This document shows, in pieces, positions 1 to 64,000 of a stretch of DNA of 64,000 bases. The stretch's first letter is position 1, and every line of letters begins with the position of its first letter. The DNA comes from a virus. Its lineage: Duplodnaviria; Caudoviricetes. The DNA is taken from IMG/VR virus record IMGVR_UViG_2932588108_000002, positions 26,603 to 90,602 of that record; one strand, written 5' to 3'. The notes beneath the pieces are model-generated. The model worked only from the letters and a program-made list of their open reading frames with translations, ran no database searches and was not told the DNA's origin. The position numbers were made by a program, and so were the translations under genes.

Positions 1-210
1 GCTCAGGCTCTTTCCGCGCCCCTGACAGCCGCTGAGCTCGACCAGGTGCAGCGCGCCGCAGCGGCGGCCGGTCAGAACATTGAGGAGTTCGTGCGGACTG
101 CGGTCCTCGACGCCGCCGCGGACCCCTTCCTCGACGCCCTCGATCAGGCCGTCGCTTCCATCGCCGCCCGCGCCCAGGGCGAGCACATTCAGCACGACTA
201 CGCACTTTGA
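1..210 (+). CDS. 3' part of a ribbon-helix-helix / DUF1778-like protein (truncated by window edge)
   Basis: Frame 1 reads AQALSAPLTAAELDQVQRAAAAAGQNIEEFVRTAVLDAAADPFLDALDQAVASIAARAQGEHIQHDYAL* with GC-rich third positions; the 'ELDQVQRAAAAAGQNIEEFVRTAVL' pattern resembles RHH antitoxin/repressor helices. Not in the ORF track because it lacks a start. Confidence 0.55.
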   Translation, partial: AQALSAPLTAAELDQVQRAAAAAGQNIEEFVRTAVLDAAADPFLDALDQAVASIAARAQGEHIQHDYAL

Positions 211-315
211 CGCCAGCCGCCCTGGTTCCGCACCAGGAGCGAATCCAATCGTCCGCCGTGTCCTGGCCGCGCAGCAGCGCGGAAAGGCGGCCTGATCATC
301 CACGACGCACAAGGA

Positions 316-347
316 GCCCGGTACCGACGGGGGATGCGGTACCGGGC
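316..347 (+). terminator. GC-rich hairpin, probable terminator
   Basis: GCCCGGTACCG-10 nt-CGGTACCGGGC perfect 11-bp inverted repeat downstream of the first CDS. Confidence 0.55.
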
Positions 348-541
348 CTGTGATCACCTTACTTGCTGGTGCAGTAGCCGCCCCTGGCGGGACAGCCACC
401 GAACAGTGCGTGACTCAGACCACTAGCTTCGCGTCCTCACGGGGCACTGGCCTGGTCTCGCCGGCCTGCTCTCCCCCAATGCCAGACGTGGCATGATCCG
501 TTGGGTAGTGTTGGCCCGATTCCTATCCCGGAGGACACCAC

Positions 542-2308
542 TTGATGGCCGACCTACTCGTCGTCGCGGCTCTGTCAGAGGCTGTGGAGAACGCCTCGGC
601 CGCGCGTCCTCTAGGCTCCAGAGGTTCTCGCGGTGAGATTGCGGAGAGCGGCCCCGCCGAGCTGACGCCTACGGCTACCGCGGTGCTGGCCGCAATTCCA
701 GCCTGGTGGCGGGCTCAGGCTGCGGCAGCGGGCCTCACCGGCCGCTGGCTGGACATCGAAACGGCGCTCCAAGCAGACCCGCCCGTTGACGTTCCGAGCG
801 ATCCTCCCCTAGGCGACTCCTGGGGATCTCTTACGCCAGAGCAGGTGGGCGCTGCGTATGTGGAGGCCCTTTCGTCTGCCACGCGCGCGCGCCACGGCCG
901 TCACTACACGCCACCCGAGCTCGCCTCACACTTGTGGAGGCTGGCACGCACGTCCCTGGATCTTCCTCCGCAGAAGCAGGTTCTTCCCGGGTTGGTGCGC
1001 GACCCAGCATGTGGCGCCGGAGCCCTTCTCCTACCAGCGTTGAGGGAACATCTCCATGCCTCCTTCGGCGTCGATCCGGCGCTGACGCTGGCGGGTCTCC
1101 CCAACCTGATCCAGGGAGTCGATACCGACCCAGCTGCCGTATGGGTCGCCAACGTCGTTCTGGCGGCGGAGATGCTTCCCACCCTCGCCCGCGTCCCCGA
1201 GAAGGTACGCAAACCGTTGCCGTCGCTGGCTCGCGTTGGCGACGGGCTTGCCGCCCCCGACCAGCAGGCGCGAGTCGTCATGATGAACCCGCCATACGGT
1301 CGCGTTCGACTCTCGCCCGGCGAACGCGACCGCTACGCGCATGTGCTGTACGGGCACGCCAACCTGTACGGCCTTTTCATGGCAGCGGCCGTGGCCTCCT
1401 TGGACGAGACGGGCGTTCTGGCGGCCCTTGTCCCCACGAGTTTCACCAGCGGACGCTATTTCTCAAAGCTGCGCACCTACCTGGGCCGCGAAGCTGGGAT
1501 GAGTGCCGTCACGTTCGTTGAGGACCGCAGCGGCGTGTTTACTTCCGTCCTGCAAGAGACTTGCCTGGCCACTTTCGAGCGTCGCCGACGGAAGAAGACG
1601 CGGATCAGCAGCCTAGGCAGCGCAGAGACCACGATCGCGAGTGTGAAGACACAGAGGACCGGCGAGCCATGGGTATTGCCGCGCCGGTCGGATGACGCGC
1701 CCGTGGCTGCTGCTGCCTCCGCCATGACGGAGTCCCTCGCCTCACTAGGTTGGCGCGCTTCGACCGGGCCACTTGTTTGGAATCGCCGCAGCACCGACCT
1801 GCACGCAAACTGGGGTCCGTCTCGGTCTCACGTCATTTGGGCAGCAGATCTCGACGGTGGCATTTTGCACCGTGACGCGGCTCGTGACTCGATGCGATAC
1901 CTGGCGCTCACTGCGGCGTCTGACCTCAAGGTCATGGTTTTGGATGAGCCGGCAATCCTGGTACAGCGCACGACGGCTCCTGAACAGTCACGAAGACTTG
2001 TAGCCGCTCTCCTCGACGACGAAGCGCTGAAAGTTCGCCATGGGCGGGTCACGGTTGAGAACCACGTCAACGTTCTGCGGCCTACCGCTGCTGACCCCGT
2101 ACTCACAAACGAAGCTATGACGCGATTGTTGGCCACAAGAGCACTGGACAGGGTAGTGCGCTGCATCTCGGGTTCCGTCGCGCTTAGCGCATACGAACTG
2201 GAATCGATCCCGCTGCCCGACCGTGATGTGGTGGCCAAGTGGAACGACCTTGAGGGCGACGCGCTCGAAGCCGCCGTTGCCGCCGCTTACCGGCCGGAAG
2301 GCAGCTGA
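542..2308 (+). CDS. N6-adenine DNA methyltransferase, gamma class (Eco57I/BsuBI/PstI-type), of a type II R-M system
   Basis: HYTPP, motif I DPACGAG, motif IV MNPPYG, NLYGLF, VPTSF..G.YF..LR; C-terminal SGSVALSAYELESIPLP; GGAGG RBS at 530-534. Confidence 0.9.
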   Translation: MMADLLVVAALSEAVENASAARPLGSRGSRGEIAESGPAELTPTATAVLAAIPAWWRAQAAAAGLTGRWLDIETALQADPPVDVPSDPPLGDSWGSLTPEQVGAAYVEALSSATRARHGRHYTPPELASHLWRLARTSLDLPPQKQVLPGLVRDPACGAGALLLPALREHLHASFGVDPALTLAGLPNLIQGVDTDPAAVWVANVVLAAEMLPTLARVPEKVRKPLPSLARVGDGLAAPDQQARVVMMNPPYGRVRLSPGERDRYAHVLYGHANLYGLFMAAAVASLDETGVLAALVPTSFTSGRYFSKLRTYLGREAGMSAVTFVEDRSGVFTSVLQETCLATFERRRRKKTRISSLGSAETTIASVKTQRTGEPWVLPRRSDDAPVAAAASAMTESLASLGWRASTGPLVWNRRSTDLHANWGPSRSHVIWAADLDGGILHRDAARDSMRYLALTAASDLKVMVLDEPAILVQRTTAPEQSRRLVAALLDDEALKVRHGRVTVENHVNVLRPTAADPVLTNEAMTRLLATRALDRVVRCISGSVALSAYELESIPLPDRDVVAKWNDLEGDALEAAVAAAYRPEGS

Positions 2309-2309
2309 G

Positions 2310-3404
2310 TTGAGGAAGATCATTAGTCCCGAAGAAGCCGAACGGCGACTTCAAGTCATCTTCCCCCGCGCGGCCTTCGACACGGTACTTTCATCGCCAT
2401 TGGCGGGAATGGCAGTAGCCGCTCTGATCTACGTGGAAGCGGTATGCAGTTCGAGCGACGAGGCGGAGACCGTCCAGTGGGCACGTCCTTCCACCGTCGT
2501 ATGGATGTCCACGGCCACGCTTGAGCACGAGGCAGACGATGAGCGCCTCGCCTGGCGCGCTGCCGCGCTGAAGAATCAGAAGTACGTGCAGGACCTCCAA
2601 GAATCATGGGGCATCCCATTCCAGCCCAAATACAAAGACAACAGTCGCGAAACCCTTCGCGACGAGACTTTCCGGGCCTGGCGGGAACATAACGCGATCC
2701 GAAAGCGGTCTGGGCTTCCCAGTAACAGCAGCAAACCCACTTGGTCACTGCTCGACGACTTCGCAGACCTGTTCGATCCCGACATGCCGGATGAACTCTT
2801 CAGAGAAGCCGCCGCCCAATGGCGCGACAAGCGTATGACCCCTGGTACCAAACTCAAAGCGCTCCGCGCCCTTAACGCGGAGGCCGCCCAGCATGCCGTA
2901 GTTGTAACGCTCCCCGACGGCACGACTCGGACTCTCGAACCTGGCGGCTCCTCCCTCATAATCAAGGGCGTCATCGAGGAGTGGGCTCCAGTTCGCCTGG
3001 GGCAGCCGGTAGTTCTGGCAATCTCTGAGCCAGGCGACAAAGTCCACCTCGGGGACAAGAAGATGCTTCAGGCGCTCGGCATCAAGATTGATCCCAAAGA
3101 CGTACTCCCCGACGTTTTGATCGCCGACGCGAACCCAGACCCGGTCGTGTTTTGGATCATCGAAGCCGTAGCGTCAGACGGAGCCGTGACTACTGGGCGC
3201 CGCAAGGCGCTTTTGGAGTGGGCCGCACAGCAAAACATCAAACCGGATCACTGTTCGTTTCTCAGCGCCTTCAGGTCTCGAAACGCCGCCCCGGCCAGGA
3301 AGCGCCTCAAAGACCTCGCCCCTAACACCTGGGCGTGGTTCACTGACGAACCTGGTCACGAACTCTCCTGGTATCAGATGTTTCCCACCGCAGAGGAAGT
3401 CTGA
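2310..3404 (+). CDS. BsuBI/PstI-family type II restriction endonuclease
   Basis: DNSRETLRDETF N-terminal motif and LPDVLIAD...IIEAVASDGAV...RRKAL PD-(D/E)xK-like core; TTG start 1 nt after the MTase stop (ORF track start 2223 lies inside the MTase). Confidence 0.85.
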   Translation: MRKIISPEEAERRLQVIFPRAAFDTVLSSPLAGMAVAALIYVEAVCSSSDEAETVQWARPSTVVWMSTATLEHEADDERLAWRAAALKNQKYVQDLQESWGIPFQPKYKDNSRETLRDETFRAWREHNAIRKRSGLPSNSSKPTWSLLDDFADLFDPDMPDELFREAAAQWRDKRMTPGTKLKALRALNAEAAQHAVVVTLPDGTTRTLEPGGSSLIIKGVIEEWAPVRLGQPVVLAISEPGDKVHLGDKKMLQALGIKIDPKDVLPDVLIADANPDPVVFWIIEAVASDGAVTTGRRKALLEWAAQQNIKPDHCSFLSAFRSRNAAPARKRLKDLAPNTWAWFTDEPGHELSWYQMFPTAEEV

Positions 3405-3481
3405 TCACCCCAGGGACATCACTCGCTCCGTCGCGTTCTCCGGAGCCGTGGAACGGGTAAGGGCCCTTTGATCTGGGCGGA

Positions 3482-4654
3482 TCACTTCGACGTTTGAGCC
3501 TCCGGGCTGTGCACCGGGATCTTCCTGAAAGGGTCCTTGGACGTGTCCTTGGCCGGGCGCACGTACCTCTCCCGTGGGATGCGCGAACCCTTCTTCCAGC
3601 GCCCTGCTTCCTCGAGTTCTTCGTCCGTTGCGCCGTTCACGCCGAGGTCGGTGGCACCGCCAGCGCGGAGGCTGTGCGAGGACACGGGCCTGCCATCGGT
3701 CTTGAGCCCGGCCGCCGCGAACCACAGCTTTACCCGCTCGTTGACGGTCTGCGGGCGCAGGTAGGCGCCGCGTTTGGTGGCACCCCGCCTCGCCCGGGTC
3801 TCCGGCGAGGCCACTCTGCCACTCCGTAGAACTTCTCGGAACACAGGGCCGGTCGTGATGCCTTGCTCGGCAAGGTAGCCAACCCAGCGGCGCAACCGGA
3901 AGATCAAGTTGAGGTCCGGCCGGTCGTGGAGGACGAGCGTCTGTTCCTCGCCCTTGTGGGTCTTGTCCTCGGCAAGCCACACCAGCACTCGGTCGTCGAG
4001 GATGGTCACGTCCTCGAGGTCCAGGTCGACGTCTTCGATGCTGCGGCCGAGGAACCGGTACCCGAAAGCGAACATCGCCGAATCGCGCCAGCCGATCGGC
4101 CGGTCGTCGGCCTCCGCCTTCTCGATCATCGGGACTAGGTACGGCAGCGTGATGGGGAACGCTTCCTTCCTGCGCAGAGCCCGCTTGTTCTTCCGCCGGT
4201 ACTGCGCCAGAAGCATCAGGTACAGACTGTTGTCCGGCTTCTTCCCGGCCGGCATCGACGTCCGGATCAGGGACATGTAGTGCCGGATCGTGCTCACCTT
4301 GAGGCCCTGCGCCATCAGGTGACGGCCGTATTCGGTGTACGTCGCCGTCGTGCACGGCTTCGCCACCCGCCCCTGCTCCGCACACCACGCCTCGAACAGC
4401 CGCATGGCAGTGCGCCGCTGGGGTGACCCCTCCTCCTCGGCCTCCTTGATGGCGGCGGCGGTTTCCTCGCTGACGTACAGGTCCCGCTCTGTGTACGTAG
4501 TGCCCGGATCCGTGCTAGTCGGGATCTCCTCGCCGGGCATCAGCACCGTGTGCGCGTCGACGAGCGGCCGCCCGGCCGGCTCGGCATAGGGCAGCAGCTC
4601 ACCATCCTCGACGAGTTCGGCGTCAACGATCTCGTCCTGGTCGCGCAGGCTCAT
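3482..4654 (-). CDS. Tyrosine recombinase (Cre-like site-specific recombinase/integrase)
   Basis: RDSAMFAFGYRFLGRSIE (catalytic R), DKTHK (K), SHSLRAGGAT (HxxR), AGRW...ERY (W, Y). Confidence 0.88.
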   Translation of the reverse strand: MSLRDQDEIVDAELVEDGELLPYAEPAGRPLVDAHTVLMPGEEIPTSTDPGTTYTERDLYVSEETAAAIKEAEEEGSPQRRTAMRLFEAWCAEQGRVAKPCTTATYTEYGRHLMAQGLKVSTIRHYMSLIRTSMPAGKKPDNSLYLMLLAQYRRKNKRALRRKEAFPITLPYLVPMIEKAEADDRPIGWRDSAMFAFGYRFLGRSIEDVDLDLEDVTILDDRVLVWLAEDKTHKGEEQTLVLHDRPDLNLIFRLRRWVGYLAEQGITTGPVFREVLRSGRVASPETRARRGATKRGAYLRPQTVNERVKLWFAAAGLKTDGRPVSSHSLRAGGATDLGVNGATDEELEEAGRWKKGSRIPRERYVRPAKDTSKDPFRKIPVHSPEAQTSK

Positions 4655-5016
4655 TCCGGGGTCACGTCTTCCTCGGGCTTCGCCTGGAGCTGATGCAGCA
4701 GCGCGTGCAGGGTGATGATCTGCGAGTTGGTGGACGTGCCCGTCTCGGTGAGCTGTTGAACCAGGTGCAGGAGGCTTCCGACTCCCTGCCGGTCCTGGTT
4801 GTAGAGCAGAACGAAGGCAGTTTGGTCAGTCGGGAGCTGCGTAGGGAAGTGCCCGACGCGTTGGCCCGCGAGTTCGCGCTCAATGCCCGCGATGATGCGC
4901 CGCCCTGCCTTACGTTCGCCCGCCACCGCCAGCAGCTCCTGCACACTCGTCTGCCGCCAACCCCGGTCCTGCCCGGCGATCATTTCGGCGTACGTCTTCC
5001 ACGGCGTATCAGTCAT
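4651..5016 (-). CDS. Hypothetical protein, paralog of 6240..6644
   Basis: MTDTPWKTY... 121 aa; ATGA overlap with the recombinase start; aligns with 6240..6644 (AGxxKAGxRxIxxIExxL...GHxPTxLPTDxTxxVLLY...GVG.LL.LV..L). Confidence 0.7.
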   Translation of the reverse strand: MTDTPWKTYAEMIAGQDRGWRQTSVQELLAVAGERKAGRRIIAGIERELAGQRVGHFPTQLPTDQTAFVLLYNQDRQGVGSLLHLVQQLTETGTSTNSQIITLHALLHQLQAKPEEDVTPE

Positions 5017-5068
5017 CGGTCGCTCCACTTCCAGCAATCGGGGGTGCAGTCTTTCGATATGGCGGTGG

Positions 5069-6040
5069 TCAGTAGCGCTGCATTCTGTGCTCGACACAGT
5101 TGCCACACATGTCCGCTTCCGGGATGGCGAAGGTGCTGACGGCGAGCCCGCAGTATCCGCAGACTCCAGCGCATTCGATCCCGCAGAAGAGGCAAAGCAG
5201 CGTGGAGGCTTCGCCGTCACCTCCGATTGGGACATCGGTCACGGCTTCTGTGCCGCACTCGTCGCATTGGTGCACCGGGGATGGGCCACCGCCCGTGATG
5301 ATCTCGTGCTCTGAGGTGTCCGCGTAGATCCAGGCTGCTTCTGTCGGCGGGCCCAGGTGGGAGTCACAGACCACGCAGGTGAGATCGGCGCCGCCCTGTA
5401 CGGGGACTGCGAGAGCTGCGCAGACAGGGCAACCGAGGATGGTGGGAAACTGGCCCAACAGCTCCCGGGCGGGTTCCATGCGCCGGTCTACGAGACGTTG
5501 GATGCGGCCAAGCCCCGGGCGGATGCGTTCCACGGCCTCCTCGGCAAGCGTCAGCTCCTCTTCCTCTACCAAGGGCAGCAGGTCCTCGCGTACGAAGGTG
5601 AGCAAGTTGTCGAGCACGGGCGTCGTGAGCACTTCGACGGTGATGGAGCCCTCCGTGACTCCGACGTGCGCGAAGCGGTTGCGCATCTGAGCGAGAGCCT
5701 TGAAGTGCCGCGGTTCCAGCAGCGTGGTGTCAAGGTCGCACTCCTTGATGACTCGCTTGCGGGCGTCCTCCCAGCCGCAGCTCTTGAAGTCCCCTCGTGC
5801 ATGCTTGGCCGGGTCGTAGCCGTCTGGCGTTGCCCACACGAGGGCGGGATTCTTCATCGCGAGCCGCGCCTTGAACAACGTCTCGGCCGCGGATGCCAGG
5901 TGCACCACGGCGTACTTCAGGTTCCGGGGCGGTACCTCTTCCTGCGCGGCAAGCAGATCGACAGTGCTCTCCAAGAAGTCGAGCCCGTTGAGCACGGGCG
6001 GAAAGTTGATGCTCGGCCCGCTTCCCTTTGTCGCGCTCAC
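5069..6040 (-). CDS. HEPN-domain protein with C-terminal Zn-ribbon repeats
   Basis: NGLDFL...KYAVVHLASAAETLFKARL helix, Rx4H motif RNRFAH (~5666-5683), and six C-terminal CxxC pairs. Confidence 0.7.
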   Translation of the reverse strand: MSATKGSGPSINFPPVLNGLDFLESTVDLLAAQEEVPPRNLKYAVVHLASAAETLFKARLAMKNPALVWATPDGYDPAKHARGDFKSCGWEDARKRVIKECDLDTTLLEPRHFKALAQMRNRFAHVGVTEGSITVEVLTTPVLDNLLTFVREDLLPLVEEEELTLAEEAVERIRPGLGRIQRLVDRRMEPARELLGQFPTILGCPVCAALAVPVQGGADLTCVVCDSHLGPPTEAAWIYADTSEHEIITGGGPSPVHQCDECGTEAVTDVPIGGDGEASTLLCLFCGIECAGVCGYCGLAVSTFAIPEADMCGNCVEHRMQRY

Positions 6041-6243
6041 TGCCGCGCCTCCGCAGAGGGTCCGTAGTGGCTGTTATCGACCAGGTCGTCGTGCTCCTTC
6101 TTCGCGGCGCGGTACTTCTCCCGGTACTCCTTCACAGCCAGAGTGCTTTCTGCCGTCGGGTACTTGGTGTGCAGTTCCTCGTCGAGACGCGCGTCGATGA
6201 ACTCGTAGAAGGCGAGCGCGATCTGCCCGTTGACGGCGCTCAC
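6037..6243 (-). CDS. Small hypothetical protein
   Basis: GTGA overlaps with both neighbours (6240-6243 and 6037-6040); typical codon bias. Confidence 0.6.
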   Translation of the reverse strand: MSAVNGQIALAFYEFIDARLDEELHTKYPTAESTLAVKEYREKYRAAKKEHDDLVDNSHYGPSAEARQ

Positions 6244-6644
6244 AGCTTCCACGGCCGGCCTTCTCCTCCTGCACGGCGGTCGGCGTTCAGCTTCAACGAC
6301 GTGGCTTCCTTGAGGACGTGGTCCAGGTTGTGGACCGTCGTGTTGCGCTCATCCGCCGGGTCCTGGAGAGCGAGTTCGTGGACCAGACTCAGGAGGTAGC
6401 CGACTCCGTTGTGATCCTTGCTGTAGAGCAGGACGCGGCGCGTGCTGTCGGTCGGGAGCTTGGTCGGCAGGTGACCGATGTTGTGCTCGGCCAGCTTCTG
6501 CTCGATGCGCTCGATGACGCGGGCCCCGGCCTTCTGTGCACCGGCGAGGCGCACCAGGTTCTCGACGTCGCGTGCCTCGTGCCCGGCCCATCTCAACCTA
6601 TGAGCCAGGCTCTCCCACTCGTTCATGTCTTCCCACCGCTTCAC
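6240..6644 (-). CDS. Hypothetical protein, paralog of 4651..5016
   Basis: VKRWEDMNEW...; GAGG upstream of GTG 6644; shared motif with 4651..5016. Confidence 0.7.
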   Translation of the reverse strand: MKRWEDMNEWESLAHRLRWAGHEARDVENLVRLAGAQKAGARVIERIEQKLAEHNIGHLPTKLPTDSTRRVLLYSKDHNGVGYLLSLVHELALQDPADERNTTVHNLDHVLKEATSLKLNADRRAGGEGRPWKL

Positions 6645-6691
6645 GGCCACCTCTGCCCCGCCTCGCGTTGTGATCTGATGTCGCGCCAACT

Positions 6692-6733
6692 TTAGCGACA
6701 ACAATCACAGTTGTTGTCGGCTACTAATTAGTA
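6692..6733. promoter_or_regulatory. AT-rich inverted repeats in a divergent intergenic region (operator or recombination site)
   Basis: CGACAACAA-tcacag-TTGTTGTCG (6696-6719) followed by perfect palindrome TACTAATTAGTA (6722-6733). Confidence 0.5.
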
Positions 6734-6797
6734 ACAACGGGAGGTCATCACCGAAGGGCGGACAGCACCGCCCGAACCCCGAACGAACGACACCGCC

Positions 6798-7057
6798 ATG
6801 CAGAAGCTGAAGCTGTTCGCGTACGCCCTCGCGCTCCTGACCCTCGCGCACCCACCCTCATTCCACCTGCCCTCGGCACACTCGGCGTCACGGCCGCCGC
6901 GGTGGCCACCGCCATCGGATGATTCCTGGCGAACCCGTCGCTCACCCTCACGATCACGGCCCGCCGGCTACTGATCCGCGCCTTCCCCAGCGTTCCACGG
7001 TGGTTGAGCCGTGCACTAGTCGCTTCAGTCGCTGCAACAGCCCCCGTCAAGGCGTAA
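6798..7057 (+). pseudogene. Disrupted small membrane protein
   Basis: MQKLKLFAYALALLTLAH, a frameshift near 6852, then TLIPPALGTLGVTAAAVATAIG*FLANPSLTLTIT...APVKA*; the hydrophobic reading continues across a TGA at ~6920. Confidence 0.45.
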
Positions 7058-7190
7058 CACGACCGCCGTTCGAGCCGTTCGATTCTTCGCTCAGAACGAT
7101 TCTCTGCTCACCCCTGTCTGTGGCCACGGGCCTGCTGCCGCGCCAACTCGGCGGAGAGCACCGCTGGAATCCCGAAGGAAGGAACACCGT

Positions 7191-7700
7191 ATGTCCCGTC
7201 GCATCGTCGTCACTGCCCTGCAATACCAGGAGATCCTGGCGCGACGACGCGCCGCCCAACCACCCGTGGCCGCCGCCGCATCACGGAAGAAGGCCAGTAA
7301 GAGGCCTGCCGCGCACCCGGGCCCGCCGTCCATCCCGGCGGGGCCCGAGATCCCGCCGCTGCTCTCCGACCTGTCCGGCGTGGGGCACGTCCGAACGACC
7401 CTCATGCCGTACGTGGAGGAGATGCTGACAAGCAATCAGTGCCTTCACCGGATGACCGAACACAAGATCAAGAAGCAGCTTCGCGCCGACGCTGCACAGA
7501 TGATCACCCTTCAGCGTTTGCCCCGTCTCCAACGCGCGGCGATCTTCTATGTGCTGCACTCACGCCCCATCAACCAGAAGCGGGACCCCGGGAACTGGGC
7601 GTCGACAGCGAAGGCGTACATCGACGGTGATCAGGGGCTACCGGCGGCCTTCGCCGTGCCCATTTACCCGCCCCACGCCGGGCGGCGAAGCCGGCCTTAG
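7191..7700 (+). pseudogene. RusA-like Holliday-junction resolvase, apparently truncated
   Basis: LTSNQCLH...KRDPGNWASTAKAYIDG resembles the actinophage RusA-like DxxNxxxxxKxxxDG core, but similarity stops after DG (no downstream DD motif) and codon bias drops. Confidence 0.5.
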
Positions 7701-8085
7701 TTGCTGACCTGACACTCCCCAAATCCACCCCAACTCGACCAGGCTGCGGTGTAGTTACGTTCGACCGCACATACCTTGAGCCGTGCTACATTCGAACCGG
7801 TAAGTCGTCAGGCTCTCTACTTGAGGCCTCGCGGTCTGCTTCCCGAGCATTCCGGCTGGGTGCACTGCGGCAATCGCAATGCACACCCGCACGGCGTGAG
7901 CTGGAATCAATGAGGCGGACCCTCCAGACTCCGAGCTAGCTTGCTTGCTTGGACTGTTGGCGACTGCCGAGAGCCGAGAACATTTGCGCACACGTCGGCG
8001 CGGGTGTCTCGGTCCGAACCGTAAGGGTTCGGATCGAGGCTGCCTGCGCACCCGATCCGACCCATGACAGGGAAGGTAGGGATCG

Positions 8086-8283
8086 GTGGACGGCGCAGCC
8101 ATCCTCTTCATTCTCGCCGTCGCTGGCGTGGCTTCGATCTGCCTCTTCGCTCTGAAGGGGCTACTCGACCAGGTCCCGGATGTGATCGACTCCGCCGGGA
8201 AAGCACGCGACGCGTGGCACCGCTTCAAGAAGCCCGAGGAGCGGCCCCGGGTAGACGACGAGGAGCCGCCCGCTGCCGCTTAG
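8086..8283 (+). CDS. Small membrane protein
   Basis: N-terminal hydrophobic segment AAILFILAVAGVASICLFAL followed by a charged tail. Confidence 0.55.
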   Translation: MDGAAILFILAVAGVASICLFALKGLLDQVPDVIDSAGKARDAWHRFKKPEERPRVDDEEPPAAA

Positions 8284-8352
8284 GCCCGTCGTGGGGTCTT
8301 CGTCGCTCTCCCTGACGCGTAAATACGGACCGCTGCGGAACACGGGGCCGTC

Positions 8353-8577
8353 GTGACGCGCCCCAGGAAGAGGGAGTTCGCCCCCGACGAGCTGACCGAG
8401 CTCATCGGGGGCGAGCTGCATCCCACGATGCCGCTCGAGGGCTGGCGCACGGTGACGCTGCACTGCCAGGTCGACGCGATCGGCCCGTCCGACCGGCACC
8501 CGGACTTGGTCAGGCTGGAGGTGTCGTTCCCTCCGGGGTCGGCGTCTGCCCCGCCGGGTCCTGGCCCGCGTCGTTGA
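8353..8577 (+). CDS. Hypothetical protein
   Basis: 74 aa with GC-rich third positions; overlaps the 3' end of the convergent gene. Confidence 0.45.
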   Translation: MTRPRKREFAPDELTELIGGELHPTMPLEGWRTVTLHCQVDAIGPSDRHPDLVRLEVSFPPGSASAPPGPGPRR

Positions 8578-9091
8578 TGCTTCGGAGCAACTCCTGCAGG
8601 CGCCGGCGGTCGTCGGCCAGATGCCGCACCCGGTAGGAGTTCTTCGCGAAGAAGATGCCTTGCACCGGCTCAAAGAGGGCCTGCACACGGCGAGCCCGTT
8701 CCACCACCTGCAGTTCGGTCAACCACGCCCCCCGCGCTGCCACTACCGCCCCCGTCAGCAACTGCTGCAGGTCCAACGGACCCGACGGGTAGGTCAAGAC
8801 GTACTGCTCGACGTGGTCGATCAGGTAGCGGGTGGACTCCTCCACCTGTTCCCCCCACCGGTCCAGCTCCCCCTGCAGTCGGCTGCGCACGGGTTCCGGC
8901 GCCTCGGCCGGCTCCATGTACTGAAGTCTGGCCGTCGCGGAGAGAATCGTCAGAACGTGCCCCGAGAAGGTGTCCCTCGCTGCCCAAGCCGCTTTGATCC
9001 GCACCGACCGCGCTTCTAGCCGCGGCGCAAAGCGCGACACCGCGAAGGTGGTCGCCAACGTGGTGACCACGGCGATGATCACCGTCTTCAT
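8510..9091 (-). CDS. Hypothetical protein with N-terminal membrane anchor
   Basis: MKTVIIAVVTTLATTFAVSRF transmembrane segment plus helical body; start uncertain. Confidence 0.6.
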   Translation of the reverse strand: MKTVIIAVVTTLATTFAVSRFAPRLEARSVRIKAAWAARDTFSGHVLTILSATARLQYMEPAEAPEPVRSRLQGELDRWGEQVEESTRYLIDHVEQYVLTYPSGPLDLQQLLTGAVVAARGAWLTELQVVERARRVQALFEPVQGIFFAKNSYRVRHLADDRRRLQELLRSINDAGQDPAGQTPTPEGTTPPA

Positions 9092-9311
9092 CCAAGGGTC
9101 GAGCACTGGCACTCCGTACGTAGCCCGCAACTGGCCCCCGCTTGCGGGAAGGTGGCGGGGGATCAGCTTCTACCACGCTGGCCGAATCATCCCGGTTCCC
9201 CCTGTCGCTCGGCCGCTCATCTCGCCGAGATTGACGAATTTCGGTGAGATCTTCCAATCTCCGTGATAGATCGGCACAATGGGGCTGTTGCTGATCTAGA
9301 GGGGGGTACCG

Positions 9312-9572
9312 GTGGCTGATCAAGAGTCGCCCCGAGTCCTACGGCTCACATTCGAGTTCCACGTGCCCGTCGGGCTGCGCGTCAACATCCATGGCTCACG
9401 CGTGAGGAAGGCCGCTGAGGCGATCACCAGCGCCGTGCAGGCCCTGGCCGGTCAAGTCTTCCCGTGGGCCTCGGAAATGCGGGTCCGTCACGAATGGTCG
9501 TACGCCTGGCACGACCACAGGCCGGAGCCCATCAGCTTGCCGGCCACAGACAAGAACACGCCGAAGACGTAG
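9312..9572 (+). CDS. Hypothetical protein
   Basis: GAGGGGG RBS upstream; 86 aa; good codon bias. Confidence 0.6.
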   Translation: MADQESPRVLRLTFEFHVPVGLRVNIHGSRVRKAAEAITSAVQALAGQVFPWASEMRVRHEWSYAWHDHRPEPISLPATDKNTPKT

Positions 9573-9729
9573 CCGCGGGCTGAGCCCCGCGCGACAGACC
9601 CACAACTGAACACCTGGCGTCATGGCCAGACCACCCCGGCGGAGAGCACCGCCGGACAGCCCGAACGAAGGAACTCGAAGGAAGTCCTGCGTATGACGCA
9701 GCCTCATCCATGGCCGATCAGCTGGAGGC

Positions 9730-10071
9730 ATGACCGTGCCGTTCGATCCCGACCGCCCGGCCCCGCCCAAGGGAATGAAGCACCGCACCGCTCGCGGCTA
9801 CGTCATCGCCGGACCTGACGACCGCGGATGCTGCGTGATTCACGAGATGTGGGTTGATCCCGAGCACCGCGGCAGCGGCGAAGGACGCGCCCTGGTCAAC
9901 TTCGTTCGCGCGTGGGCACGCGAACGGAAACTCGGGCCACTCGTTGTCCACTGCTCGCCTCGCAACCAAGGCGGCCGGGCCTTCTACGAAGCCCTTGGCA
10001 TGCGTGCCGTCGCCATCGTCTACCAAGAGGATCTAGACGGCGCAGAGCACGGTCACTCCGGATCGCGATAG
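9730..10071 (+). CDS. GNAT family N-acetyltransferase
   Basis: MWVDPEHRGSGEGRALV (motif A), NQGGRAFYEALG (motif B); GGAGG RBS. Confidence 0.8.
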   Translation: MTVPFDPDRPAPPKGMKHRTARGYVIAGPDDRGCCVIHEMWVDPEHRGSGEGRALVNFVRAWARERKLGPLVVHCSPRNQGGRAFYEALGMRAVAIVYQEDLDGAEHGHSGSR

Positions 10072-10097
10072 CGACATCGGTCCCCGCTACGCAGGGG

Positions 10098-10571
10098 TCA
10101 TGCCTTGCGTGCCCAGTAGTCAGCCAGCATCTCGCCCGGCCAGGCGGGCTCATGGACAGTGCCTCGCGGACCCATCTCGGCGAAGTACGGCGACAGGTCA
10201 TAGATCTTCGTGCCGACGACTGCGTCCAGATCGGTCACGCGCAGTGTGAGTCCGTCGACCTTGAGCAGTCGGGGGAAGCTCTGCGCTAGTTGGTTGGGGC
10301 GCCGGTGATTGCGGTGCGCGAACGTCCCGGTTGCCGGCCACTCTGTGTTCCCGCGTGGGCTCCGGGCGTGGTATTCGACGTCGTCGGGCGAGGCCAGGTT
10401 GAAGTGCCACACCACTACCAGGTGGGAGAACTCCCCGAGGCCCTGCACGGAGTCGAGCGGAAACTCGGCCTCGTCGAGCTGGATCACTGACTCGATGCCG
10501 CCCCAGTAATCGTCAGCGACCTCGGTGCGACCTTCGACGACTTCCCCGATCGGCTTGATCTCCAAGGTCAT
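10098..10571 (-). CDS. TrmO/TsaA-like SAM-binding methyltransferase
   Basis: IKPIG, GLGEFSHLVVVWHF, GTFAHRNHRRPNQL, DLDAVVGTKIYDLSPY match the TsaA/YaeB fold motifs. Confidence 0.82.
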   Translation of the reverse strand: MTLEIKPIGEVVEGRTEVADDYWGGIESVIQLDEAEFPLDSVQGLGEFSHLVVVWHFNLASPDDVEYHARSPRGNTEWPATGTFAHRNHRRPNQLAQSFPRLLKVDGLTLRVTDLDAVVGTKIYDLSPYFAEMGPRGTVHEPAWPGEMLADYWARKA

Positions 10572-10608
10572 GCCCCAGCCCTTCGTCTTTGCCTCAATGA
10601 CGTTGCGA

Positions 10609-12000
10609 TCAATCTACTTGGGCGAGGTACGAGGCTGCACGGGCGTCGAGCACGCCTACCGCTGGGATGCCGCGCTTGCGGTAGGGCGACAACAGGTGGC
10701 GCATGTCGACGACTGTCTGCCGGGCCCGGCCGGAGTAGATGCCGTCCTCCATCGCGTCGAGGACGTTGATCCATGTCGCGCAGGCTTCTTCGACGCCGCC
10801 TTGGGCGATTTGCGTTGCGCCCATGTACCCGAGGGTGACCGCGTGTGTGCGCCTGAACGCTGCGCCGCGAGTTCGCACGGAGCGACGGAACTGCTTGACC
10901 GCCCGTCGGTGGTCACCGAGGTCCCGCAGAGTGCATGCGGTTTCGTGCGCCAAGGAAGCCTCCCCGAAGAAGAAGGTCCGATCCGGCTCCCTGATCCCGT
11001 CGTGGGCGTTCGACAGGTCGTCCTCGGCCCGAAGCAGCGCCCGCGCTGCCTCCTCCTTGTGGCCGCTCGCGGCGAGGGTCCGCGCGTGCACGACGCCGAG
11101 GAGCGCTCGCTCGCGGGGTGTGGCGGCTGCGTACCGCTCGCCGTGTACCGAAGCCTGCGCGATCTGGAGGGCTTCGCTGCGAAAGCCCAGGTCGAGCGCC
11201 TGGTGCGCCATGGCACGCAAGATGTGTCCGCTCAGGGGTGCGTCGCCTGACCGGGCAGCGAGCTTCACCGCGGTGTTGAAGCGCTGGAGCGCAACCGCAT
11301 GCTCGCCGTTATCGAAGGCCATCCAGCCCGACACGTACGCAAGCTCGGCGGAGGCGGAGAACATGGCACGTCGGGTCGCGTCGTCGGCGAACCGGCCCCG
11401 AAGAAAGTCGTGGGCCTCATGCTTCAGGTACTCGTCGACCGCCCAGCGGCCGTGGCCGCCACCACGCCGCTGGTCCATGCGCGAGAAGGCCAGGGTCAGC
11501 TCGCGCACGGTCTCGACGTCGCCGCGACCGACCCGTTTGCCCACCGAGGGCTCCTCGGCCAGCGGCCTCGACATCGCGTCCCACCACGTCTCCTCGGGAA
11601 GGATCAGGGCCGCCGCGGAGTAGACCCCACCCGTCAGCAGTCGACGCCGGTCCGTGTCCACGCCACTCCCCAAGTCGTTCAGCGCGATCAACGGATCAAC
11701 GCGCCAGTCCAGCGCCCCCTGCGCTGGTGAGGTGGAAGCTGCGAACCCGATCTCTTGTGGCGTGATCTCACGCTTCAAACGACGGGACAGCGCCTGGCAC
11801 AAGATAGCGGGCGCGATTCCCGACGGCTCGGTGCCTCCCACCCACATGCTGACGTGGGAGCGTCCGATCTTGGAGTTCTCCCGCACGTCACCGTTCAGTG
11901 TCTCGACGGCGACCCGGTTGTACGCAGCGGCGGCTTGCGCTCGTGACCAGCCCGCATCCAGGAGGAGTGCGGCCAGCCGCTCGTTTCTCTCGCGCGCCAT
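10609..12000 (-). CDS. HTH-TPR transcriptional regulator (NsdA-like Streptomyces family)
   Basis: NERLAALL..AGWS, VSMWVGGTEP, DRRRLL, MDQRRGGGH, AELAYVSGWMAFDNG, FFGEASL motifs; ATG at 12000. Confidence 0.8.
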   Translation of the reverse strand: MARERNERLAALLLDAGWSRAQAAAAYNRVAVETLNGDVRENSKIGRSHVSMWVGGTEPSGIAPAILCQALSRRLKREITPQEIGFAASTSPAQGALDWRVDPLIALNDLGSGVDTDRRRLLTGGVYSAAALILPEETWWDAMSRPLAEEPSVGKRVGRGDVETVRELTLAFSRMDQRRGGGHGRWAVDEYLKHEAHDFLRGRFADDATRRAMFSASAELAYVSGWMAFDNGEHAVALQRFNTAVKLAARSGDAPLSGHILRAMAHQALDLGFRSEALQIAQASVHGERYAAATPRERALLGVVHARTLAASGHKEEAARALLRAEDDLSNAHDGIREPDRTFFFGEASLAHETACTLRDLGDHRRAVKQFRRSVRTRGAAFRRTHAVTLGYMGATQIAQGGVEEACATWINVLDAMEDGIYSGRARQTVVDMRHLLSPYRKRGIPAVGVLDARAASYLAQVD

Positions 12001-12175
12001 CCTGCGCCCCCGCCGCTGAAAACGATCTTTGACCACGTTGACCGGACCCGCCCCGGCAGCAGCTCGGGGACGGGTGCAGATCCAACGTAGTGCTCAACTG
12101 CCTCTTGGCGCAGCCGAGGTGGCGGAAAGCCACCCTGGCCGCCTCACGGTGAGGAGTTCATCCGCTCGCTGACGT

Positions 12176-12997
12176 TCAGCTCAGGGAGGCCAGCAGATCG
12201 GAGGCCGCAGCCTCCATGGCCCCGGTCAGCGGCCCCGCCTTCCCCGTCCGTCGGTACGCCCGCGCCACGTTCGCGCACAGCATCAGCCGTGACAGCTGAC
12301 CGGTCCGAGTGTTGAGGACGTCGGCGAACTCGTTGAGGACACGCGCGGCCAGGGCGGGGACCGACAGCGAGGCTGACCACAGACAGGCCGCGTCCCAGCC
12401 GGCGGGCGCCAGCCCCCAGTCCTCCCAATCGAGCAGCGTGAGCGGGGCGGCGGTCAGGTTGGCGTATCCGACGTCGCCGTGTGCGCACGTCCACTCCGCC
12501 ACTGTCGTGTCGACCTGGTCGCCGTACACCTCCCCAATCCGCCTGGAGAGGTGGCCCTGCTGGACGCATACCCGGCTCGTTTCGTGCAGGGCCAGGTTCT
12601 CGAGCGCCGTACGCAGGTCGGCCCACCAGGCGTCTGTCAGGCCCGGGTCGCGGTCGACGGTGCCGGCCGGCGAGAGCGCCGGGGCGGCGGCGAGGCTCAT
12701 CTCATCGACCCGCCACACCACCCCCCGGCCCTCGTCGTGCCACATTGAGCCCGCGAACCAGTTCGGTCGCGGCACGCCTTCGATCGCGACGGATGCCTCC
12801 AGTCCGGTCCACGACTGCGCGCTGAACGCGCCGGGCCGCACCCACGCCAGCCGCACCCACGTGCCCGCCGACGTCCGGAACCCGGCCGTCCCGTTGTACT
12901 TGGAGTAGTGGGCACGGTCGCGGTCGAGGACGCGGCCGGTACGCTTCTCCGCTTCGGCAAGGACGTCCTCGTGGCTGATGGTCGACAGGTCATCCAT
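12176..12997 (-). CDS. APH/protein-kinase-like phosphotransferase
   Basis: CAHGDVGYANL catalytic loop and LLDWEDWG metal-binding motif; ATG 12997 overlaps the AKR stop. Confidence 0.8.
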   Translation of the reverse strand: MDDLSTISHEDVLAEAEKRTGRVLDRDRAHYSKYNGTAGFRTSAGTWVRLAWVRPGAFSAQSWTGLEASVAIEGVPRPNWFAGSMWHDEGRGVVWRVDEMSLAAAPALSPAGTVDRDPGLTDAWWADLRTALENLALHETSRVCVQQGHLSRRIGEVYGDQVDTTVAEWTCAHGDVGYANLTAAPLTLLDWEDWGLAPAGWDAACLWSASLSVPALAARVLNEFADVLNTRTGQLSRLMLCANVARAYRRTGKAGPLTGAMEAAASDLLASLS

Positions 12998-13832
12998 GGT
13001 GGGCTGCACGGGCGGCCTCCTCTCTGCGTCCGGCCCGTTCCCGTAGCAGTGTGCGGTAGGCGTGAACCGTCTGCATGCTGGCCGCGATGCGGGTAGCGGC
13101 GGCGAGCTCGGCGAGGTGGTCCGGCTGGGAAGTTCCCACGGCGATCCTGCTGACGGAGGGGACGGCGAACGCTGCTGCCAGCCTGGCCTGGACGCTCGAT
13201 ACGGCTGGCTGCCCTGGTTCGAGGAACAAGCCGGTGTCGACGCCGGACCAGACCGGATCTGATGGGTCGCCCGCAAAGGGTGCCATACCCCACACCGCCC
13301 TGCCACTTAGCTCGTGGGCAAGGTTCTCGGCGGCGTCGAGGACCGGGCCGGGCACGGCCAGCCCAGCCCGCACCATCACCACATCTGGCCGTACGGGTAC
13401 CCCGGCCGCGACGGGGGCCAGGGGCAGCGGGTTCCACGTGGCGACACCCCAGGCCCGGCAAAGGCCCGCTGCCTGGCAGGCGGCGAGCGTCTCGCACGCG
13501 ACTGCGAACCGTTCTGGATCGTGCTCGGGGTTGTGCAGAAGCACCGTGTCGGGCACCCGGCCGAGGGCTTCCCCTGCCTCGGCTACGGCGGCCCTCAGCC
13601 GGTCCGGGTCGAGGTCGTGGCCGTCGGGGAAGTACCCCACTTTGGTCGACACCTCGAACCGCTCAAGGAGTTCGCCCGCCTCACTCGCAAGCGCCCGGTG
13701 TCCGTCGTACCCGCTGTAGTTGTAGGCCGTATCGACTGCGGTGATACCGGCCTCTAGAGCCCGTTCGAGGACAGCACGGGAGGGACCAGACCGGTATAGC
13801 CCGAGGACAATTCGTCGGTCAGCTCCGCGCAC
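12990..13832 (-). CDS. Aldo/keto reductase
   Basis: Catalytic tetrad context DTAYNY, STKVG, LLHNP; VGTSQPDHL NADP-binding tail. Confidence 0.85.
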   Translation of the reverse strand: MRGADRRIVLGLYRSGPSRAVLERALEAGITAVDTAYNYSGYDGHRALASEAGELLERFEVSTKVGYFPDGHDLDPDRLRAAVAEAGEALGRVPDTVLLHNPEHDPERFAVACETLAACQAAGLCRAWGVATWNPLPLAPVAAGVPVRPDVVMVRAGLAVPGPVLDAAENLAHELSGRAVWGMAPFAGDPSDPVWSGVDTGLFLEPGQPAVSSVQARLAAAFAVPSVSRIAVGTSQPDHLAELAAATRIAASMQTVHAYRTLLRERAGRREEAARAAHHG

Positions 13833-14977
13833 AGCCCCTCCCGGATCAGGATGTCGGCGAGTTCCCCAGCGTTGACGCCTGTCTCAATGCCTGCTTGCTC
13901 GATCTCCACCGGCGCGCCGGACAGGAATAAGCGCAGTGCGGGCAGGGCCTTGCCATGGAAGGTGAGGCGCTTGCCCGTGGCGGTGACGGTGACGTGTTCG
14001 CCGTCCGGCTCAACGAGCGGCGGGAACTCGGTCACGCACACCACGGCGGTCGGCGGCCCGAACAGGCCGGAGGTCTGCACGTGCCGGGCCGCCGTGCGCT
14101 CTTGCTCGCGGGTGGCAAGGAAGGCAGCCGGAGGGAACTCCTCGACCAGTCGGGCGGTCGCGGCCGCGAGCGCGGCGGTCTGCTCAGACTTGCCTTCCGC
14201 CGTGCCCCACCGGTCCAGGTCCGTACGGAACGTCTCCTCGCGCCGGCACTGGTCGACCAGCCACGTCAGCCAGTTCACTCCCGTGCGCTTCACGAACCCG
14301 AACGTCAAGTGCAGGCTGTACCCGTCGCCGCTGTCGGTACGGGTGGCCTGGTGCCAGTGGCCTCGGGGTATGTGCATGACGTCCCCGGCCTTGAGCGTCC
14401 CCCGCCATATGGACTGCTCCGGCGGGGTGTTGTTTGGCTCGGCGTCCCGGTACATCGGCACCGGTCGGGACACACCACGCACGTCCCACGACTTCTCACC
14501 GGCCACCTGCATGATCACTACGTCATGGTCGTCCCAGTGCAACGCGAACCCAGCCGCGTCCTGGGTCGTGAGGTAGGCGTTCACCTGGACGAGCTCGCGG
14601 GACCACCACTGCAATGCCCGGCAGGCGACCTCAAGGGTGGGGTCAAAGAAGTCGAGTTCGTCGAGGACCAGAGTGCAGCCCTCGCGCATCAGCGCCCCAA
14701 GGCGCGTCATGTTCGCGAAGCGGATGCCCTGCCCGCGGCGGGTGACGGTGTCGGTGAAGTATTCGCCGGGGTGAAGCTCACGCCCGTCCTGGAACGCCCG
14801 GAACTGGGGGTGGGATAGGCCGCGCCGCATCACGGTGTCGAGAAGCCGGACCGGGGTCATCAGCCTCGGGAGAAGGGCTGGGGTGGGGATGCTGCCCCTG
14901 GTGAACGCGGAGCCCATGGGGGTCGGGCCGTCCCAACCGAGCGCGGATTCGATGGCGTGAACAAGCTGGTGCTGCAC
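13754..14977 (-). CDS. JmjC/cupin-4 Fe(II)/2-oxoglutarate oxygenase with C-terminal winged helix
   Basis: NAYLT, FALHWDDHDV (HxD), GEKSW, HIPRGHWH (distal His), SLHLTFG; in-frame TTA at 13928-13930. Confidence 0.88.
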   Translation of the reverse strand: MQHQLVHAIESALGWDGPTPMGSAFTRGSIPTPALLPRLMTPVRLLDTVMRRGLSHPQFRAFQDGRELHPGEYFTDTVTRRGQGIRFANMTRLGALMREGCTLVLDELDFFDPTLEVACRALQWWSRELVQVNAYLTTQDAAGFALHWDDHDVVIMQVAGEKSWDVRGVSRPVPMYRDAEPNNTPPEQSIWRGTLKAGDVMHIPRGHWHQATRTDSGDGYSLHLTFGFVKRTGVNWLTWLVDQCRREETFRTDLDRWGTAEGKSEQTAALAAATARLVEEFPPAAFLATREQERTAARHVQTSGLFGPPTAVVCVTEFPPLVEPDGEHVTVTATGKRLTFHGKALPALRLFLSGAPVEIEQAGIETGVNAGELADILIREGLCAELTDELSSGYTGLVPPVLSSNGL

Positions 14978-15002
14978 ATGTCCTCCGGGAAGCGTGAGGG
15001 GG

Positions 15003-15031
15003 TGGGCCCGCCGCAGACCACGGCGGGCCCA
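15003..15031 (-). terminator. Stem-loop between small peptide gene and JmjC gene
   Basis: TGGGCCCGCCG-cagacca-CGGCGGGCCCA perfect 11-bp stem. Confidence 0.6.
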
Positions 15032-15049
15032 GGTGCGGAGAAGCGGCGC

Positions 15050-15220
15050 CTACGCCTCGGGGTGGTTCAGGCCGTCGCGGTTCTCTCCGTCGTCCCCGGC
15101 GGAGGTTCCGGTGGGGTCGGACTCCTGAGTGTCGAAGCGGTCCTGCACACGGGCCAGTTGCTCGACGGCGATCAGGAGCCCGGACTCGCCGACGCTGCTG
15201 GACGGTTCTCGGTTGGCCAT
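15050..15220 (-). CDS. 56-aa acidic peptide, candidate RiPP precursor
   Basis: Read by hand: MANREPSSSVGESGLLIAVEQLARVQDRFDTQESDPTGTSAGDDGENRDGLNHPEA*; GAGGA upstream of ATG; below the ORF-track size cut-off. Confidence 0.65.
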   Translation of the reverse strand: MANREPSSSVGESGLLIAVEQLARVQDRFDTQESDPTGTSAGDDGENRDGLNHPEA

Positions 15221-15393
15221 GGTCGTCCTCGCTCACTTCCGGTGAAGGGGGCTAATGACGTGCTGTGGTGCCCTGGAACCCTGCCTTCTCGAACGTATGT
15301 ACGCAAGGTGTGAATGAGCCCGCGCCGGGCGGTCTAGGCGAGCCGAGGTGCCCCGTGATACCCACACGCATGGGCGCTCCTACAGGTACGCCC

Positions 15394-15921
15394 TCAGCCG
15401 CGCAGATTCTTGACCATGACCGCGTACACCGGAGAGTCGGCGAAGGGCTGCTGCTCGCCGGCCTTGTGGTAGCCCCATGTCTCGTACATGTCCTGCACCT
15501 TCGGGTGGGTCACGTCGACCAGGAGCACGGCCAAGTCCTCGCCGCGCCGGCTCAGCAGCGCTTCGTGTAGCCGCTCGGAGATACCCTGCTTGCGCCACTT
15601 CGGGCGCACCATGACCTCGGAGACCGCGTACGTCGCGGTGTAGCCGTTGTTCGGCTTGAAGGAGGTGGAGCGCCACCACTCGCGGCCGGGCTGCAGCGGG
15701 GCGCCGTACGCGAACCCGGTCGGCTCCTCGCCCTCGAACGCGACGACGCAGGTGAAGCCATTCATCGCAGACCAGTGGTCGACGAACCAGGGGAACCGCT
15801 GGTTGAACTCGTTATCCATGGCGTCGGCGTAAGAGTCGGCGTGCACGTCGATCAGCATTTGCCTGAAGCCTTCGGGGAGGCTTCCGTGGTTGTAGTGGCG
15901 CAGGTCGATCAGCCTGGTCAC
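15394..15921 (-). CDS. GNAT family N-acetyltransferase
   Basis: GFAYG, SEVMVRPKWRKQGISERLH, YETWGY; GTGA overlap with the upstream regulator. Confidence 0.82.
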   Translation of the reverse strand: MTRLIDLRHYNHGSLPEGFRQMLIDVHADSYADAMDNEFNQRFPWFVDHWSAMNGFTCVVAFEGEEPTGFAYGAPLQPGREWWRSTSFKPNNGYTATYAVSEVMVRPKWRKQGISERLHEALLSRRGEDLAVLLVDVTHPKVQDMYETWGYHKAGEQQPFADSPVYAVMVKNLRG

Positions 15922-17171
15922 GCTCGACTCCATTCTTCTCGCATACGGTCTGCCCAGTCGCGGGCGTACGCCGTGGACGGCGCCATCCGGAACAGGTCTC
16001 GGTGGAAGTCTCCGATCAGGGTGCGCATGCGTCCAGGGAGCGGAGCGCCGTCCATGATCTGGAAGACGGTGGCCGCGGTCGCTGTGGCCTGCTCGGGCTC
16101 GCCTTGCCGTAGCTGGGCGAGCGCGAGCTGACACGTTGCCAAGGCGCGGTTGCGTTGGAACTCTGCCGGGATCTTGGCGAGCGCGCGGTGGGCCATCGCC
16201 TCGGCGTCGGCGGACTCCCCGTTGTGGTTGAGGATGATGGCCGCGAGGTGGTTGAGCTCGGCCGGGCCGTAGAACGCGGTCCAGCGCGGGCGGTCGTCCT
16301 CGACGGCCTTCCGAAGGGTCTCTTGCGCCGAACCGAGGGCCCTCTTGGCGGCCTGGGGGTCACCCATCGACGAATGGGCGAGAGCGAGGCGCACGCGGCC
16401 CATGGAGCTGAAGAAGGGATCGCTGCGTGCCGCCTTTGACGCATTGGCCGCCTGGGCGGCTGCAAGCTGTTCCGGCCAGTTCTTCCGCTGGTAGGCGAGC
16501 ATCGCGACGTTGATCCATACCCGCATCCCCGTCGGGGCGTCTTGGGACAGGCCCGCGAAGGTGGTGGCCTCGTGGAGGTGTGCCTGAGCCGTGTCCAAAT
16601 CGCGCAGGTCGATGCATGCCCAGGCCGCGATGGTCGTGTACTCGGCGGCGAGCGCGTACAGGGCGCGGCGCACGGTCTCGCTGGCGTTCTGCTGCTGGAG
16701 TTCCAGGATTTTGGCTCGGCCTGCGAGGGCTGCGGCGGCGAGGGATCGGTGTCCGCCCTGGCGGTCGTCGGCTTCTACGAGTTTGTTCATGCCGGCGGAC
16801 GCTCGGGCCACGTCCGTCATGCCGACCGAGCGCCGCTGTCTCCCAACGGACAAAGCGGCGGTCGCCGTTCCTGTGGTGGCAACGATGAAGTCGCGACGCC
16901 GCACGGGGTCCTCCGGAGGATGGTGCATGGAGCTGGGAGCGCTGAACCCTAAGTCCGCCACCGGGCAGCCGAACACACGCTCAAGTGCTACGCAAGTGCG
17001 GCCGATTGGGCGCCGGGTCGTCCCGTTGAGCAGGTTCCGGATTGTGCGTGACGACATGTCTCCCGTTCTGCCGGTGACCTCCGACAGCGCCTGGTTACAG
17101 CGATCCGCCAACTCATCCTGAGTTAAGCCGAGTTCATCCATCCGCTTCTGAAGGATGACGTTCGCTCCCAT
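15918..17171 (-). CDS. XRE-family HTH-TPR regulator
   Basis: LGLTQDELA HTH, VRRRDF, DDRQGGH, AAWACID, WTAFYGPAEL; two in-frame TTA codons (17124-17126, 16950-16952). Confidence 0.82.
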   Translation of the reverse strand: MGANVILQKRMDELGLTQDELADRCNQALSEVTGRTGDMSSRTIRNLLNGTTRRPIGRTCVALERVFGCPVADLGFSAPSSMHHPPEDPVRRRDFIVATTGTATAALSVGRQRRSVGMTDVARASAGMNKLVEADDRQGGHRSLAAAALAGRAKILELQQQNASETVRRALYALAAEYTTIAAWACIDLRDLDTAQAHLHEATTFAGLSQDAPTGMRVWINVAMLAYQRKNWPEQLAAAQAANASKAARSDPFFSSMGRVRLALAHSSMGDPQAAKRALGSAQETLRKAVEDDRPRWTAFYGPAELNHLAAIILNHNGESADAEAMAHRALAKIPAEFQRNRALATCQLALAQLRQGEPEQATATAATVFQIMDGAPLPGRMRTLIGDFHRDLFRMAPSTAYARDWADRMREEWSRA

Positions 17172-17495
17172 GCACTGAAAGTAGTACCGCCACCCTTGTA
17201 CTGCCCAGAACCAAGGTAACGGGAACGCAAAGTCTTCCGGTCTGCGGTGATGCACGGACCCGGAACCCTTCCTGTTCCCCCATCACCGAGCGTCGTTGAC
17301 TGAACATCAGCCGTCACGCCGGCTCGGCATGACGACATGGAGGGCAGCTCCGCTCTGCGTCTCGCGTCGAACTGGGCGCCCTCAGATGATCTTTGATCAC
17401 CTTGACCACCTCCAGCCCCTTGACCCCATGCCAATCGCACCGGTTAAGCGGTTCGCTCTTGTAGGCCAGCTACTCGACGAGCGGGAGCACCCCAC

Positions 17496-17588
17496 ATGAA
17501 CTCCTCTACTGGCAGGTCCACCCCCGTGATTGCCTTACGACTGGGCGGCATCGGCCCGCAGTTGCGCAGTGGGACTGGCTCCCGATGA
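17496..17588 (+). CDS. 30-aa TTA-containing leader ORF
   Basis: MNSSTGRSTPVIALRLGGIGPQLRSGTGSR*; GGGAG RBS; TTA at 17535-17537; ATGA overlap with the next gene. Confidence 0.35.
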   Translation: MNSSTGRSTPVIALRLGGIGPQLRSGTGSR

Positions 17589-18019
17589 GCCCCGCCACAG
17601 CCGTCGCCACGCTCGCTGCAGAACTGCTGCAACGGACCGCCCGCGGCTTCGCGGTGGCTTTCACGCCGAAGGAAGACCGTGTCGGGCGCATGCGCCGGAT
17701 CACGGTCGCGCACCTGCGGCTGTGGCGGGTGGCTGGGCCGATCGCGGACGACATCGTGCTCGCTGTCTCCGAGCTCGTGACCAACGCCGTCCAGCACGGC
17801 GATGGCGACGTCGCCTTGGAGGTCCTCTACACCGACGATGAGGTGCGGGTCGAAGTCACGGACGGTAGCCCGGAGCCCGCTCAGCTCAGCAGTGCTCAGC
17901 CCGGCGACGTCTCCGGCCGGGGCCTTTTCATCGTCGCCGTCCTCTCCCTGGAATGGGGTGTGAGTGACGACGGCCGTAAGACCTGGGCCCGGTTCCGCGT
18001 CCCCGCGGGGAGGCCGTGA
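17585..18019 (+). CDS. RsbW-like HATPase_c ATP-binding protein
   Basis: LAVSELVTNAVQHG, VEVTDG, SGRGLFIV, WG...GRKTWA. Confidence 0.88.
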   Translation: MSPATAVATLAAELLQRTARGFAVAFTPKEDRVGRMRRITVAHLRLWRVAGPIADDIVLAVSELVTNAVQHGDGDVALEVLYTDDEVRVEVTDGSPEPAQLSSAQPGDVSGRGLFIVAVLSLEWGVSDDGRKTWARFRVPAGRP

Positions 18020-18435
18020 TGATGACCACGCGCCCGCGCCCCGCCCCCGAGCCATGGACTCCTCCTCACGACGCCGACGTACTGGCGGCTTTCGCTGGCC
18101 GGCTGAAGGTCTGGAAGCCACTCGATGTGGAAGCGCTTCTGGACGACGTCGCAGATGCCTTGGACGACTTACCGCCCACCGCGATGGACGTGCCGGATCT
18201 ACTTCAGCGCCTCCAGGCCCATCTCGGCCAGCTCGCGACCATCTCAATCGCCAACGAGGCCAGCGAGAAGGAAGACGACGTTGCCCGCCTGCTCGTCCGC
18301 GGCGAGACCCTGCGGGCCTCTCCCCTTCCATCCGAGCCCGCCAAGGCCCAGGGGCACCTGCGCCAGGTCGGTTGGGTCGTCAACGAACTCGTTGAACGGC
18401 TCGTCGAGGCCCAGTACATGAAGGGAACGGAATGA
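18016..18435 (+). CDS. DUF6415-like hypothetical protein
   Basis: PLDVEALLDDVADAL...LQRLQAHLGQL...AQGHLRQVG; typical upstream of FxLD clusters; in-frame TTA 18169-18171. Confidence 0.6.
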   Translation: MMMTTRPRPAPEPWTPPHDADVLAAFAGRLKVWKPLDVEALLDDVADALDDLPPTAMDVPDLLQRLQAHLGQLATISIANEASEKEDDVARLLVRGETLRASPLPSEPAKAQGHLRQVGWVVNELVERLVEAQYMKGTE

Positions 18436-18929
18436 GTACGGCTACGGCGTCCCGCCCCAGGCCCCATACGCGGCTCCTGGCCGCACGGGACGCGTTCGAC
18501 TACGACTACTTTCGCGAGCGGCTGGCGGACCCCGGTCTCGCCGACGCTGGCGTCGCGGTCGCACTCTTCCGCATCCCACTGCTGGCCGTCCCAGTGGGCG
18601 GCGAACGACACGGCGGATACACGAGCTTCGAGCAACTCGTGGACGCCGTTCAGGCCCGCGCGCTTCTCAGCACCGTTCCCGGCTTCCCGGACCTGCGTAT
18701 CCGCTGGTCGCCGTATCGCGACACCTGCCACACCGTCGAGTGGGGAGAACCCAGCCCCTCTTGGTGGGCGAGCGACGAGGTCTTCGGCCGCTTCTACGGC
18801 TACAGCGCCAACGCCATCGCTGTCTTCGTACGGCATCGCTCACAGACTCCCTCTCCAGAGTTCTCCGAACGTGTTCCCCCACGGCCCAGAGTCACCTGGA
18901 GGGGGCCCAACTTCTCACCGCGGAAGTGA
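18432..18929 (+). CDS. DUF6302-like hypothetical protein
   Basis: LLAVPVGGERHGGY...PGFPDLRIRWS...CHTVEWGE...GRFYGY; ATGA coupled. Confidence 0.6.
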   Translation: MSTATASRPRPHTRLLAARDAFDYDYFRERLADPGLADAGVAVALFRIPLLAVPVGGERHGGYTSFEQLVDAVQARALLSTVPGFPDLRIRWSPYRDTCHTVEWGEPSPSWWASDEVFGRFYGYSANAIAVFVRHRSQTPSPEFSERVPPRPRVTWRGPNFSPRK

Positions 18930-18982
18930 GATTCGACGCGTCGTGCTGGCAGATCGCTCATGCCCAACAAGGAGGAGAACAG

Positions 18983-19449
18983 TGACCACGACGACTGTCG
19001 CCAGGATCACCCTCGCCCCGAGGGAGCAGCAGGTCCTCGAGGGCCTGGCCGACGGGAGCACGCTGGCCGTGGTCGCGCTGGACCTCAAGATCCGCGAGGG
19101 CACGGCTGCGGGCTACCTCAAGCTCGCCAAGCGCAAGCTGTACGGCATGAGCGAGAACGCTGCCGCGCTCGCCGTCGCCTACACCACCGAAGCCATCACC
19201 CGCCCGCAGCTCCTAGACCCCGAAGCGCTGTTCCTGCCCGATGACCAGCGTGACCTCGTGCCGCTCCTCGCCCGTGGCATGGCGGCCGCGCAGATGGCCA
19301 CCGAGCTGAAACGACCGGTCGACATCATCCGCAGGGACGGCCGTGACCTCCTGACCAATCTTCGGGCCAGGAACCGCGCCCACGCCATCAAGAGGTCCTG
19401 GGAGCTTCAGGTCCTGACTGCGGAGCAGGTGGTTGCATGGCTGCGCTAA
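18983..19449 (+). CDS. LuxR-type double-HTH regulator
   Basis: LAPREQQVLEGLADG...VALDLKIREGT and a second HTH LLARGM..AQMATEL; AGGAGG RBS before GTG 18983. Confidence 0.75.
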
Positions 19450-19832
19450 CCCCTTCCGTCCCGGACAAGGTTGAGGTCCTGGCGAACGTCGAGACGGTGC
19501 TCGCCTGGGACGTGAAGGGCCTTGAACGCCCGTCCCTCCAGGACGCGACGGGCATGGTCGAGCAGTTCACCGAGTTCGGCCGGACCGTCGCGGAGGACTT
19601 GCGGACCCAGTGCCTCGGCATTCCCGCGGACTCGGAGGCCGGGCGAAGTGCACAGACCATCCTCGGCGAAGCCGACCGTCGGCTTTATGCCTCACCCCCG
19701 AACCCCCTCAGCCAACAAGCGGCCACGCACCGCGCGCAGAACCTCGCCCGGCTCGTGAAGGGCCTGCTCCGCGCTGCCGGGCAGGTCAGCGAAGAACAGG
19801 CCCGCGCTGCACCGAGACCACTACGGAGATAA
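19437..19832 (+). CDS. DUF6415-like hypothetical protein
   Basis: TILGEADRRL...HRAQNLARLVKGLL; overlaps the LuxR stop. Confidence 0.55.
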   Translation: MAALTPSVPDKVEVLANVETVLAWDVKGLERPSLQDATGMVEQFTEFGRTVAEDLRTQCLGIPADSEAGRSAQTILGEADRRLYASPPNPLSQQAATHRAQNLARLVKGLLRAAGQVSEEQARAAPRPLRR

Positions 19833-20209
19833 CCCCCAGGACTGGGACCTCCTCCCTGGCCATGTGGACCACCGCGCCCGTGCGCGGAGGATCCAAGGCC
19901 GTCCCCCGAGGAGGAGGTGGCGCCAAGACATCGCGCCCCGGCCGCGCTCTGTGGGGGGGGAGCAAGCAGCCGGCCCGCTCAACCGCCGCCCGTCGTCGGC
20001 GACGGGCGGGTGCACCACCCGGTAACCGGTCCTGCGAAGACGGCTCGGTGCCGGACGTCACGTGTGGGGAGGAGCCCATCTCCTCCCACCGGGTTCCTCC
20101 CCACACGAAATTGCTCAACCCCAGATGCCGGGGTCCACGCGGTTCACCGCGTGAACCGATGACTCCGGAGCCCTTGCACCATCAGCCCACTGCCCCAAGG
20201 AGGCACGTA

Positions 20210-20398
20210 ATGACCGTTCAACTGGAGCACCCGGTCACCATTGAGCAGCTGCCCGTCGACGGCGCCGCTGTCACCGACGACCCGTTCCAGCTCGACATCA
20301 CCTTCATCGAGGGGACGCCTGCGACCGAGACGGTGCTGATGTGCAGCACCGGCGACAACTGCGGCAGCTCCTGCCCGAGCGCCTGCACCACCTCGTAA
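20210..20398 (+). CDS. lanA: FxLD-family class I lanthipeptide precursor
   Basis: AAGGAGG RBS; leader DPFQLDITFIE; core CSTGDNCGSSCPSACTTS (4 Cys, 8 Ser/Thr, 1 Asp). Confidence 0.92.
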   Translation: MTVQLEHPVTIEQLPVDGAAVTDDPFQLDITFIEGTPATETVLMCSTGDNCGSSCPSACTTS

Positions 20399-20414
20399 GA
20401 CAGGTCAGCCCGAT

Positions 20415-20453
20415 GGCGTGGGTCGGACGGAGCTGTTCCGTCCGGCCCGCGCC
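20415..20453 (+). terminator. Stem-loop after lanA
   Basis: GGCGTGGGTCGGACGGAG-ctg-TTCCGTCCGGCCCGCGCC with G-U pairs. Confidence 0.6.
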
Positions 20454-20479
20454 CCGCCTACCAAGAACGGAGTGAGGGG

Positions 20480-22516
20480 ATGACGCGCGTACGGCACAGC
20501 CTGTACCGAGCCGCCGGAGAACCAATGCTGCGTGCCGCAGTGAACCTCACCGAGCCGAGCATGCCTCCCTGGCCAGGTCCCACGGCCTCGCTTGAACAGT
20601 GGCGTGCGTGGCTGCGTGCGGTGTGGGCCGACGACACCTTCCAGCAAGCCGTAACCAGCGCCAGCCCAGATCTGGCACGCCAGGTTCAAGCAGTGCTCGC
20701 CGGGCGGTCTCCGGGAGTGCGCCGGGTGCGGCGGGCGGCACTGTCCACCGCCCGGTACGCGATCCGATACGCGCGCCGCCCCACTCCGTACGGTCTCTTC
20801 GCGGGCGTCGCGCGCGTCGAGTTCGCCGACACGGCGGAGGTCCGCGTCGGCGACGAGCACCTGGCTGTCGCCCGGCATGACCCGGTGGCGCTCGATGTGG
20901 CAATCAGCGGCTGGGAGGCGGACGGCAAGCGGATGGCTGACGTCGACGTGTGCGTCAACAACCTCGTTCAGAAGCGCGGCGAGCGCGTCTACGTCCCGTC
21001 CGAGGGCGCCTCGGAGTTCTCCCTCGCGCTGAGCCCCGCGCTCAAGTTGATTCTCGACGCCGCCCGCTCCCCGGTCCGGTACTCGGTCCTCGGCGACAAG
21101 CTCGCCGCCGACTTCCCCACCACGACCGCACAGCAACGAACCGGATTGCTCGGGGAGCTTCTGCACGTACGACTGCTCCGGTCGTCGCTACGCGCACCCG
21201 CTACGGTCATCGACCCCACCGACACGTTGCCGCCCGCGCTGCGTGACGAGGTCCGCGAAAGGACGGCGGCCCCCGATTTGCGGCTGGACGCCACGGTGCG
21301 GCTCCCGAGCACGGTCCTCACGGAAGCGGAGACAGCCGCGACCGTCCTCGCCCGGATCGCCGCGCACCCCAACGGCATCCCGGCTTGGCGCCGATGGATC
21401 GAGCAGTTCACCGAGCGCTACGGCGAGAGCGCCGAGATTCCGCTGAACCTGGTCCTGGACCCCGAAAAGGGCTTGGGCTTTCCCGACGGGTTCGGCCAGG
21501 TGTCCGAGCCTCCCCGCCCCATGGCTCGGCGCGACCGGCTGCTGCTGGAACTGGCCGGAACCGCAGCCGTCGAAGGCGCCCGCTCCGTTCCCCTGTCCGG
21601 CGCGATGATCGAAGAACTGGAGGCCGCCGCGGGCAAGCCCACCGCCACCGCGCCCCACCTCGAACTCGGCATGCGCCTCAACGCCCGCTCGACCCGCGCC
21701 CTGGAACGGGGGAACTTCCGGCTCCACGTATCCACCGTCTCCCGTTCGGCCGGCTCGATGACGGGCCGGTTCTGGCACCTGTTCCCGCACACCGGAGGGA
21801 CGTACACCGACCTGCCCACCGTCGAGCCCGGCGCGGAGCTGGCCCAGCTTTCCTTCCACGCCGGACGCGTGCCGGCCGACCTACTCACCCGCGCCCCGCG
21901 CGTGCTGCCCAGGGTGGTCAGCGTCGGCGAGTTCCGGCACCCCGAGGAAGGCGTGCTGTTCCCCTCCGACCTGGCCGTCGGCCTCCGCGACGGCCGCCCC
22001 TACCTCGCCGAGGCTGCCACCGGCACGCACCTGGAACTGCTCGCGCCAACCGCGCTGAACTTCCTGTGGAACAACTACACTCCGCCACTGGCCCGGTTCC
22101 TGGTCGAGATCAGCCGGGCCGCCACGCCACAGGTGACCTGGTTCGACTGGGGCTCGGCATGGACTCTGCCGTTCACCCCGGCGGTGCACTACCGCCGTTC
22201 GATCCTGGTGACGGCGCGATGGAAGGTGCGGGCCCGGGATCTGCCCGATCGCACCGCGTCGCTGGATGAGTGGGCCGAGCAACTGCACGCCTGGATGAGC
22301 CGATTCCGCGTGCCGGACCGCGTGCTCTTGGCCGAAGACGACCAACAGCTCCCGCTCGACCTGCGACACGACATGCACTTGGACCTGTTGCGCGCCCACC
22401 TGGCTGCCAGCCCGATCGGCGTCGCGACCCTGCACGATGCGCCGCCGCAAGACGCGGACGGCTGGATCGGTGGCAGGGCCCACAACCTCGTCGTCCCCCT
22501 GAAGGCCCGCTCATGA
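20480..22516 (+). CDS. lanB: Lanthipeptide dehydratase, glutamylation domain (split LanB)
   Basis: RYAIRYARRPTPYGLFAGV, SAGSMTGRF, PPLARFL, FTPAVHYRRSIL..ARW, DDQQLPLDL; no elimination domain. Confidence 0.9.
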   Translation: MTRVRHSLYRAAGEPMLRAAVNLTEPSMPPWPGPTASLEQWRAWLRAVWADDTFQQAVTSASPDLARQVQAVLAGRSPGVRRVRRAALSTARYAIRYARRPTPYGLFAGVARVEFADTAEVRVGDEHLAVARHDPVALDVAISGWEADGKRMADVDVCVNNLVQKRGERVYVPSEGASEFSLALSPALKLILDAARSPVRYSVLGDKLAADFPTTTAQQRTGLLGELLHVRLLRSSLRAPATVIDPTDTLPPALRDEVRERTAAPDLRLDATVRLPSTVLTEAETAATVLARIAAHPNGIPAWRRWIEQFTERYGESAEIPLNLVLDPEKGLGFPDGFGQVSEPPRPMARRDRLLLELAGTAAVEGARSVPLSGAMIEELEAAAGKPTATAPHLELGMRLNARSTRALERGNFRLHVSTVSRSAGSMTGRFWHLFPHTGGTYTDLPTVEPGAELAQLSFHAGRVPADLLTRAPRVLPRVVSVGEFRHPEEGVLFPSDLAVGLRDGRPYLAEAATGTHLELLAPTALNFLWNNYTPPLARFLVEISRAATPQVTWFDWGSAWTLPFTPAVHYRRSILVTARWKVRARDLPDRTASLDEWAEQLHAWMSRFRVPDRVLLAEDDQQLPLDLRHDMHLDLLRAHLAASPIGVATLHDAPPQDADGWIGGRAHNLVVPLKARS

Positions 22517-23586
22517 CGGCAACAGCGATTCCAACCCGCACGCAGGATCTCTCCGAGGGCACCCTCGGGATGGCGCTGCTCCACATCGAGCGCGGTGATC
22601 ACTTGGCCGCGCGGCGCTACCTCGCCCAGGCCGTGGCGGGCGGCGTCAGCGCCGGAGGCAACGCCTCGCTGTTCCACGGTGCCCCCGCATTGGAGTTCGT
22701 GCTCTCTCGCGCCGGACATGCCGGCCGTGTAGTCCGTGACGCCGTCGACCGCGTCGTGGACTCCCGGCTGGCCGCCGCCCATCGGCGGAAGGCTGCGGGC
22801 ACGCTGCCTCATCTGGCAGAGTTCGACCTCATCCGCGGGCTGACCGGGCTGGGCGCACTGCTGCTGACCCGAGGCGCGGACTCGCCCCGGCTCCGGAAAG
22901 TGCTGGCCTACCTCGTGTCCCTGGCGCAGCCGGTCCGCATCGAGGACCGGGAGCTGCCGGGCTGGTGGTCCGCGGCTGGGCCTGGCGGGGAGGAGATGCC
23001 CGGCGGGCACAGCAACAACGGTGTTGCTCACGGCGTCGCCGGTCCCTTGGCGGTGCTCTCTCTCGCCGTGCGGCACGACGTCCATGTGCCGGGACAACTC
23101 GACGCCATCGAGGTATTCGCGCGCTGGCTCGACACGTACGGCACCCGTTATTGGACCACGTACGACGAACTGCTGGTCAACGCGCCGCCCGAACCTCAGC
23201 TCGCGCGCCAGTCCTGGTGCTACGGCCAACCCGGCATCGCCCGCGCCCAGCAGCTTGCCGCACTCGCGCTCGGCGATTCGATCCGTCGGCAGGCGGCAGA
23301 GGCCACCGTCCTGAGGACCCTGACCGACCCGTCCCACCTCGGCCGGATCGTCGACGCAACGCTGTGCCACGGATGGGCCGGACTCGTGACGATCGCTCGC
23401 GCCGTCGCTGCTGACAGCCCCACGCCAGAGCGCTTCTCCCCAGTGATTGACGACCTGAGCAGGCGTCTGGCCGCGGACCTAGACCGACTGCCCAAGCCCG
23501 GCTTCATGGAGGGCCGCAGCGGAGCGCACCTGGCCGTTGACGGCACGAACACCACGGACTGGACCAGCGTCCTGCTGATCACCTGA
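22513..23586 (+). CDS. lanC: Lanthionine cyclase LanC
   Basis: FDLIRGLTG, GVAHGVAG, SWCYGQPG and LCHGWAG Zn ligands; ATGA overlap with lanB. Confidence 0.92.
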   Translation: MTATAIPTRTQDLSEGTLGMALLHIERGDHLAARRYLAQAVAGGVSAGGNASLFHGAPALEFVLSRAGHAGRVVRDAVDRVVDSRLAAAHRRKAAGTLPHLAEFDLIRGLTGLGALLLTRGADSPRLRKVLAYLVSLAQPVRIEDRELPGWWSAAGPGGEEMPGGHSNNGVAHGVAGPLAVLSLAVRHDVHVPGQLDAIEVFARWLDTYGTRYWTTYDELLVNAPPEPQLARQSWCYGQPGIARAQQLAALALGDSIRRQAAEATVLRTLTDPSHLGRIVDATLCHGWAGLVTIARAVAADSPTPERFSPVIDDLSRRLAADLDRLPKPGFMEGRSGAHLAVDGTNTTDWTSVLLIT

Positions 23587-23631
23587 CCCGCCCTCAACCG
23601 AACTGACGCCCCCGACAAGGAGCCCCAGCCG

Positions 23632-25683
23632 ATGGACTTCGACGACGAGAACCTTCCGATCACGGCCGATACAACCTGGTGGCATGCCAGCGTGGCGTTT
23701 CCTGGGCGGGCGGTGAGTAGTGAGGCCGCTCAGGCACTGGCGGCCGCGCTGGATAACCAGCGCTTCCACTTCCTCCGTAAGGACACAGGTCTTCGGCTGC
23801 GCACCGAGCGTCCCGTCGGCACTCTGCTGGACCGCCTCGTCGCCGACCATCTGGCCACGGGATGGGTCGGCGGCATCTACGAGCCGGAGACCGAGGCGTT
23901 CGGTGGCCCGGAGGGTATGGACGTGGCGCACGACGTGTTCTGCGCCGACAGCCCCAGCGCCCTGTTCGAGACCGGCCTGCCCGGTGGCCGAGAGTGCGCT
24001 GTACTGCTGCTCTCCGCCATGATCCGCTCGGCGGGACTGGACCCGTTCGAGGCCGGGGACGTCTGGGCGAAACTCGGCGCCCTGCGGCCGCCCGTCATCC
24101 CGCCCACCGGCCCCGCGCGCGACCAGGCGGTGAGCGCCATGCGGCGGCTGATGAACGCCGACTCGGCGCAGCGGCCGGACGCTGAACCCGGATGGGCCGA
24201 ACGTCTCGCCGCCTTCGAGAACGCTGGCCTTCGCCTGCGCAAGCTCGCCACTGATGGGCGCCTGATACGCGGCCTGCGCGCCGTTCTCGCCCATCACGCG
24301 ATCTTCGCGTTCAACCGTGCGGGAGTACCTGCCGCCGAGCAGGCCGCTACCGCATGGCTAGGCCGCGAGGTCGCCTTTGCCGCAGGCGAAGGGGCCGACG
24401 TGTCTACTCGCCGGTTCACTTCCCCGGACCCTAATGTCGCTCGAATGGAGACCACCGTGACACCCGTTACTGACGCCGCCGACATGCGTGAAGCCCTGGT
24501 GAACCGCCTTGTCGGCAGCGGCCATCTGCGCACCCCCGCCGTCATCGATGCCTTCCGCACCACCGAGCGCCACCAGTTTCTTCCCGGCGTCGACCTCGAA
24601 TCGGCGTACAAGGAGGACGCGGTGTCCATCAAGGAGGACGAGCACGGCGAGATGATCTCCTGCATCTCCGCACCCTCGATCGTCGCCACCCAGCTCGAAC
24701 AGCTCGGTGCGCAGCCAGGAGACAAGGTCCTGGAAGCCGGGGCCGCCACCGGCTACAACGCCCGCCTGCTGGGCAAGCTCGTGGCTCCCGGCGGTCACGT
24801 GTGGACCGTGGACGTCGACCAGGACCTCGTCGACGGCGCGAGCAAGAACCTCGCCGAGGCCGGGGCTACGAACGTGACGGCGGTGCTGGCCGACGGTGCT
24901 GCCGGCCTCCCGGAGCATGCCCCGTACCACCGCATCCAGTTCACGGTTGGCGCAGGCGACGTGCCGGTGAAGATCCTCGATCAGCTCGCCCCCGGCGGAC
25001 GCCTGGTCCTGCCGATGCGGATTCGCGGCAGCATCTCCCGCAGCTTCGCCTTCGAGCGGGACGGCGACGCCTGGAAGACCGTCTCATGCGAAATGTCGAC
25101 CTTCGTGCCCCTGCGCAAGGGCGTCTGCGACGACATCTACACCTTGGTGCCCATGGAAGGTGAGGGCAACGTCCGCCTGGAAACCTTCAGCGAGCAGACC
25201 GTCGACCGCGACGCGATCCGCACCGTCCTCGACCAGAAGCAGGCCAAGGTCTACACCGGCGTGAAGTTCCGGCAGGGCGACCCCTGGGAGTGGCTGTACC
25301 TGTACCTGGCCTCCGTGCTGCCCAACGGTCTGTCCCGCCTGCCCGGCCAGCGCCCCGGTTTCACCCCACACTTCGGCTGGGGCTCCATGGCCGCGCTCGA
25401 CGGCGACAGCCTGGCCTACCTGGCCATCCGCGAGGGCGAGGACGACAAGGGCCGCTTCTGGGAGATCGGCGTCATCGGCCACGGCTCCCGTGCCACCGAA
25501 CTCGCCGACCAGGTCGCGGGCGAGATCCGCGACTGGGATGAGGGCTGGGGCAACACCGCGCCGGAGCCCACCTTCCGCATGGCCGTCGGCGACGCCCGCG
25601 ACAAGATCACGGCCGCCGACCCGCGCTTCATCATCGACAAGGCGTACAGCCGCCTTGTCGTCGACTGGCCGCGCAAGGGCTGA
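23632..25683 (+). CDS. fxlM: FxLD-system methyltransferase: LanB elimination domain fused to a PIMT-like O-methyltransferase
   Basis: N-terminal FHFLRK...YEPETEAFGGPEGM.VAHDVFCADS...HHAIFAFNR; C-terminal SCISAPSIV, VLEAGAATGYNA, QLAPGGRLVLP. Confidence 0.88.
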   Translation: MDFDDENLPITADTTWWHASVAFPGRAVSSEAAQALAAALDNQRFHFLRKDTGLRLRTERPVGTLLDRLVADHLATGWVGGIYEPETEAFGGPEGMDVAHDVFCADSPSALFETGLPGGRECAVLLLSAMIRSAGLDPFEAGDVWAKLGALRPPVIPPTGPARDQAVSAMRRLMNADSAQRPDAEPGWAERLAAFENAGLRLRKLATDGRLIRGLRAVLAHHAIFAFNRAGVPAAEQAATAWLGREVAFAAGEGADVSTRRFTSPDPNVARMETTVTPVTDAADMREALVNRLVGSGHLRTPAVIDAFRTTERHQFLPGVDLESAYKEDAVSIKEDEHGEMISCISAPSIVATQLEQLGAQPGDKVLEAGAATGYNARLLGKLVAPGGHVWTVDVDQDLVDGASKNLAEAGATNVTAVLADGAAGLPEHAPYHRIQFTVGAGDVPVKILDQLAPGGRLVLPMRIRGSISRSFAFERDGDAWKTVSCEMSTFVPLRKGVCDDIYTLVPMEGEGNVRLETFSEQTVDRDAIRTVLDQKQAKVYTGVKFRQGDPWEWLYLYLASVLPNGLSRLPGQRPGFTPHFGWGSMAALDGDSLAYLAIREGEDDKGRFWEIGVIGHGSRATELADQVAGEIRDWDEGWGNTAPEPTFRMAVGDARDKITAADPRFIIDKAYSRLVVDWPRKG

Positions 25684-25687
25684 GCCC

Positions 25688-26785
25688 GTGATCCCCGCGA
25701 TAGCCAGCCGCATCCCGCTAGTCCGTCGTCCCAAGGCGCCGGCGCTCCCGCTGGACGAGCGAATCACCCACCTCACCGGGCTGACTATCGCGCCCGCTGA
25801 CGCGGGTCACCATGACCTGGTGGCCCGCGCCAGTGGCGTCCTCAACTACGCCGCTCTGATCGCCTCCGACGTCGGATTACCCGACCTGGCGGCTGACCTG
25901 TGCTGGAGGCAGCACCGGGTCTTCGCCGACGCCGGGCGCCTCACTGGCGGCATCGCCGTGATGTCGCTGATGCCCCTCATCAACATCTCCCGGCTACTGA
26001 CCCGCGAGGGCGACGGCAAGGCCGCCTACGACGTCCTCACTCGGCTGTACCGCGCCGCCCAGAAACGCGATACCGCCGAGATCCACGGCCACACCGTCGA
26101 CCTCGCAGCCTTGATCGACACAGACGCCGACCACCGCAAGGTCTGCGAGGAGCTGTGGATCACCGTGCTCGTCGACGGTGCCAGAGCCCTGGCACGGATC
26201 GGCCGATGGACCGAGGCCGCCAAAGCCATGACCTCGTACCGCGGCATCGGCAACCGCCTCCTCGACGGCCGCCAAATCGAGATCATGGCCCTGATGGAAC
26301 GCGGCCTCGATCAGCAGGCCCGCGACACGATCGACGCCACCGCCCCGACTGAGCCGTGGGAGAACACCATCGCGGCTCTCCTGCGTGTCTACTGTCGGCC
26401 CCCGTCGGCAGTCGTGCCGCAATCAGACCTGGAACTCGTGCTGAGCAAAGTGGCCACGCTGATCGCCGAACCTGACCCCTCAACCGCCGTCTTCCAGACC
26501 CGAGCTGGTCTCGCCGCGCTCGATCTGGTCCACAACCGGACGAGCCCCAACGTGGGCCCGTTGAACGACGCAGTCGCCAACGCGGCTGCTCTGGATGCAT
26601 GCGCCGCCCGGGACGTCCTGACCCACGCTGCCGCGTGCTCGTCCCTGACCGGCGAGCAGAGTCGGAAGCTGGACACCGCGATCGCCTCGTCGGGGCTGGG
26701 GGCGGGGCGCCTGCCCGAGCACCACATGCACGCACTCACGGAAGCTGTCGACAAGGGCGAAGTCGCGCTTCGCAGCCTCCTGTGA
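25688..26785 (+). CDS. Hypothetical helical protein of FxLD clusters
   Basis: RIPLVRRPK...VLNYAALIASDVGLPDLA..LCWRQH...LLDGRQ; in-frame TTA 25877-25879. Confidence 0.7.
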   Translation: MIPAIASRIPLVRRPKAPALPLDERITHLTGLTIAPADAGHHDLVARASGVLNYAALIASDVGLPDLAADLCWRQHRVFADAGRLTGGIAVMSLMPLINISRLLTREGDGKAAYDVLTRLYRAAQKRDTAEIHGHTVDLAALIDTDADHRKVCEELWITVLVDGARALARIGRWTEAAKAMTSYRGIGNRLLDGRQIEIMALMERGLDQQARDTIDATAPTEPWENTIAALLRVYCRPPSAVVPQSDLELVLSKVATLIAEPDPSTAVFQTRAGLAALDLVHNRTSPNVGPLNDAVANAAALDACAARDVLTHAAACSSLTGEQSRKLDTAIASSGLGAGRLPEHHMHALTEAVDKGEVALRSLL

Positions 26786-27119
26786 CTCCACACGTACACC
26801 GAACGCCCAAATAGCAGGAGATGCCTGCTAGTTGGGCGACTTGACGTTGTCGGACTCAGTGGCGACAGCCCGTCGCCTCTTGGGAGGCAGACACTCGCTG
26901 GAAACCTCATCCATCACAGGCGCATCAGGTGTCGGCGATTCGGCCAAGTCGCGCCACTCAAGAACGGCCCTATCACCGCGTCCACACGTTCGTTCCCTTG
27001 CGCCTCAAGGCCCCCAGTGCGTCCGAAATCGAGCGCGTTCGATTCCGCTGTTGCGTCGTTATGCCGTGCATCGCCGAGCCATCCAGGTGCGACCCCCGAC
27101 CCCCCCAGGAGGGACACAG

Positions 27120-29009
27120 GTGACTGTGACTGACGCCTCTACTGCAAACGCTGAGACGCCACCCCCTCCGCCACCTGCGGAGATCCGCTACAGCGGCGAG
27201 TACTCCATCAACCCGCTCGGCGATGTGTCGTTCGCCCACATGTGCGCTCGCCTGCCGTCCGTGCTGCGCCGCATCTCTCGAATGGCCTGGCACCTCGACC
27301 GCACGGCCGTTCTCCTCCTCGCCGCCTGCCAACTGGTCACAGGCGCCGCCGCCGCAGTCGGTCTGACCGCGACCGCTCGCGCCATGCGACCCGTTCTTGG
27401 CCCCGGAGCTGTGACCGACCGTCTTCATCAGGCACTACCCGCGCTGCTCGTCGTGGCCGGCGCGGCGGCACTCGGACGGCTGTCCAGCGCGCTCGCCTCG
27501 TACGCGGGTCGCAGGCTCACCCCGCACCTGACGACCTATGCGGACACCTCGCTGGTCGAGGCGGTGTGCCGAGTCGAAGTCGCTGCCTACGCCCAGGACG
27601 GCTTCGCCGACCGGCAAGAAGCCGCCGAGATGGGCGTGGTGCGCACGACCGTGATGGTGAACGACGCACAGCGATTCATGGCCGCTCTCATCAGGATGGT
27701 GGCCGCGAGCGGAGTGTTGTCCGTGCTGCACTGGGCGATGCTGCCGCTGCTCCTCCTCGCCGTCCTGCCGGCCGGAGTCGGCGCGGTTCTCACCGCGCGC
27801 GTCGACTACGAAATGCACTACGCGAACGTGTCGGACCGCAATGTGCGCCACATGATGCGCTGGTGGGCCACCACGCCGAAACACGGGGACGAAGTCCGCG
27901 CCAACGGCATGACCGGCTATCTGCTGTTCTGGTATCGGTCACTGTCCGAGCGCATCGACCGCCGTCTGCTGGACTCCGCTCCACGCACCTTGCGCATCAC
28001 CCTGCTGTCCGCGACGGCTGGCGGCTTCTTCCTGCTCCTGGCCTGGGCCGCCCTCGCCTGGCTGGCCACCACCGGGCGCATCGAACTCGCCGTTGCCGCG
28101 ACCGCGGTCGTCGCCGTTCAGACCACGCTCGTAGCGCTTTCCCAAGTGGTCATCAACGGGGCGGCCCTGTTCCATACCAGCCTCTACCTGACCGACATGC
28201 AGACGTTTCTCGACGACGCCGCACAACGGGCCCCACAGCGTGGTGAGTTGGAGGCTCCCGCGACCGTGGAGGAAATCCGGATCGACGACGTGGTCTACCA
28301 ATACCCTGGCAAGGACAGCCCGGCCGTCGACGGCGTATCCCTCACGCTGCGCCGTGGCGAGATCCTGGCCATCGTCGGCGAGAACGGCAGCGGCAAGTCC
28401 ACCCTCCTGCGCTTGATCACCGGCATCTACCTGGCAGACAAGGGGCGCGTTCTGTGGAACGGCGCAGACCTCTCCACCCTTTCCCAGGACAGCGTCTGGG
28501 CCCGTACAGGACTCGTGCCGCAGCTCTTTGCCCAGTGGCCGCTGCGCGTGCGCGAGAATGTCACGCTCGGGCAGCCGCGGACCCGCGATGACCTGCCTGT
28601 CTGGGAAGCGATCGACGCCGTAGGCATGCGAGAGGCGGTCGAGGCGCTGCCGGACGGTATCGAGACGCTGCTTGCCCGGGAAGTCTTCGGGGGCGCCGAA
28701 CTCTCCGGCGGGCAGTGGCAGCGCTTGGCCTGTTCTCGCGCGATCTACAGGCGCCCTGAAGTACTCATCCTGGACGAACCCACCTCCCAGATGGACGCCC
28801 GCGGTGAGCATCAGATCTTCGAGAAGATCAAACGCGGCGCTGCTGGCCGCATCACAATCGTGGTCACTCACCAGTTGGAAAACACCCGCCTCGCCGACCG
28901 CATCCTCGTCATGGACAAAGGCCGAGTCATTGAGCACGGCCAGTACGAGGAACTGGTCAACTCCGACGGACTGTTCGCCGAGCTCGTGGCCCTGACCCAA
29001 GACCGATGA
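27120..29009 (+). CDS. ABC transporter, fused permease/ATP-binding (peptide exporter)
   Basis: Several TM segments, Walker A GENGSGKST, LSGGQWQR, ILDEPT, VTH; AGGAGG RBS before GTG 27120. Confidence 0.92.
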   Translation: MTVTDASTANAETPPPPPPAEIRYSGEYSINPLGDVSFAHMCARLPSVLRRISRMAWHLDRTAVLLLAACQLVTGAAAAVGLTATARAMRPVLGPGAVTDRLHQALPALLVVAGAAALGRLSSALASYAGRRLTPHLTTYADTSLVEAVCRVEVAAYAQDGFADRQEAAEMGVVRTTVMVNDAQRFMAALIRMVAASGVLSVLHWAMLPLLLLAVLPAGVGAVLTARVDYEMHYANVSDRNVRHMMRWWATTPKHGDEVRANGMTGYLLFWYRSLSERIDRRLLDSAPRTLRITLLSATAGGFFLLLAWAALAWLATTGRIELAVAATAVVAVQTTLVALSQVVINGAALFHTSLYLTDMQTFLDDAAQRAPQRGELEAPATVEEIRIDDVVYQYPGKDSPAVDGVSLTLRRGEILAIVGENGSGKSTLLRLITGIYLADKGRVLWNGADLSTLSQDSVWARTGLVPQLFAQWPLRVRENVTLGQPRTRDDLPVWEAIDAVGMREAVEALPDGIETLLAREVFGGAELSGGQWQRLACSRAIYRRPEVLILDEPTSQMDARGEHQIFEKIKRGAAGRITIVVTHQLENTRLADRILVMDKGRVIEHGQYEELVNSDGLFAELVALTQDR

Positions 29010-29446
29010 CCCGTACCGGCGCAGAGTCGTTCCCCGCCGCCCCCACGCACAGAAGCGAGACACGCATGGCTGATACCTGGCAGACGATCGCCCGCCTTGC
29101 TGGCCGGTTGGAAGACCACTCGGTCCTTCCCCGCGAGCAACGCATCTTGCTCCAGCTCCTCAAGATTCAGGAGGAGGCAGGCGAGGTCGCCGAAGCGGTG
29201 ATCGGAGCCATGGGGCAGAACCCCCGCAAGGGGCACTCGCACACGTGGGATGACGTCGAAGCCGAGGTCTGCGACGTCATCGTCACCGGCATGGTCGCCC
29301 TGGCCCGCATGAACCTCGATGCCGAGGCCGTGTTCGCGCGGCACATGGACCGCATCGCCTCTCGGGACCTGATGGCGCAGGGCGAGGCCAGCGACGCTCG
29401 GACCGTGAGCAGCCACCCCGACGCGACGACGGGACGGCAGAGTTGA
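29006..29446 (+). CDS. MazG-like nucleotide pyrophosphohydrolase
   Basis: KIQEEAGEVAEAV...NPRKG...EVCDV; start could be ATG 29066. Confidence 0.85.
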   Translation: MTRTGAESFPAAPTHRSETRMADTWQTIARLAGRLEDHSVLPREQRILLQLLKIQEEAGEVAEAVIGAMGQNPRKGHSHTWDDVEAEVCDVIVTGMVALARMNLDAEAVFARHMDRIASRDLMAQGEASDARTVSSHPDATTGRQS

Positions 29447-30675
29447 ACGCGCACACAGTGAACAGGCAAACCTGGGTCCGCTACGGCCAGATGCAGCTCG
29501 ATCGCGGATACATGCCACCAGTTCCCGACCGACTGAAGTGGGGGTTCTGGGACGGTGTAGGACCAGGTGCTGACGTGCTCGGGCCGCTTCGCGGAAAACG
29601 AGTGCTGGCCTTCGGATCAGGCCCCGGACACCAGGCCGTGCACGTGGCACGTGATCACGGCGCCCTCGTCGATGCAGTTGAGCTGTCGCCGACCCAGCAT
29701 CGACGAGCGGTCCAGCACTTCAGCCAAGTGCCCGGCGTGCGGTTCTTCAACGCCGACGTCGTTGAACATCTCCGCACCGCCGAGGCGTACGACGCGGCGT
29801 ACGCGATTGGGACTCTCGCGTGCAACGACCCGCACTACCTCCTGCCGGCGCTCAGGGACGGGCTCGGAGACGGCGCTCGACTGGTCTTCTCGGCCCTACA
29901 CACCAACCTCCATGGGCACGGACCTTCCTCCGGGGTAGCGCCCCGCGAGGAGACGATCCGCATCATCGGTCAGGAGCCGATCCCGGTGCAGATGTGGGTG
30001 CTGACGCCGCAGCTGTGGGAGGACCTGCTGGTCGACTACGGGTTCCGCGTGGAGGATAACGAGCTGCTCCGCGCTCCCGAGGCCGACAACCCCGTGGTTG
30101 TGCAGCTCATTCGCGCCCGCCGCCTGCCGGACCGCCCCAGACGTATTACGAGTCGGCCGCGCACCAAGCGCCCTCCGATCCCTCATGCAGCGGTCGGCGT
30201 AGGCGCCATCGTGCTCGGTGAACAGGGCCTGCTGCTGGGCCGTCACCGCCGCGGAACGATCGAGTTGCCCGGCGGGACCGTGGAGACGCGCGACGGCTCT
30301 CTACAGGATGCGGTGGTACGCGAACTCAAGGAAGAGACTGGCCTGGTGGCCCGCTCTGAGGACGTTGTCCTTCTGGGCACGCTCGTCGACCACGTTGGCG
30401 ACGTGGTGCGCGTCACCGTCGGTGCCGTCGTCACAGCCTGGCAGGGGCAGCCCTCCACACAACCAGACGAGAGCGTGGGCAACTGGGACTGGTGGCCCCT
30501 CGACCAACTGCCTCAGCAAGATCTGTTCGAGTGCAGTGCCCAGATCCTCGCCGCCTGGCGCCCCGGCCTACCCATCGACGATACCCCCGCCCACTTCACC
30601 CCCTACGCCCGTGAACCGGAAACGGCGTCGGAACCGGGAGACAGAAACGCCCGAACGCGAGAGAAGGCGCCTTGA
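29443..30675 (+). CDS. Class I SAM methyltransferase-NUDIX hydrolase fusion
   Basis: GKRVLAFGSGPG (degenerate motif I) and Nudix box ELPGGTVE...AVVRELKEETG. Confidence 0.85.
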   Translation: MNAHTVNRQTWVRYGQMQLDRGYMPPVPDRLKWGFWDGVGPGADVLGPLRGKRVLAFGSGPGHQAVHVARDHGALVDAVELSPTQHRRAVQHFSQVPGVRFFNADVVEHLRTAEAYDAAYAIGTLACNDPHYLLPALRDGLGDGARLVFSALHTNLHGHGPSSGVAPREETIRIIGQEPIPVQMWVLTPQLWEDLLVDYGFRVEDNELLRAPEADNPVVVQLIRARRLPDRPRRITSRPRTKRPPIPHAAVGVGAIVLGEQGLLLGRHRRGTIELPGGTVETRDGSLQDAVVRELKEETGLVARSEDVVLLGTLVDHVGDVVRVTVGAVVTAWQGQPSTQPDESVGNWDWWPLDQLPQQDLFECSAQILAAWRPGLPIDDTPAHFTPYAREPETASEPGDRNARTREKAP

Positions 30676-30773
30676 TCCAAGCCGAGCTGAGGGCGTTGTA
30701 GGGCGCCAATCGACCGCCGCTGATGAGCGGTCGGTGTAACAGATCACCGCCCGCCGACGTTCCGCGCTGTGAA

Positions 30774-30798
30774 CGGGTTGACCGCTTAAGTCAACCCG
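30774..30798. promoter_or_regulatory. Inverted repeat at the start of the phage head region (operator-like)
   Basis: CGGGTTGAC-cgcttaa-GTCAACCCG, 20 nt before the start at 30818. Confidence 0.45.
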
Positions 30799-30817
30799 GC
30801 AGTGATCCGGAGGAACG

Positions 30818-31339
30818 GTGACGATCGCGACAGCCCCCCATTCGCTCGAGACTGGCCGCTCTCACCTGCAGGAGAGCCTGTTCTCCTGGCTCGTGCCCGA
30901 GGGGCCCCCCGTGCCGACCCCGGCCCCAAGCTCGACGCCAGAACCCGAGCAGAAGGCCGCTCCCCGTCCAGAGCCACCGGCCGCCAAGGGAGAGGCACCC
31001 GACCTCTCCCACGTCTGGGTAGTCGCCGCGGAAGTCGAGGTCACCCCGAAGATCGCCAAGACGGCCGACTGCCGCGGCAGCTTCAAGGCCACTGAAGGGC
31101 AGCGCATCGATGCGCTCGAGGTCTACTGCAAGGGCTGCCGACGCCCCTACGACGAAGTCACCGGCCAGGACTGCGCAGCGAAGATCGACAACCGGCATCT
31201 GATCGGCGGTGACCAGAGCACCCGCGCGAAGCGGAAGATCCCGGTACCGCCGAAGAACGCCCGCGTCGTCCCTGGCGGCACCATCCAGCGCCGCGGCATC
31301 GGCGCCTACATGTCCGGGGTGTCGCGGCCCGCTCGCTGA
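30818..31339 (+). CDS. Hypothetical phage protein with CxxC
   Basis: GGAGG RBS; YCKGCRRPY...DC. Confidence 0.7.
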   Translation: MTIATAPHSLETGRSHLQESLFSWLVPEGPPVPTPAPSSTPEPEQKAAPRPEPPAAKGEAPDLSHVWVVAAEVEVTPKIAKTADCRGSFKATEGQRIDALEVYCKGCRRPYDEVTGQDCAAKIDNRHLIGGDQSTRAKRKIPVPPKNARVVPGGTIQRRGIGAYMSGVSRPAR

Positions 31340-31343
31340 CCGC

Positions 31344-31373
31344 GCGACACTAACGCCGCCCGCTGTTCATGGT
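31344..31373 (+). promoter_or_regulatory. Putative late promoter GCGAC-N19-CATGGT
   Basis: One of 6-7 identically spaced copies; 7 nt before GTG 31381. Confidence 0.6.
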
Positions 31374-31380
31374 GCGCGGC

Positions 31381-31764
31381 GTGACTACTCAGCAACCTCA
31401 GCCGTCGAACGACGACCCGACCGGCATCACTGGGTCGGTGCTTCCCGACGCGAAGATCGGCCGGGAGGCCTTCGGGCTTCTCCTGCTCTCGTTCGGTGTG
31501 CTCGGCGGCCTCGGTGCGCTGGGCGCCCTGCATTGGGCCGCGGGCCTGTCCGCCGCCCTCGTCGGACTGTGCGCCAGTGGTGTCGCCGTCCGCCGCAACT
31601 CCAAGCAGCGATGGCAGCAAGACGTCGGCGCCATGGCCGCATTCACGGCCTACGCGGGGCAGACCGCCCTCCTGTTCTATCTGCTGGCGCCGCTGGGATG
31701 GCTGGCAGCCAGCCTCCTCGCCGTCGCCGCTGGTCTGCGGCTGTCCAGCGATGAGGGGGCCTGA
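31381..31764 (+). CDS. Multi-pass membrane protein upstream of portal
   Basis: About four hydrophobic segments; TGATG overlap with portal start. Confidence 0.7.
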   Translation: MTTQQPQPSNDDPTGITGSVLPDAKIGREAFGLLLLSFGVLGGLGALGALHWAAGLSAALVGLCASGVAVRRNSKQRWQQDVGAMAAFTAYAGQTALLFYLLAPLGWLAASLLAVAAGLRLSSDEGA

Positions 31765-34226
31765 TGCCCCGCCAACTCTTCCCCGGCCTCCGCGGCCTCC
31801 TCGTCCCGCGGACCGCTGCGCCTCCTCCGCCCACGGAGACGAAGGATCTCCTGGCGGGCAACGCGTACGTGTCGATGACGTACGCCGGCGTCACGAACGT
31901 GTGGGGCACCCCTGGCCGCGCGGACGGCTGGGACCTCGAGCGCGTCATCATCGAGGGCTACGAACGCAGCATCTGGACCTTCAAGTCCATCGAGGCGATC
32001 AGCAAGCACGCCAGTACCCTGCCGATCCAGATAGGCCGGGGAGGCGACGAACGGCGCTTCGAGGAGACCCTCGATGACCACCCGCTCCTTCGCCTGCTGA
32101 ACAAGAAGGCCAACCCGCTAGAGACCGCCGATGTCTTCAAGAAGCGGCTGAGCGCGCAGCTTCTTCTGTCGAAAAAGGGCGTGTTCATCGAGAAGACCTA
32201 CAGCCGCGGCGGCACCCTCACCCGGCTCGATCTTCTGCCACCGGACCGCGTCCAGATCATCCCGGACGACGAGAACGCCGACTACATCAAGCACTTCGAG
32301 TTCACGGACTACAGCGGCCGTGTCCGGGAACTGCTGCCCAAGCACGTCATCTGGATCAGGGACCCCCACCCCACCGACCCCTTCTGCGGCGTCACTCCGC
32401 TCGAGGCCGCGGGCCTGTCCATCGACCTGGACGTCAAGGCCCGCACGTACAACATCTCATTTATTGACAATGACGGCAGACCGGGCGGCATCGTCGGTAT
32501 CGATCTGGACGGCGTCGACCCGCGCGAAGTCGACCGCATCCAGAAGCGCCTGGCCCCCGGCGCGCACCACGCCGGGCAGCTCACCCTCGTCGGTACCGGC
32601 CCCGGCGGCGTCACATACGTGGACACCTCCGCACGGCCGCGCGAGATGGCGTACGAGACGCTGGCCGGCATCTCCAAGGGCGAGATCCTGGCCGCGTTCG
32701 GCGTGCCCGAGAGCATCGTCGGTAACGCATCCGAGCGGACGTACGCCAACGCTGACCGGGAAGACTGGAACTTCTGGGACCACACCGAACTGCCCCACCT
32801 CAACCTGGTGACCTCCGGCTTCGACCCTGAGCTGGATGACGGCTGGACCGTCCGGTACGACACCTCCCGCGTCCAGGCCCTCGAGTTCCCCCGGCGCCAG
32901 GCCCGGCAGGAAGCCCGCGAGGAGTTCGACAAGGGCCTCATCACCATCGACGAGTACCGGGAGATCGCGGGCCGGGAAGCCTTCAACGTCCCGCAGTCCC
33001 GTGCCCTGTGGATCAGCCCGCAGAAGGCGCCCATACCCGCCAACCCGCAGGACGCTGCGGCCCTCGGCCTCGGCCCCGACCCGGCCGCCGGCGGAACTCC
33101 CGGCGCGGCGCCCACCGGCGTCCCGCTCCCCCAGGGCGCGGCTCCGGAAGACTCCGCGGCCGCGGACGTGGCAGCCGCGCGCGCCATCGAGCCCGGTCAG
33201 GACGCGGCGGCCGCCGTCGCCGCGGCACGAGCGCAGGCCCCCCTCGCACTGCCCGCCGGCACCACGGGCACCGCCGCCGACGCCGTCGCCTCAGCCCGCG
33301 CCACCAACACCGCCACCACCCCGGGCGATGCAGCCGCCGACGTCGACCGCGCCCGGAGCGCACAAGAGCAGACCCAGCCCGGCGATGCCGCCGAGGACGT
33401 CGACGCCGTCCGCGCCAAGGTCGAGAGCAAGGCCCTCCCCCAGGACGACGGATACGAAGTCACAGACGACGACTTCGACGCCCTCTCCTCTGCCGTGAGC
33501 GCGGCCCTCACCGCGCTACTGGCACGCCAGGAAGGCGTCATACTCGCCCGGCTCCGTGCGCCGAAGATCCGTAAGTACACGCGCTACTGGGAGCCACAGG
33601 ACGCCAACGACGCCCGGCACGTCGACGCGAACCTCGACCAAGACCGCGTCGTCAGCGCCGCCCGCTGGGCCGAGGAAACCACCAACACACTCGCCTCGAT
33701 CCTGCAGCAAGCCGCGGCCACGACCGCCCGCAAGGTGGGACAGAGCCTGACCGGCACTGACGCCGTTCCCCCTGCCGCGGCCGCGGCCGCACTGGTCTCC
33801 GCGGCGTACGCCGGTGAGGCAATCACCGCGATGCTCCGCGACCTCGCCACCCTCCTGTTCGACGCGCAGCACGGAGCTGTCGAACTCAGCGACCTCGAGA
33901 ACAAGATCACGTGGTTCTACCAGTCAGAGGCGCCCGCCACCGTCGCCCGGATTGCCGAGATGTGCGCCGTCTCGACCATCAACGGCGCAGCAGACGCCGC
34001 CGCCGAACAGGCCGGTCCCGGCGTCGTCCGAACCTGGATCACCCGCGGAGACGACCGCGTACGACCCGCACACAAGGCGCTGAACGGCAAGACACTCCCC
34101 GTCGGCACCCCGTACACCGTCGACGGCTCCAGCCTCCGCTACCCCGGCGACCCATTCGCGCCGATCGCCCTGACGATCAACTGCCGATGCCGCCTCCACT
34201 ACGCAACCGCCGAGGAGGCGAACTGA
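31764..34226 (+). CDS. Phage portal protein fused to MuF/minor head morphogenesis domain
   Basis: HPLLRLLNKKANP, LDLLPPDRV, GVTPLEAA, NDGRPGGIV, ILAAFGVP...TYAN, GLITIDEYRE; C-terminal TWITRGDDRVRPAH...YPGDP...INCRC. Confidence 0.9.
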   Translation: MPRQLFPGLRGLLVPRTAAPPPPTETKDLLAGNAYVSMTYAGVTNVWGTPGRADGWDLERVIIEGYERSIWTFKSIEAISKHASTLPIQIGRGGDERRFEETLDDHPLLRLLNKKANPLETADVFKKRLSAQLLLSKKGVFIEKTYSRGGTLTRLDLLPPDRVQIIPDDENADYIKHFEFTDYSGRVRELLPKHVIWIRDPHPTDPFCGVTPLEAAGLSIDLDVKARTYNISFIDNDGRPGGIVGIDLDGVDPREVDRIQKRLAPGAHHAGQLTLVGTGPGGVTYVDTSARPREMAYETLAGISKGEILAAFGVPESIVGNASERTYANADREDWNFWDHTELPHLNLVTSGFDPELDDGWTVRYDTSRVQALEFPRRQARQEAREEFDKGLITIDEYREIAGREAFNVPQSRALWISPQKAPIPANPQDAAALGLGPDPAAGGTPGAAPTGVPLPQGAAPEDSAAADVAAARAIEPGQDAAAAVAAARAQAPLALPAGTTGTAADAVASARATNTATTPGDAAADVDRARSAQEQTQPGDAAEDVDAVRAKVESKALPQDDGYEVTDDDFDALSSAVSAALTALLARQEGVILARLRAPKIRKYTRYWEPQDANDARHVDANLDQDRVVSAARWAEETTNTLASILQQAAATTARKVGQSLTGTDAVPPAAAAAALVSAAYAGEAITAMLRDLATLLFDAQHGAVELSDLENKITWFYQSEAPATVARIAEMCAVSTINGAADAAAEQAGPGVVRTWITRGDDRVRPAHKALNGKTLPVGTPYTVDGSSLRYPGDPFAPIALTINCRCRLHYATAEEAN

Positions 34227-34227
34227 C

Positions 34228-34581
34228 GTGAACACCTACCCCGCCACGCTCGTGCACGTAGTCGACGGCGACACCCTCGACCTCGACATAGACCTCGGCT
34301 TCACCATCCGCACACGCCAACGCGTCCGCCTGGTGGGCTTGAACACCCCCGAGAAGAACACCGACGAGGGCAAAGCAGCGAAAGCCTGGGTCACCGACTG
34401 GCTCGCTCAACATGGCCCCGGCCTCGTCGTTGAGACACACCGCCGCGAAAAGTACGGCCGATGGCTCGCCACCATCACGTCCCCCGACGGCGCATGCCTG
34501 AACACCGACCTGATCGACACCGGCCACGCCGCCCCGTACGACGGCCACGGCCCCCGCCCCCTCCCAGAACCGAAGGAGTAG
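34228..34581 (+). CDS. Thermonuclease (SNase-like) protein
   Basis: VVDGDTLDLDIDLGF, VRLVGLNTPE, EKYGRWLA. Confidence 0.88.
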   Translation: MNTYPATLVHVVDGDTLDLDIDLGFTIRTRQRVRLVGLNTPEKNTDEGKAAKAWVTDWLAQHGPGLVVETHRREKYGRWLATITSPDGACLNTDLIDTGHAAPYDGHGPRPLPEPKE

Positions 34582-34586
34582 CCGCC

Positions 34587-34799
34587 ATGTGGGCCGCCAT
34601 TTGGATCGCCTGGACCGCCGCCTTTGCCCTGGCCGAGGGCATCGCCCTGGCCAACAAGCGCGATGAGGACACCCTGTCGGAGAACGTCCGCCGCCTGTTC
34701 CGCACCCGCACCAGCAGAGTCGGCCGAGCCATATTCGCCGCCACATGGTTCGGATTCAGCGGCTGGTTCGCCCTGCACATCCTCACCGAGACCATGTGA
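34587..34799 (+). CDS. Small two-TM membrane protein
   Basis: MWAAIWIAW...DTLSENVRRLF...WFALHIL; AAGGAG RBS. Confidence 0.7.
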   Translation: MWAAIWIAWTAAFALAEGIALANKRDEDTLSENVRRLFRTRTSRVGRAIFAATWFGFSGWFALHILTETM

Positions 34800-34963
34800 G
34801 ATGTAGCTGGGTTACCGACACCGCTTGCGCAGCGCGGGAAGCCACCTGCCGCAGTAGTGCGAATACTCATGCTGCAGGGAGGGCCATGCGGCTCAGCGGT
34901 TTCGACCGCAAGCCTCCTCGCTCATGCCCTTGGGACCACTTACACCGGATCATCACCCAAGAG

Positions 34964-35461
34964 TTACGAGTGGCCCCTTCCTGTGCGCAGGCGGACATAG
35001 CGGCGCTCGCCGGTTGGGCCCACGTAGGTGTAGACAGCGGCAAGTTGCTCCATGTTGCGGCGGCGTCGCAGGGGTTGCTCCTCAACGTTGGGCCGATAAC
35101 GACGGCGCAGGGCGGGCGATATCGCCTCAGCGATGGTGCGGGCGGCGAGACGTCGCTCTTCCTCGAGCGCTGCGGCCTCTGCCGCCTCGCCTCCTGATGC
35201 CGCGATTTCCTGCCGCCCCTTCCTGGGCTTCGGAGGCTCCGGAACGAAGACCCACTGTGCTGGCTTAGCCCGGTCGGCAGCGGGCGAATCACGCTTCGAG
35301 GAATACCGCACCGCCCGCCTCTGCGAGGGCGTAGTAATCGCCTCTTCCGCATCCCATCCGTCGTACATGCGACGGCGGAGGACTTCCCGCTGCACCACAC
35401 AGCGGTCGTCGCGCGCCCACTCTGCGGCGGTCTTTGTCTCTCCGAACGCACGGATGGCCAT
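34964..35461 (-). CDS. Hypothetical protein with a homing-endonuclease-type DNA-binding module
   Basis: FGETKTAAEWA...LRRRMYDGWDAEEAITTP resembles the HTH module appended to phage HNH endonucleases; GGGGAGG RBS. Confidence 0.55.
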   Translation of the reverse strand: MAIRAFGETKTAAEWARDDRCVVQREVLRRRMYDGWDAEEAITTPSQRRAVRYSSKRDSPAADRAKPAQWVFVPEPPKPRKGRQEIAASGGEAAEAAALEEERRLAARTIAEAISPALRRRYRPNVEEQPLRRRRNMEQLAAVYTYVGPTGERRYVRLRTGRGHS

Positions 35462-35554
35462 GTCCAGCCTCCCCTTGACCGGAACGAATGCCGGGGAGTC
35501 TACCCAAGGCCCCACCGGACAATGCGGGTTTACGGACCCCGGGAAAACCAGCGC

Positions 35555-35584
35555 GCGACGCTACGCACCCGCGCTCTGCATGGT
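35555..35584 (+). promoter_or_regulatory. Putative late promoter GCGAC-N19-CATGGT
   Basis: 7 nt before ATG 35592, no SD sequence. Confidence 0.6.
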
Positions 35585-35591
35585 CCGCGGC

Positions 35592-38500
35592 ATGCTGAAT
35601 CGCCCCACTGCACAGGCTGAGTCGCAGGACCTGAATCGCGACCTCGAGGTCAAGGTCACGCGTCGGCCGTGGAACCCTGCCCTGCACCCCCGCGACAGCA
35701 AGGGCCGCTTCATCGAGACGGGTGGAACGGTCAGGCTCTGGGGCGGCAAGCTCGCGCGCGTCGTGCGCGCCCTTCCGCACGACCGCGTCCTCGTCCAGGA
35801 CCAGAGCGGCCCCAACGAGTTCCGGGGACGCCGGCACACCACGAGTGCCAAGTGGGTGACGATGGTCGCCCGTCCCGACGGCACCGCGCCCACCGAGGAC
35901 GAGAACAAGGTCGTCGCCGAGGACGAGCGTCGACACAAGGACCCGCGCCGCGGCAACGGCGTCGCCCGGGACGACGATGGCGACCCTGACACCCCCAACG
36001 ACCCCCACGACGTCGACGACCAGGGCCGCCCGATCGGGGACGACGAGGGCGACGGCCCGCACGACGAGGACGACCAGGACGAGCCGGAAGACGGCGCCCA
36101 CCCCGTCAACCTCGACGCGCTTCCCAACCAGCAGAACGCCGCCGGAGCCCGGTACGCCGACACCGCGGCCGTCCGGCGGCACTTCACGAAGCTTGCCGAA
36201 CAGCCCGGCACCAAGCCGGAGATGGGCACCTTCCTGCGCTCGGTCGCCCACGACGACGACCTGCGGGTGACCCCGAACGGCCGCTTCGCGATCCTCCGCG
36301 ACGACAACGGCCGCTGGTACCTCACGGCCACCGGCACCGGACAGCGCATGGACGGCGCCGGCGACTTCGACACCCCGCAGGACGCCGCCCGGTTCGCCAA
36401 ACACCTCGACAAGACCGCCGTCAACGGCCGACTCACCCAGTTCAACCAGCCGTTCGACTTCTCCGACCCGCAACTGGACCGCGCCGCCCGCGACTGGCGC
36501 TCCACCAAGGGCGAGAACATCCAGGGCGCCATCATCCGCGCCCGCAAGGAGTTCGACGCCACCCCGGCGCCCGCGGCCGCGCCGAGGGCCCCCGCGGACA
36601 GCCCGGCCGACGGCAACGGACAGCGCTTCAGCACGCTCCAGGCCGTTCGCGCCCACTGGCAGCAGCGCCTCGACCAGATCAACGACATGGGCCCGGACAG
36701 CCTCCGAGAGCAGCGCGCCGCGCGGCACCTCGAAGGACTGATCAGCAACGACCGGATCAAGCTCGTCGGCCATGGCCAGTTCGTCGTCGGCCAGGACCAG
36801 AACGGGGAGTGGTACCTGGTCGCTACCGGCAGCGGCCTGCCGCTCCGCCGTCGGTGGACTTCCCAGCGGGACGCGCAGGCGTTCGCCCAGTCCTTCACCG
36901 AGAACGCCCCCATGGGAGACGACGGTAAGCCGCTGGACCTGTCGGACCCCAACACCCGCATCGCGACGTGGCGGTCCAACGACAACCGTTCGATCAGCGA
37001 AGTCATCGACGCAGCCGCCGAAAAGTTCCAGCGCGGCAACGCCGCGGAGGGAGCACCGGCCGCCAACCCGGCGCCGACCGCCGCCCCGGAAACACCCGCC
37101 GCTCCACAGGCACCGGAGACCCCGGAGGTGCCGCAGGCGCCCGCGCTGCCGGGCAACGCCGAGCCCGTCGACGGTGTCGACGGCTACCACTACGTCAACC
37201 ACGGCGGCGCGATCACCCTGTACGGCCCCGACGGGCAGGTCGCCGCCACCAGCGAGCGCGGCTACCCGCCGAAGGTCACCATCGACGGCGTCGTTGTCCC
37301 CGTCCCGCAGTACCCCCCGCAGGGCGCCCAGGTCATGGCCCGCCTCCACCTCGCCGCGCAGAACCCGCAGAAGCGGGACCGCGTCACCGCGGCGTGGGTG
37401 ATGAAGCCGGGCAAGAACGGCCAGCCCGCCAAGCGCGTCATGGTGTTCCGCGGCACCATCAAGGGCGACCAGCGGGACTACGACGCGATCGGCTCCACCA
37501 AAGCCATCAAGTGGGCACCCACGATGGGCCCGGTCGGCTCCTGGCAGACCCAGGCGAACATGACGGACGCCACCCGGGACGAACGCATCTCGGAGGTTCT
37601 GGCCAAGCTCGCCCGCCAGGGCCGCAACGTCCACGTCACCGACGAGACCACCCAGGGCACCCCCGACGCCCCCGGGGACGGAGGCGACGAGACCGCCGCG
37701 CTGCGCCGCGAGATCAGCGACGCCACCGACCCCCAGCTCGACCGCATGAAGAACGAGCGGTACGCGAAGTACCGCACCTCCCGTTCGGAAGCCAACCGTC
37801 GGCGCATCAACCAAGAGATCGACCTGATCACGGAGGAGCAGAAGCGCCGCCGGCAGGAGCGGGACGAGGCCGCCATCCGTGACGCCTCGCAGCTCAGTGA
37901 CGCCGACATTGAGGCCCGGGTCAAGGAGTCGCAGCAGGAGCGCGGCATGTACGGCTCCCGCCGGGGCGAGCCTGCGAACGACGTCGAGCGCGCCATCTAC
38001 CACGAGCGGCGCCGCCGCTCGCAGGCACTGGCCGACGACAACACCGACCTGACCACGATGGCCGAGGAGGACCTCGCCAAGGCCCGCGACGACGTCGCCC
38101 ACCGGGTCACCCTGCACCAGGCCGCCGGCGACGACCACGAGGCCGAGCAGACCGTACGCGCCGCCCTGCAGAAGCGGCACGACGCGATCGTCGGCGAGCA
38201 GCAGCGGCGCCGCGCCGAGCAGATCGCCGACCGGCCGCCGGTCGCTGACCTCACCGACGACGAACTGTCCGAGGAGTACAACGAACTCATTCGGCGGGAC
38301 TTCCGCAAGGCATCCCCGGAGGCTCAGCGAGTCCTCGAAGGCCGCCTGGAGGACATCAAGCAGGAGCGGCGCGAGCGGGAGAAGCGGGCCATCACGGACC
38401 GGGACACCCCCGACGCCGTCGACTCCAAGAAGCTGCTCGACGAATACACCGAGCTGCGCCGCGGCCGCTCGTCCTACGAGGCGGACGACGTCAAGGCCGC

Positions 38501-41500
38501 CCGCGAGGCGCGCATGGCCGCGATCGAGGCCGAGCTGAACCGCCGGGACACCACCCCGGAGGTCGAGCAGCTCCTCGCCCGCGTTGACAACCCCGACTCC
38601 AACGGGCAAATCAGCATCGACGGCGGCAGCGGGTACGGCTACATCGACTACAACCAGACCCTCGGCCGCGACCGTCGAGCGTACGGCTGGACCTGGGGCA
38701 AGAACTCCTGGGGCCACGGCAGCGCGGTCTACCCGTCGCGGGCTGCCGCTCTGGCCGCGATGGTCCGCGCGTACGACCAGGACCCGGACACCCGCGGTGA
38801 GCGCACCTGGGGCCGTGAGCGTCGCGTGTTCGTCCCGAAGATGTTCGTCGAGCTGTACCAGACGGCTCGCCTCGGCGACCGGCTCTCCAACGCATCCGAG
38901 GAACGCCAGTACCTCTTCCACCTGTTCCGGGACCGGTACGGCTGGGACGACGGCGTGAACCCGCTGGTGCCCAGCAACAAGAAGGGCCACCACATCAAGG
39001 GCCGGAACCTGGTCATTCCCGAGGGTCTCCTCGCGGAGCTGCACCGGGTGACGGAAGAACTGTCGCGGGACATGTCCGTGCAGGCCGCGGACCGCGACGC
39101 GGACAAGTCGGACCGGGCGAAGGCCAAGACGCGGCTGGCGTCCATCAACGTGGCTCTGCACGCGATTGAGTCAGCCCGTGAGGCAGTCCGCAAGAATGGC
39201 GGGAACGACGACCAGAAGGTCATCTCCCGCGAGGAGATCGAGGCACAGCAGGCCGCGCTCCGTGCAGCGCTGGGAGGCGACGACGATGAACATGTTCAGC
39301 CCGATGGTCCGGGATCACTGGCGGATGTACCGGCCGCAGGAGTGGGCGGCGATGGACGATCCGGAGGCGTTCGTGGAGACGAAGGCCAGGGAGATCGAGA
39401 GCCGGATTCTGGTCGCGGAGCAGGCGCTGGAGGAGACGGTGCCGGAGCCGGAGGGCTACGACGCGGCGGTCGGCCGGCTCAAGCAGATCAGGGCGGACGC
39501 GACGGCGATGGTTCTGGCGGAGCTTCTGCCCGAGCCGGAGCCGGAGGCGGAGAAGGCGCCCGAGCAGACGCCGATGGAGCAGCACCTGCAGGAGATCAGG
39601 GACGCGATGTACGACGCGTAGCGCGGTTTAGGCCGGACCCGGCCGACGCGCCCAAGGGCGCACGCGCGCGTGCGGCCGCCAACGTCGAGGCCATCAAGGT
39701 CCTCAAGAAGCTGGAGGCCGAGAACCGGCCGGCCACCGACGATGAGAAGCGCATCCTCGCCCGTTGGTCCGGGTGGGGCTCGGTGCCGATCATCTTCGCG
39801 AGCGAGCCGAACGAGAAGGAACCGCGGTACCAGCAGGGCGGCACCCGGTACGGCAAGTTCGCGAAGGACCACGAGCGGTGGTCCGAGTACAGCGACATCC
39901 GCAGCGAGCTGCAGCGCGTTCTGACGCCGGTCGAGTTCCGGCAGGCGTCCCGCGGCGTGCTGTCCATGCACTACACGCCGCAGCCCATCGCCGAGGCGAT
40001 GTGGGATGGCCTGCGCGCGTTCGGGTTCGACCGCGGCGACGTCCTCGAAGCCGGTTCCGGCGCGGGCACGTTCTTCGGTGTCGCACCCGACGGGGCGCGC
40101 CTGACCGGTGTCGAGCTGGACCCCACAACGGCCCGGATCGCTCAGGCGATCTACCCGCACGCCAACGTCCTGAACGAGTCCTTCGCCGAGACCGACGCCC
40201 GGCCGGGCACCTTCGACGCCGCGATCGGCAACGTCCCCTTCGCCCGCGTCCCCTTCGATGACAAGCGCTACCCGGCCGAGAGCCTGCACAACGGGTTCGT
40301 CACCAAGGAGATCGCCCTCGTCCGGCCCGGCGGCATCACCGCCGTCATCACCTCCCGCCAGACGCTCGACTCCAAGGGAGACAAGGCCCGCCGCCAGATG
40401 GCCAAGTACGGCGACCTGGTGGGCGCCGTCCGTCTGCCCTCCGGCGTCTTCAACGACGCCGGCACCGGCGTCACCACCGACGTGCTCGTGTTCCGGCGCC
40501 GTGAGGACGGCACCGAGCCGGCCGACACCTCATGGCTGGACGCCCCCGAGCGGGACATCAACGGCACCCCGCACCACATCAACGCCTACTTCGACGAGCA
40601 CCCCGAGCACATCCTCGGCACGCTGACCACCCAGTCCGGCCCGTACGGACCGGAGGTCACCGTCAAGGGCGACCCGGCCAAGGCAGCCGAACAGCTCCGC
40701 CACGCGCTCGAGGAGATCGCTGAGAAGGCGAAGGCCGACGGCCGCGGCTACGAGCCGCACCCCGACGGCGACAACCGGCCCCCGGTGCACCTGCAGACTG
40801 CGCGGGAGAAGCACGCCAACGACTGGACCGGGCGCCTCTACGAGGGCGACGACGGCCAGTTCTACCAGCACGTCAACGGCGCTGAGCCGGTCCTCATCGA
40901 CCCGGCCGACGGCAACACCGCCCAGCTCCGCGACCTCATGCGGCTTCGCGACGTCGCCGCTGAGCTGCGCGAGCTGGACCGCAAGAACGACGAGGAGGAG
41001 CGCGCCGAAGCCCTCCGCGCCCAGCTCCGCGACCTGCACGCCGCCTACGTCGAGAAGTACGGGCCGCTGTCCAAGCCCGGCCAGCACCGCACGAAGAGCG
41101 GCCGCCCGACAGCGTGGGGCTACTTCCGCGCCGACCCGGACGCCGCGGCCGTCCTCGCCCTAGAACGGTGGGACGCCAAGAACGGCCAGCCGGTCCTCTC
41201 CCGCATCTTCACCGAGCGCGCGGCCGCCCGCCGGCGTCAACTGACGTCGACCGACGACCCGAAGGCGGCTCTGGCCGCGGTCGTCGCCGCGCACGGCGAA
41301 GTGGACCTCGGGGAAGTCGCGCGCCTCCTCGACGTCGACCCGCAGGAGGCGTTGAAGCGCCTCGGCAATGAGGTCTTCACCAACCCGGACACAGGCCGCC
41401 TGGAACTGGCCAGCGGCTACCTGTCCGGTGCCGTCCGCGACAAGCTCGCCACCGCCCGCAAGGCTGCTGAGAAGGACCCGGCGTACGCGGTCAACGTGGC

Positions 41501-44500
41501 TGCGCTGGAGGCGGTACAGCCGCCGGAGCGGACCATCGGCCAGTTCACGCCCGAGATGGGCGCGCACTGGACGCCTCCGGAGCTGCTGCAGGGCTTCCTG
41601 CGGGAGTACCTGGGTGACCGGACCCTGCGCGTTGCGCACGATGACCGGTACGGCTGGGTTCTCAACACCGGCCGCGTGCCCGAGGCCAACAACGTCATGT
41701 ACGGCGTCCCGGCCAACCCGGAGAAGGGCACCAAGGGCAAGTCCGCCGTAGAGATCGCCCGCGCGGTCCTCGGCTTCGGATCGCTGACCGTCTACCACGA
41801 CGACAAGCGCAAGGACGTCGACGAGGCGACCTCACGTCTGATCCGGCAGAAGGCCGACCAGATGCGGGCCGAGTTCGCCAAGTACGCCACGGCGAACGCC
41901 GAGCGGCTGACGGTCCTCACCGAGTCCTACAACCGCATCATGAACGGGCACGTCGTCCGTTCGTACGAGGGCATGTCGCCCACCCTGGAGGGCTTCACGC
42001 CCGACAGGACCCCGCACGGCTGGCAGCTCGCCGGCGCCGCGCGGATGCAGTTCGAGCGGGGCGTGATCCTCGCCCACGAGGTGGGCCTCGGCAAGACCTC
42101 GACGCTCGTCATGGGCACCCAGGCGCTCAAGGCGTCCGGGCAGATCGAAAAGCCCATGGCCGTGGTGCCCAATCACCTGGCGAAGCAGTGGGCGGACGAA
42201 GCGCGGTACCTGTACCCGAACGCCGATATCCACCTGATCACCTCGGCGGACCTGGCCGGTGACCGGCGCTCCAGCACGCTGGAGTGGCTGCGCGCGAACA
42301 AGCCGGACCTGGTCATCTTCACCGAAGAGGCGTTCGGCTCCATCAAGATGAGTCCGGAGGCTCAGGAGGAGTACGAGTTCCGGGAGCTGGAGGCGCTGCG
42401 CGAGCAGCTTGACCGCCAGTACGAGGACGCCGACAACCCCAACCACCCGTTCATCGTCGCGAAGATCGAGCAGCGCATCGCGACGGTCCAGCGGAACATC
42501 AACAAGAACGCCGCGCCCATGCGGAAGCCGGGCGAGACGTACTGGGATGACCTCGGCTTCGACTACTTCGTCGTCGACGAGGCGCACCGCTACAAGGGCG
42601 TGGGCTTCCGCTCTAAGGAGGCCGGCGGCGACCCCGCGTCCATCCGCGGCGTCGACCTGCACCAGAAGACCACCGACCTGCACCGCCGCCGCCAGGGCCG
42701 CGCCACCATCACGCTCGCCACCGGCACGCCGCTGTCCAACAGCATCAGCGAGCAGTTCACCATGCTGCAGTTCGCGGCGCCGTGGGTGCTCGACGCGTAC
42801 AAGGCGGGCGCCCCGGACCTGTGGGCGAACACCTTCGGCCGCAAGACCCTGCGCATCGAGAACGCCCCCGACGGCTCCGGCCTCCGCGTCGTGGAGCGGT
42901 TCTCCGAGTTCCACAACAAGCGCGCCATGAAGACCATGTGGGGCCTGGTCGCGGACACCAAGCGCGCCGACGACGTCGGCATTCCCCGGCCGAAGCTCAA
43001 GGGCAACGCCCCCAACCTGATCATGGTCGAGGCCACGCCCGACCAGAAGCAGCGTCTCAAGGGGCTTGTGGCCCGCGGCCGCGCCATCCACAACGGCGAG
43101 CCTCAGCAGATCCGTAACCGCCAGGGCTCCCTGGTCGACGACAACATGCTCGCGGTGTCCAACGAGGGCACCAGCGTCGCCCTCGACCCGCGGCTCGTCG
43201 ACGCCAACGCTCCTGCGGGTAACAAGCTCAAGGCCGTCGCTGACCGGCACATCGAGCGCTACCACGCCAACAAGGACCGGGTCTACAAGGTCGCGTACGG
43301 CAGCGACGAGGACCACCCCGTCCGCGGCGCCCTCCAGATGGTCTTCCTGAACGAAGGCGTCCCGGACAGCGACAACAAGGGCGGCTTCGACGCCTACGCC
43401 CACCTCAAGCAACTCATGGTTGCTGGGGGCGTCCCCGAGGACAAGATCGCCTTTGTCCAGGATGCCAAGAAGTCCGGCAAGCCCGAGGACATGACAGAGC
43501 TCTTCCGGAAGGCCCGCGAAGGTGAAATCGCGGTCCTCATCGGCTCCAGCGCCGTCGCAGGCACGGGCATGAACGCCCAGGACCGCATGATCTCCCTCAC
43601 GCACGTCGACCTCGACTGGGGCGCCGCGCAGATGGAGCAGCGCAACGGCCGCATCCTGCGCTACGGCAACATGAACCCCGAGGTCGAGATCGACATCTTC
43701 GCGACCAAGGGCTCCATGGACGGCTGGAAGGCCGGATTCGTCGCCGCGAAGGCCGAGGGCCTGGTCGACATCCAGCGGCCCGAGCCGGAAGACGGCGACA
43801 CCAGCGACGTCGTTCAGGAGATCAGCGGCGGCGAGTTCGACTACGAGACCATGGAAGCCGAGATCGGCGGCAACCCCTACATGAGCCAGCTCATGAAGGC
43901 CCGCCGTCGGCTCAAGGACCTCGAGATCGACCAGCACAACGAGGCCGCCGAGCGTATCCGCCGCGCCGAAGCCCTCGATGAGCTGCGCCAGGAGGCCCAG
44001 GCCACCCGCGACGGCCTCGAACGCCGCGAGCGGGCCCTGCCCCGCATCCAAGAGGCCGGCGACCGCTTCACCATGACCATCGGCGGCTCCTCGTACGGCG
44101 AGCGCTCCGACGCTGGCAAGGCCCTGCACCGCGAGGTGACCGCCCGGCTCCTCGACCACAACCGCGAGGGCATGAGTCCCTGGCACATCATCGGCCAGTT
44201 CCGCGGCCTTGACTTCGGCGTGCGTACGGAGAAGCGGGAGGACGGCAAGCTCGTCGCACACGTCGGCTTCCCGGACCTCCGGAACTCCGACTTCGAGCGC
44301 ACGGTCGACGACCTGTCCAAGAAGGGCGCCGGGTCGGGCATGATCACCCGCCTCGGCAACGCCCTCGACAAGGCACCCGCCCTGCAGGAGTCCGACCGGG
44401 CCAAGGTCCCCGAGCTGGACGAGCAAATCGCCCTGCTCCAGTCCGCGCACGCCGCCGCAGACCTCACCCCGCAGATCGACCACGCGCGCGCACGGGCCAA

Positions 44501-47500
44501 CCTGCTCGAGGAGATCGTCGCCCGCATCACCGACCTCGACGCCAAGCCCGAGATCGACCCCAACGAACTCGACAAGAAGCGGTACAAGAAGCACGACCGC
44601 GAGATGATCGCGAAGGAGCGGCGCGAGGAGCGGGCACCGCTGCAGGCCGCGATCGACGAGGCCGTAGCGAACCTCCAGCGCTGGGACGAGCAGAACCCGG
44701 AACCGGAGAGGGACGACACCGTTCACCTCTCCGAGGACGAGGTACGCGACACCCTCGCGCGCCTGGCCCCCAACCCACCGGCGCACGACGCCTCTCAGGC
44801 CGACGACGGTGACGGCAACTCCACCGACACACCGGACGTCGAGGAGACAAACACCGCGGCGCCCGACAACGCCAGCGGTACAGGCGACGAGGGGCATTCG
44901 GCCGATACGCCGAGCACGGGCGACCTCCGCGACGAGAACGGCGACCAGGAGCAGGACGACACCGTTCGTCTCACTCAGGACGAGGTGGCCGACACCCTCG
45001 CCAGCATCCAGCCTGACGCCGACACGGAGAGCCAGGACACCGCGGACGCGGAGGAGCCCGGCGAACCGCTCAAGTACGCGTGGGACAAGCCCGAAGACTT
45101 CGTCACGCTCACCTTGCCGGCGGCACTCGTCGACTTCCTCAACGTCGAAGAGACCGCCGCCATGGAGGACCCGGACACCCGGAAGGCGCTCAAGGAGGCC
45201 AAGCCGGGCCGTAAGGGCACGCTCAAGGTGACGGGCCCCATCGAGGTGCACCGCGCACTCCTGGAGTGGGCGTGGGCGCTGGAAGGCGGCGAGGGCCTGG
45301 AGTCGGACCCGTCCGAGGTGCGCGCCTACCGCGCCTACCGCAAGGCCATCGACGAGGCCGGGGTCGAGCTGCGCCGCCGCCGCGCGGAGCGGGAGAGCAG
45401 CGACGGCGACTCCGCTGACGCCACCCCGGACGTCGACGTGCCGGACATCGAGGAGACGAACACCCCGGACGCTGCCAGCGCGGGCGACGGAGGCGACGAC
45501 GAGCCGCCAGCCGACACCCCGAGCACCGGCGACCTCGGCGACGACAGCAACGACGACCAGGGCGGCGACCAGAGCGAAGCTGACGACCAGGAGAGCACCG
45601 ACACCGTCACCCTGACCCCCGATGAGGTCAGCGACCAGCTCGACGCCGTACGGCCCGAAGGGTCGAAGGCTCCCTCGTCGATGGACGACGGGGAGATACG
45701 CGACGAGATCGTGGACCTGATGGGACGCGAGATGGCCAACGGCGGGGAACTGTCCGGCGTCGACCGCACCCGCCTGCAGGTCCTCGAAGCGGAAGAGGCC
45801 CGCCGCGCCGGCCGTGCGCCGAAGCCGGAGCCCAAGCCCAAGCAGCCCACGGAGGAGCCTGGCGGCCTCTTCGACGTCGACGAGCCGACCACCCGGCAGG
45901 CGGACAGCACCGCGGACCCGGACAACCCCGAGGACCAGCCTGACGACCTGTTCGGCACGCCGGACATGATCGCCGACCACGAGGGCCGCGATACCAGCGG
46001 TCTGCGCCCGGCGCGCATGCGGAACGCGTCCGACCTGGAGCCGGGCGACCGGTACACCGACGCCGACGGCCGTACGCGCACCGTGGCCGAGCCGCCGGTG
46101 CGTACTGGCCGCGGCCAAACCCGCATCGTCACCGACGACGGTGAGGAGCGCTTCTACAACGCCGACGCCCAAGTACGGCTGCGCTACCCGGACGAGGAGA
46201 TCCCCGAGAACGACACGGAGCTGCGTTCCGAGCCGGACGAGCCCCCGGTCGACGAGCCGGAGACCACCGCGGACAGCGGTCGCAGCGACATCAACGACCG
46301 CACCGACCGCATGTCCGACCTGGTGCGCCAGGCCACCGACGAGGCAGGCGGGGACGATCTGCCGGAGATCCGCGACGTCACCGACGCCATGGACCGCGCG
46401 GCGGACTCCGACGCCCCGCACGCCGAGCTCCGCGACGCCGCCGACCGGCTCGACTCCCTCGCCGAGATGTACGAACTGGGTGGCCCCGATGGGGAGCGCG
46501 CGGCCGAGCTGTTCCGCCGCGCCGCCCGGATGGCGCGGGGCGAGGACGACGACAGCAACGACCGCCGCGACGACGAGATCAACCGCGACGAGAACGAGAC
46601 CAACGTCCCGGACAACACCAGCGACAGCGAGGAGGACCAGGAGCAGGACGACGAGGGACGCCGGCAGCGCCGTGACGGCGACCTCGGGGGTGGCGCCGCC
46701 GACCCTGACGGGGGCGGAGCCGACACTCCTGACGCCCCGTCCGACGACGAGGAGAACAGCGACAGCTCCGACGATGAGCCGGACAACGCCGACGACCAGC
46801 AGGACGAGCCGGACGCCGAAGATCCGGACAACGAAGACGAGGAAGACGAACGGAACCGGCGCAGGCGTCGCCGGCGCCGCGGCAACGGTGGCCCCGGCGG
46901 TCCTGGTGGCCTCGGTGGGCCCGGCCTGCCGCACCTGAACCTGCCTGACTTCAACGTGCCGTCCGGCACCGGCGCCGACGGTGGCCACGGCAACGGGCCC
47001 ACTCCGCACGGCCGTGACCGTGACGGCGGCCGCCACCGTGACGTGGACTCCGTTCGCCGAGCCTGGAGGAACGGCGAAGGTCTCACCGCGGCCGAGGACA
47101 CCCCCGAGCGGCGCGCCGCCCTTGCTCAAGCCGCCGAGCGGGAAGGCATGGTTCTCTCCCCGGGCGGTGGGCTGGTGACATGGCCGGAGCCGCAGGACGA
47201 CGGCACCACCCTGTGGCGGTTCGCTCAGGCCCGCAACGGCACCAACCTGCCCGGCCTGACCCTGCGCACCGACAACCCCGAGGAGGCCCGCGCCCTTGCC
47301 GGGCGCTTCGAGGAGATCACTGGCCGCGACGGGCAGCCCTTCGACTGGCACCACCCGTGGGGACCCAGCACCGTACGCCAGTGGCGCGACAACGAGGGCC
47401 GCAACCTGCAGCTCGCCCTCCACGCTGCCCTCGACGACTTCGAGCAGCAGCGCTCCGCCAACACCGAACCGACGACGCGCGCCCTGCCGGACGACCTCAC

Positions 47501-50500
47501 GGAGCTGGACGACGACGCGCTGGTCGCGGCGTGGGGTGACGACCTCACCCCCGAAGACCAGATGCGCCTTATGCAGGAGATGGACCGCCGCGACGGCTAC
47601 ACCGACCAGCGTGTTCGCGACGCCGTCCCGGACACGCCGCCGGCCGACGCCGAAGAGGCGGAGAAGCGTGGCAGGGCCATGGACGAGGCCTTGGGCTTCG
47701 GGGGTACGGACGTCACCCGACCCCGCCGCACCCAAGAGGACATCATCCGCGCGGCGTTCGCCGACTTCGACGAGGCCCGCTACCAGCAAGCCATCGAGGA
47801 GACGAACGGCTACTTCTTCAACCGCAAGCACAAGTACGGCGACAACCGTCCGGACGAGCGCTCGCTGTTCTCTGGCGGCGAGTTGGCCAAGTTCGGGCGC
47901 TGGAGGCAGTACGCCAGTGAGGAGCTGGTCAACTGGTACGACGCCAACGGCGGCCGGATCACCTACAACCAGTTCAAGCTGCAGTACCGCGACAACGACC
48001 GCAGAGACCGGGAAATCTTCGAGGAGGAGCAGCGCCGACAGGCCGAGGAGCAGGGCCAGCAGGCGGACGCCGGGCAGTCCCCCGAGGAGCCCGCCACCGG
48101 GGACACCGAGCCGACGGCCGAAGGTACTGATGTCCCGGACGTGGATGCGGCAACGGGCTCGGACGCTCCGCGGTTCGCCAACGTCGATGAGGTCCGTGAC
48201 CGGTGGCGGCGCGGTGAACTGGATGAGCCGAGCCACCCCTCGGCGGTCCCGGAGGAGCGGTTCCGCGACCGCTACGCGGACAACCCCACGCTCGAGCTGT
48301 CCGAGGGCGGTCACCTGGCCATCCTCGGTGACGACGACCGAGGGGCAAGCTGGGACGTCATGGCGCCCGGGTCGATGGAGCCTGTCGCCCGCGCGTTCAA
48401 CCGCGACGACGCTCGCGCCTACGCCCGCATCCTCGAGGGAGTTCGTGACGAGGACGGGCACCCCTTCCCATGGGATGCTCCGGACGCGGCGGAGCGGGCT
48501 CGTACGTTCCGCGGCCCCAACGGGGAATCACTTGGCGAAGCCGTCGCCCAGCAGATCATCGACCGTGGCGAAGCCGAGGGCCTGCACAAGTCGTGGCAGG
48601 ACGACGCCCGTCTCTACCTCGACCGCGAACGGCAGTTGGATGAGCACTACGACGCTTGGCGTGCCCAGCAGGAGGCCGACGGGTACACCATCCCCGTCGA
48701 CGTCCGCGACGCTCAGGCCGGCGACGAGATCTCTGCGCTGGATCAGGACACCGATCACCCCGTAAGCCAGCGTGGTCGTCTCACCGGTCCGCTGCGGGCA
48801 AGGCACATGAACCGCACAGGCACCTGGCCGTTTACGAACGGCACGGACTACCGAGCGAGCATCGAAGGCAGGACTCAGGAGATCGACCCGTCCCGTGAGG
48901 AGAACCAGACACGCGAGACGCCGTTCAACTGGTTCTACTTCCGCAACACCCCGGACCGGCCCACGGCCTTCCGCCAGCCGCGCCCTGGCGAGGAAGAGCA
49001 GAACAATCGGGCAGAGACGCCGCAGGCCGAGCCCACCAGCATCCCGGAGCCCGCCGCACGGCCGGAGCCGACCCCGGACCGCGCCCCTGCGGAGCCAGAG
49101 CCTGCGACACCGGACGCCCCGGCCGACGAGCCGAAGGGCGAGCCCGAACCCGTGGGCGGCCAGCCCGCGAACTGGGCCCGGGTCTCGGACCTCGTGCCCG
49201 GCGACATGGTCCGCATGGACGGCAGGACGAGGAACGGGCGCGCCGTCACGCGAGCCGGGTACGTCTTCACGGCCCCGACGCGCGTGGAGGTCACCCGCAA
49301 CGGCCGCACCGTGCAAATGTGGCAGACGTACGTCACGGAGAACCCGGACGGCACCGGCAAGCGCGGCCACGTCTTCACGCCGCTCAACGCCACCGCCGCC
49401 CGCGCCGAAGCCCCGGACGACACCGTGCCCGGCTCCCCGGCCACCGGTGCCCAGGCCGCCATCCAGACCGGCAGCCTGCCCGACACGGTGCCCATGGATC
49501 GCAACGGCCGCGGCCTGTTCCCGGGCAGCACCGTCACCGGCGTTGACGGGCTACGCACCCGGGAAGGAACCGTCACCGGCGCCACCAGCACCACCGTGTC
49601 GGTGCGCTGGGACAACAACGACACTGCCGACGGCCTGTCGCCCAACACCCTCACGGTGACCGGCGGCGACCGCCCCGACGGCTGGACCGCATCCGGGCAG
49701 CGCGTCACTCCCGGGCACATCGTCACCGATACCGACGGTGCACTCCTCGGTCCCGTCGACGAGGTCAACGGCGACCGCGTCACCATCACTACCGCTGGGG
49801 GCACCATCAGCCGCAGCGCCGGAGACCTCCGCGTCGCCGGCGAAGTCCGTGACGACACCAACCCCGCCACCGCCCCGGTGACCGGGATCGACGACCCGAC
49901 GGCCGCGGACCTCAAGGAGGACGACGTCGTAGTCCTGGACCTCGACGGCACCCTCACCACCGTGGCGGTCACCGGCACCCAGCGGGACGGCGACCGGGTC
50001 ACCATCGACTACGCCGACACCACCACAGGCGAGATGGGCCAGATCGACGTGGACGCCACCACGGTCCTCCCGCGGGCCCAGGGCGCCAACGGCCACGCCC
50101 CCGACCTCGGCCCGGAGGACGCCCCGGACACCCCGGACGACCTGACGGTGCACGAGCCGCCGCACCGCGTCGAGCCGGTCACCGGCCCGACCGTCGACCC
50201 GGAGCTGACCACGACCGACCGGGACGTCATCGGTGATCTCGCCGACGCCCCGGACGATGACCCGGACGCACAGCAGGGCGCCGTGCGTATCACCGCGGAC
50301 CTGCCCGTCACCCCGGAGCAGGCGACCGCGCTCGCCGCACAGCTCCGCGACTCGGCAGACCAGTCGACGCCCGAGGGCCGTGCCGCGCTGCGCGCCGCCG
50401 ATCACCTCGACCGCGCCATTGGCCGCACGCCTCCGGAAGAACTCGGCCGTCCGCGACCGTCCAACGCTTCCCAGGTCGCCGAAGACGACACCATTGCCCT

Positions 50501-52616
50501 CCCGGACACCCGCGGCAACGGCGTGACCGTCTACCGGGTTCGTGGTGTCCAGGACGGTCCCGGCGGAGTCCGTTCCCTTCTGCTGGAAGGGGAAGACGGC
50601 CGTACGCGCCGGCGTGTGGTCCACAGTGCAATGCCGTTGTGGCAGCTCGGTGAGCCGCAGCCCGACGGCGCCAACACTGCGCTCGTCCCCGGCCCTGACT
50701 CCCCGGCCGGTGCGCCTCGCGACCCGAACCCGGCGCCGCAGGCCGACGTCGACCGGATCGTCGCCGACCACCCCCGGGCGGTCGCCGCGCGCATCATCGA
50801 CGAGGCGATAGCCGGTACCGAGCCGCCCAGCGACATCCACGCCCTTCGTGAGCAGATCGCCCAGCGCCTCACCGCCGATGCCCTGCGCGATGCGCGGCAG
50901 GCAGCCCGACAGGACGCCTCCGCCGCCCTGGACGCCGCGGGCATCACCGGCCGGGACCGGGCCGCAGCACAGCAGGCACTCAAGCGGGCCCGGCAGGACG
51001 CCCACGCCGCGACGGTGCGCGCCGCCCTGCGCACGATCAACGACCTCGAGCCCCTGCCCGACGAGAGCGACGAGGACCTCGCCGCCCGTGCCCGGGATCT
51101 GCTCAGCCTCATCCCTGACCAGATCGCAGGCGCCCCCAACGGGCCGGACACCGACGGCGACACGGACGTCAACCGCACCGTCGCGGGGCACGTCGACGAC
51201 GCGGTAAACACCGTGCTGCAGCAGCTCCAGGCGGCAGGCGTGGACCCGGGTGACGCCGAGAGGATCGCCCGGACCCTCACCGGGCACATGGACGGCTCCC
51301 GGCAGGCCACGGCCCGCCAGATCGCGCGGCGCGTCGCCGCGGTGTCGCCGCAGGCCGGCCGCCAGCCGGGCCTGCTCGCCCGGATCGTCGCGGCCCTCGT
51401 CCGCCTCGCCAAGCGTCTCGCGCTCCTGGTGAAGGCCGGAGCGGAGAAGATCGCCGAGAAGTGGCGGGACGCCCGGGAACGCACGGCGAGACTCCGCGCC
51501 TTCCTCGGTCGGCTCGCCCGTCGAGTCCGGGAATGGCCGGAGTCCCGGCGCCTGGCGCGCCTGCACCGCGCGCTCGACCTGCCCGCGGCCGACGGCGAGT
51601 CCCTGGTCGCCCGGGTCTCCCACTGGGCCGATCTGCTCCCGGAACCCGGCCGCTTCGGACAGGCGCAGCGGCGCGTCACCTGGTGGCAGCCCACGACGTG
51701 GGCGCAGCTCGCCGCCGGGCGGCTCCCCGGGCGTAGCGACCGTGTCCGCTGGGCCCCGGACCAGGCCGCCGACAGTGGCCCCGGCCTGACCGGGCTTCGC
51801 CACATGGCGGCCCTGCGGGCGGCCGGCGGCGACGTCGACGAGGCGGTGACTCGCCGTCTCGCCGACACCCTCGGCGACGACTTCGGGGGTGACCCGCACG
51901 GCACGCTCCAGCACGCGGACGACTACGTGGCCGCCACCGAGCGGCGCCTGGTCAACCTGCAGGCCGCGCGCAGCGGCTCCACCATCCCGGATGACCCGGA
52001 CCTCGAGGTGGAGATCGCCGCGGCGCGGATGGAAGCGGCGGCCGCGCGCCGGGAGTGGGAGGACCTGCGGTCCCGGTGCGCCGCGGCGGTGCCCGATGCG
52101 GTCGCGGCCGCGCTCGCCGAGATCCGCGACATGGGCCCCGGGGGCAACGCCAGCATCGTCTTCGGTCCGGACAGCACCCCGGACGCCGAGCGGGCCGTAC
52201 GGGGCGTGCAGCGCCTCGTGCCACGTTCGTGGCTCAACACCCCGGCCGCGCGCCGCGTGACCGCTGTGAACGGCGACGAGGGCCGCTACGAGCCCGACGG
52301 GCAGCGGATCACAGTCGCTGACCTCGCCGACGAGGGGCTCGGCACCGCCGGGCACGCGCTCGCGCAGCATCTCGCGCAGCACCTGGGCGACTTGGATGCC
52401 GCTCAGCGGATCTTCTGGTTCACCCAGACCCACACCGGCCGGCCAGGCGCCCGCCGTATGCGGCGCAGCGCCCTGAGCCGTCTCCTGTCGCGGCAGCAGA
52501 CGCAACCGGACACTGGTGACACCCTCGCCCGGTCTGTTCAGTCGATGTTCAACGGCGACTGGTACTTGGACGACGACCTTCGGGCGTTCCTCCTGGGCCT
52601 GCTCGCCACACGATGA
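35592..52616 (+). CDS. Giant (~5,674 aa) DarB-like polyvalent protein: N6-adenine MTase + SNF2 helicase, repeats, degenerate C-terminal zincin-like domain
   Basis: WNPALHPRDSKGRF near N-terminus; MTase WSGWG, HYTP, VLEAGSGAG, IGNVPF; SNF2 AHEVGLGKT, VDEAH, ATGTP, QRNGRILRYGN. Codon bias begins near 35592, not at 35133. Confidence 0.9.
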   Translation: MLNRPTAQAESQDLNRDLEVKVTRRPWNPALHPRDSKGRFIETGGTVRLWGGKLARVVRALPHDRVLVQDQSGPNEFRGRRHTTSAKWVTMVARPDGTAPTEDENKVVAEDERRHKDPRRGNGVARDDDGDPDTPNDPHDVDDQGRPIGDDEGDGPHDEDDQDEPEDGAHPVNLDALPNQQNAAGARYADTAAVRRHFTKLAEQPGTKPEMGTFLRSVAHDDDLRVTPNGRFAILRDDNGRWYLTATGTGQRMDGAGDFDTPQDAARFAKHLDKTAVNGRLTQFNQPFDFSDPQLDRAARDWRSTKGENIQGAIIRARKEFDATPAPAAAPRAPADSPADGNGQRFSTLQAVRAHWQQRLDQINDMGPDSLREQRAARHLEGLISNDRIKLVGHGQFVVGQDQNGEWYLVATGSGLPLRRRWTSQRDAQAFAQSFTENAPMGDDGKPLDLSDPNTRIATWRSNDNRSISEVIDAAAEKFQRGNAAEGAPAANPAPTAAPETPAAPQAPETPEVPQAPALPGNAEPVDGVDGYHYVNHGGAITLYGPDGQVAATSERGYPPKVTIDGVVVPVPQYPPQGAQVMARLHLAAQNPQKRDRVTAAWVMKPGKNGQPAKRVMVFRGTIKGDQRDYDAIGSTKAIKWAPTMGPVGSWQTQANMTDATRDERISEVLAKLARQGRNVHVTDETTQGTPDAPGDGGDETAALRREISDATDPQLDRMKNERYAKYRTSRSEANRRRINQEIDLITEEQKRRRQERDEAAIRDASQLSDADIEARVKESQQERGMYGSRRGEPANDVERAIYHERRRRSQALADDNTDLTTMAEEDLAKARDDVAHRVTLHQAAGDDHEAEQTVRAALQKRHDAIVGEQQRRRAEQIADRPPVADLTDDELSEEYNELIRRDFRKASPEAQRVLEGRLEDIKQERREREKRAITDRDTPDAVDSKKLLDEYTELRRGRSSYEADDVKAAREARMAAIEAELNRRDTTPEVEQLLARVDNPDSNGQISIDGGSGYGYIDYNQTLGRDRRAYGWTWGKNSWGHGSAVYPSRAAALAAMVRAYDQDPDTRGERTWGRERRVFVPKMFVELYQTARLGDRLSNASEERQYLFHLFRDRYGWDDGVNPLVPSNKKGHHIKGRNLVIPEGLLAELHRVTEELSRDMSVQAADRDADKSDRAKAKTRLASINVALHAIESAREAVRKNGGNDDQKVISREEIEAQQAALRAALGGDDDEHVQPDGPGSLADVPAAGVGGDGRSGGVRGDEGQGDREPDSGRGAGAGGDGAGAGGLRRGGRPAQADQGGRDGDGSGGASARAGAGGGEGARADADGAAPAGDQGRDVRRVARFRPDPADAPKGARARAAANVEAIKVLKKLEAENRPATDDEKRILARWSGWGSVPIIFASEPNEKEPRYQQGGTRYGKFAKDHERWSEYSDIRSELQRVLTPVEFRQASRGVLSMHYTPQPIAEAMWDGLRAFGFDRGDVLEAGSGAGTFFGVAPDGARLTGVELDPTTARIAQAIYPHANVLNESFAETDARPGTFDAAIGNVPFARVPFDDKRYPAESLHNGFVTKEIALVRPGGITAVITSRQTLDSKGDKARRQMAKYGDLVGAVRLPSGVFNDAGTGVTTDVLVFRRREDGTEPADTSWLDAPERDINGTPHHINAYFDEHPEHILGTLTTQSGPYGPEVTVKGDPAKAAEQLRHALEEIAEKAKADGRGYEPHPDGDNRPPVHLQTAREKHANDWTGRLYEGDDGQFYQHVNGAEPVLIDPADGNTAQLRDLMRLRDVAAELRELDRKNDEEERAEALRAQLRDLHAAYVEKYGPLSKPGQHRTKSGRPTAWGYFRADPDAAAVLALERWDAKNGQPVLSRIFTERAAARRRQLTSTDDPKAALAAVVAAHGEVDLGEVARLLDVDPQEALKRLGNEVFTNPDTGRLELASGYLSGAVRDKLATARKAAEKDPAYAVNVAALEAVQPPERTIGQFTPEMGAHWTPPELLQGFLREYLGDRTLRVAHDDRYGWVLNTGRVPEANNVMYGVPANPEKGTKGKSAVEIARAVLGFGSLTVYHDDKRKDVDEATSRLIRQKADQMRAEFAKYATANAERLTVLTESYNRIMNGHVVRSYEGMSPTLEGFTPDRTPHGWQLAGAARMQFERGVILAHEVGLGKTSTLVMGTQALKASGQIEKPMAVVPNHLAKQWADEARYLYPNADIHLITSADLAGDRRSSTLEWLRANKPDLVIFTEEAFGSIKMSPEAQEEYEFRELEALREQLDRQYEDADNPNHPFIVAKIEQRIATVQRNINKNAAPMRKPGETYWDDLGFDYFVVDEAHRYKGVGFRSKEAGGDPASIRGVDLHQKTTDLHRRRQGRATITLATGTPLSNSISEQFTMLQFAAPWVLDAYKAGAPDLWANTFGRKTLRIENAPDGSGLRVVERFSEFHNKRAMKTMWGLVADTKRADDVGIPRPKLKGNAPNLIMVEATPDQKQRLKGLVARGRAIHNGEPQQIRNRQGSLVDDNMLAVSNEGTSVALDPRLVDANAPAGNKLKAVADRHIERYHANKDRVYKVAYGSDEDHPVRGALQMVFLNEGVPDSDNKGGFDAYAHLKQLMVAGGVPEDKIAFVQDAKKSGKPEDMTELFRKAREGEIAVLIGSSAVAGTGMNAQDRMISLTHVDLDWGAAQMEQRNGRILRYGNMNPEVEIDIFATKGSMDGWKAGFVAAKAEGLVDIQRPEPEDGDTSDVVQEISGGEFDYETMEAEIGGNPYMSQLMKARRRLKDLEIDQHNEAAERIRRAEALDELRQEAQATRDGLERRERALPRIQEAGDRFTMTIGGSSYGERSDAGKALHREVTARLLDHNREGMSPWHIIGQFRGLDFGVRTEKREDGKLVAHVGFPDLRNSDFERTVDDLSKKGAGSGMITRLGNALDKAPALQESDRAKVPELDEQIALLQSAHAAADLTPQIDHARARANLLEEIVARITDLDAKPEIDPNELDKKRYKKHDREMIAKERREERAPLQAAIDEAVANLQRWDEQNPEPERDDTVHLSEDEVRDTLARLAPNPPAHDASQADDGDGNSTDTPDVEETNTAAPDNASGTGDEGHSADTPSTGDLRDENGDQEQDDTVRLTQDEVADTLASIQPDADTESQDTADAEEPGEPLKYAWDKPEDFVTLTLPAALVDFLNVEETAAMEDPDTRKALKEAKPGRKGTLKVTGPIEVHRALLEWAWALEGGEGLESDPSEVRAYRAYRKAIDEAGVELRRRRAERESSDGDSADATPDVDVPDIEETNTPDAASAGDGGDDEPPADTPSTGDLGDDSNDDQGGDQSEADDQESTDTVTLTPDEVSDQLDAVRPEGSKAPSSMDDGEIRDEIVDLMGREMANGGELSGVDRTRLQVLEAEEARRAGRAPKPEPKPKQPTEEPGGLFDVDEPTTRQADSTADPDNPEDQPDDLFGTPDMIADHEGRDTSGLRPARMRNASDLEPGDRYTDADGRTRTVAEPPVRTGRGQTRIVTDDGEERFYNADAQVRLRYPDEEIPENDTELRSEPDEPPVDEPETTADSGRSDINDRTDRMSDLVRQATDEAGGDDLPEIRDVTDAMDRAADSDAPHAELRDAADRLDSLAEMYELGGPDGERAAELFRRAARMARGEDDDSNDRRDDEINRDENETNVPDNTSDSEEDQEQDDEGRRQRRDGDLGGGAADPDGGGADTPDAPSDDEENSDSSDDEPDNADDQQDEPDAEDPDNEDEEDERNRRRRRRRRGNGGPGGPGGLGGPGLPHLNLPDFNVPSGTGADGGHGNGPTPHGRDRDGGRHRDVDSVRRAWRNGEGLTAAEDTPERRAALAQAAEREGMVLSPGGGLVTWPEPQDDGTTLWRFAQARNGTNLPGLTLRTDNPEEARALAGRFEEITGRDGQPFDWHHPWGPSTVRQWRDNEGRNLQLALHAALDDFEQQRSANTEPTTRALPDDLTELDDDALVAAWGDDLTPEDQMRLMQEMDRRDGYTDQRVRDAVPDTPPADAEEAEKRGRAMDEALGFGGTDVTRPRRTQEDIIRAAFADFDEARYQQAIEETNGYFFNRKHKYGDNRPDERSLFSGGELAKFGRWRQYASEELVNWYDANGGRITYNQFKLQYRDNDRRDREIFEEEQRRQAEEQGQQADAGQSPEEPATGDTEPTAEGTDVPDVDAATGSDAPRFANVDEVRDRWRRGELDEPSHPSAVPEERFRDRYADNPTLELSEGGHLAILGDDDRGASWDVMAPGSMEPVARAFNRDDARAYARILEGVRDEDGHPFPWDAPDAAERARTFRGPNGESLGEAVAQQIIDRGEAEGLHKSWQDDARLYLDRERQLDEHYDAWRAQQEADGYTIPVDVRDAQAGDEISALDQDTDHPVSQRGRLTGPLRARHMNRTGTWPFTNGTDYRASIEGRTQEIDPSREENQTRETPFNWFYFRNTPDRPTAFRQPRPGEEEQNNRAETPQAEPTSIPEPAARPEPTPDRAPAEPEPATPDAPADEPKGEPEPVGGQPANWARVSDLVPGDMVRMDGRTRNGRAVTRAGYVFTAPTRVEVTRNGRTVQMWQTYVTENPDGTGKRGHVFTPLNATAARAEAPDDTVPGSPATGAQAAIQTGSLPDTVPMDRNGRGLFPGSTVTGVDGLRTREGTVTGATSTTVSVRWDNNDTADGLSPNTLTVTGGDRPDGWTASGQRVTPGHIVTDTDGALLGPVDEVNGDRVTITTAGGTISRSAGDLRVAGEVRDDTNPATAPVTGIDDPTAADLKEDDVVVLDLDGTLTTVAVTGTQRDGDRVTIDYADTTTGEMGQIDVDATTVLPRAQGANGHAPDLGPEDAPDTPDDLTVHEPPHRVEPVTGPTVDPELTTTDRDVIGDLADAPDDDPDAQQGAVRITADLPVTPEQATALAAQLRDSADQSTPEGRAALRAADHLDRAIGRTPPEELGRPRPSNASQVAEDDTIALPDTRGNGVTVYRVRGVQDGPGGVRSLLLEGEDGRTRRRVVHSAMPLWQLGEPQPDGANTALVPGPDSPAGAPRDPNPAPQADVDRIVADHPRAVAARIIDEAIAGTEPPSDIHALREQIAQRLTADALRDARQAARQDASAALDAAGITGRDRAAAQQALKRARQDAHAATVRAALRTINDLEPLPDESDEDLAARARDLLSLIPDQIAGAPNGPDTDGDTDVNRTVAGHVDDAVNTVLQQLQAAGVDPGDAERIARTLTGHMDGSRQATARQIARRVAAVSPQAGRQPGLLARIVAALVRLAKRLALLVKAGAEKIAEKWRDARERTARLRAFLGRLARRVREWPESRRLARLHRALDLPAADGESLVARVSHWADLLPEPGRFGQAQRRVTWWQPTTWAQLAAGRLPGRSDRVRWAPDQAADSGPGLTGLRHMAALRAAGGDVDEAVTRRLADTLGDDFGGDPHGTLQHADDYVAATERRLVNLQAARSGSTIPDDPDLEVEIAAARMEAAAARREWEDLRSRCAAAVPDAVAAALAEIRDMGPGGNASIVFGPDSTPDAERAVRGVQRLVPRSWLNTPAARRVTAVNGDEGRYEPDGQRITVADLADEGLGTAGHALAQHLAQHLGDLDAAQRIFWFTQTHTGRPGARRMRRSALSRLLSRQQTQPDTGDTLARSVQSMFNGDWYLDDDLRAFLLGLLATR
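39286..39621 (+). CDS. TnpV-like protein nested in the +1 frame of the giant ORF
   Basis: GGGAGG RBS (39272-39277); MNMFSPMVRDHWRMYRPQEWAAMDDPEAFV...EGYDAAVGRLKQIRADATAMVLAELL; GC3 bias moves to this frame. Confidence 0.7.
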   Translation: MNMFSPMVRDHWRMYRPQEWAAMDDPEAFVETKAREIESRILVAEQALEETVPEPEGYDAAVGRLKQIRADATAMVLAELLPEPEPEAEKAPEQTPMEQHLQEIRDAMYDA

Positions 52617-52624
52617 GGAGAGCA

Positions 52625-52900
52625 ATGATGCCGTTCACCGTCACCGGAGCATTCGATGACGGAGCGACCTACAGCGTCCAGGTCACCGGGCGGGCCGACC
52701 GCCCGGCGATCGGGTCGCACCGCGCCGCGGCCCTGGTGGACCTCCACCAGGGGGAGCCCATCACCCTGTCCCCAACCGGCCCCGTGCGGACGGTCGCCGG
52801 GGATGATGAGGCGACCGTGCTCGCCGTACTCCGCGAGCACACCCACTTGATCGACGAGGGGCAGGGCGCGCCCCGGCAGGCACGCGTGCCAGAGAGCTGA
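52625..52900 (+). CDS. Small hypothetical protein after the giant gene
   Basis: GAGGAG RBS; good codon bias. Confidence 0.7.
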   Translation: MMPFTVTGAFDDGATYSVQVTGRADRPAIGSHRAAALVDLHQGEPITLSPTGPVRTVAGDDEATVLAVLREHTHLIDEGQGAPRQARVPES

Positions 52901-52909
52901 TCCGAGGGG

Positions 52910-52927
52910 CTTGCACAATTGTGCAAG
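52910..52927. repeat. Perfect 18-bp palindrome CTTGCACAATTGTGCAAG
   Basis: Read directly; related copy at 60046-60063. Confidence 0.8.
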
Positions 52928-52955
52928 AACGCCCGTGAGGCGACGGGGCGAGGCC

Positions 52956-52985
52956 GGGACACAAACGGCTTCGCCCCTCCATCCT
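52956..52985 (+). promoter_or_regulatory. Putative late promoter GGGAC-N19-CATCCT
   Basis: 6 nt before GTG 52992. Confidence 0.55.
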
Positions 52986-52991
52986 CCGCCC

Positions 52992-53606
52992 GTGACCAGA
53001 TACGGATACGCCATCAAGGCTCTCCCCAAGAAGGGCGGCAAGCCGTTCGGGGAAGAGGACGACGAACAGACCACGGACACCGGCGAGGAGACGCTCGACG
53101 ATGACCTCGACCCCGCGGCGCTCGCTGAGGAGACGCCCAGCGATCCGGCCGATCCGACCGCCCCGGGCGCACCTCCAGCAGACCCGGCTGCTCCGGACCC
53201 GACCGCACCGCCGGAGCAGCCCACCGAGGCGCCCGCCGACGGTACGCAGCCGCCCGGCAACGAGCCTCCGGCCGATGCCCCGGAACCACCGTCCGACGAC
53301 GCCCGCCAGTGGGCGGGTGATCCCTACGACGAGGGCGACGAGACGGACCCGGCCAACGCCTTCGCCTCCTACACCGGCAGCAACGGCGAACAGGCGTGGC
53401 TGGATCAGGACGCCGACGGCACACTGACCGGGTGGGTACGGGATGGGACGGGACAGGTGTGGCGTTACACAGACCCGGACGCGTGGGCGATCGACGTCGA
53501 CGACGCCCACATGACGCAAACGCACAGCAAAGCCGACGAGGCCGCCAGCCCGCCCCAGGCCGCTCCTGCGAGCGACCGCGGCGTACAGGACTCGATGTTC
53601 CAGTAG
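52992..53606 (+). CDS. Acidic Pro-rich hypothetical head-region protein
   Basis: VTRYGYAIKALPKKGG, P/A/D-rich linker, Trp-rich C-terminal domain. Confidence 0.7.
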   Translation: MTRYGYAIKALPKKGGKPFGEEDDEQTTDTGEETLDDDLDPAALAEETPSDPADPTAPGAPPADPAAPDPTAPPEQPTEAPADGTQPPGNEPPADAPEPPSDDARQWAGDPYDEGDETDPANAFASYTGSNGEQAWLDQDADGTLTGWVRDGTGQVWRYTDPDAWAIDVDDAHMTQTHSKADEAASPPQAAPASDRGVQDSMFQ

Positions 53607-53618
53607 GGAGCTGACGAC

Positions 53619-53828
53619 GTGCAGTTGAACCGTGCGACCGCCCTGCGGTTGCAGCAGGAGGGCAAGACCGCCTATCAGGCCGGCGACCCGGGCAACGCCA
53701 GCCCGTACGACCGCCTCGGGAATGCGGAGCAGCAGTTCGGCTATCGCTACTGGATGCGCGGCTGGTCCATGGCTCGCTCGGAGGCTGAGGACGCCCAGGC
53801 GGAGCCTGCGGCCAGCACAGGACACTAG
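53619..53828 (+). CDS. Rmf/CrpP-fold small protein
   Basis: QEGKTAYQAG...SPY...YWMRGW matches the GxxAxxxG...PY...WxxGW pattern; GGGAG RBS. Confidence 0.6.
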   Translation: MQLNRATALRLQQEGKTAYQAGDPGNASPYDRLGNAEQQFGYRYWMRGWSMARSEAEDAQAEPAASTGH

Positions 53829-53848
53829 ACAGACGCGAACGGCACGGT
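53819..53848 (+). promoter_or_regulatory. Putative late promoter AGGAC-N19-CACGGT
   Basis: Same spacing; upstream of the protease gene. Confidence 0.45.
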
Positions 53849-53887
53849 GCCCGGCGGCCCACTGTCCACCGCCGGAGGTTTCCCGCC

Positions 53888-56083
53888 GTGCCGAGCGCTC
53901 CACCCACAAGATCGTCACACCCAAGCACCCTGCGAGGCACCAGCCGGGCAATCTACGCCGTCACTGGTGTGGTCGACGAGGTCAACGACCTCATCGTCCC
54001 CGGTGCCTTCGCTCACACCCTCGCCACCCGCCGTGTCAAAGCCGTCTGGCACCACGAATGGAAGGATGCCGTCGGCGTCGTCCTGGACGTCGAGGAGTGG
54101 ATGCCCGGCGACCCCCGGTTCGCCGAGATCCCCAACTGGCCTGCCGAGGCCGGCGCCCTGGTCGCAACCGTCGAGTACAACCGACGCACCAGCAAGGGCC
54201 GCGACACCTACGAGCAGGTCAAGCAGTGGTACGAGCACGGTGAAGCCGCCTTCTCCATCGGCTACCGCGTACCCACGGACGGGGCCACCCGCCGCGCTGA
54301 CGGCGTCCGCGTCATCCACCGACTCGACCTGTTCGAGGTCAGCCCCGTCCTGCACGGCGCGCACCCCATGACCCGGGCGCTCGAGGTGAAGGCCGCGGCC
54401 AACCCCGGCATGGAGTACAAGGCCACCCCGAGCCCCGTCGAACTCGAAGCCGTGAAGGACGAGGACCGCATCAAGGTCGCGGGCCTGGCCCTCAAGGCAG
54501 CCGACACCAGCCGCGTATTGCTCATCCAGCGCGCCCTGGAAGACGACGATCCGGCGGCCGGCACCTGGGAGTTCCCCGGCGGTCACCGGGAGAAGGACGA
54601 AGACGCCCTCGCCGCGGCCCTGCGTGAGTGGCAGGAAGAGACCGGCGCAGACCTGCCGGGAACGGCAAGCATCGTCGGCTCCTGGACCGCCCCGAACGGC
54701 ATCTATCGCGGCTATGTCGCGGTCATCCCCAGCGAGTCGGCCGTCTCGCTCAACCGACCCCACGATGAGCGGCTCGTGGCCAACCCCGATGACCCGGACG
54801 GGGAGGCCACAGAGGTCACCGCCTGGTGGCCCATCACCGCCCTCCCCGACATGTCGCTGCTCCGGCCGGAGTGCCGAGACACCCCCTGGTCGCTCCTGGC
54901 CGGTGCCACCCTGCCCCAGGGCCCGCCGAGCACACAGGCCAGTCCCGAAGCCCAGCAGTTCGCCGCTGGTGTGATGAACACCTTCGCCGCCCTCGGCGGA
55001 GAGAAGAAGTCCGCGCGGGCCACCGTGGCGGCCGCCCGCATCCACGGATCGCGGATCGAGCACAAGTCGGCCCGCGCCATGGTCGCTGAGGCCAAGGCCG
55101 CCGGGGGCATGGACCAGGACCGCGGCGACGCCGAGCAGTTGCGGCACTGGTACGTCCACGGCGAAGGCGGCGCCCAAATCGGCTGGGGCACCCCCGGCGA
55201 CTTCGACCGCTGCGTGGGCATCGCCGGACGCCACATGAGCCCGGACAACGCCAAGGGCTACTGCAACCTGCGCCACAAAGACGCCTTGGGGATCTACCCC
55301 GCCACCCACGCGGCCGAGAGCAAGAGCGCTCGCCGCGCCGTCCTGGAAGCCAAAGCCCGCCTCGCTTCCCCTGGAGAGCCCGTGAACACGATCCAACCCC
55401 TTCCCGCCTCGTTCGAGCAGATCCGCGACCGACTCGGCCAAGCCGTCCGCACCCTCCTCGCCGCGGAGGAAGGCACGTGGGCATGCATCCAGGGCACCTA
55501 CCCGGACCACGTCATCGCCTCCGTCCACGCCGACGGCGAAGACGAGCAGCACTACCTGGTCCCGTACACGCTCGGAGGAGACGGCGACGGGGACGACGTG
55601 GCGCTGGGGCAGCCGCAGCGCGTGGAGCTGGCAACCGTGGTCGTCCCCGATGAGGACGACGGCCCGCGCGAGGCAGACGAGGACGAGGAGATCGACGCCC
55701 GCGTCGTACAGCCCACTGTCGACGCGCTCAGCGACGCCGCCGCCCGTATCAGCACCTCGGACGCGAACCCCGGCCAACTCGAAGGCGTACGCGACAAGGT
55801 GCGCGCTCTCATCAGGGCCCTGTCTGCCAAGGGACTCGACGTCGACCAGCCGCCGAAGCAGCCCGCCCCGGCACCCAACCGCGCGGCCGGCCCGACCGGC
55901 ATGGACCTGTGGGACGAGTACCCCTTCGACGATGAAGGCGACGACGAAGTGCCCACCGAGGACGGGACCTCGAGCGAAGGCACGCCCCCCGAGGACGCCG
56001 TCGACCAGGACAAGGAGGACCCCGGCACAGTGCGGCTGGACCCGGACGAGGTGAAGGCCGCACTCGCCTTGCTGCAGGGCTGA
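53888..56083 (+). CDS. HK97-type prohead protease fused to NUDIX hydrolase, an unknown Cys/His domain and a scaffold-like tail
   Basis: DLIVPGAF, WHHEW, FSIGY, LFEVSPVLHGAHPMT; Nudix box FPGGHREKDEDALAAALREWQEETG; WGTPGDFDRC...KGYCNLRH; acidic tail. Confidence 0.88.
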   Translation: MPSAPPTRSSHPSTLRGTSRAIYAVTGVVDEVNDLIVPGAFAHTLATRRVKAVWHHEWKDAVGVVLDVEEWMPGDPRFAEIPNWPAEAGALVATVEYNRRTSKGRDTYEQVKQWYEHGEAAFSIGYRVPTDGATRRADGVRVIHRLDLFEVSPVLHGAHPMTRALEVKAAANPGMEYKATPSPVELEAVKDEDRIKVAGLALKAADTSRVLLIQRALEDDDPAAGTWEFPGGHREKDEDALAAALREWQEETGADLPGTASIVGSWTAPNGIYRGYVAVIPSESAVSLNRPHDERLVANPDDPDGEATEVTAWWPITALPDMSLLRPECRDTPWSLLAGATLPQGPPSTQASPEAQQFAAGVMNTFAALGGEKKSARATVAAARIHGSRIEHKSARAMVAEAKAAGGMDQDRGDAEQLRHWYVHGEGGAQIGWGTPGDFDRCVGIAGRHMSPDNAKGYCNLRHKDALGIYPATHAAESKSARRAVLEAKARLASPGEPVNTIQPLPASFEQIRDRLGQAVRTLLAAEEGTWACIQGTYPDHVIASVHADGEDEQHYLVPYTLGGDGDGDDVALGQPQRVELATVVVPDEDDGPREADEDEEIDARVVQPTVDALSDAAARISTSDANPGQLEGVRDKVRALIRALSAKGLDVDQPPKQPAPAPNRAAGPTGMDLWDEYPFDDEGDDEVPTEDGTSSEGTPPEDAVDQDKEDPGTVRLDPDEVKAALALLQG

Positions 56084-56157
56084 GTCGCGACTCAGCCACA
56101 CGTCCGCGAATGCAGGCAACCGGCCCGCCACCTACGAAACCGCAGGTCACGCCCTAT

Positions 56158-56193
56158 GTGCTGCCCGCTCTTGACGAACTGAGCGGGCAGCAC
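56158..56193 (+). terminator. Hairpin between protease and capsid genes
   Basis: GTGCTGCCCGCTC-10 nt-GAGCGGGCAGCAC, followed by a variant promoter motif GCGAC-N19-TTCCAT (56194-56223). Confidence 0.6.
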
Positions 56194-56306
56194 GCGACGT
56201 TAACCCCTCTCTCCCCTTTCCATTCCGCCTCGCGTTGAGGCGTCCCGGTGCTGGCCGGGCGAGCGACGCACGTCAACCGCACCCAGCACCAGGGAGAGCA
56301 CCCCAA

Positions 56307-57596
56307 ATGCCCACCAGCCGTATCGAGGAACTACAGAAGGCACTCCAGCTCAAGTCCGCCGAGGCCGAGCGCATCAGCCAGACCTTCAAGGTCGAGGACG
56401 GCGGCCAGTTCGTCGTCTCCAGCGAGCAGGCGAAGGCCTTCAAGAAGGTCTCTTCGGAGGCCGCGGAGATCAAGAGCCTCATCGACGCCGAGCAGGGCCT
56501 GACCGAGATCAAGCAGTACCTCGACGCCCCCGTCGCGCCGCCAGCCGCGGCCACCCACTACGGGCAGCGCTCCGGCGTCGAGGAGAAGTCCCTCGGCGAC
56601 CTGTTCGTCGAGTCCGGCTCCTACCAGCGCGCCACGCAGGCCGAGTTCCGCGACAAGCCGTACATCCGCGCCGACATCGAGGGGAAGTCAATCTTCTCCC
56701 TGTCCGCGGGCTCCGTGACCCACCAGGTCCTCGGCTCCGCTCAGAACCTCGGGATCGCCGAGCGCCCGTTCCGCAAGTTCCACATCCGGGACCTGTTCCC
56801 GAAGTCGACCACCAAGAACTCCGTGCTGTACGGCGCGCGAGAGACCGGCTGGACGAACAACGCCCGCCAGGTCAAGGAGCGGTACGCCGCGGACGGCACG
56901 TCGCCGGCCACCGGCGCGGACACCGACACCTGGGGCCGCGCCCCGCGGTCGAAGCTGAGCCTGACCCCGGTGATGTACCCGGTCGCCGAGGTGGCGCACC
57001 TGCTCGACGCGCACAAGAACATCCTGTCCGACGAGCCGCGCCTGAAGACCTTCATCAACACGCGCATGGTCGAAGGTGTCAAGTACGCGGAGGACTGGGA
57101 CCTGCTGCACTCCGTCGGCGACGGCCAGTCCCTCACTGGCATCTACAACACCCCGGGCGTCCAGCAGTACACCGGTCTCGCGACCGACCAGTACAGCGTC
57201 CAGATCCGCAGGTCGATCACCAAGGCGTTGCTCGCCGAGTACGACCCCACCGGCATCGTCCTGTCCCCGACGATGTGGGAGCACGTCGAGGTCGAAGAGG
57301 ACAAGAACGGCGCCTTCCGCGTCGCCATCGCCGTCGCCATCGGCGCGGAGAAGAAGGTGTGGCGCCTGAACGTGGTCGAAACGACCGCGATGGCCGACAC
57401 CGACTTCCTCATCGGCGCCTTCGGTCTCGGTGCGCAGCTCCACGACCGCGAGAACGTCTCCGTGACCGTCTCCTCGGAGAACGCGGACAACTACGAGAAG
57501 GGCCTCATCACCTTCCGCGCCGACGAGCGCCTGGCGCTCGAGGTCCCCCGTCCGGAGTCCTTCGTCATCGGCACCTGGACCACGCCGACCGGCTGA
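56307..57596 (+). CDS. HK97-fold major capsid protein
   Basis: IRDLF, RETGWTNNA, ILSDEPRLKTFINTRM, GIVLSP..W, WRLNVVET, ERLALEVPRPESF; AGGGAG RBS. Confidence 0.93.
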   Translation: MPTSRIEELQKALQLKSAEAERISQTFKVEDGGQFVVSSEQAKAFKKVSSEAAEIKSLIDAEQGLTEIKQYLDAPVAPPAAATHYGQRSGVEEKSLGDLFVESGSYQRATQAEFRDKPYIRADIEGKSIFSLSAGSVTHQVLGSAQNLGIAERPFRKFHIRDLFPKSTTKNSVLYGARETGWTNNARQVKERYAADGTSPATGADTDTWGRAPRSKLSLTPVMYPVAEVAHLLDAHKNILSDEPRLKTFINTRMVEGVKYAEDWDLLHSVGDGQSLTGIYNTPGVQQYTGLATDQYSVQIRRSITKALLAEYDPTGIVLSPTMWEHVEVEEDKNGAFRVAIAVAIGAEKKVWRLNVVETTAMADTDFLIGAFGLGAQLHDRENVSVTVSSENADNYEKGLITFRADERLALEVPRPESFVIGTWTTPTG

Positions 57597-57609
57597 CCCA
57601 CGCCGGAGT

Positions 57610-57644
57610 GAGGGGGTGCACCCGAGCCACGGGTGCACCCCCTC
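57610..57644 (+). terminator. Terminator hairpin after major capsid gene
   Basis: GAGGGGGTGCACCCG-agcca-CGGGTGCACCCCCTC 15-bp stem. Confidence 0.75.
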
Positions 57645-57678
57645 CCACGTACCACCATCACGACGACGGAGGACGCTG

Positions 57679-57954
57679 GTGATCGAGAAACAACCCACAG
57701 GCCTCGCCCAGGAGCTGGACGCCCTCGCGGGCGCCCCCGCAGTCCGCCGGGGCCCCCGCTGCAGCGTCGGTGCCCTCCTGGAAGCCGCAGACCCCGACGT
57801 GGCCACATCCCTCCGCACGGTGCTGGACACGACCAGTGTCTCCGCCACAGCCATCGCCGAGACCCTCAGCCGCTACAGCGACGCCGTGACGGCCTACACC
57901 GTCAACCGACACCGGCGGCGCGGGAAGCCCAACGGATGCCGGTGCGAGCGATGA
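57679..57954 (+). CDS. Small Cys/His (Zn-binding) phage protein
   Basis: PRCSVG...VNRHRRRG...CRC; GGAGG RBS; ATGA-coupled to the phosphoesterase. Confidence 0.7.
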   Translation: MIEKQPTGLAQELDALAGAPAVRRGPRCSVGALLEAADPDVATSLRTVLDTTSVSATAIAETLSRYSDAVTAYTVNRHRRRGKPNGCRCER

Positions 57955-59198
57955 CCCTGAACCAAGACCTGCAGGCCCTCCTCGAGCCTGCCTCCCACGA
58001 CCAGAGCCACCCCACCCAGGCGCAGCGCGTCTACCCCGCCGCGCCGCGCGGCTGGGAGTCCGGCGTGCGCTACGAGCCGGGCGGCACGATGGTCGTCACG
58101 GCCCCGCCCGCCGACAAGCCGCCCGCCGGAGAGGCCGACTGGCGCGAACGCGTCGAGGAGATGGGCCTCGCCATCCCCGAAGGGTTCCGCGTCCGCCTGG
58201 TCGAGGCCAAGCACGACCCGGCCGCCTGGCACCGCGACACTCAGGGCGAGGACGCGGTCACGCGCGCGGTGTGGCGCTGCCGGTACATCATCGAACCGGC
58301 CGCACCCGCATGGAAGTCCGCCGGCGACGTCGACGCCCTCGTACGGGACGCGATGCGCCGCCGACGGAAGGCACGCCCGGCCATCGACACCGCGGAGCGC
58401 GCCCTGGTGGTGGTGTACGCCGACGCCCAGGCCGGGAAGGTGGGCCGGGACGGAGGCACCCCGGAGCTCATCGCACGGATCGCCGACCGGTTCGACCGGC
58501 TCGACGACCACATCCGGGACCTCAAGGCCGTGGGCCGCGCCCCGTCCGTCGCCTACTGGGCCGACGCCGGAGACTGCGTCGAAGGCTTCGAGAACACCAC
58601 GCAGCAGGCGTTCACCAACGACCTGACCCTGACCGAGATGATCCGTGTGCACCGCCGCGTCACCTTCGAGGGCCTCGACCGGCTCGCCGGGAAGTTCGGC
58701 CGCGTCGTCGCCGCGACCTGCGGCAGCAACCACGGCCGCGTGCGCCGCGGGAAAAACGCCGTGGGCCCGCCCGTCGACGACTGGGGCATCGAGGTCATGT
58801 CCCAGGTTGCCGACGCCTACGCCCGCAACAGCGACGCGTACGGGCACGTCTCGTTCGTGATACCGGAGCGGTGGCGGGACACCGTGTCTCTCGACGTCGC
58901 TGGCACCATCGTCGGCCTGGCCCACGGCCACCAGTACCCGCGTCCGGACAAGGCCGGCGACTGGTGGCGGGCGCAGACCTTCGGCCGCCAGCCAGTGGCA
59001 GACGCCCAGATCCTGATCACGGGCCATTTCCATCACTTCCGGGCGCAGCAGCTCGGCAACGGTCGCCTCCACATTCAGGCTCCCACGCTCGATTCCGGTT
59101 CCGATTGGTACACGGTCCGCTCGGGAGAGGTTTCCCAGCAAGGCCTACTCGTCTTCAGCGTTACGCCCGATGGGTGGGATGACCTGCGGATTCTCTAG
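57951..59198 (+). CDS. Calcineurin-like metallophosphoesterase
   Basis: ADAQAGK, GDCVEG, GSNHG, AHGHQ, GHFHH. Confidence 0.85.
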   Translation: MTLNQDLQALLEPASHDQSHPTQAQRVYPAAPRGWESGVRYEPGGTMVVTAPPADKPPAGEADWRERVEEMGLAIPEGFRVRLVEAKHDPAAWHRDTQGEDAVTRAVWRCRYIIEPAAPAWKSAGDVDALVRDAMRRRRKARPAIDTAERALVVVYADAQAGKVGRDGGTPELIARIADRFDRLDDHIRDLKAVGRAPSVAYWADAGDCVEGFENTTQQAFTNDLTLTEMIRVHRRVTFEGLDRLAGKFGRVVAATCGSNHGRVRRGKNAVGPPVDDWGIEVMSQVADAYARNSDAYGHVSFVIPERWRDTVSLDVAGTIVGLAHGHQYPRPDKAGDWWRAQTFGRQPVADAQILITGHFHHFRAQQLGNGRLHIQAPTLDSGSDWYTVRSGEVSQQGLLVFSVTPDGWDDLRIL

Positions 59199-59289
59199 AA
59201 CTGCCCATAGAGTTATGGAAGTAGACGGCCCGGCAGGTGCGGGAACACCCACCGGGCTTTTGGCGATCACCTGTTGGGAGGTGGCTCGC

Positions 59290-60021
59290 GTGAGCGAGTC
59301 TACGGAAGCACCCGTCCACAGACCTATCGGGGCAACGAAGAGGTGCCCCGAGTGCGAAGAGACCAAGTCCATAGACGAGCACTTCGGATGGCGCAAGGAG
59401 CGCGGCAAGTGGTACGGGCAATCGCTGTGCCGGGCATGCCGAAGCGCTCGCCGTCGCTCGGATGGGTCCTGGATTCGCAAGACAGAACCTCGGCGCCAGC
59501 CTCCGGATGGTCAGGCCTACTGCACACAGTGCCAGGAGTTCAAGGCCAAGGCCGAGTTCACCCGTGACGCTTCCCGCCCCAGCGGTATCAGCCCATGGTG
59601 CCGCTCCTGCGGGGCACGTCGTCAGCGTGAAGCACGCGCAGCGATGACGCCAGAGCAGCGGGAGGCCTTCGCGGCTCGCAAAGCGGCGAGCGTCGCACGG
59701 AACCCCGAGGGCCGGAAGCGTCGGATGCTGCGGAACTTCTTCAACATCGGGTTGGAGCAGTACGAGGAGATGCACCTCGCTCAGGCAGGCGTCTGCGCGA
59801 TCTGCGGAGAGCCTGAGACCGCGAAACGGGGGGATCTCGTCATGGACCTTTCCGTCGATCACGATCACTCCTGCTGCCCTGATAAGGGGCGCTCGTGCGG
59901 AAAGTGCGTGCGCGGCCTGCTCTGCGCCAACTGCAACAAGGGACTCGGTGCATTCCGCGATGACCCCGAGCGCCTGATGGCTGCCGTCGCGTACCTGGCG
60001 ACGCATAAGAGTCAGGCGTAG
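59290..60021 (+). CDS. Endonuclease VII-family (homing) endonuclease
   Basis: N-terminal CxxC repeats; QAGVCAICG...VDHDH...VRGLLCANCNKGLG.FRDD. Confidence 0.88.
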   Translation: MSESTEAPVHRPIGATKRCPECEETKSIDEHFGWRKERGKWYGQSLCRACRSARRRSDGSWIRKTEPRRQPPDGQAYCTQCQEFKAKAEFTRDASRPSGISPWCRSCGARRQREARAAMTPEQREAFAARKAASVARNPEGRKRRMLRNFFNIGLEQYEEMHLAQAGVCAICGEPETAKRGDLVMDLSVDHDHSCCPDKGRSCGKCVRGLLCANCNKGLGAFRDDPERLMAAVAYLATHKSQA

Positions 60022-60045
60022 CTGGAGCACCCCATCAAGATCGTT

Positions 60046-60063
60046 CTTGCCCAATTGGGCAAG
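60046..60063. repeat. Perfect 18-bp palindrome CTTGCCCAATTGGGCAAG
   Basis: Read directly; differs from 52910-52927 by one compensatory pair. Confidence 0.8.
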
Positions 60064-60081
60064 TGCCCCTCTCGGCGGGGC

Positions 60082-60111
60082 GCGACCGTAGCCACCTGGG
60101 TGGGGCACGGT
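60082..60111 (+). promoter_or_regulatory. Putative late promoter GCGAC-N19-CACGGT
   Basis: Same motif and spacing, upstream of 60151. Confidence 0.55.
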
Positions 60112-60150
60112 GCTCGCGCCCAACACCGATACGAGAGAGAGGCGTGGAGC

Positions 60151-60642
60151 ATGGGGCTCTACAAGGCGGATGGGAGCCGGATCACCAAGGCGGCGTTCCC
60201 TTCTTCCTCCGCAGGCATCACCGACCCCGAGGTGGTTGTGACGCAGGACGTATACGCCACGCGTCACAGCGACGAGGGGAGCTACTACACCGGCACCAGC
60301 AACGACACGGTCCCCCAGGGGTCCGTCCGCACCCTCGCCTTCAAGGCGGGGCAAGTGGTGCGGCAGTCGGCGATCAACGCCCTGTATCCCGCGGCGGTGA
60401 TCGACGGCATCAGCCCGGCCACCGGCGGCGTCGCGGGCGGCACGGTGGTGACCATCACCGGCAAGTACCTGGATGGCGTCACCTCGGTGACTTTCAACGG
60501 CGTGGCAGGCACCGCCCTGAACGTCATCTCCGCCACGAAGCTGACCGTCACTACGCCTGCCGTTACGGCGGGCGCGAGGGACGTCGTCCTGGTCGACGAC
60601 GCGGGCAACACCACCAAGACCGGCGGCTTCACCTTCGCCTGA
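60151..60642 (+). CDS. IPT/TIG (Ig-like) domain virion protein, possible decoration protein
   Basis: ISPATGGVAGGTVVTITG...VTFNG...SATKLTVTTP...FTF. Confidence 0.8.
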   Translation: MGLYKADGSRITKAAFPSSSAGITDPEVVVTQDVYATRHSDEGSYYTGTSNDTVPQGSVRTLAFKAGQVVRQSAINALYPAAVIDGISPATGGVAGGTVVTITGKYLDGVTSVTFNGVAGTALNVISATKLTVTTPAVTAGARDVVLVDDAGNTTKTGGFTFA

Positions 60643-60653
60643 TCCACACGACA

Positions 60654-60687
60654 GGGCGGCCCCTCCGCACGAGCGCAGGGGCCGCTC
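60654..60687 (+). terminator. Hairpin after IPT/TIG gene
   Basis: GGGCGGCCCCT-12 nt-AGGGGCCGCTC. Confidence 0.5.
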
Positions 60688-60726
60688 CCGATTACCCCAT
60701 GCCACGCACCCCGCTCGGGGCAGGGC

Positions 60727-60756
60727 GCGACACAAGCTCCGCCCGGAGTGCAGGGT
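60727..60756 (+). promoter_or_regulatory. Putative late promoter GCGAC-N19-CAGGGT
   Basis: Same motif and spacing, upstream of 60798. Confidence 0.55.
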
Positions 60757-60797
60757 GCGCGCCGTCCGGACCGAACACCCCCGAGAGGGAGCCACCC

Positions 60798-61325
60798 ATG
60801 GCAGGCACCACCGCCCGTACCCGTAAGACCGCGGCCCCCAAGACCGCCGAGGACACCCCCACCGAGGAAACCACCGCGGCGGCCCCCGAGGAGACTGCCC
60901 TCGCGGCCGAGGACACCCCGGCCGCCGACAGCACCCCGAAGGCGCCCGACGCCGCTCCGCTCGAGCCGCCCGCCGTGGAGATGCCCCCGGAGGCGCCGGC
61001 GGCACCCGTCTATGCCAGCCCGACCGAGGTCATCCCCGACGACGCTAACCTCGCCGACGTCATCACCGACGACGCCACCAAGCAGCCCCCGGCCGACCCG
61101 AGCACCGTGTTCCAGCCGCTCACCCCGTACGGTTCCGCCCTCGTGTGCACCGTGCGCCTGGTCGAGAAGACGTTCATCGGACCGCACTCCAACCCCGTCG
61201 AGCGTCTCCTGCAGCCCGCGGGCGCTCACGTCTCCGAGAGTGTCGCCGCGCGGATCCAGGAGCGCCTCGACGCCCAGGCCGCGCGGTTCGCCGCCCAGGC
61301 CGCCGCGGACAGCGACGAGAAGTAA
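60798..61325 (+). CDS. Hypothetical A/P/E/T-rich phage protein
   Basis: GAGGGAG RBS; MAGTTARTRKTAAPK... Confidence 0.72.
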   Translation: MAGTTARTRKTAAPKTAEDTPTEETTAAAPEETALAAEDTPAADSTPKAPDAAPLEPPAVEMPPEAPAAPVYASPTEVIPDDANLADVITDDATKQPPADPSTVFQPLTPYGSALVCTVRLVEKTFIGPHSNPVERLLQPAGAHVSESVAARIQERLDAQAARFAAQAAADSDEK

Positions 61326-61336
61326 AGGGGCCCGGA

Positions 61337-62197
61337 GTGGTCTTCGACTATGAACCCATGTACGGCGGGGCGCACTACGACCCCGAACCGGCCGGCGGAG
61401 CAGTCAGCCGCCTTGACCTGTACGGCACGGCCGACCGCAGCGGTCCGGTAGTCGCCGCGGCGACCACGGTCACCCGGCTACGCCCCGGGGTGTACCGGTT
61501 CGACCTGCCCGAGGTACCGCCCGGCCGCTACTGGGGCATGGTCACCTTCACCCCGAGCGACGGGGCCCAGCCGGTCAAGGACACAAGCGTGCGCCTCGAC
61601 CTGCCCATGGGCATGGGCCTCGTCGCCTCCCCGGAAGCCGTCGCCGACGCGCTTGGCGTACCACTCCCGATCACGGCCGAGCAGCGCAGCGCGCTGGAGA
61701 CAGCCATCCGCAACGCGCAGGCCGACGTCGTCGGCTACCTCAACCGTCCAGTCGTGCCGAAGGCAATCACCTTGCGCGCCGTCACGCCGTTCTTCACCGG
61801 CAGCCTCGACGACGCAGACTCCTGGCCCCTGCCCGACCAGGACGACACCGTCCGAGTCACCGCCTACCGGCCGCACCCGGATGGCACCTACGACGTCGAC
61901 TTCCTGGTGGGCCTTAACGGCGCCACCGAGGAGACCATCGTCCGCTACGTCACCGCGCACGCCGCGGAGTCCGAGCGGCAACGGCCCGGCGGAGTAGGCA
62001 GCACGGGGCGCCGGGTGACCTCAGTGAGCGCCGAGGGACAGTCCATCTCCTACGAGGCCGCGCCCACCGAGGGACAAGCCGGGGCGCTGCCCATGCTCGC
62101 TTCCCTGAACCGGCTACGCCGCCGCCTCTACCAGCCACTCAACCGCCCACCGCGCCCGCCCTGGCCGTACTCCACTTCCCGCGGCCGGTACCGCTGA
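61337..62197 (+). CDS. Probable head-to-tail adaptor
   Basis: ASPEAVADALG...AIRNAQADVVGYLNR...VTSVSAEGQSISY; position after capsid. Confidence 0.6.
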   Translation: MVFDYEPMYGGAHYDPEPAGGAVSRLDLYGTADRSGPVVAAATTVTRLRPGVYRFDLPEVPPGRYWGMVTFTPSDGAQPVKDTSVRLDLPMGMGLVASPEAVADALGVPLPITAEQRSALETAIRNAQADVVGYLNRPVVPKAITLRAVTPFFTGSLDDADSWPLPDQDDTVRVTAYRPHPDGTYDVDFLVGLNGATEETIVRYVTAHAAESERQRPGGVGSTGRRVTSVSAEGQSISYEAAPTEGQAGALPMLASLNRLRRRLYQPLNRPPRPPWPYSTSRGRYR

Positions 62198-62218
62198 TCC
62201 ACGAAAGGAGCGAGCCCG

Positions 62219-62854
62219 ATGGGCGACCTCTACCAGTCCTACGGCGAGATGGCCGGCGGCCAGATCGAGGGCATCGACTACCAACGGATCTGGCGCGTCT
62301 CCCAGGTCTCCACCCTGCTGCACCTGGCCATCCACGGGGGCGGTATCGAGACCGGCACGACCGAACTCGCCGACGCGGCCGCGGCCGACGTCCACGACTT
62401 CTACAGCTTGGACGCCTTCAAGCCCTCCGGCACCAACAGCGACTTGCACATCACGTCGACCCGGTACGACGAGCCGCAGGCCCTCGCCATGGCGCAGGCC
62501 GCCACGCACATCGTGTCGTGGCACGGCGCATCGGGCACCACGGCGTTCACGTATTTGGGTGGGTTGGACTTCAACCTCCGTGACCAGATCGGCCAGTGCC
62601 TGCGGGACGCGGGGTTCACCGTGCAGCTCGCCACCGAGGAGCTGAACGGCAACGACTCCAAGAACATCTGCAACCGGAGTAGCCGCGGCATGGGCGTCCA
62701 GCTCGAGATCAGCACCACTCAGCGCGCCGCGTTCTTCGCCAACGGCGACATGACCCGGGCCAACCGGAAGAACACCACCGCGGCGTTCACGTCGTACGTC
62801 AACGCGGTCAAGCTGGGCGTCTCCAAGGCTCTCGTAGTCGCTGGGGCAGGCTGA
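62219..62854 (+). CDS. Poly-gamma-glutamate hydrolase family protein (DUF867/PghP-like)
   Basis: EGIDY, AIHGGGIETGTTELA, LHITSTRYDEP, VSWHG, NICNR..GMGVQLEIS; AAAGGAG RBS. Confidence 0.85.
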   Translation: MGDLYQSYGEMAGGQIEGIDYQRIWRVSQVSTLLHLAIHGGGIETGTTELADAAAADVHDFYSLDAFKPSGTNSDLHITSTRYDEPQALAMAQAATHIVSWHGASGTTAFTYLGGLDFNLRDQIGQCLRDAGFTVQLATEELNGNDSKNICNRSSRGMGVQLEISTTQRAAFFANGDMTRANRKNTTAAFTSYVNAVKLGVSKALVVAGAG

Positions 62855-62856
62855 CC

Positions 62857-63192
62857 ATGGCCGTCGTCCTCCCGAACGTCCTGCTAACCGTGTACGTTCT
62901 CGCCCACCCCTGGGGCCGGGACGCCAACGGTGTGCCCGTCCCCCCGAACCCGAACCAGAAGCCGGCCCCGCGCGGCACCTGGCCCGGGTCGGTTCTCCGG
63001 CAGGACGACGGCTCATGGACCGTACGGCTCGACCCGCAGGCCTGGCCGGTCAAGGAGGGCGACACCATCAGCGACGAGACCGGCCAGTCCTGGACGCTGA
63101 CGGGCACCCCCCGCAACCACGCCGTGCCCGGTTGCCCGGATGTCGACTACGTCCAGGCCACCGCGACCCTCAACCCTCCCGAGGTGCTGTGA
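62857..63192 (+). CDS. Probable head-completion (stopper-like) protein
   Basis: Beta-rich 111 aa, RDANG..., VKEGDTI...WTLTGTP; assigned by position and pattern. Confidence 0.5.
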   Translation: MAVVLPNVLLTVYVLAHPWGRDANGVPVPPNPNQKPAPRGTWPGSVLRQDDGSWTVRLDPQAWPVKEGDTISDETGQSWTLTGTPRNHAVPGCPDVDYVQATATLNPPEVL

Positions 63193-63193
63193 G

Positions 63194-63724
63194 ATGGCCA
63201 AGTTCACGCCGAACCAGGGTCTCGAGGAGGCACTGGCCCGCCTGATCGCCCCGGCCGTGCAGCGCGTCGCGCACCAGGTCGAGATTGAGGCGAAGCGGCT
63301 GGCCCCGCCCACCAAGCGATGGGTAACCGTCGGCGACGACAGGGTCCGCCCCACCCACGTCGCGGCCCAGGGCCAGGAGGTCCCCGGAAACCTGCGCTTC
63401 TCGATCAACTCCATGGAGTGGGACATCAAGCACCGCGGCGTGGGCGCGCATACCTACATGCTCGAGCCCCGCGACGAGAGCTCCCGGGCCGTGGCCAACC
63501 TCAAGAACTGCCGCTGTACGACGCACAAGGACCCGGAGGGCATCGCCCGGCACATCAACACGGGGCAGCCGGTCGTGGCCGGGAAGAAGGTCACCGTCAC
63601 CGTGTCCGTACAGGCCCCGAAGGTCGTCGAGGCCGAGGTGGGCACCGTCTACCCGGGCAACCTGCGCGCGGACGGCGCAAATTTCATGTCCCGCGCGGCC
63701 GCCATCGTCGCCGCCCGCCGATGA
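63194..63724 (+). CDS. gp10-like head-tail protein with an inserted MuF-type motif
   Basis: EAKRLAPP...RWVTVGDDRVRPTH...NCRC...AEVGT...NFMSRA. Confidence 0.6.
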   Translation: MAKFTPNQGLEEALARLIAPAVQRVAHQVEIEAKRLAPPTKRWVTVGDDRVRPTHVAAQGQEVPGNLRFSINSMEWDIKHRGVGAHTYMLEPRDESSRAVANLKNCRCTTHKDPEGIARHINTGQPVVAGKKVTVTVSVQAPKVVEAEVGTVYPGNLRADGANFMSRAAAIVAARR

Positions 63725-63727
63725 CCC

Positions 63728-64000
63728 CTACTGAGCTACCCGGTCGATGTCACGGAGGATCGAGTCAAGGTTAGCGATGAAGAGTGCCCAGCCGGCGAAG
63801 GCCATCGCATCCTCCTGCAACGCCTTTCTTGCTGCCACACGCTGGGTAGGGCTACCGCGTTCGAGGTCGCGCACTTGGCGGTCCAGATTCTCGAAGTACC
63901 AGATGAGACCCTGCCGGTTGATCCTTGCAAGCCGCTCATGCGCGTTCCGAATTACCCGATACCGCTCAAGAGGCATCCATGCCAGTCCCGTGCCCGCCAC
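63728..64000 (-). CDS. 3' part of a hypothetical protein on the opposite strand
   Basis: Open frame running to the window edge, convergent with the structural genes. Confidence 0.4.
   Translation of the reverse strand: MAGTGLAWMPLERYRVIRNAHERLARINRQGLIWYFENLDRQVRDLERGSPTQRVAARKALQEDAMAFAGWALFIANLDSILRDIDRVAQ

What the first reader, a model, noticed from the sequence alone, without database searches (positions are those of the whole stretch)
39286..39621. Same-strand nested gene (TnpV-like) inside the giant ORF
Seen: GGGAGG 8 nt before ATG 39286 opens a 111-aa +1-frame ORF with near-uniform G/C third positions (ATG AAC ATG TTC AGC CCG ATG GTC CGG). The giant frame here has A/T-ending codons and encodes only a G/A/D/R linker, yet stays open. 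The nested stop falls exactly where the MTase domain begins (ARFRP...ANVEAIKVLK), and that domain has no obvious start of its own. From recall, TnpV-like genes sit just upstream of MTase-SNF2 genes in conjugative elements. Inference: an ancestral tnpV-MTase/helicase unit was fused into a virion protein by read-through while the small gene was kept, giving real dual coding, perhaps for a chaperone or regulator.
Basis: partly seen in the sequence, partly recalled or inferred. Interest (0 to 1): 0.75.

Follow-up and report, generated by a model that had tools for sequence, protein, structure and literature searches.

The report
TnpV-like gene nested inside giant gene
A small, well-folded TnpV-like protein is encoded in a shifted reading frame inside the flexible linker of a giant phage/plasmid anti-restriction gene, and the same hidden two-in-one arrangement recurs in many unrelated bacteria, where gene annotation misses it.

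Summary
ORF 39286-39621 (111 aa, GGGAGG 8 nt upstream) lies in the +1 frame of the 5827-aa ORF 35133-52616. GC3 moves from the giant frame (0.33-0.50 inside, >=0.8 outside) to the nested frame (0.93-1.00) exactly over this stretch.

Comparison shows it is not chance. Of 63 related loci with this small gene upstream of the MTase-helicase domain, 60 carry it in the +1 frame. The big frame is open across it in 59 of those 60, against 21.6 expected from synonymous shuffles. Short forms start upstream with a conserved peptide (MARR..GQLxFDLWG), so the small gene is fully nested there too.

Six Clostridia loci carry Pfam-grade TnpV nested the same way. 26 free-standing TnpV genes have 1-18 stops in that frame.

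The nested product folds confidently (pLDDT 94.7). The giant-frame product of the same DNA does not (62.0). TnpV kinship is remote (hhalign 96%).

Verdict: genuine conserved dual coding. Translation and function remain untested.

The parts
35133..52616 (+). Giant ORF (5827 aa, frame 0), a polyvalent-type protein in the phage head module
   Evidence: ORF list. It lies between the portal gene 31764-34226 (Phage_portal E 3.5e-41) and the prohead protease/NUDIX gene 53888-56083 and capsid gene 56235-57596. The relative plasmid CP108533.1 annotates one 17,541-nt CDS at the same place and no nested gene.
35133..39284 (+). N-terminal extension of the giant protein (1384 aa), no known family
   Evidence: No Pfam hit at E<=0.01 and no PHROG hit at E<=0.01. 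GC3 in frame 0 is 0.80-1.00 over 38001-39260, the part that was profiled.
39272..39277 (+). Shine-Dalgarno-like GGGAGG, 8 nt before the nested ATG
   Evidence: Sequence. GGAG or GAGG at -17..-4 of the nested start is found in 49 of 60 related loci, against 11.5% of background positions.
39286..39621 (+). Nested TnpV-like gene (111 aa, +1 frame), predicted all-helical
   Evidence: GC3 0.93-1.00. Homologs at the same place in 63 of 80 loci. AlphaFold2 pLDDT 94.7, pTM 0.72, five helices. hhalign to Clostridia TnpV: 96%, E 4.2e-9. 2005 cluster representatives at E<=1e-3, and the best 150 are 94-303 aa.
39282..39620 (+). Giant-frame reading of the same DNA: a G/A/D/R-rich linker of about 113 aa with no predicted structure
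   Evidence: Translation. GC3 0.33-0.50. AlphaFold2 control with 29 homologous giant-frame stretches: pLDDT 62.0, pTM 0.14, no helix of 4 or more residues and no strand.
39621..44831 (+). MTase + SNF2-type helicase core (DarB-like) of the giant protein; it begins at the nested stop and has no start codon of its own
   Evidence: phrog_10089 'DarB-like antirestriction' E 1.7e-275, residues 11-1737. Pfam SNF2-rel_dom 1.8e-8, ResIII 2.3e-6, Helicase_C 1.8e-4, weak Methyltransf_11 and Eco57I. No ATG/GTG/TTG in frame near its beginning.
44832..52616 (+). C-terminal part of the giant protein, no known family
   Evidence: No Pfam or PHROG hit for 45999-52613.

Best explanation
One stretch of DNA (39286-39620) carries two protein-coding readings on the same strand, and both are kept by selection.

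Reading 1 (frame 0): ribosomes that start the giant gene at 35133 meet no stop. They read straight through this stretch and make an unstructured G/A/D/R-rich tether of about 112 aa. The tether joins a 1384-aa N-terminal extension to the MTase/SNF2-helicase (DarB-like) core. That core has no start codon of its own.

Reading 2 (+1 frame): ribosomes that bind the internal GGGAGG and ATG 39286 make a separate 111-aa helical protein, a remote relative of TnpV.

Which reading is older: the small gene looks like the normal one (typical codon usage, folded product, free-standing relatives). The linker looks like the reading laid over it.

The arrangement is not peculiar to this giant gene. It is the usual state of this MTase-helicase family in actinobacterial plasmids and elements, and it recurs with true TnpV in some clostridial polyvalent-protein genes.

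Shown here: both frames are open and conserved, the start signals are conserved, and fold confidence differs sharply between the two products.

Inferred: the nested ORF is translated from its own start, and its product acts together with the MTase-helicase as an accessory or partner whose supply is tied to that gene. The biochemical role is unknown.
For: 1. Frame signal in the window: GC3 switches to the +1 frame exactly over 39261-39620.

2. Same layout in relatives. In 10 of 10 plasmid loci first examined, the large frame is -1 relative to the small ORF and is open across the whole of it and 133-4000 nt beyond.

3. Wider sample. 80 loci were fetched with the MTase domain (the best 80 of 589 confirmed relatives). 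63 have the small gene upstream. It is in the +1 frame in 60, +2 in 2 and 0 in 1. The large frame is open across it in 59 of the 60, against 21.6 expected from synonymous shuffles. Some single-locus probabilities are as low as 0.004 (L006).

4. The large gene really starts upstream. In short forms a conserved peptide, M-A-R-R..G-Q-L-x-(F/L)-D-L-W-G, with an ATG 76-190 nt before the small ATG, lies in the large frame. No start codon exists after the small ORF's stop ahead of the conserved R-F-R-P..DLAP..AN..AI motif.

5. Independent initiation signals for the small gene. Start codons are ATG 55, GTG 7, TTG 1 of 63. GGAG/GAGG is present in 49 of 60, against 11.5% background. An in-frame stop lies <=60 nt upstream of the start in 13 of 60, and 3 nt upstream in one.

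6. Low-GC natural control. In Clostridia, Pfam-grade TnpV ORFs (L089 E 1.1e-34, L082 E 7.7e-24) lie in the +1 frame inside ORFs longer than 2.6 kb. 4 of the 30 best TnpV loci from 300 genomes are nested like this and 26 stand alone. The -1 frame has 0 stops in the 6 nested copies and 1-18 (mean 5.8) in the 26 standalone copies. T at third codon positions is 0.11 against 0.24.

7. Products. The nested protein folds with pLDDT 94.7. The linker reading of the same DNA gives 62.0 and no secondary structure elements.

8. The family is made of small proteins. The best 150 of 2005 representatives are 94-303 aa, mostly matched from residue 1.

9. No assembly error.
Against: No expression data for either reading were seen.

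The codon-position asymmetry expected under purifying selection is almost absent in the small frame. Over 15 independent pairs, differences per site are 0.35/0.34/0.38 at positions 1/2/3. Restricted to the conserved domain they are 0.335/0.325/0.363. The adjacent MTase region gives 0.25/0.21/0.42. So the small protein evolves fast, and this test alone does not prove constraint.

Against close relatives, substitutions in the overlap are only mildly skewed to the small frame's third position (18/11/11 and 13/9/11).

For the window alone, the open giant frame has P = 0.23, and several high-GC loci have P near 1.

Loci are related by descent, so 59 of 60 is not 60 independent trials.

The window's protein does not reach any Pfam, NCBIfam or PHROG model. 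The fold has no match in the PDB (best E 2.1), so its function is undefined.

No sigma-70-like promoter was found near the nested gene.
Confidence: 0.8

Rival explanations
1. Fossil gene: an old tnpV-like gene was overrun by the large gene. Only the linker reading is used now, and the small ORF persists by inertia in GC-rich DNA.
For: Codon-position differences in the small frame are nearly flat. No expression data exist. In high-GC DNA, alternative frames stay open easily (one search lists antisense ORFs of 1290 and 2209 aa).
Against: The ORF is intact, with a start codon, in 60 of 63 loci at 15-86% identity. GGAG/GAGG is enriched 49 of 60 against 11.5%. GC3 is 0.93-1.00 in its frame. The fold is predicted with confidence from 44 sequences. 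The other alternative frame carries 1-13 stops in the same stretches. In low-GC Clostridia, nested copies keep full-length Pfam TnpV scores.
Confidence: 0.08
2. Recoding: the TnpV-like segment is joined to the large protein by programmed frameshifting, either +1 into it or -1 out of it before its stop, rather than being made as a separate protein.
For: The frame relation is constant (+1 in 60 of 63). The small ORF's stop sits within 0-60 nt of the MTase domain start in most actinobacterial loci.
Against: An in-phase X_XXY_YYZ heptamer occurs in the last 90 nt of the small ORF in only 3 of 60 loci. That is 0.56 sites per kb against 0.58 in the ORF body, and the window has none. Stops lie in the small frame just upstream of its start (<=60 nt in 13 of 60). 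The ATG and SD are conserved. The large frame has its own conserved start upstream. In Clostridia the nested TnpV lies 840-1900 nt from the MTase domain. None of the best 150 family representatives is a long fusion.
Confidence: 0.03
3. Not one gene: the 'giant ORF' is an artefact of an alternative frame that happens to stay open. The N-terminal part, the small gene and the MTase-helicase are three separate genes.
For: P(open) = 0.23 for the window alone. PGAP annotates separate small and large genes in L005-L009.
Against: The N-terminal part has no stop and the MTase part has no start codon, so read-through is unavoidable. The annotated starts in L005, L007 and L008 cut off the conserved N-terminal motif of the large protein. 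The frame is open in 59 of 60 loci against 21.6 expected. It has 0 stops in nested clostridial copies against 1-18 in 26 standalone ones.
Confidence: 0.03
4. Assembly or sequencing error: a pair of compensating indels near 39280 and 39620.
For: None found.
Against: Contigs of two other isolates' runs (X2, X3) cover the stretch with no indel inside 38700-40400. L001 and L011 align without gaps. The +1 ORF ends in a stop and starts with SD and ATG in dozens of independent assemblies.
Confidence: 0.01

Closest known systems
Embedded out-of-frame gene pairs of phages, e.g. lambda Rz/Rz1 spanins
   Same: A complete gene with its own start lies in the +1 frame inside a larger gene on the same strand, in a mobile element. 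(The Rz/Rz1 layout is recalled. For PMC5295617 and PMC6139136 I saw only the search listing and abstract openings.)
   Different: Here the host reading is only an unstructured linker of a multi-domain giant protein. The embedded gene belongs to a family that also exists free-standing. The pair recurs across many actinobacterial genera, and with true TnpV in Clostridia. No functional link between the two products has been shown.
comS inside srfA (Bacillus subtilis) and GndA inside gnd (E. coli): same-strand nested small genes in bacteria
   Same: A small out-of-frame ORF inside a very large or housekeeping gene, translated from an internal start. (comS is recalled. For GndA I saw the search listing and abstract opening of PMC11230408.)
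   Different: Those products are under 50 aa and restricted to a narrow lineage. This one is 90-210 aa, predicted to fold, and found in 60 of 63 sampled loci of the family.
TnpV of Tn4451/Tn4453-type clostridial transposons (Pfam PF14198)
   Same: A helical core of about 80 residues aligns (hhalign 96%, E 4.2e-9). Both are small proteins of mobile elements. Some true TnpV genes are nested in the same way.
   Different: The window's protein lacks the first ~22 residues of the TnpV model and has a different tail. It does not reach the Pfam model. Most clostridial TnpV genes sampled stand alone (26 of 30). TnpV's role is itself unsettled: passages of PMC3158075 say it was 'postulated' to act in excision by likeness to lambda Xis.
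Polyvalent proteins of phages and conjugative elements (Iyer et al. 2017, PMC5512222); P1 DarB-like MTase-helicases
   Same: A giant multi-domain protein with an MTase + SNF2 helicase core in a head-morphogenesis or transfer module. Clostridial relatives carry YodL, LPD16, LPD25, MuF_C and ArdC-N-like domains.
   Different: A term search of that paper's main text finds 0 uses of 'TnpV', 'frameshift' or 'overlapping'. Its supplements could not be opened and may list architectures that bear on this. An embedded second gene in a linker is not part of the published description as far as I could see.

Membership tests
TnpV (Pfam PF14198) | Scores at or above the Pfam gathering cut-off (27 bits) | tested here: not met
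   The window's protein has no Pfam family even at E<=10. Its homologs reach 24.9 bits (L006, E 2e-5), 25.3 (L019, E 1.6e-5), 21.6 (L051) and 16.5 (L008).
TnpV (Pfam PF14198) | Homology of the helical core, as remote superfamily membership | tested here: met
   hhalign of 42 sequences of the window's family against 23 clostridial TnpV: probability 96.0%, E 4.2e-9, columns 4-84 against 23-111.
TnpV (Pfam PF14198) | N-terminal TYxxxGDYxIPNL segment (model positions 1-22) | tested here: not met
   The alignment starts at TnpV position 23. The window's family begins at M-N-x-Y-G.
Same-strand embedded (nested, out-of-frame) gene pair | Both reading frames open over the whole shorter gene, more often than chance | tested here: met
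   59 of 60 against 21.6 expected. 0 stops in 6 nested clostridial copies against 1-18 in 26 standalone ones.
Same-strand embedded (nested, out-of-frame) gene pair | The embedded gene has its own translation start signals | tested here: met
   ATG in 55 of 63. GGAG/GAGG in 49 of 60 against 11.5% background. GGGAGG-8 nt-ATG in the window.
Same-strand embedded (nested, out-of-frame) gene pair | Both products are actually made | not testable with these tools
   No ribosome profiling or proteomics was available. One 302-nt contig of an RNA library covers 39141-39437, but the tool warns that this does not show transcription.
Same-strand embedded (nested, out-of-frame) gene pair | Purifying selection on the embedded frame, seen in substitution patterns | tested here: inconclusive
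   Differences per site are 0.35/0.34/0.38 at small-frame positions 1/2/3, against 0.25/0.21/0.42 in the MTase region. No overlap-aware dN/dS was run.
Programmed -1 ribosomal frameshift site | In-phase slippery heptamer X_XXY_YYZ near the end of the upstream frame | tested here: not met
   None in the window. 3 of 60 loci have one, at the same density as elsewhere in the ORF.
DarB-like MTase-helicase / polyvalent protein | MTase and SNF2/DEAD-type helicase domains in one polypeptide of a phage or conjugative element | tested here: met
   phrog_10089 E 1.7e-275. Pfam SNF2-rel_dom, ResIII and Helicase_C, plus weak MTase models. Head-module position. Anti-restriction activity and packaging were not tested.

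The most novel reading that the evidence does not exclude
The embedding is a regulatory device, not just compact coding. The TnpV-like protein would be an obligate partner (assembly factor, inhibitor or release factor) of polyvalent MTase-helicases. Placing its start inside the translated linker would make its synthesis depend on ribosome traffic in the host frame, which would fix the ratio or timing of the two products. On this reading the device has been kept in two phyla, and TnpV, a protein known for decades without a function, would be a general cofactor of anti-restriction helicase-methylases.
Probability: 0.2. Interest if true: 0.85.

Novelty: new member of a known kind. Interest (0 to 1): 0.76.

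Why it matters
Long, fully nested, out-of-frame genes are thought to be rare in bacteria, and annotation pipelines exclude them by design. This one has three features that make it useful.

1. It is widespread. It was found in 60 of 63 sampled loci of a family spread over many actinobacterial genera, and again in Clostridia.

2. It is systematically mis-annotated.
- In L005, L007 and L008 the large gene's start is placed too far downstream, leaving its conserved N-terminus in 'intergenic' DNA.
- In the giant form the small gene is dropped.

3. It is experimentally tractable. Point mutations can silence one reading and spare the other.

It also gives a lead on TnpV, a common mobile-element protein of unknown role, by tying it to anti-restriction MTase-helicases.

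It is an example of an overlap in which a folded, older gene is overlaid by a disordered linker. That bears on how overlaps arise and why they tend to encode disorder.

Tried and rejected
- Direct family assignment of the window's 111-aa product failed. NCBIfam gave only a chance-level hit (E 0.069). Pfam gave nothing at E<=10 and PHROGs nothing at E<=0.01.
- Foldseek of the model against the PDB gave no match better than E 2.1. The 'viral' structure library was not searched.
- The phage collection gave no DNA or protein match.
- A promoter/terminator consensus scan of 38600-40000 found 0 sites. This says little for Streptomyces promoters.
I used the MTase-domain alignment instead.
- Relatives cannot be drawn for a virus record. 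I centred the Clostridia sample on a genome reached through L089.
- RNA evidence: the metatranscriptome run X22 has a 302-nt contig over 39141-39437 with 4 differences, and short pieces elsewhere. The tool notes that contigs in an RNA library do not show transcription, so I draw nothing from it.
- A possible preference for G before the small ORF's stop (which reads GTA = Val in the large frame) was considered. Across the larger set both G and C are common, so I dropped it.
- The four loci that depart from the pattern are L015, L033, L061 and L068. They show frameshifts, extra stops or an inserted segment. Three of them (L033, L061, L068) are metagenome-assembled. They look like decayed or mis-assembled copies rather than a second architecture, but this is a reading by eye.
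- Of the 17 loci without a small-gene hit, 2 are cut at a contig end (L020, L048) and 10 are from Clostridia. Two of those 10 have true TnpV nested further upstream. The other 5 (L025, L071, L078, L083, L090) were not resolved. L090 has a 297-aa +1-frame ORF with a TnpV-like stretch by eye.
Full report
WHAT IS IN THE WINDOW

The window is 68.7% G+C and is part of a 90.6-kb provirus record. ORF 35133..52616 (5827 aa) is the longest ORF listed over 36000-43000. It lies between a portal gene (31764-34226, Phage_portal E 3.5e-41) and a prohead-protease/NUDIX gene (53888-56083) and a major capsid gene (56235-57596).

Residues encoded from 39621 onward match 'DarB-like antirestriction' phrog_10089 (E 1.7e-275) and Pfam SNF2/ResIII/Helicase_C, with weak methyltransferase models. 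The first 1384 aa and the last ~2200 aa match nothing.

THE OBSERVATION

GGGAGG (39272-39277), an 8-nt spacer, ATG 39286 and TAG 39619-39621 define a 111-aa ORF in the +1 frame.

In 90-nt bins, the giant frame's GC3 is 0.80-1.00 on both sides and 0.50/0.33/0.47/0.33 inside 39261-39620. The +1 frame reads 0.97/0.93/0.93/1.00 there.

The giant frame yields a G/A/D/R-rich stretch and then VARFRPDPADAPKG..ANVEAIKVLK. No ATG/GTG/TTG lies in that frame from 277 nt before the nested stop to 90 nt after it.

For this locus alone the open giant frame is unremarkable (P = 0.23 under synonymous shuffling).

NOT AN ERROR

- The contig of run X1, the possible source of this DNA, is identical over 38600-40400.
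- Contigs of two other isolates' runs span the same stretch with 76 substitutions each. Their only indel is a 6-nt insertion near 38666.
- Two relatives (L001, 86% identical; L011) align without gaps for 600 nt on either side.

RELATIVES ON PLASMIDS

DNA search found 85 plasmid records, mostly actinobacterial. Three Streptomyces plasmids carry giant ORFs (5846, 5193 and more than 2900 aa) with the same small ORF in the +1 frame at 85%, 37% and 46% protein identity.

In five other plasmids (Nocardioides pNOCA01, Microbacterium, Ruania, Arthrobacter pA19BH1, Streptomyces NBC_01281) the small gene is annotated as a separate gene just upstream of an 'SNF2-related/helicase' gene.

Reading those loci frame by frame changed the picture:
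- In all of them the large gene's frame is -1 relative to the small ORF.
- In L005, L007 and L008 the conserved start of the MTase domain ((R/S)F(R/T)P..DLAP..AR..AN..AI) lies in what the annotation calls intergenic DNA. In L006-L008 it begins within a few codons of the small ORF's stop, and no start codon precedes it downstream of that stop.
- That frame is open through the whole small ORF and 133-373 nt beyond.
- Upstream of the small ORF it encodes a conserved peptide with its own ATG, and in several loci an SD-like run.

WIDER SAMPLE

With the MTase N-domain alignment I fetched the best 80 of 589 confirmed relatives from one-genome-per-species contigs. An HMM of the small protein finds it upstream of the MTase domain in 63 of the 80. 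It is in the +1 frame in 60, +2 in 2 and the same frame in 1.

In 59 of the 60 the large frame is open across the entire small ORF. Synonymous shuffles that keep each protein and its codon counts predict 21.6. Individual probabilities reach 0.00-0.05 in lower-GC loci.

The loci are related by descent, so these are not 60 independent trials. They do span many genera and identities to the window's protein (alignment A7) down to 15-30%.

The large-frame peptide upstream of the small gene is conserved as M-A-R-R-x(4-10)-G-Q-L-x-(F/L)-D-L-W-G, with an ATG 76-190 nt before the small ATG in most short forms.

The four loci that depart from the pattern look like decayed or mis-assembled copies.

SIGNALS FOR A SEPARATE SMALL PRODUCT

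- Start codons are ATG in 55, GTG in 7 and TTG in 1 of 63.
- GGAG or GAGG lies at -17..-4 in 49 of 60, against 11.5% of positions downstream in the same loci.
- A stop in the small frame lies within 60 nt upstream of its start in 13 of 60, and 3 nt upstream in one.
- In-phase slippery heptamers near its end are no commoner than elsewhere: 3 of 60 loci, none in the window.
- A profile of the family finds 2005 cluster representatives at E<=1e-3 and 1026 at E<=1e-10. The best 150 are all 94-303 aa, mostly matched from residue 1.

These points argue for internal initiation and against frameshift fusion.

LOW-GC CONTROL

Ten of the 80 loci are from Clostridia. Their large ORFs carry YodL, LPD16, LPD25, MuF_C, DUF3849 and ArdC-N-like domains, i.e. 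they are 'polyvalent proteins'.

Two of them contain a +1-frame ORF that is full-length Pfam TnpV: L089 E 1.1e-34 and L082 E 7.7e-24. Each has a GAAAGGAG run before its ATG. The large frame has 0 stops across them, and the third frame has 16 and 10.

Searching PF14198 in 300 genomes of that class gave matches in 101. Of the 30 best loci, 4 are nested in an ORF longer than 2.6 kb in the -1 frame, and 26 stand alone.

Over the Pfam-matched stretch the -1 frame has 0 stops in the 6 nested copies and 1-18 (mean 5.8) in the 26 standalone ones. T at third positions is 0.11 against 0.24. Shuffle probabilities for the nested copies are 0.002-0.14.

This is a natural experiment. Where no gene reads through TnpV, that frame is closed.

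THE TWO PRODUCTS

With 44 homologs, AlphaFold2 models the window's 111-aa protein at mean pLDDT 94.7 and pTM 0.72, as five helices including a long hairpin. The giant-frame translation of the same DNA, with 29 homologous stretches, gives pLDDT 62.0 and pTM 0.14, with no helix of 4 or more residues and no strand.

Foldseek finds no PDB relative for the small protein (best E 2.1).

IS IT TnpV?

The window's protein itself reaches no model. Homologs score just below Pfam's cut-off. A profile-profile comparison with 23 clostridial TnpV sequences gives 96.0% probability and E 4.2e-9, over columns 4-84 against TnpV positions 23-111.

I therefore call it TnpV-like: a remote relative lacking the first ~22 residues, and not a member by Pfam's own threshold.

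TnpV's function is not established. Passages of PMC3158075 say it was 'postulated' to act in excision by likeness to lambda Xis.

EVIDENCE THAT CUTS THE OTHER WAY

- Substitution patterns do not show the classic signature of purifying selection in the small frame. In 15 independent pairs, differences per site are 0.35/0.34/0.38 at its positions 1/2/3 (0.335/0.325/0.363 in the conserved domain). The adjacent MTase region gives 0.25/0.21/0.42.
- Against close relatives the overlap shows 18/11/11 and 13/9/11 substitutions at large-frame positions 1/2/3 (large-frame position 1 is the small frame's third position). Flanks show the usual excess at the large frame's third position.
- A flat profile is what an overlap, or weak constraint, would give. 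It does not decide.
- No expression data were available.

MECHANISM, WITH ITS STATUS

Shown:
- Two open, conserved readings.
- Conserved start signals for each. For the large gene this is an upstream conserved N-terminus in short forms, and a long coding extension with no stop in the window.
- A folded product against an unstructured one.

Inferred:
- The giant protein is translated through the overlap, using it as a tether between the N-terminal extension and the MTase-helicase.
- The small protein is made from the internal SD/ATG.
- The small gene is the older reading (normal codon usage, free-standing relatives) and the linker was laid over it.
- The small protein works with the MTase-helicase.

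NOVELTY

Embedded out-of-frame genes are a known kind: Rz/Rz1, comS in srfA, and phiX174 genes (recalled; listings).

I found no description of this pair:
- 'TnpV' with 'overlapping' returns 4 papers, and none of their titles or abstract openings deals with gene overlap; I read the TnpV passages of one (PMC3158075).
- 'TnpV' alone returns 38; of the 25 listed, none by title or abstract opening concerns nesting.
- The polyvalent-protein paper has 0 uses of 'TnpV', 'frameshift' or 'overlapping' in its main text.
- A Faecalibacterium ICE paper that discusses polyvalent proteins has none either.
- A search for 'alternative reading frame', 'overlapping gene', 'conjugative' and 'anti-restriction' (papers holding at least 3 of the 4) found nothing relevant.

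Supplements were closed, and subscription journals are not in the library, so prior mention cannot be excluded.

Noticed in passing
L016-L085 upstream of the small ORF (e.g. L016:2284-2413); L089 about 1060-1080: The conserved N-terminal peptide of short-form large proteins, MARR..GQL(E/S)(F/L)DLWG (QLSLFD in some Acidimicrobiia loci), resembles the beta-clamp-binding motif QL[SD]LF; the motif is recalled, not tested. In clostridial nested loci a QL(T/S)LF-like string (AYIQLTLFP in L089) follows the TnpV overlap instead.
   Followed up: no
L005:4277-4449, L007:2039-2184, L008:4544-4716: Database annotation of the SNF2/helicase genes in pNOCA01, the Ruania plasmid and pA19BH1 starts downstream of the conserved (R/S)F(R/T)P..DLAP..AN..AI motif. 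That motif is left in 'intergenic' DNA, so the starts appear to be placed too late.
   Followed up: yes
L003:6001-7588: The Streptomyces hirsutus plasmid holds only a fragment of the unit: 130 nt upstream, the small ORF (annotated WP_331763664.1) and about 195 nt of the MTase start with a frameshift. An IS5 transposase follows. Substitutions in this small ORF are evenly spread over codon positions (13/14/16), as in a decaying copy.
   Followed up: partly
L009:3995-4809 and onward: Streptomyces sp. NBC_01281 plasmid has two tandem TnpV-like genes (the first possibly degenerate) ahead of an annotated 29-kb 'UvrD-helicase domain-containing protein' CDS at record positions 182150-211222.
   Followed up: no
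window 35289-39161 (-) and 41832-48461 (-): Antisense ORFs of 1290 and 2209 aa run opposite the giant gene. These are probably the usual open frames of GC-rich coding DNA. They were not examined.
   Followed up: no
window 31764-34226: The portal protein carries a weak Mu F-like match at its C-terminus (PF04233, E 2.3e-4, residues 734-811, below cut-off). MuF domains often head polyvalent proteins, but here the match sits on the portal gene instead.
   Followed up: no
L090:2105-2998; L071:2600-2947; L078:2615-2971: Loci without a hit to the small-protein HMM still have +1-frame ORFs that end at the MTase start. L090 (58% GC) has a 297-aa ORF with a GETYLETIQNQQRAQALAREFAMADL stretch that looks TnpV-like by eye. 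L071 and L078 have unrelated-looking ORFs of 115 and 118 aa.
   Followed up: no
L053, L075: Two loci with the full nested layout come from bins labelled Deltaproteobacteria and Myxococcota (64-72% GC). This is either transfer beyond Actinomycetota or mis-binning.
   Followed up: no

Follow-up and report, generated by a model that had tools for sequence, protein, structure and literature searches.

A C-terminal motif of a prohead protease recurs inside a giant DarB-like phage protein as a candidate head-loading signal

Introduction

In phage HK97, the C-terminal segment of the protease directs its targeting, and the functional domains of this protein, gp4, were reportedly dissected by Duda et al. 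in 2013. Encapsulin cargo docks on the inside of an HK97-fold shell through a short, flexibly linked peptide. A segment of HK97 gp4 is described as bringing fused GFP into HK97 shells (PMC11626933), and the CTS of T4 (IPIII, Alt) as a short peptide that brings ejected proteins into the prohead (PMC7411985). For DarB of phage P1, the first 30 residues are reported to suffice to load a reporter, and the authors of that work found no consensus among the Dar proteins (PMC9024508). Mimicry of a scaffold is documented for SaPI1 CpmB, which shares the conserved C-terminal motif (RIIK) of the 80alpha scaffold and its site on the capsid protein (PMC6893505). Giant DarB-like proteins such as Bcep22 gp75 and JC1 gp69 exceed 4,500 aa, are encoded by virion-module genes and are listed as detected in virions (PMC9144972).

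Here, we analysed a window of 64,000 nucleotides from a Streptomyces phage of the Caudoviricetes (positions 26,603 to 90,602 of IMG/VR record IMGVR_UViG_2932588108_000002), in which the C-terminal peptide of a prohead protease is repeated inside a giant DarB-like protein. All features given below lie on the plus strand, in window coordinates.

Results

Head genes and protease fusion

The portal protein (31764..34226; Pfam Phage_portal, 3.5e-41) is fused to a MuF-like domain (Phage_Mu_F, 2.3e-4) and is syntenic with gp46 of phage Gilgamesh, annotated as 'portal and MuF-like fusion protein'; syntenic Gilgamesh also has adaptor, tail terminator, tape measure and tail genes. The giant gene sits between the portal and protease genes, and the capsid gene begins 224 bases downstream of the protease. 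It encodes a major capsid protein of HK97 type that begins with a delta (scaffold) domain (56307..57596; Pfam Phage_capsid, 3.5e-28) and has profile matches to solved HK97 capsid chains (~1e-32), one of them labelled 'Scaffolding domain delta'. The capsid sequence EEK-SLGD is invariant and aligns to FNK-SLGS of HK97 gp5; by the gp5 cleavage position, cleavage is likely at K94|S95 (56588|56589). With its S78 protease, the delta domain of its capsid and the K|SLG site, the system is HK97-like.

The protease is one ORF (53888..56083) composed of an S78 prohead protease, a NUDIX domain, an insert domain, a C-terminal domain, an acidic linker and a tail. Pfam detected Peptidase_S78 (PF04586; 8.3e-11, above the cut-off) and NUDIX (5.8e-16), and PHROG matches were to head maturation protease, NUDIX and phrog_6439. 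The fusion is 63% identical to Gilgamesh gp52 and matches HK97 gp4 in its N-terminal region (BLASTP, E = 2e-4). Among relatives the enzyme domain is exchangeable, being either NUDIX or a 2H phosphoesterase, and the tail is retained in the alignment regardless of which is fused. Ahead of the tail lies an acidic linker predicted to be disordered (55847..56026; pLDDT<50 at residues 153-213 of model A3), which varies in length and sequence among relatives and holds 17 D/E within its final 40 residues. The tail motif itself (56027..56083, stop codon included) starts 18 residues before the stop and reads TVRLDPDEVKAALALLQG, with the stop directly after it at 56081-56083, as originally described. In 19 aligned protease sequences with overall identities of 44-95%, E721, V722, K723 and L726 are invariant and V715 and A727 nearly so.

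A giant DarB-like protein carries three copies of the tail

The giant polyvalent protein (35580..52616) comprises 5,678 aa from its likely ATG. The reading frame opens at 35133, but ATG 35580 is the more likely start by alignment with the N-terminus of Gilgamesh gp48 at its annotated start. Homologous giants in relatives have 4,458-6,065 aa. Pfam identified N6_Mtase at aa 1682-1827 (20.7 bits against a cut-off of 20.4) and SNF2-rel_dom, ResIII and Helicase_C at aa 2307-2845, both numbered on the 35133 frame; the giant holds an N6-adenine methylase and an SF2 helicase in one polypeptide (module at 40176..43667), as expected of a DarB-like antirestriction polyvalent protein. The label first given to it is borne out by tblastn: a 1,400-aa methylase-helicase query matched 137 phage records, many annotated DarB-like and darB of P7, a P1 relative, included. 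Proteins annotated DarB-like in Bcep22-like and other phages shared 29-32% identity with it across 96-98% of its length (~32% over 97%), and its methylase part was 31% identical to P7 darB.

Translation reproduced the four peptides and their coordinates as first reported. Copy A, TVHLSEDEVRDTLARL (44718..44765), immediately follows the helicase module, copy B, TVRLTQDEVADTLASI, lies at 44961..45008 and copy C, TVTLTPDEVSDQLDAV, at 45603..45650, the last being followed by an invariant RP.G..APS. They lie at about residues 3047, 3128 and 3342 of 5,678 and are thus internal, and the idea that they act as N-terminal peptides of the T4/P1 type was rejected on this ground. Between copies B and C is a small folded domain (45090..45419; about residues 144-253 of AlphaFold2 model A4, with blocks of pLDDT 77-93 and dips to 58-63), which is kept in sequence wherever present and matched no family in Pfam or PHROG.

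Translated in six frames, the 90,602-base record as a whole holds four matches to the pattern TV.L..DEV, and the same four are found in the window: at 44718, 44961 and 45603 in the ~5,680-aa methylase/helicase giant and at 56027 in the S78 protease-NUDIX fusion. From composition, chance would give 0.0023 matches over the 181,200 six-frame residues (giant, 0.0006; protease, 0.0001), and at least one match appeared in 10 of 20,000 shuffles of the giant. A 16-column scoring matrix was built from 19 protease tails alone, with no giant copies as input, so the similarity between tail and giant, which greatly exceeds chance, is not circular. This matrix scored copies A, B and C at 26.4, 24.5 and 17.0 bits, and the runner-up site among 155,396 ORF residues of the genome at 1.6 bits; when the window's own tail was compared with the locally shuffled giant, P was 0.004, 0.004 and 0.010 for the three copies.

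At the DNA level, the tail and the giant copies are identical at just 26-29 of 48 nucleotides, indicating that the giant copies are no recent DNA copy of the tail; the invariant tail lysine (E-V-K) is absent from them. Copies A and B agree at 36/48 nucleotides, which points to a recent internal duplication, and the three giant copies therefore do not represent three independent events.

Predicted structure of the motif

AlphaFold2 predicted short N-capped helices for all four copies, each beginning at motif position 6, within acidic linkers of pLDDT<50. The helices span residues 25-35 (copy A), 106-115 (B) and 320-329 (C) of model A4 and 218-229 of 230 in model A3 (tail; pLDDT about 63-65), with pLDDT<50 at 37-99 after copy A, on both sides of copy B and at 284-313 before copy C. 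The acidic, low-complexity linkers described at the outset are borne out by the models and by composition, with 12-17 D/E and 0-7 K/R in the 40 residues preceding each copy. A helix with flanks of pLDDT<50 is expected of a tethered linear motif. In our proposal, the motif would be a short, flexibly tethered peptide for docking, consisting of an extended T-V-x-L, a helix N-cap (S/T/D-x-x-E) and an amphipathic helix of 10-12 residues (V...L..hydrophobic).

Conservation among relatives

The tail motif was present in 25 of 29 related loci; three of the others encode different proteins that match the NUDIX part alone, and one is truncated where its contig stops. Of the 23 tail-bearing genomes with a readable region, 19 had one or more giant copies scoring at least 10 bits, and over 39 scored loci the giant copies reached 10.7-29.9 bits, whereas ORFs other than the giant stayed at or below 10.0 bits. 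The remaining four genomes (G001, G003, G004 and G006) have a tail and a giant with no copy of at least 4 bits: copy C is degenerate in G003 and G006, and the matrix scan found no copy in the giants of G001 and G004. The co-conservation in homologous elements that had been proposed as a check thus holds for most genomes and fails in these four, and their retention of the giant indicates that the motif is not indispensable for keeping the giant gene.

Where present, the giant copies, copy A among them, stand out as conserved islands against acidic linkers rich in indels, and they also occur in lineages whose proteases show ~46-52% identity to that of the window. Copy C is the most widely kept, its homologous module being found in all five further genomes searched; copy B and the adjoining downstream domain are both absent in two loci (L031 and L008), and a third (L009) has copies A and B fused as a single hybrid copy. 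Two contigs of ~125 kb, scanned nearly end to end, contained the motif in the protease tail and the giant only, with runner-up sites of 5.0-5.5 bits. Covariation between tail and giant is weak: in one clade a final isoleucine is common to both, but G003 contradicts it. Scans of the more distant S78 phages Cantare and ChisanaKitsune with their own tails revealed no recurrence in either, and among 50,697 phage records searched, Gilgamesh alone has the tail, so the tail is a lineage feature and no general rule.

Discussion

A head-loading model

The tail and the giant copies probably label the two proteins for uptake into the phage head, through putative binding. We propose, tentatively and with the balance close to level, that they are a shared procapsid-docking peptide, resembling the HK97 protease tail, that the giant cargo reuses internally. 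The tail would most likely anchor the protease fusion inside the assembling procapsid, its putative site being the capsid delta/scaffold domain, the capsid inner face or a protein core built there, and the one to three internal copies in acidic inter-domain linkers of the giant would bind the same site. If so, the ~620-kDa enzyme would be co-assembled into the head, with avidity arising from several weak contacts, and would later exit together with the DNA. The data show a sequence match that is conserved and exclusive to these two proteins, with a helix predicted inside disordered linkers; from this we infer that the motif binds the capsid or core and that the giant is packaged and ejected. 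JC1 gp69, a homologous giant DarB-like protein, is reported in virions by proteomics, with 51 unique peptides (PMC9144972). Judged by this homologue and by P1 DarB (PMC9024508), the giant would be a candidate virion protein that may protect incoming DNA from restriction. As a statement about the group, it is possible, if somewhat doubtful, that Gilgamesh-like Streptomyces phages load this enzyme by a protease/scaffold docking helix copied one to three times into its linkers. Such a tag would be modular, duplicable and internal, and would be the first sequence-defined targeting signal common to an assembly protein and an ejected cargo; it would make packaged cargo predictable from sequence and could serve as a portable tag to load foreign proteins into actinophage capsids.

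Counting against the model are the four genomes that keep tail and giant with no clear giant copy, the loss of the tail lysine from the giant copies, the generic nature of the helix-start core, the absence of recurrence in Cantare and ChisanaKitsune, the confinement of the tail to one lineage and the weak covariation. The giant also carries a rival candidate for a head-targeting signal. Its first ~60 residues, including W-N-P-x-L-H-P-R-D-S-x-G-R-F, are conserved in all four giants checked and are present in the motif-less G001; they are unlike the protease tail. This N-terminus qualifies because it is conserved and because P1 DarB is described as targeted via its N-terminus (PMC9024508).

Alternative explanations

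It is unlikely that the motif is instead an element by which the prohead protease recognises the linkers of a giant polyprotein, either docking there or cutting them for processing, with the protease's own terminal copy serving in autoprocessing or as a pseudo-substrate. The copies do lie in linkers at domain boundaries, Burro gp27, a giant actinophage protein, is described as associated with the virion and probably processed (PMC7302621), and SPN3US gp245 is cited as showing that prohead proteases can cut their own C-terminal propeptide (PMC7411985). However, the likeliest cleavage consensus is a different one, E-x-K|S, found at the capsid delta/mature boundary and at three junctions of the protease fusion. 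Three E-x-K-S-A-R sites (E372, E391 and E477; 55001..55327) occur at its domain junctions against 0.08 expected and are conserved in alignment A2, and E.KS[AL][RG] matches four times in the six frames of the genome, namely at these three sites and the capsid site, making the three candidate autoprocessing sites at which cleavage may take place. The giant has no site of the E-x-K|S type (0.46 expected), the 16 conserved residues with helical periodicity exceed what a cleavage site needs, and the giants of G001 and G004 are without the motif. Processing and head loading could coexist, since the T4 targeting peptide is also cut off.

Binding of a non-capsid partner seems similarly improbable. The motif could mediate helix-helix contacts that recruit the giant via the protease fusion, or, once ejected, engage a host factor and so gather the NUDIX or 2H enzyme and the modules of the giant at one target. 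Short amphipathic helices at the end of acidic disordered tethers commonly serve to recruit partners, the exchangeable NUDIX/2H phosphoesterase domains resemble delivered effectors, and the motif is exclusive to the protease and the giant; yet there is no candidate partner, and retention of the tail with either enzyme domain is more in line with a role in assembly than with one tied to a given enzyme. Recruitment by helix-helix contacts would be a variant of head loading and no true rival.

That the copies have no common function, being stable N-capped helices that end acidic linkers through structural convergence and internal duplication, is very unlikely. In favour of this reading, the L-[STD]-x-x-E-V core is a generic helix-start signature (a capping box with a hydrophobic staple), copies A and B are duplicated, and copy C has decayed or no copy was found in the four genomes named above, but T1, V2, L13 and a hydrophobic residue at position 16 are shared as well and lie outside the cap, 17-26 bits against 1.6 bits are hard to reach for a generic cap, nothing else scored at least 10 bits in the two ~125-kb genomes, and the motif persists across lineages as divergent as ~46-52% in protease identity.

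Comparison with known systems

As in HK97, where we know of no second protein that repeats the gp4 tail, the gene for an HK97-fold capsid follows closely on that for an S78 protease; the capsid has both a delta domain and a K|SLG site, and at the protease C-terminus an acidic stretch leads into a hydrophobic segment that resembles a helix. Unlike gp4, the protease is fused to a NUDIX domain (in relatives, alternatively a 2H phosphoesterase), to an insert domain and to a C-terminal region of ~250 aa, and BLAST gave no alignment between the two C-termini, so relatedness of the tails was not detected by this measure. An encapsulin was rejected, given the portal-MuF gene in the window and the adaptor, tail terminator, tape measure and tail genes of syntenic Gilgamesh; we know of no sequence likeness between the motif and encapsulin peptides. 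The giant resembles P1 DarB in its methylase-helicase module, and Bcep22 gp75 and JC1 gp69 at the identity given above, although the Bcep22-like phages are podophages of Proteobacteria with another head-gene context. Whereas the T4 CTS and P1 DarB signals are N-terminal, single-copy and not common to the protease, the candidate signal in the giant is internal, present in one to three copies and matches the protease tail. The original prediction stated that such a tag was not known to be described; head-targeting peptides and scaffold-motif mimicry are known, and the novelty narrows to the internal, multi-copy version of a protease tail in a giant cargo protein, for which we found no counterpart in the published literature. 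The closest precedent for mimicry of a scaffold's coat-binding peptide is the 80alpha scaffold and CpmB, in which, as here, one motif is found on the C-terminus of an assembly protein and on a second protein. The two motifs are unrelated in sequence, and whereas CpmB is a size-redirecting scaffold of a satellite with a C-terminal motif, the second protein here is the phage's own cargo enzyme, with internal copies.

A Gilgamesh-like head module

The record (90.6 kb, G+C 69%; the window being bases 26603-90602) carries a head module that is, by similarity and synteny, a relative of that of Streptomyces phage Gilgamesh. A methyltransferase-NUDIX fusion (29443-30675) lies upstream of a portal-MuF fusion (31764-34226), followed by a small ORF with a staphylococcal-nuclease domain (34228-34581; Pfam SNase, 6.4e-7), the giant ORF (open frame 35133-52616), three small ORFs with no family match in Pfam or PHROGs, a 731-aa protease fusion (53888-56083) in which an S78 prohead protease is joined to a NUDIX domain and an extended C-terminal part, and an HK97-type capsid gene (56307-57596). 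With its S78 protease and a capsid protein carrying a delta domain and the invariant sequence EEK-SLGD, which aligns with FNK-SLGS of HK97, the system is, judged from these sequences, HK97-like. A related element occupies a 121.9-126.4 kb contig in seven Streptomyces assemblies (loci L025, L028, L032, L033, L035, L036 and L037), near the 129.1 kb of Gilgamesh, and the phages on these contigs may be separate replicons or whole-genome contigs rather than integrated; the element of locus L029 lies within a 10-Mb chromosome.

The protease tail recurs inside the giant protein

The original prediction placed the motif TV.L..DEV in the C-terminal tail of the protease fusion (56027) and at three places inside the giant protein (44718, 44961 and 45603; copies A, B and C), and all four peptides translate exactly as it had written them. 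They are the only matches in a six-frame translation of the whole record, where composition leads to an expectation of 0.0023 against the 4 observed, and just 10 of 20,000 shuffles of the giant produced a match. The recurrence is correct and is not due to chance.

A 16-column position matrix was built from the protease tails alone, avoiding circularity, with 19 of the 25 tail-bearing sequences as input (the near-duplicate loci L006, L007, L027, L029 and L031, and Gilgamesh, were left out). Over the 155,396 six-frame ORF residues of the window's genome, this matrix gave 53 bits to the tail and 26.4, 24.5 and 17.0 bits to the giant copies, and the next best site reached 1.6 bits. We adopted the plain matrix because an hmmsearch profile made from all motif copies is circular and a tails-only hmmsearch profile, which found the copies in truncated relatives, reported no domain in the window genome's own open frame of 5,838 aa. 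Comparison of the window's own tail with the locally shuffled giant gave P = 0.004, 0.004 and 0.010 for the giant copies. The motif is absent from the SNase-like ORF (34228-34581) and from the methyltransferase-NUDIX fusion (29443-30675).

At the nucleotide level, copies A and B are identical at 36 of 48 positions and arose by a recent internal duplication. The tail and the giant copies share just 26-29 of 48 nt; the likeness is therefore kept at the protein level and does not come from a recent DNA transfer.

Distribution of the motif among relatives

The comparison took in 29 loci: 15 from Streptomyces genomes and 12 from IMG/VR, plus the window and Gilgamesh. Of these, 25 carry the tail. 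For L013, L015 and L039 the match is limited to the NUDIX part and the proteins are different ones, and L038 is truncated at the end of its contig. Across 19 aligned protease fusions (44-95% identical), no change is seen at E721, V722, K723 or L726 and hardly any at V715 and A727; the acidic linker that precedes the tail differs among them in both length and sequence.

Apart from L026 and L028, where the sequence upstream is too short, the giant-copy region was readable in all of the 25 tail-bearing genomes, which leaves 23. Of these, 19 hold one giant copy or more in the range 10.7-29.9 bits; among 10,869 non-giant ORFs in 39 loci, the top score was 10.0 bits and the 99.9th percentile 2.5. 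Three copies are found in the window, L004-L007, L027 and L029, two in others, and one in Gilgamesh and others. The remaining four readable genomes (G001, G003, G004 and G006) have no giant copy of at least 4 bits: the giants of G001 (5,693 aa) and G004 (6,065 aa) contain no motif copy, and where copy C would lie, G003 and G006 have just a degenerate peptide. The co-conservation expected in relatives holds for the most part, for the tail and for the giant copy, and fails in these four genomes, which are without a clear copy. Covariation between tail and giant copies is weak: independent changes are few, and the one pattern seen is contradicted by G003. The best own-tail match in the G004 giant (aa 2239, P = 0.008) scored 22 at the same place in G001, where it was not significant; its place in the giant is between the methylase and helicase modules, and it was excluded as a linker copy.

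Two ~125-kb contigs, scanned over nearly their whole length, contain the motif in the protease tail and the giant only, the next best site scoring 5.0-5.5 bits. Own-tail scans of the more distant S78 phages Cantare and ChisanaKitsune gave nothing above shuffles (2 of 2 negative), and when the 23-aa tail was compared by tblastn with 50,697 phage records, Gilgamesh alone carried it. The motif is a feature of one lineage.

The giant DarB-like protein and its conserved N-terminus

ATG 35580 is the most likely start of the giant, because this methionine aligns with the annotated start of its Gilgamesh counterpart, gp48; counted from there, the protein would be 5,678 aa long. It holds an N6-methylase and SF2-helicase module, outside which neither Pfam nor PHROGs gave a match in the giant. 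Used as a 1,400-aa query, the module is 29-32% identical, over 96-98%, to annotated DarB-like proteins of Bcep22-like and other phages, and P7 darB is 31% identical to the methylase part, in agreement with the DarB-like assignment first made for the giant. The giants of the window, G001 and G004 (5,678, 5,693 and 6,065 aa) all exceed in length the proteins of >4,400 aa that were described in 2020 as the largest in any actinobacteriophage (PMC7302621).

All 4 giants checked, motif-less G001 among them, conserve the first ~60 residues, which include W-N-P-x-L-H-P-R-D-S-x-G-R-F. The longer sequence W-N-P-x-L-H-P-R-D-S-x-G-R-F-[IV]-E-T-G-G (about 35690-35760; about residues 37-60 from ATG 35580) is near-identical in all four, even in the distant G001, and is the best conserved part seen. 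P1 DarB is loaded via its N-terminal 30 residues (PMC9024508), and the N-terminus of the giant is a candidate N-terminal packaging signal. It may be the primary loading signal, with the internal motif copies auxiliary, and its conservation bears on every reading of the motif.

Anatomy of the motif and its linkers

In an alignment of the giant linker from 11 genomes, copies A, B and C are conserved islands within acidic sequence rich in indels. Copy B is gained and lost as a cassette with the small domain that follows it, both being missing in L031 and L008, and in L009 (1208-1270) a single A/B hybrid, with the start of A joined to the end of B, replaces the separate copies; in these three loci, the motif copies act like recombining repeats. 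After copy C, G-L-F-D-V-D and F-G-T-P-D-M are further conserved islands in the variable giant linker (45770-46000). In the G-M-D-L-W-D of the protease linker (55900-55925), L674, W675 and D676 are invariant, and DLWD has no second occurrence in the genome. In L031 (11870-11980), from a Streptomyces genome, the protease ORF continues ~16 residues beyond the usual tail end, so that the motif is not strictly C-terminal; this extension could reflect either a genuine loss of the stop codon or an error in sequencing.

In an AlphaFold2 model of the C-terminal 230 residues of the protease fusion, with a mean pLDDT of 63.8, a small alpha/beta domain predicted with confidence is followed by 60 residues of pLDDT <50 and then by a terminal helix (218-229); a model of 455 residues of the giant (mean pLDDT 58.7) contains helices at 25-35, 106-115 and 320-329, with pLDDT <50 between them. 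In these models, the helix begins at motif position 6 in 4 of 4 copies. The pattern T-V-x-L / S/T/D-x-x-E / V...L..hydrophobic reads as a short strand, helix-start signatures that we take to be a capping box and a hydrophobic staple, and an amphipathic helix.

Domain exchange and candidate cleavage sites in the protease fusion

The enzyme domain behind the protease is swapped among relatives, being NUDIX in the window's clade (54503-54844) and a 2H/LigT-type phosphoesterase in L010, L012 and L030 (about residues 204-325 of the fusion; Pfam 2_5_RNA_ligase2, about 4e-14). The protease, the C-terminal domain and the tail are retained whichever enzyme domain is fused, and the fusion resembles a vehicle for interchangeable enzymes that are possibly delivered. 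An ~80-aa insert (phrog_6439), present in some relatives only, aligns on both sides of a repeated K-S-A-R segment. A structure search with the C-terminal 230 residues returned 0 PDB matches at E <= 0.001, and a sequence profile of the C-terminal region gave just weak designed-repeat matches in the PDB; the label 'scaffold' for this region is by position alone.

Three copies of E-x-K-S-A-R lie at domain junctions in the fusion (55001-55012, 55058-55069 and 55316-55327; 0.08 expected), and EEK-SLG at the delta boundary of the capsid protein (56580-56591) aligns with the HK97 maturation site between K and SLG. Together, these sites suggest a putative cleavage consensus, E-x-K-S cut after K, and autoprocessing of the fusion into protease-NUDIX, the insert domain and a ~250-aa tail-bearing fragment. 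That the tail motif is itself a protease recognition or cleavage signal is unlikely, since E-x-K-S is the better candidate consensus: the pattern E.KS[AL][RG] is found in the six frames of the genome at those four places only, and the giant has no such site. Further E-x-K-S sequences lie at capsid residues 54 and 125.

A possible docking signal for the giant

We tentatively favour a reading in which the tail is a procapsid-docking helix of the protease fusion. The fusion would dock in the procapsid through this helix, the giant would bind the same site through its internal motif copies, and several copies would provide avidity; binding, packaging and ejection are all inferred. We propose docking because the system is HK97-like, because the proteases of HK97 and SPN3US provide examples of targeting, and because giants of JC1 and Burro occur in virions. 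The GFP-carrying segment of the HK97 protease is reportedly its C-terminal part. An HK97 protease segment brings GFP into shells (PMC11626933), the C-terminal propeptide of the SPN3US protease is thought to target the protein (PMC7411985), JC1 gp69, a homologous giant DarB-like protein, was found in virions (PMC9144972), and the giant of Burro is associated with the virion and probably undergoes processing (PMC7302621).

The motif might bind another partner, through helix-to-helix association or, after ejection, through a host factor, which we consider improbable. Still less probable is a generic helix cap without shared function, which is opposed by the gap between 17.0-26.4 and 1.6 bits and by the motif's exclusivity to the protease tail and the giant.

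Significance and comparison with known systems

Few cases of head entry by very large ejected proteins are known (T4 internal proteins, P1 DarB and N4 vRNAP), and we know of no sequence rule for predicting packaged cargo. A peptide common to a maturation protease and a giant anti-restriction-type enzyme is a concrete, mutable handle, and Gilgamesh on Streptomyces lividans is a culturable system for it. Cargo loading by a copied docking helix, avidity from several copies and portability of the tag become testable with this motif, which also indicates the protease fusion as a carrier of an exchangeable NUDIX or 2H phosphoesterase that would be delivered with the DNA. Even if no binding is found, what remains is a conserved, well-defined linear motif carried by phage proteins that rank among the largest on record.

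The novelty first claimed for such a tag has to be narrowed. Head-targeting peptides are established in the T4 capsid targeting sequence (CTS; PMC7411985), the P1 DarB N-terminus (PMC9024508) and an HK97 gp4 segment (PMC11626933), and CpmB and the 80alpha scaffold have a common C-terminal RIIK motif for the same capsid site (PMC6893505), so that neither head targeting nor the sharing of a scaffold motif is new. In literature searches, we found no description of an internal, multi-copy protease-tail arrangement and no Gilgamesh paper. The candidate signal resembles the T4 CTS, P1 DarB, HK97 gp4 and CpmB/80alpha in its proposed working, here put forward from sequence, but differs in that it is internal, is present in one to three copies and matches the same phage's own protease tail.
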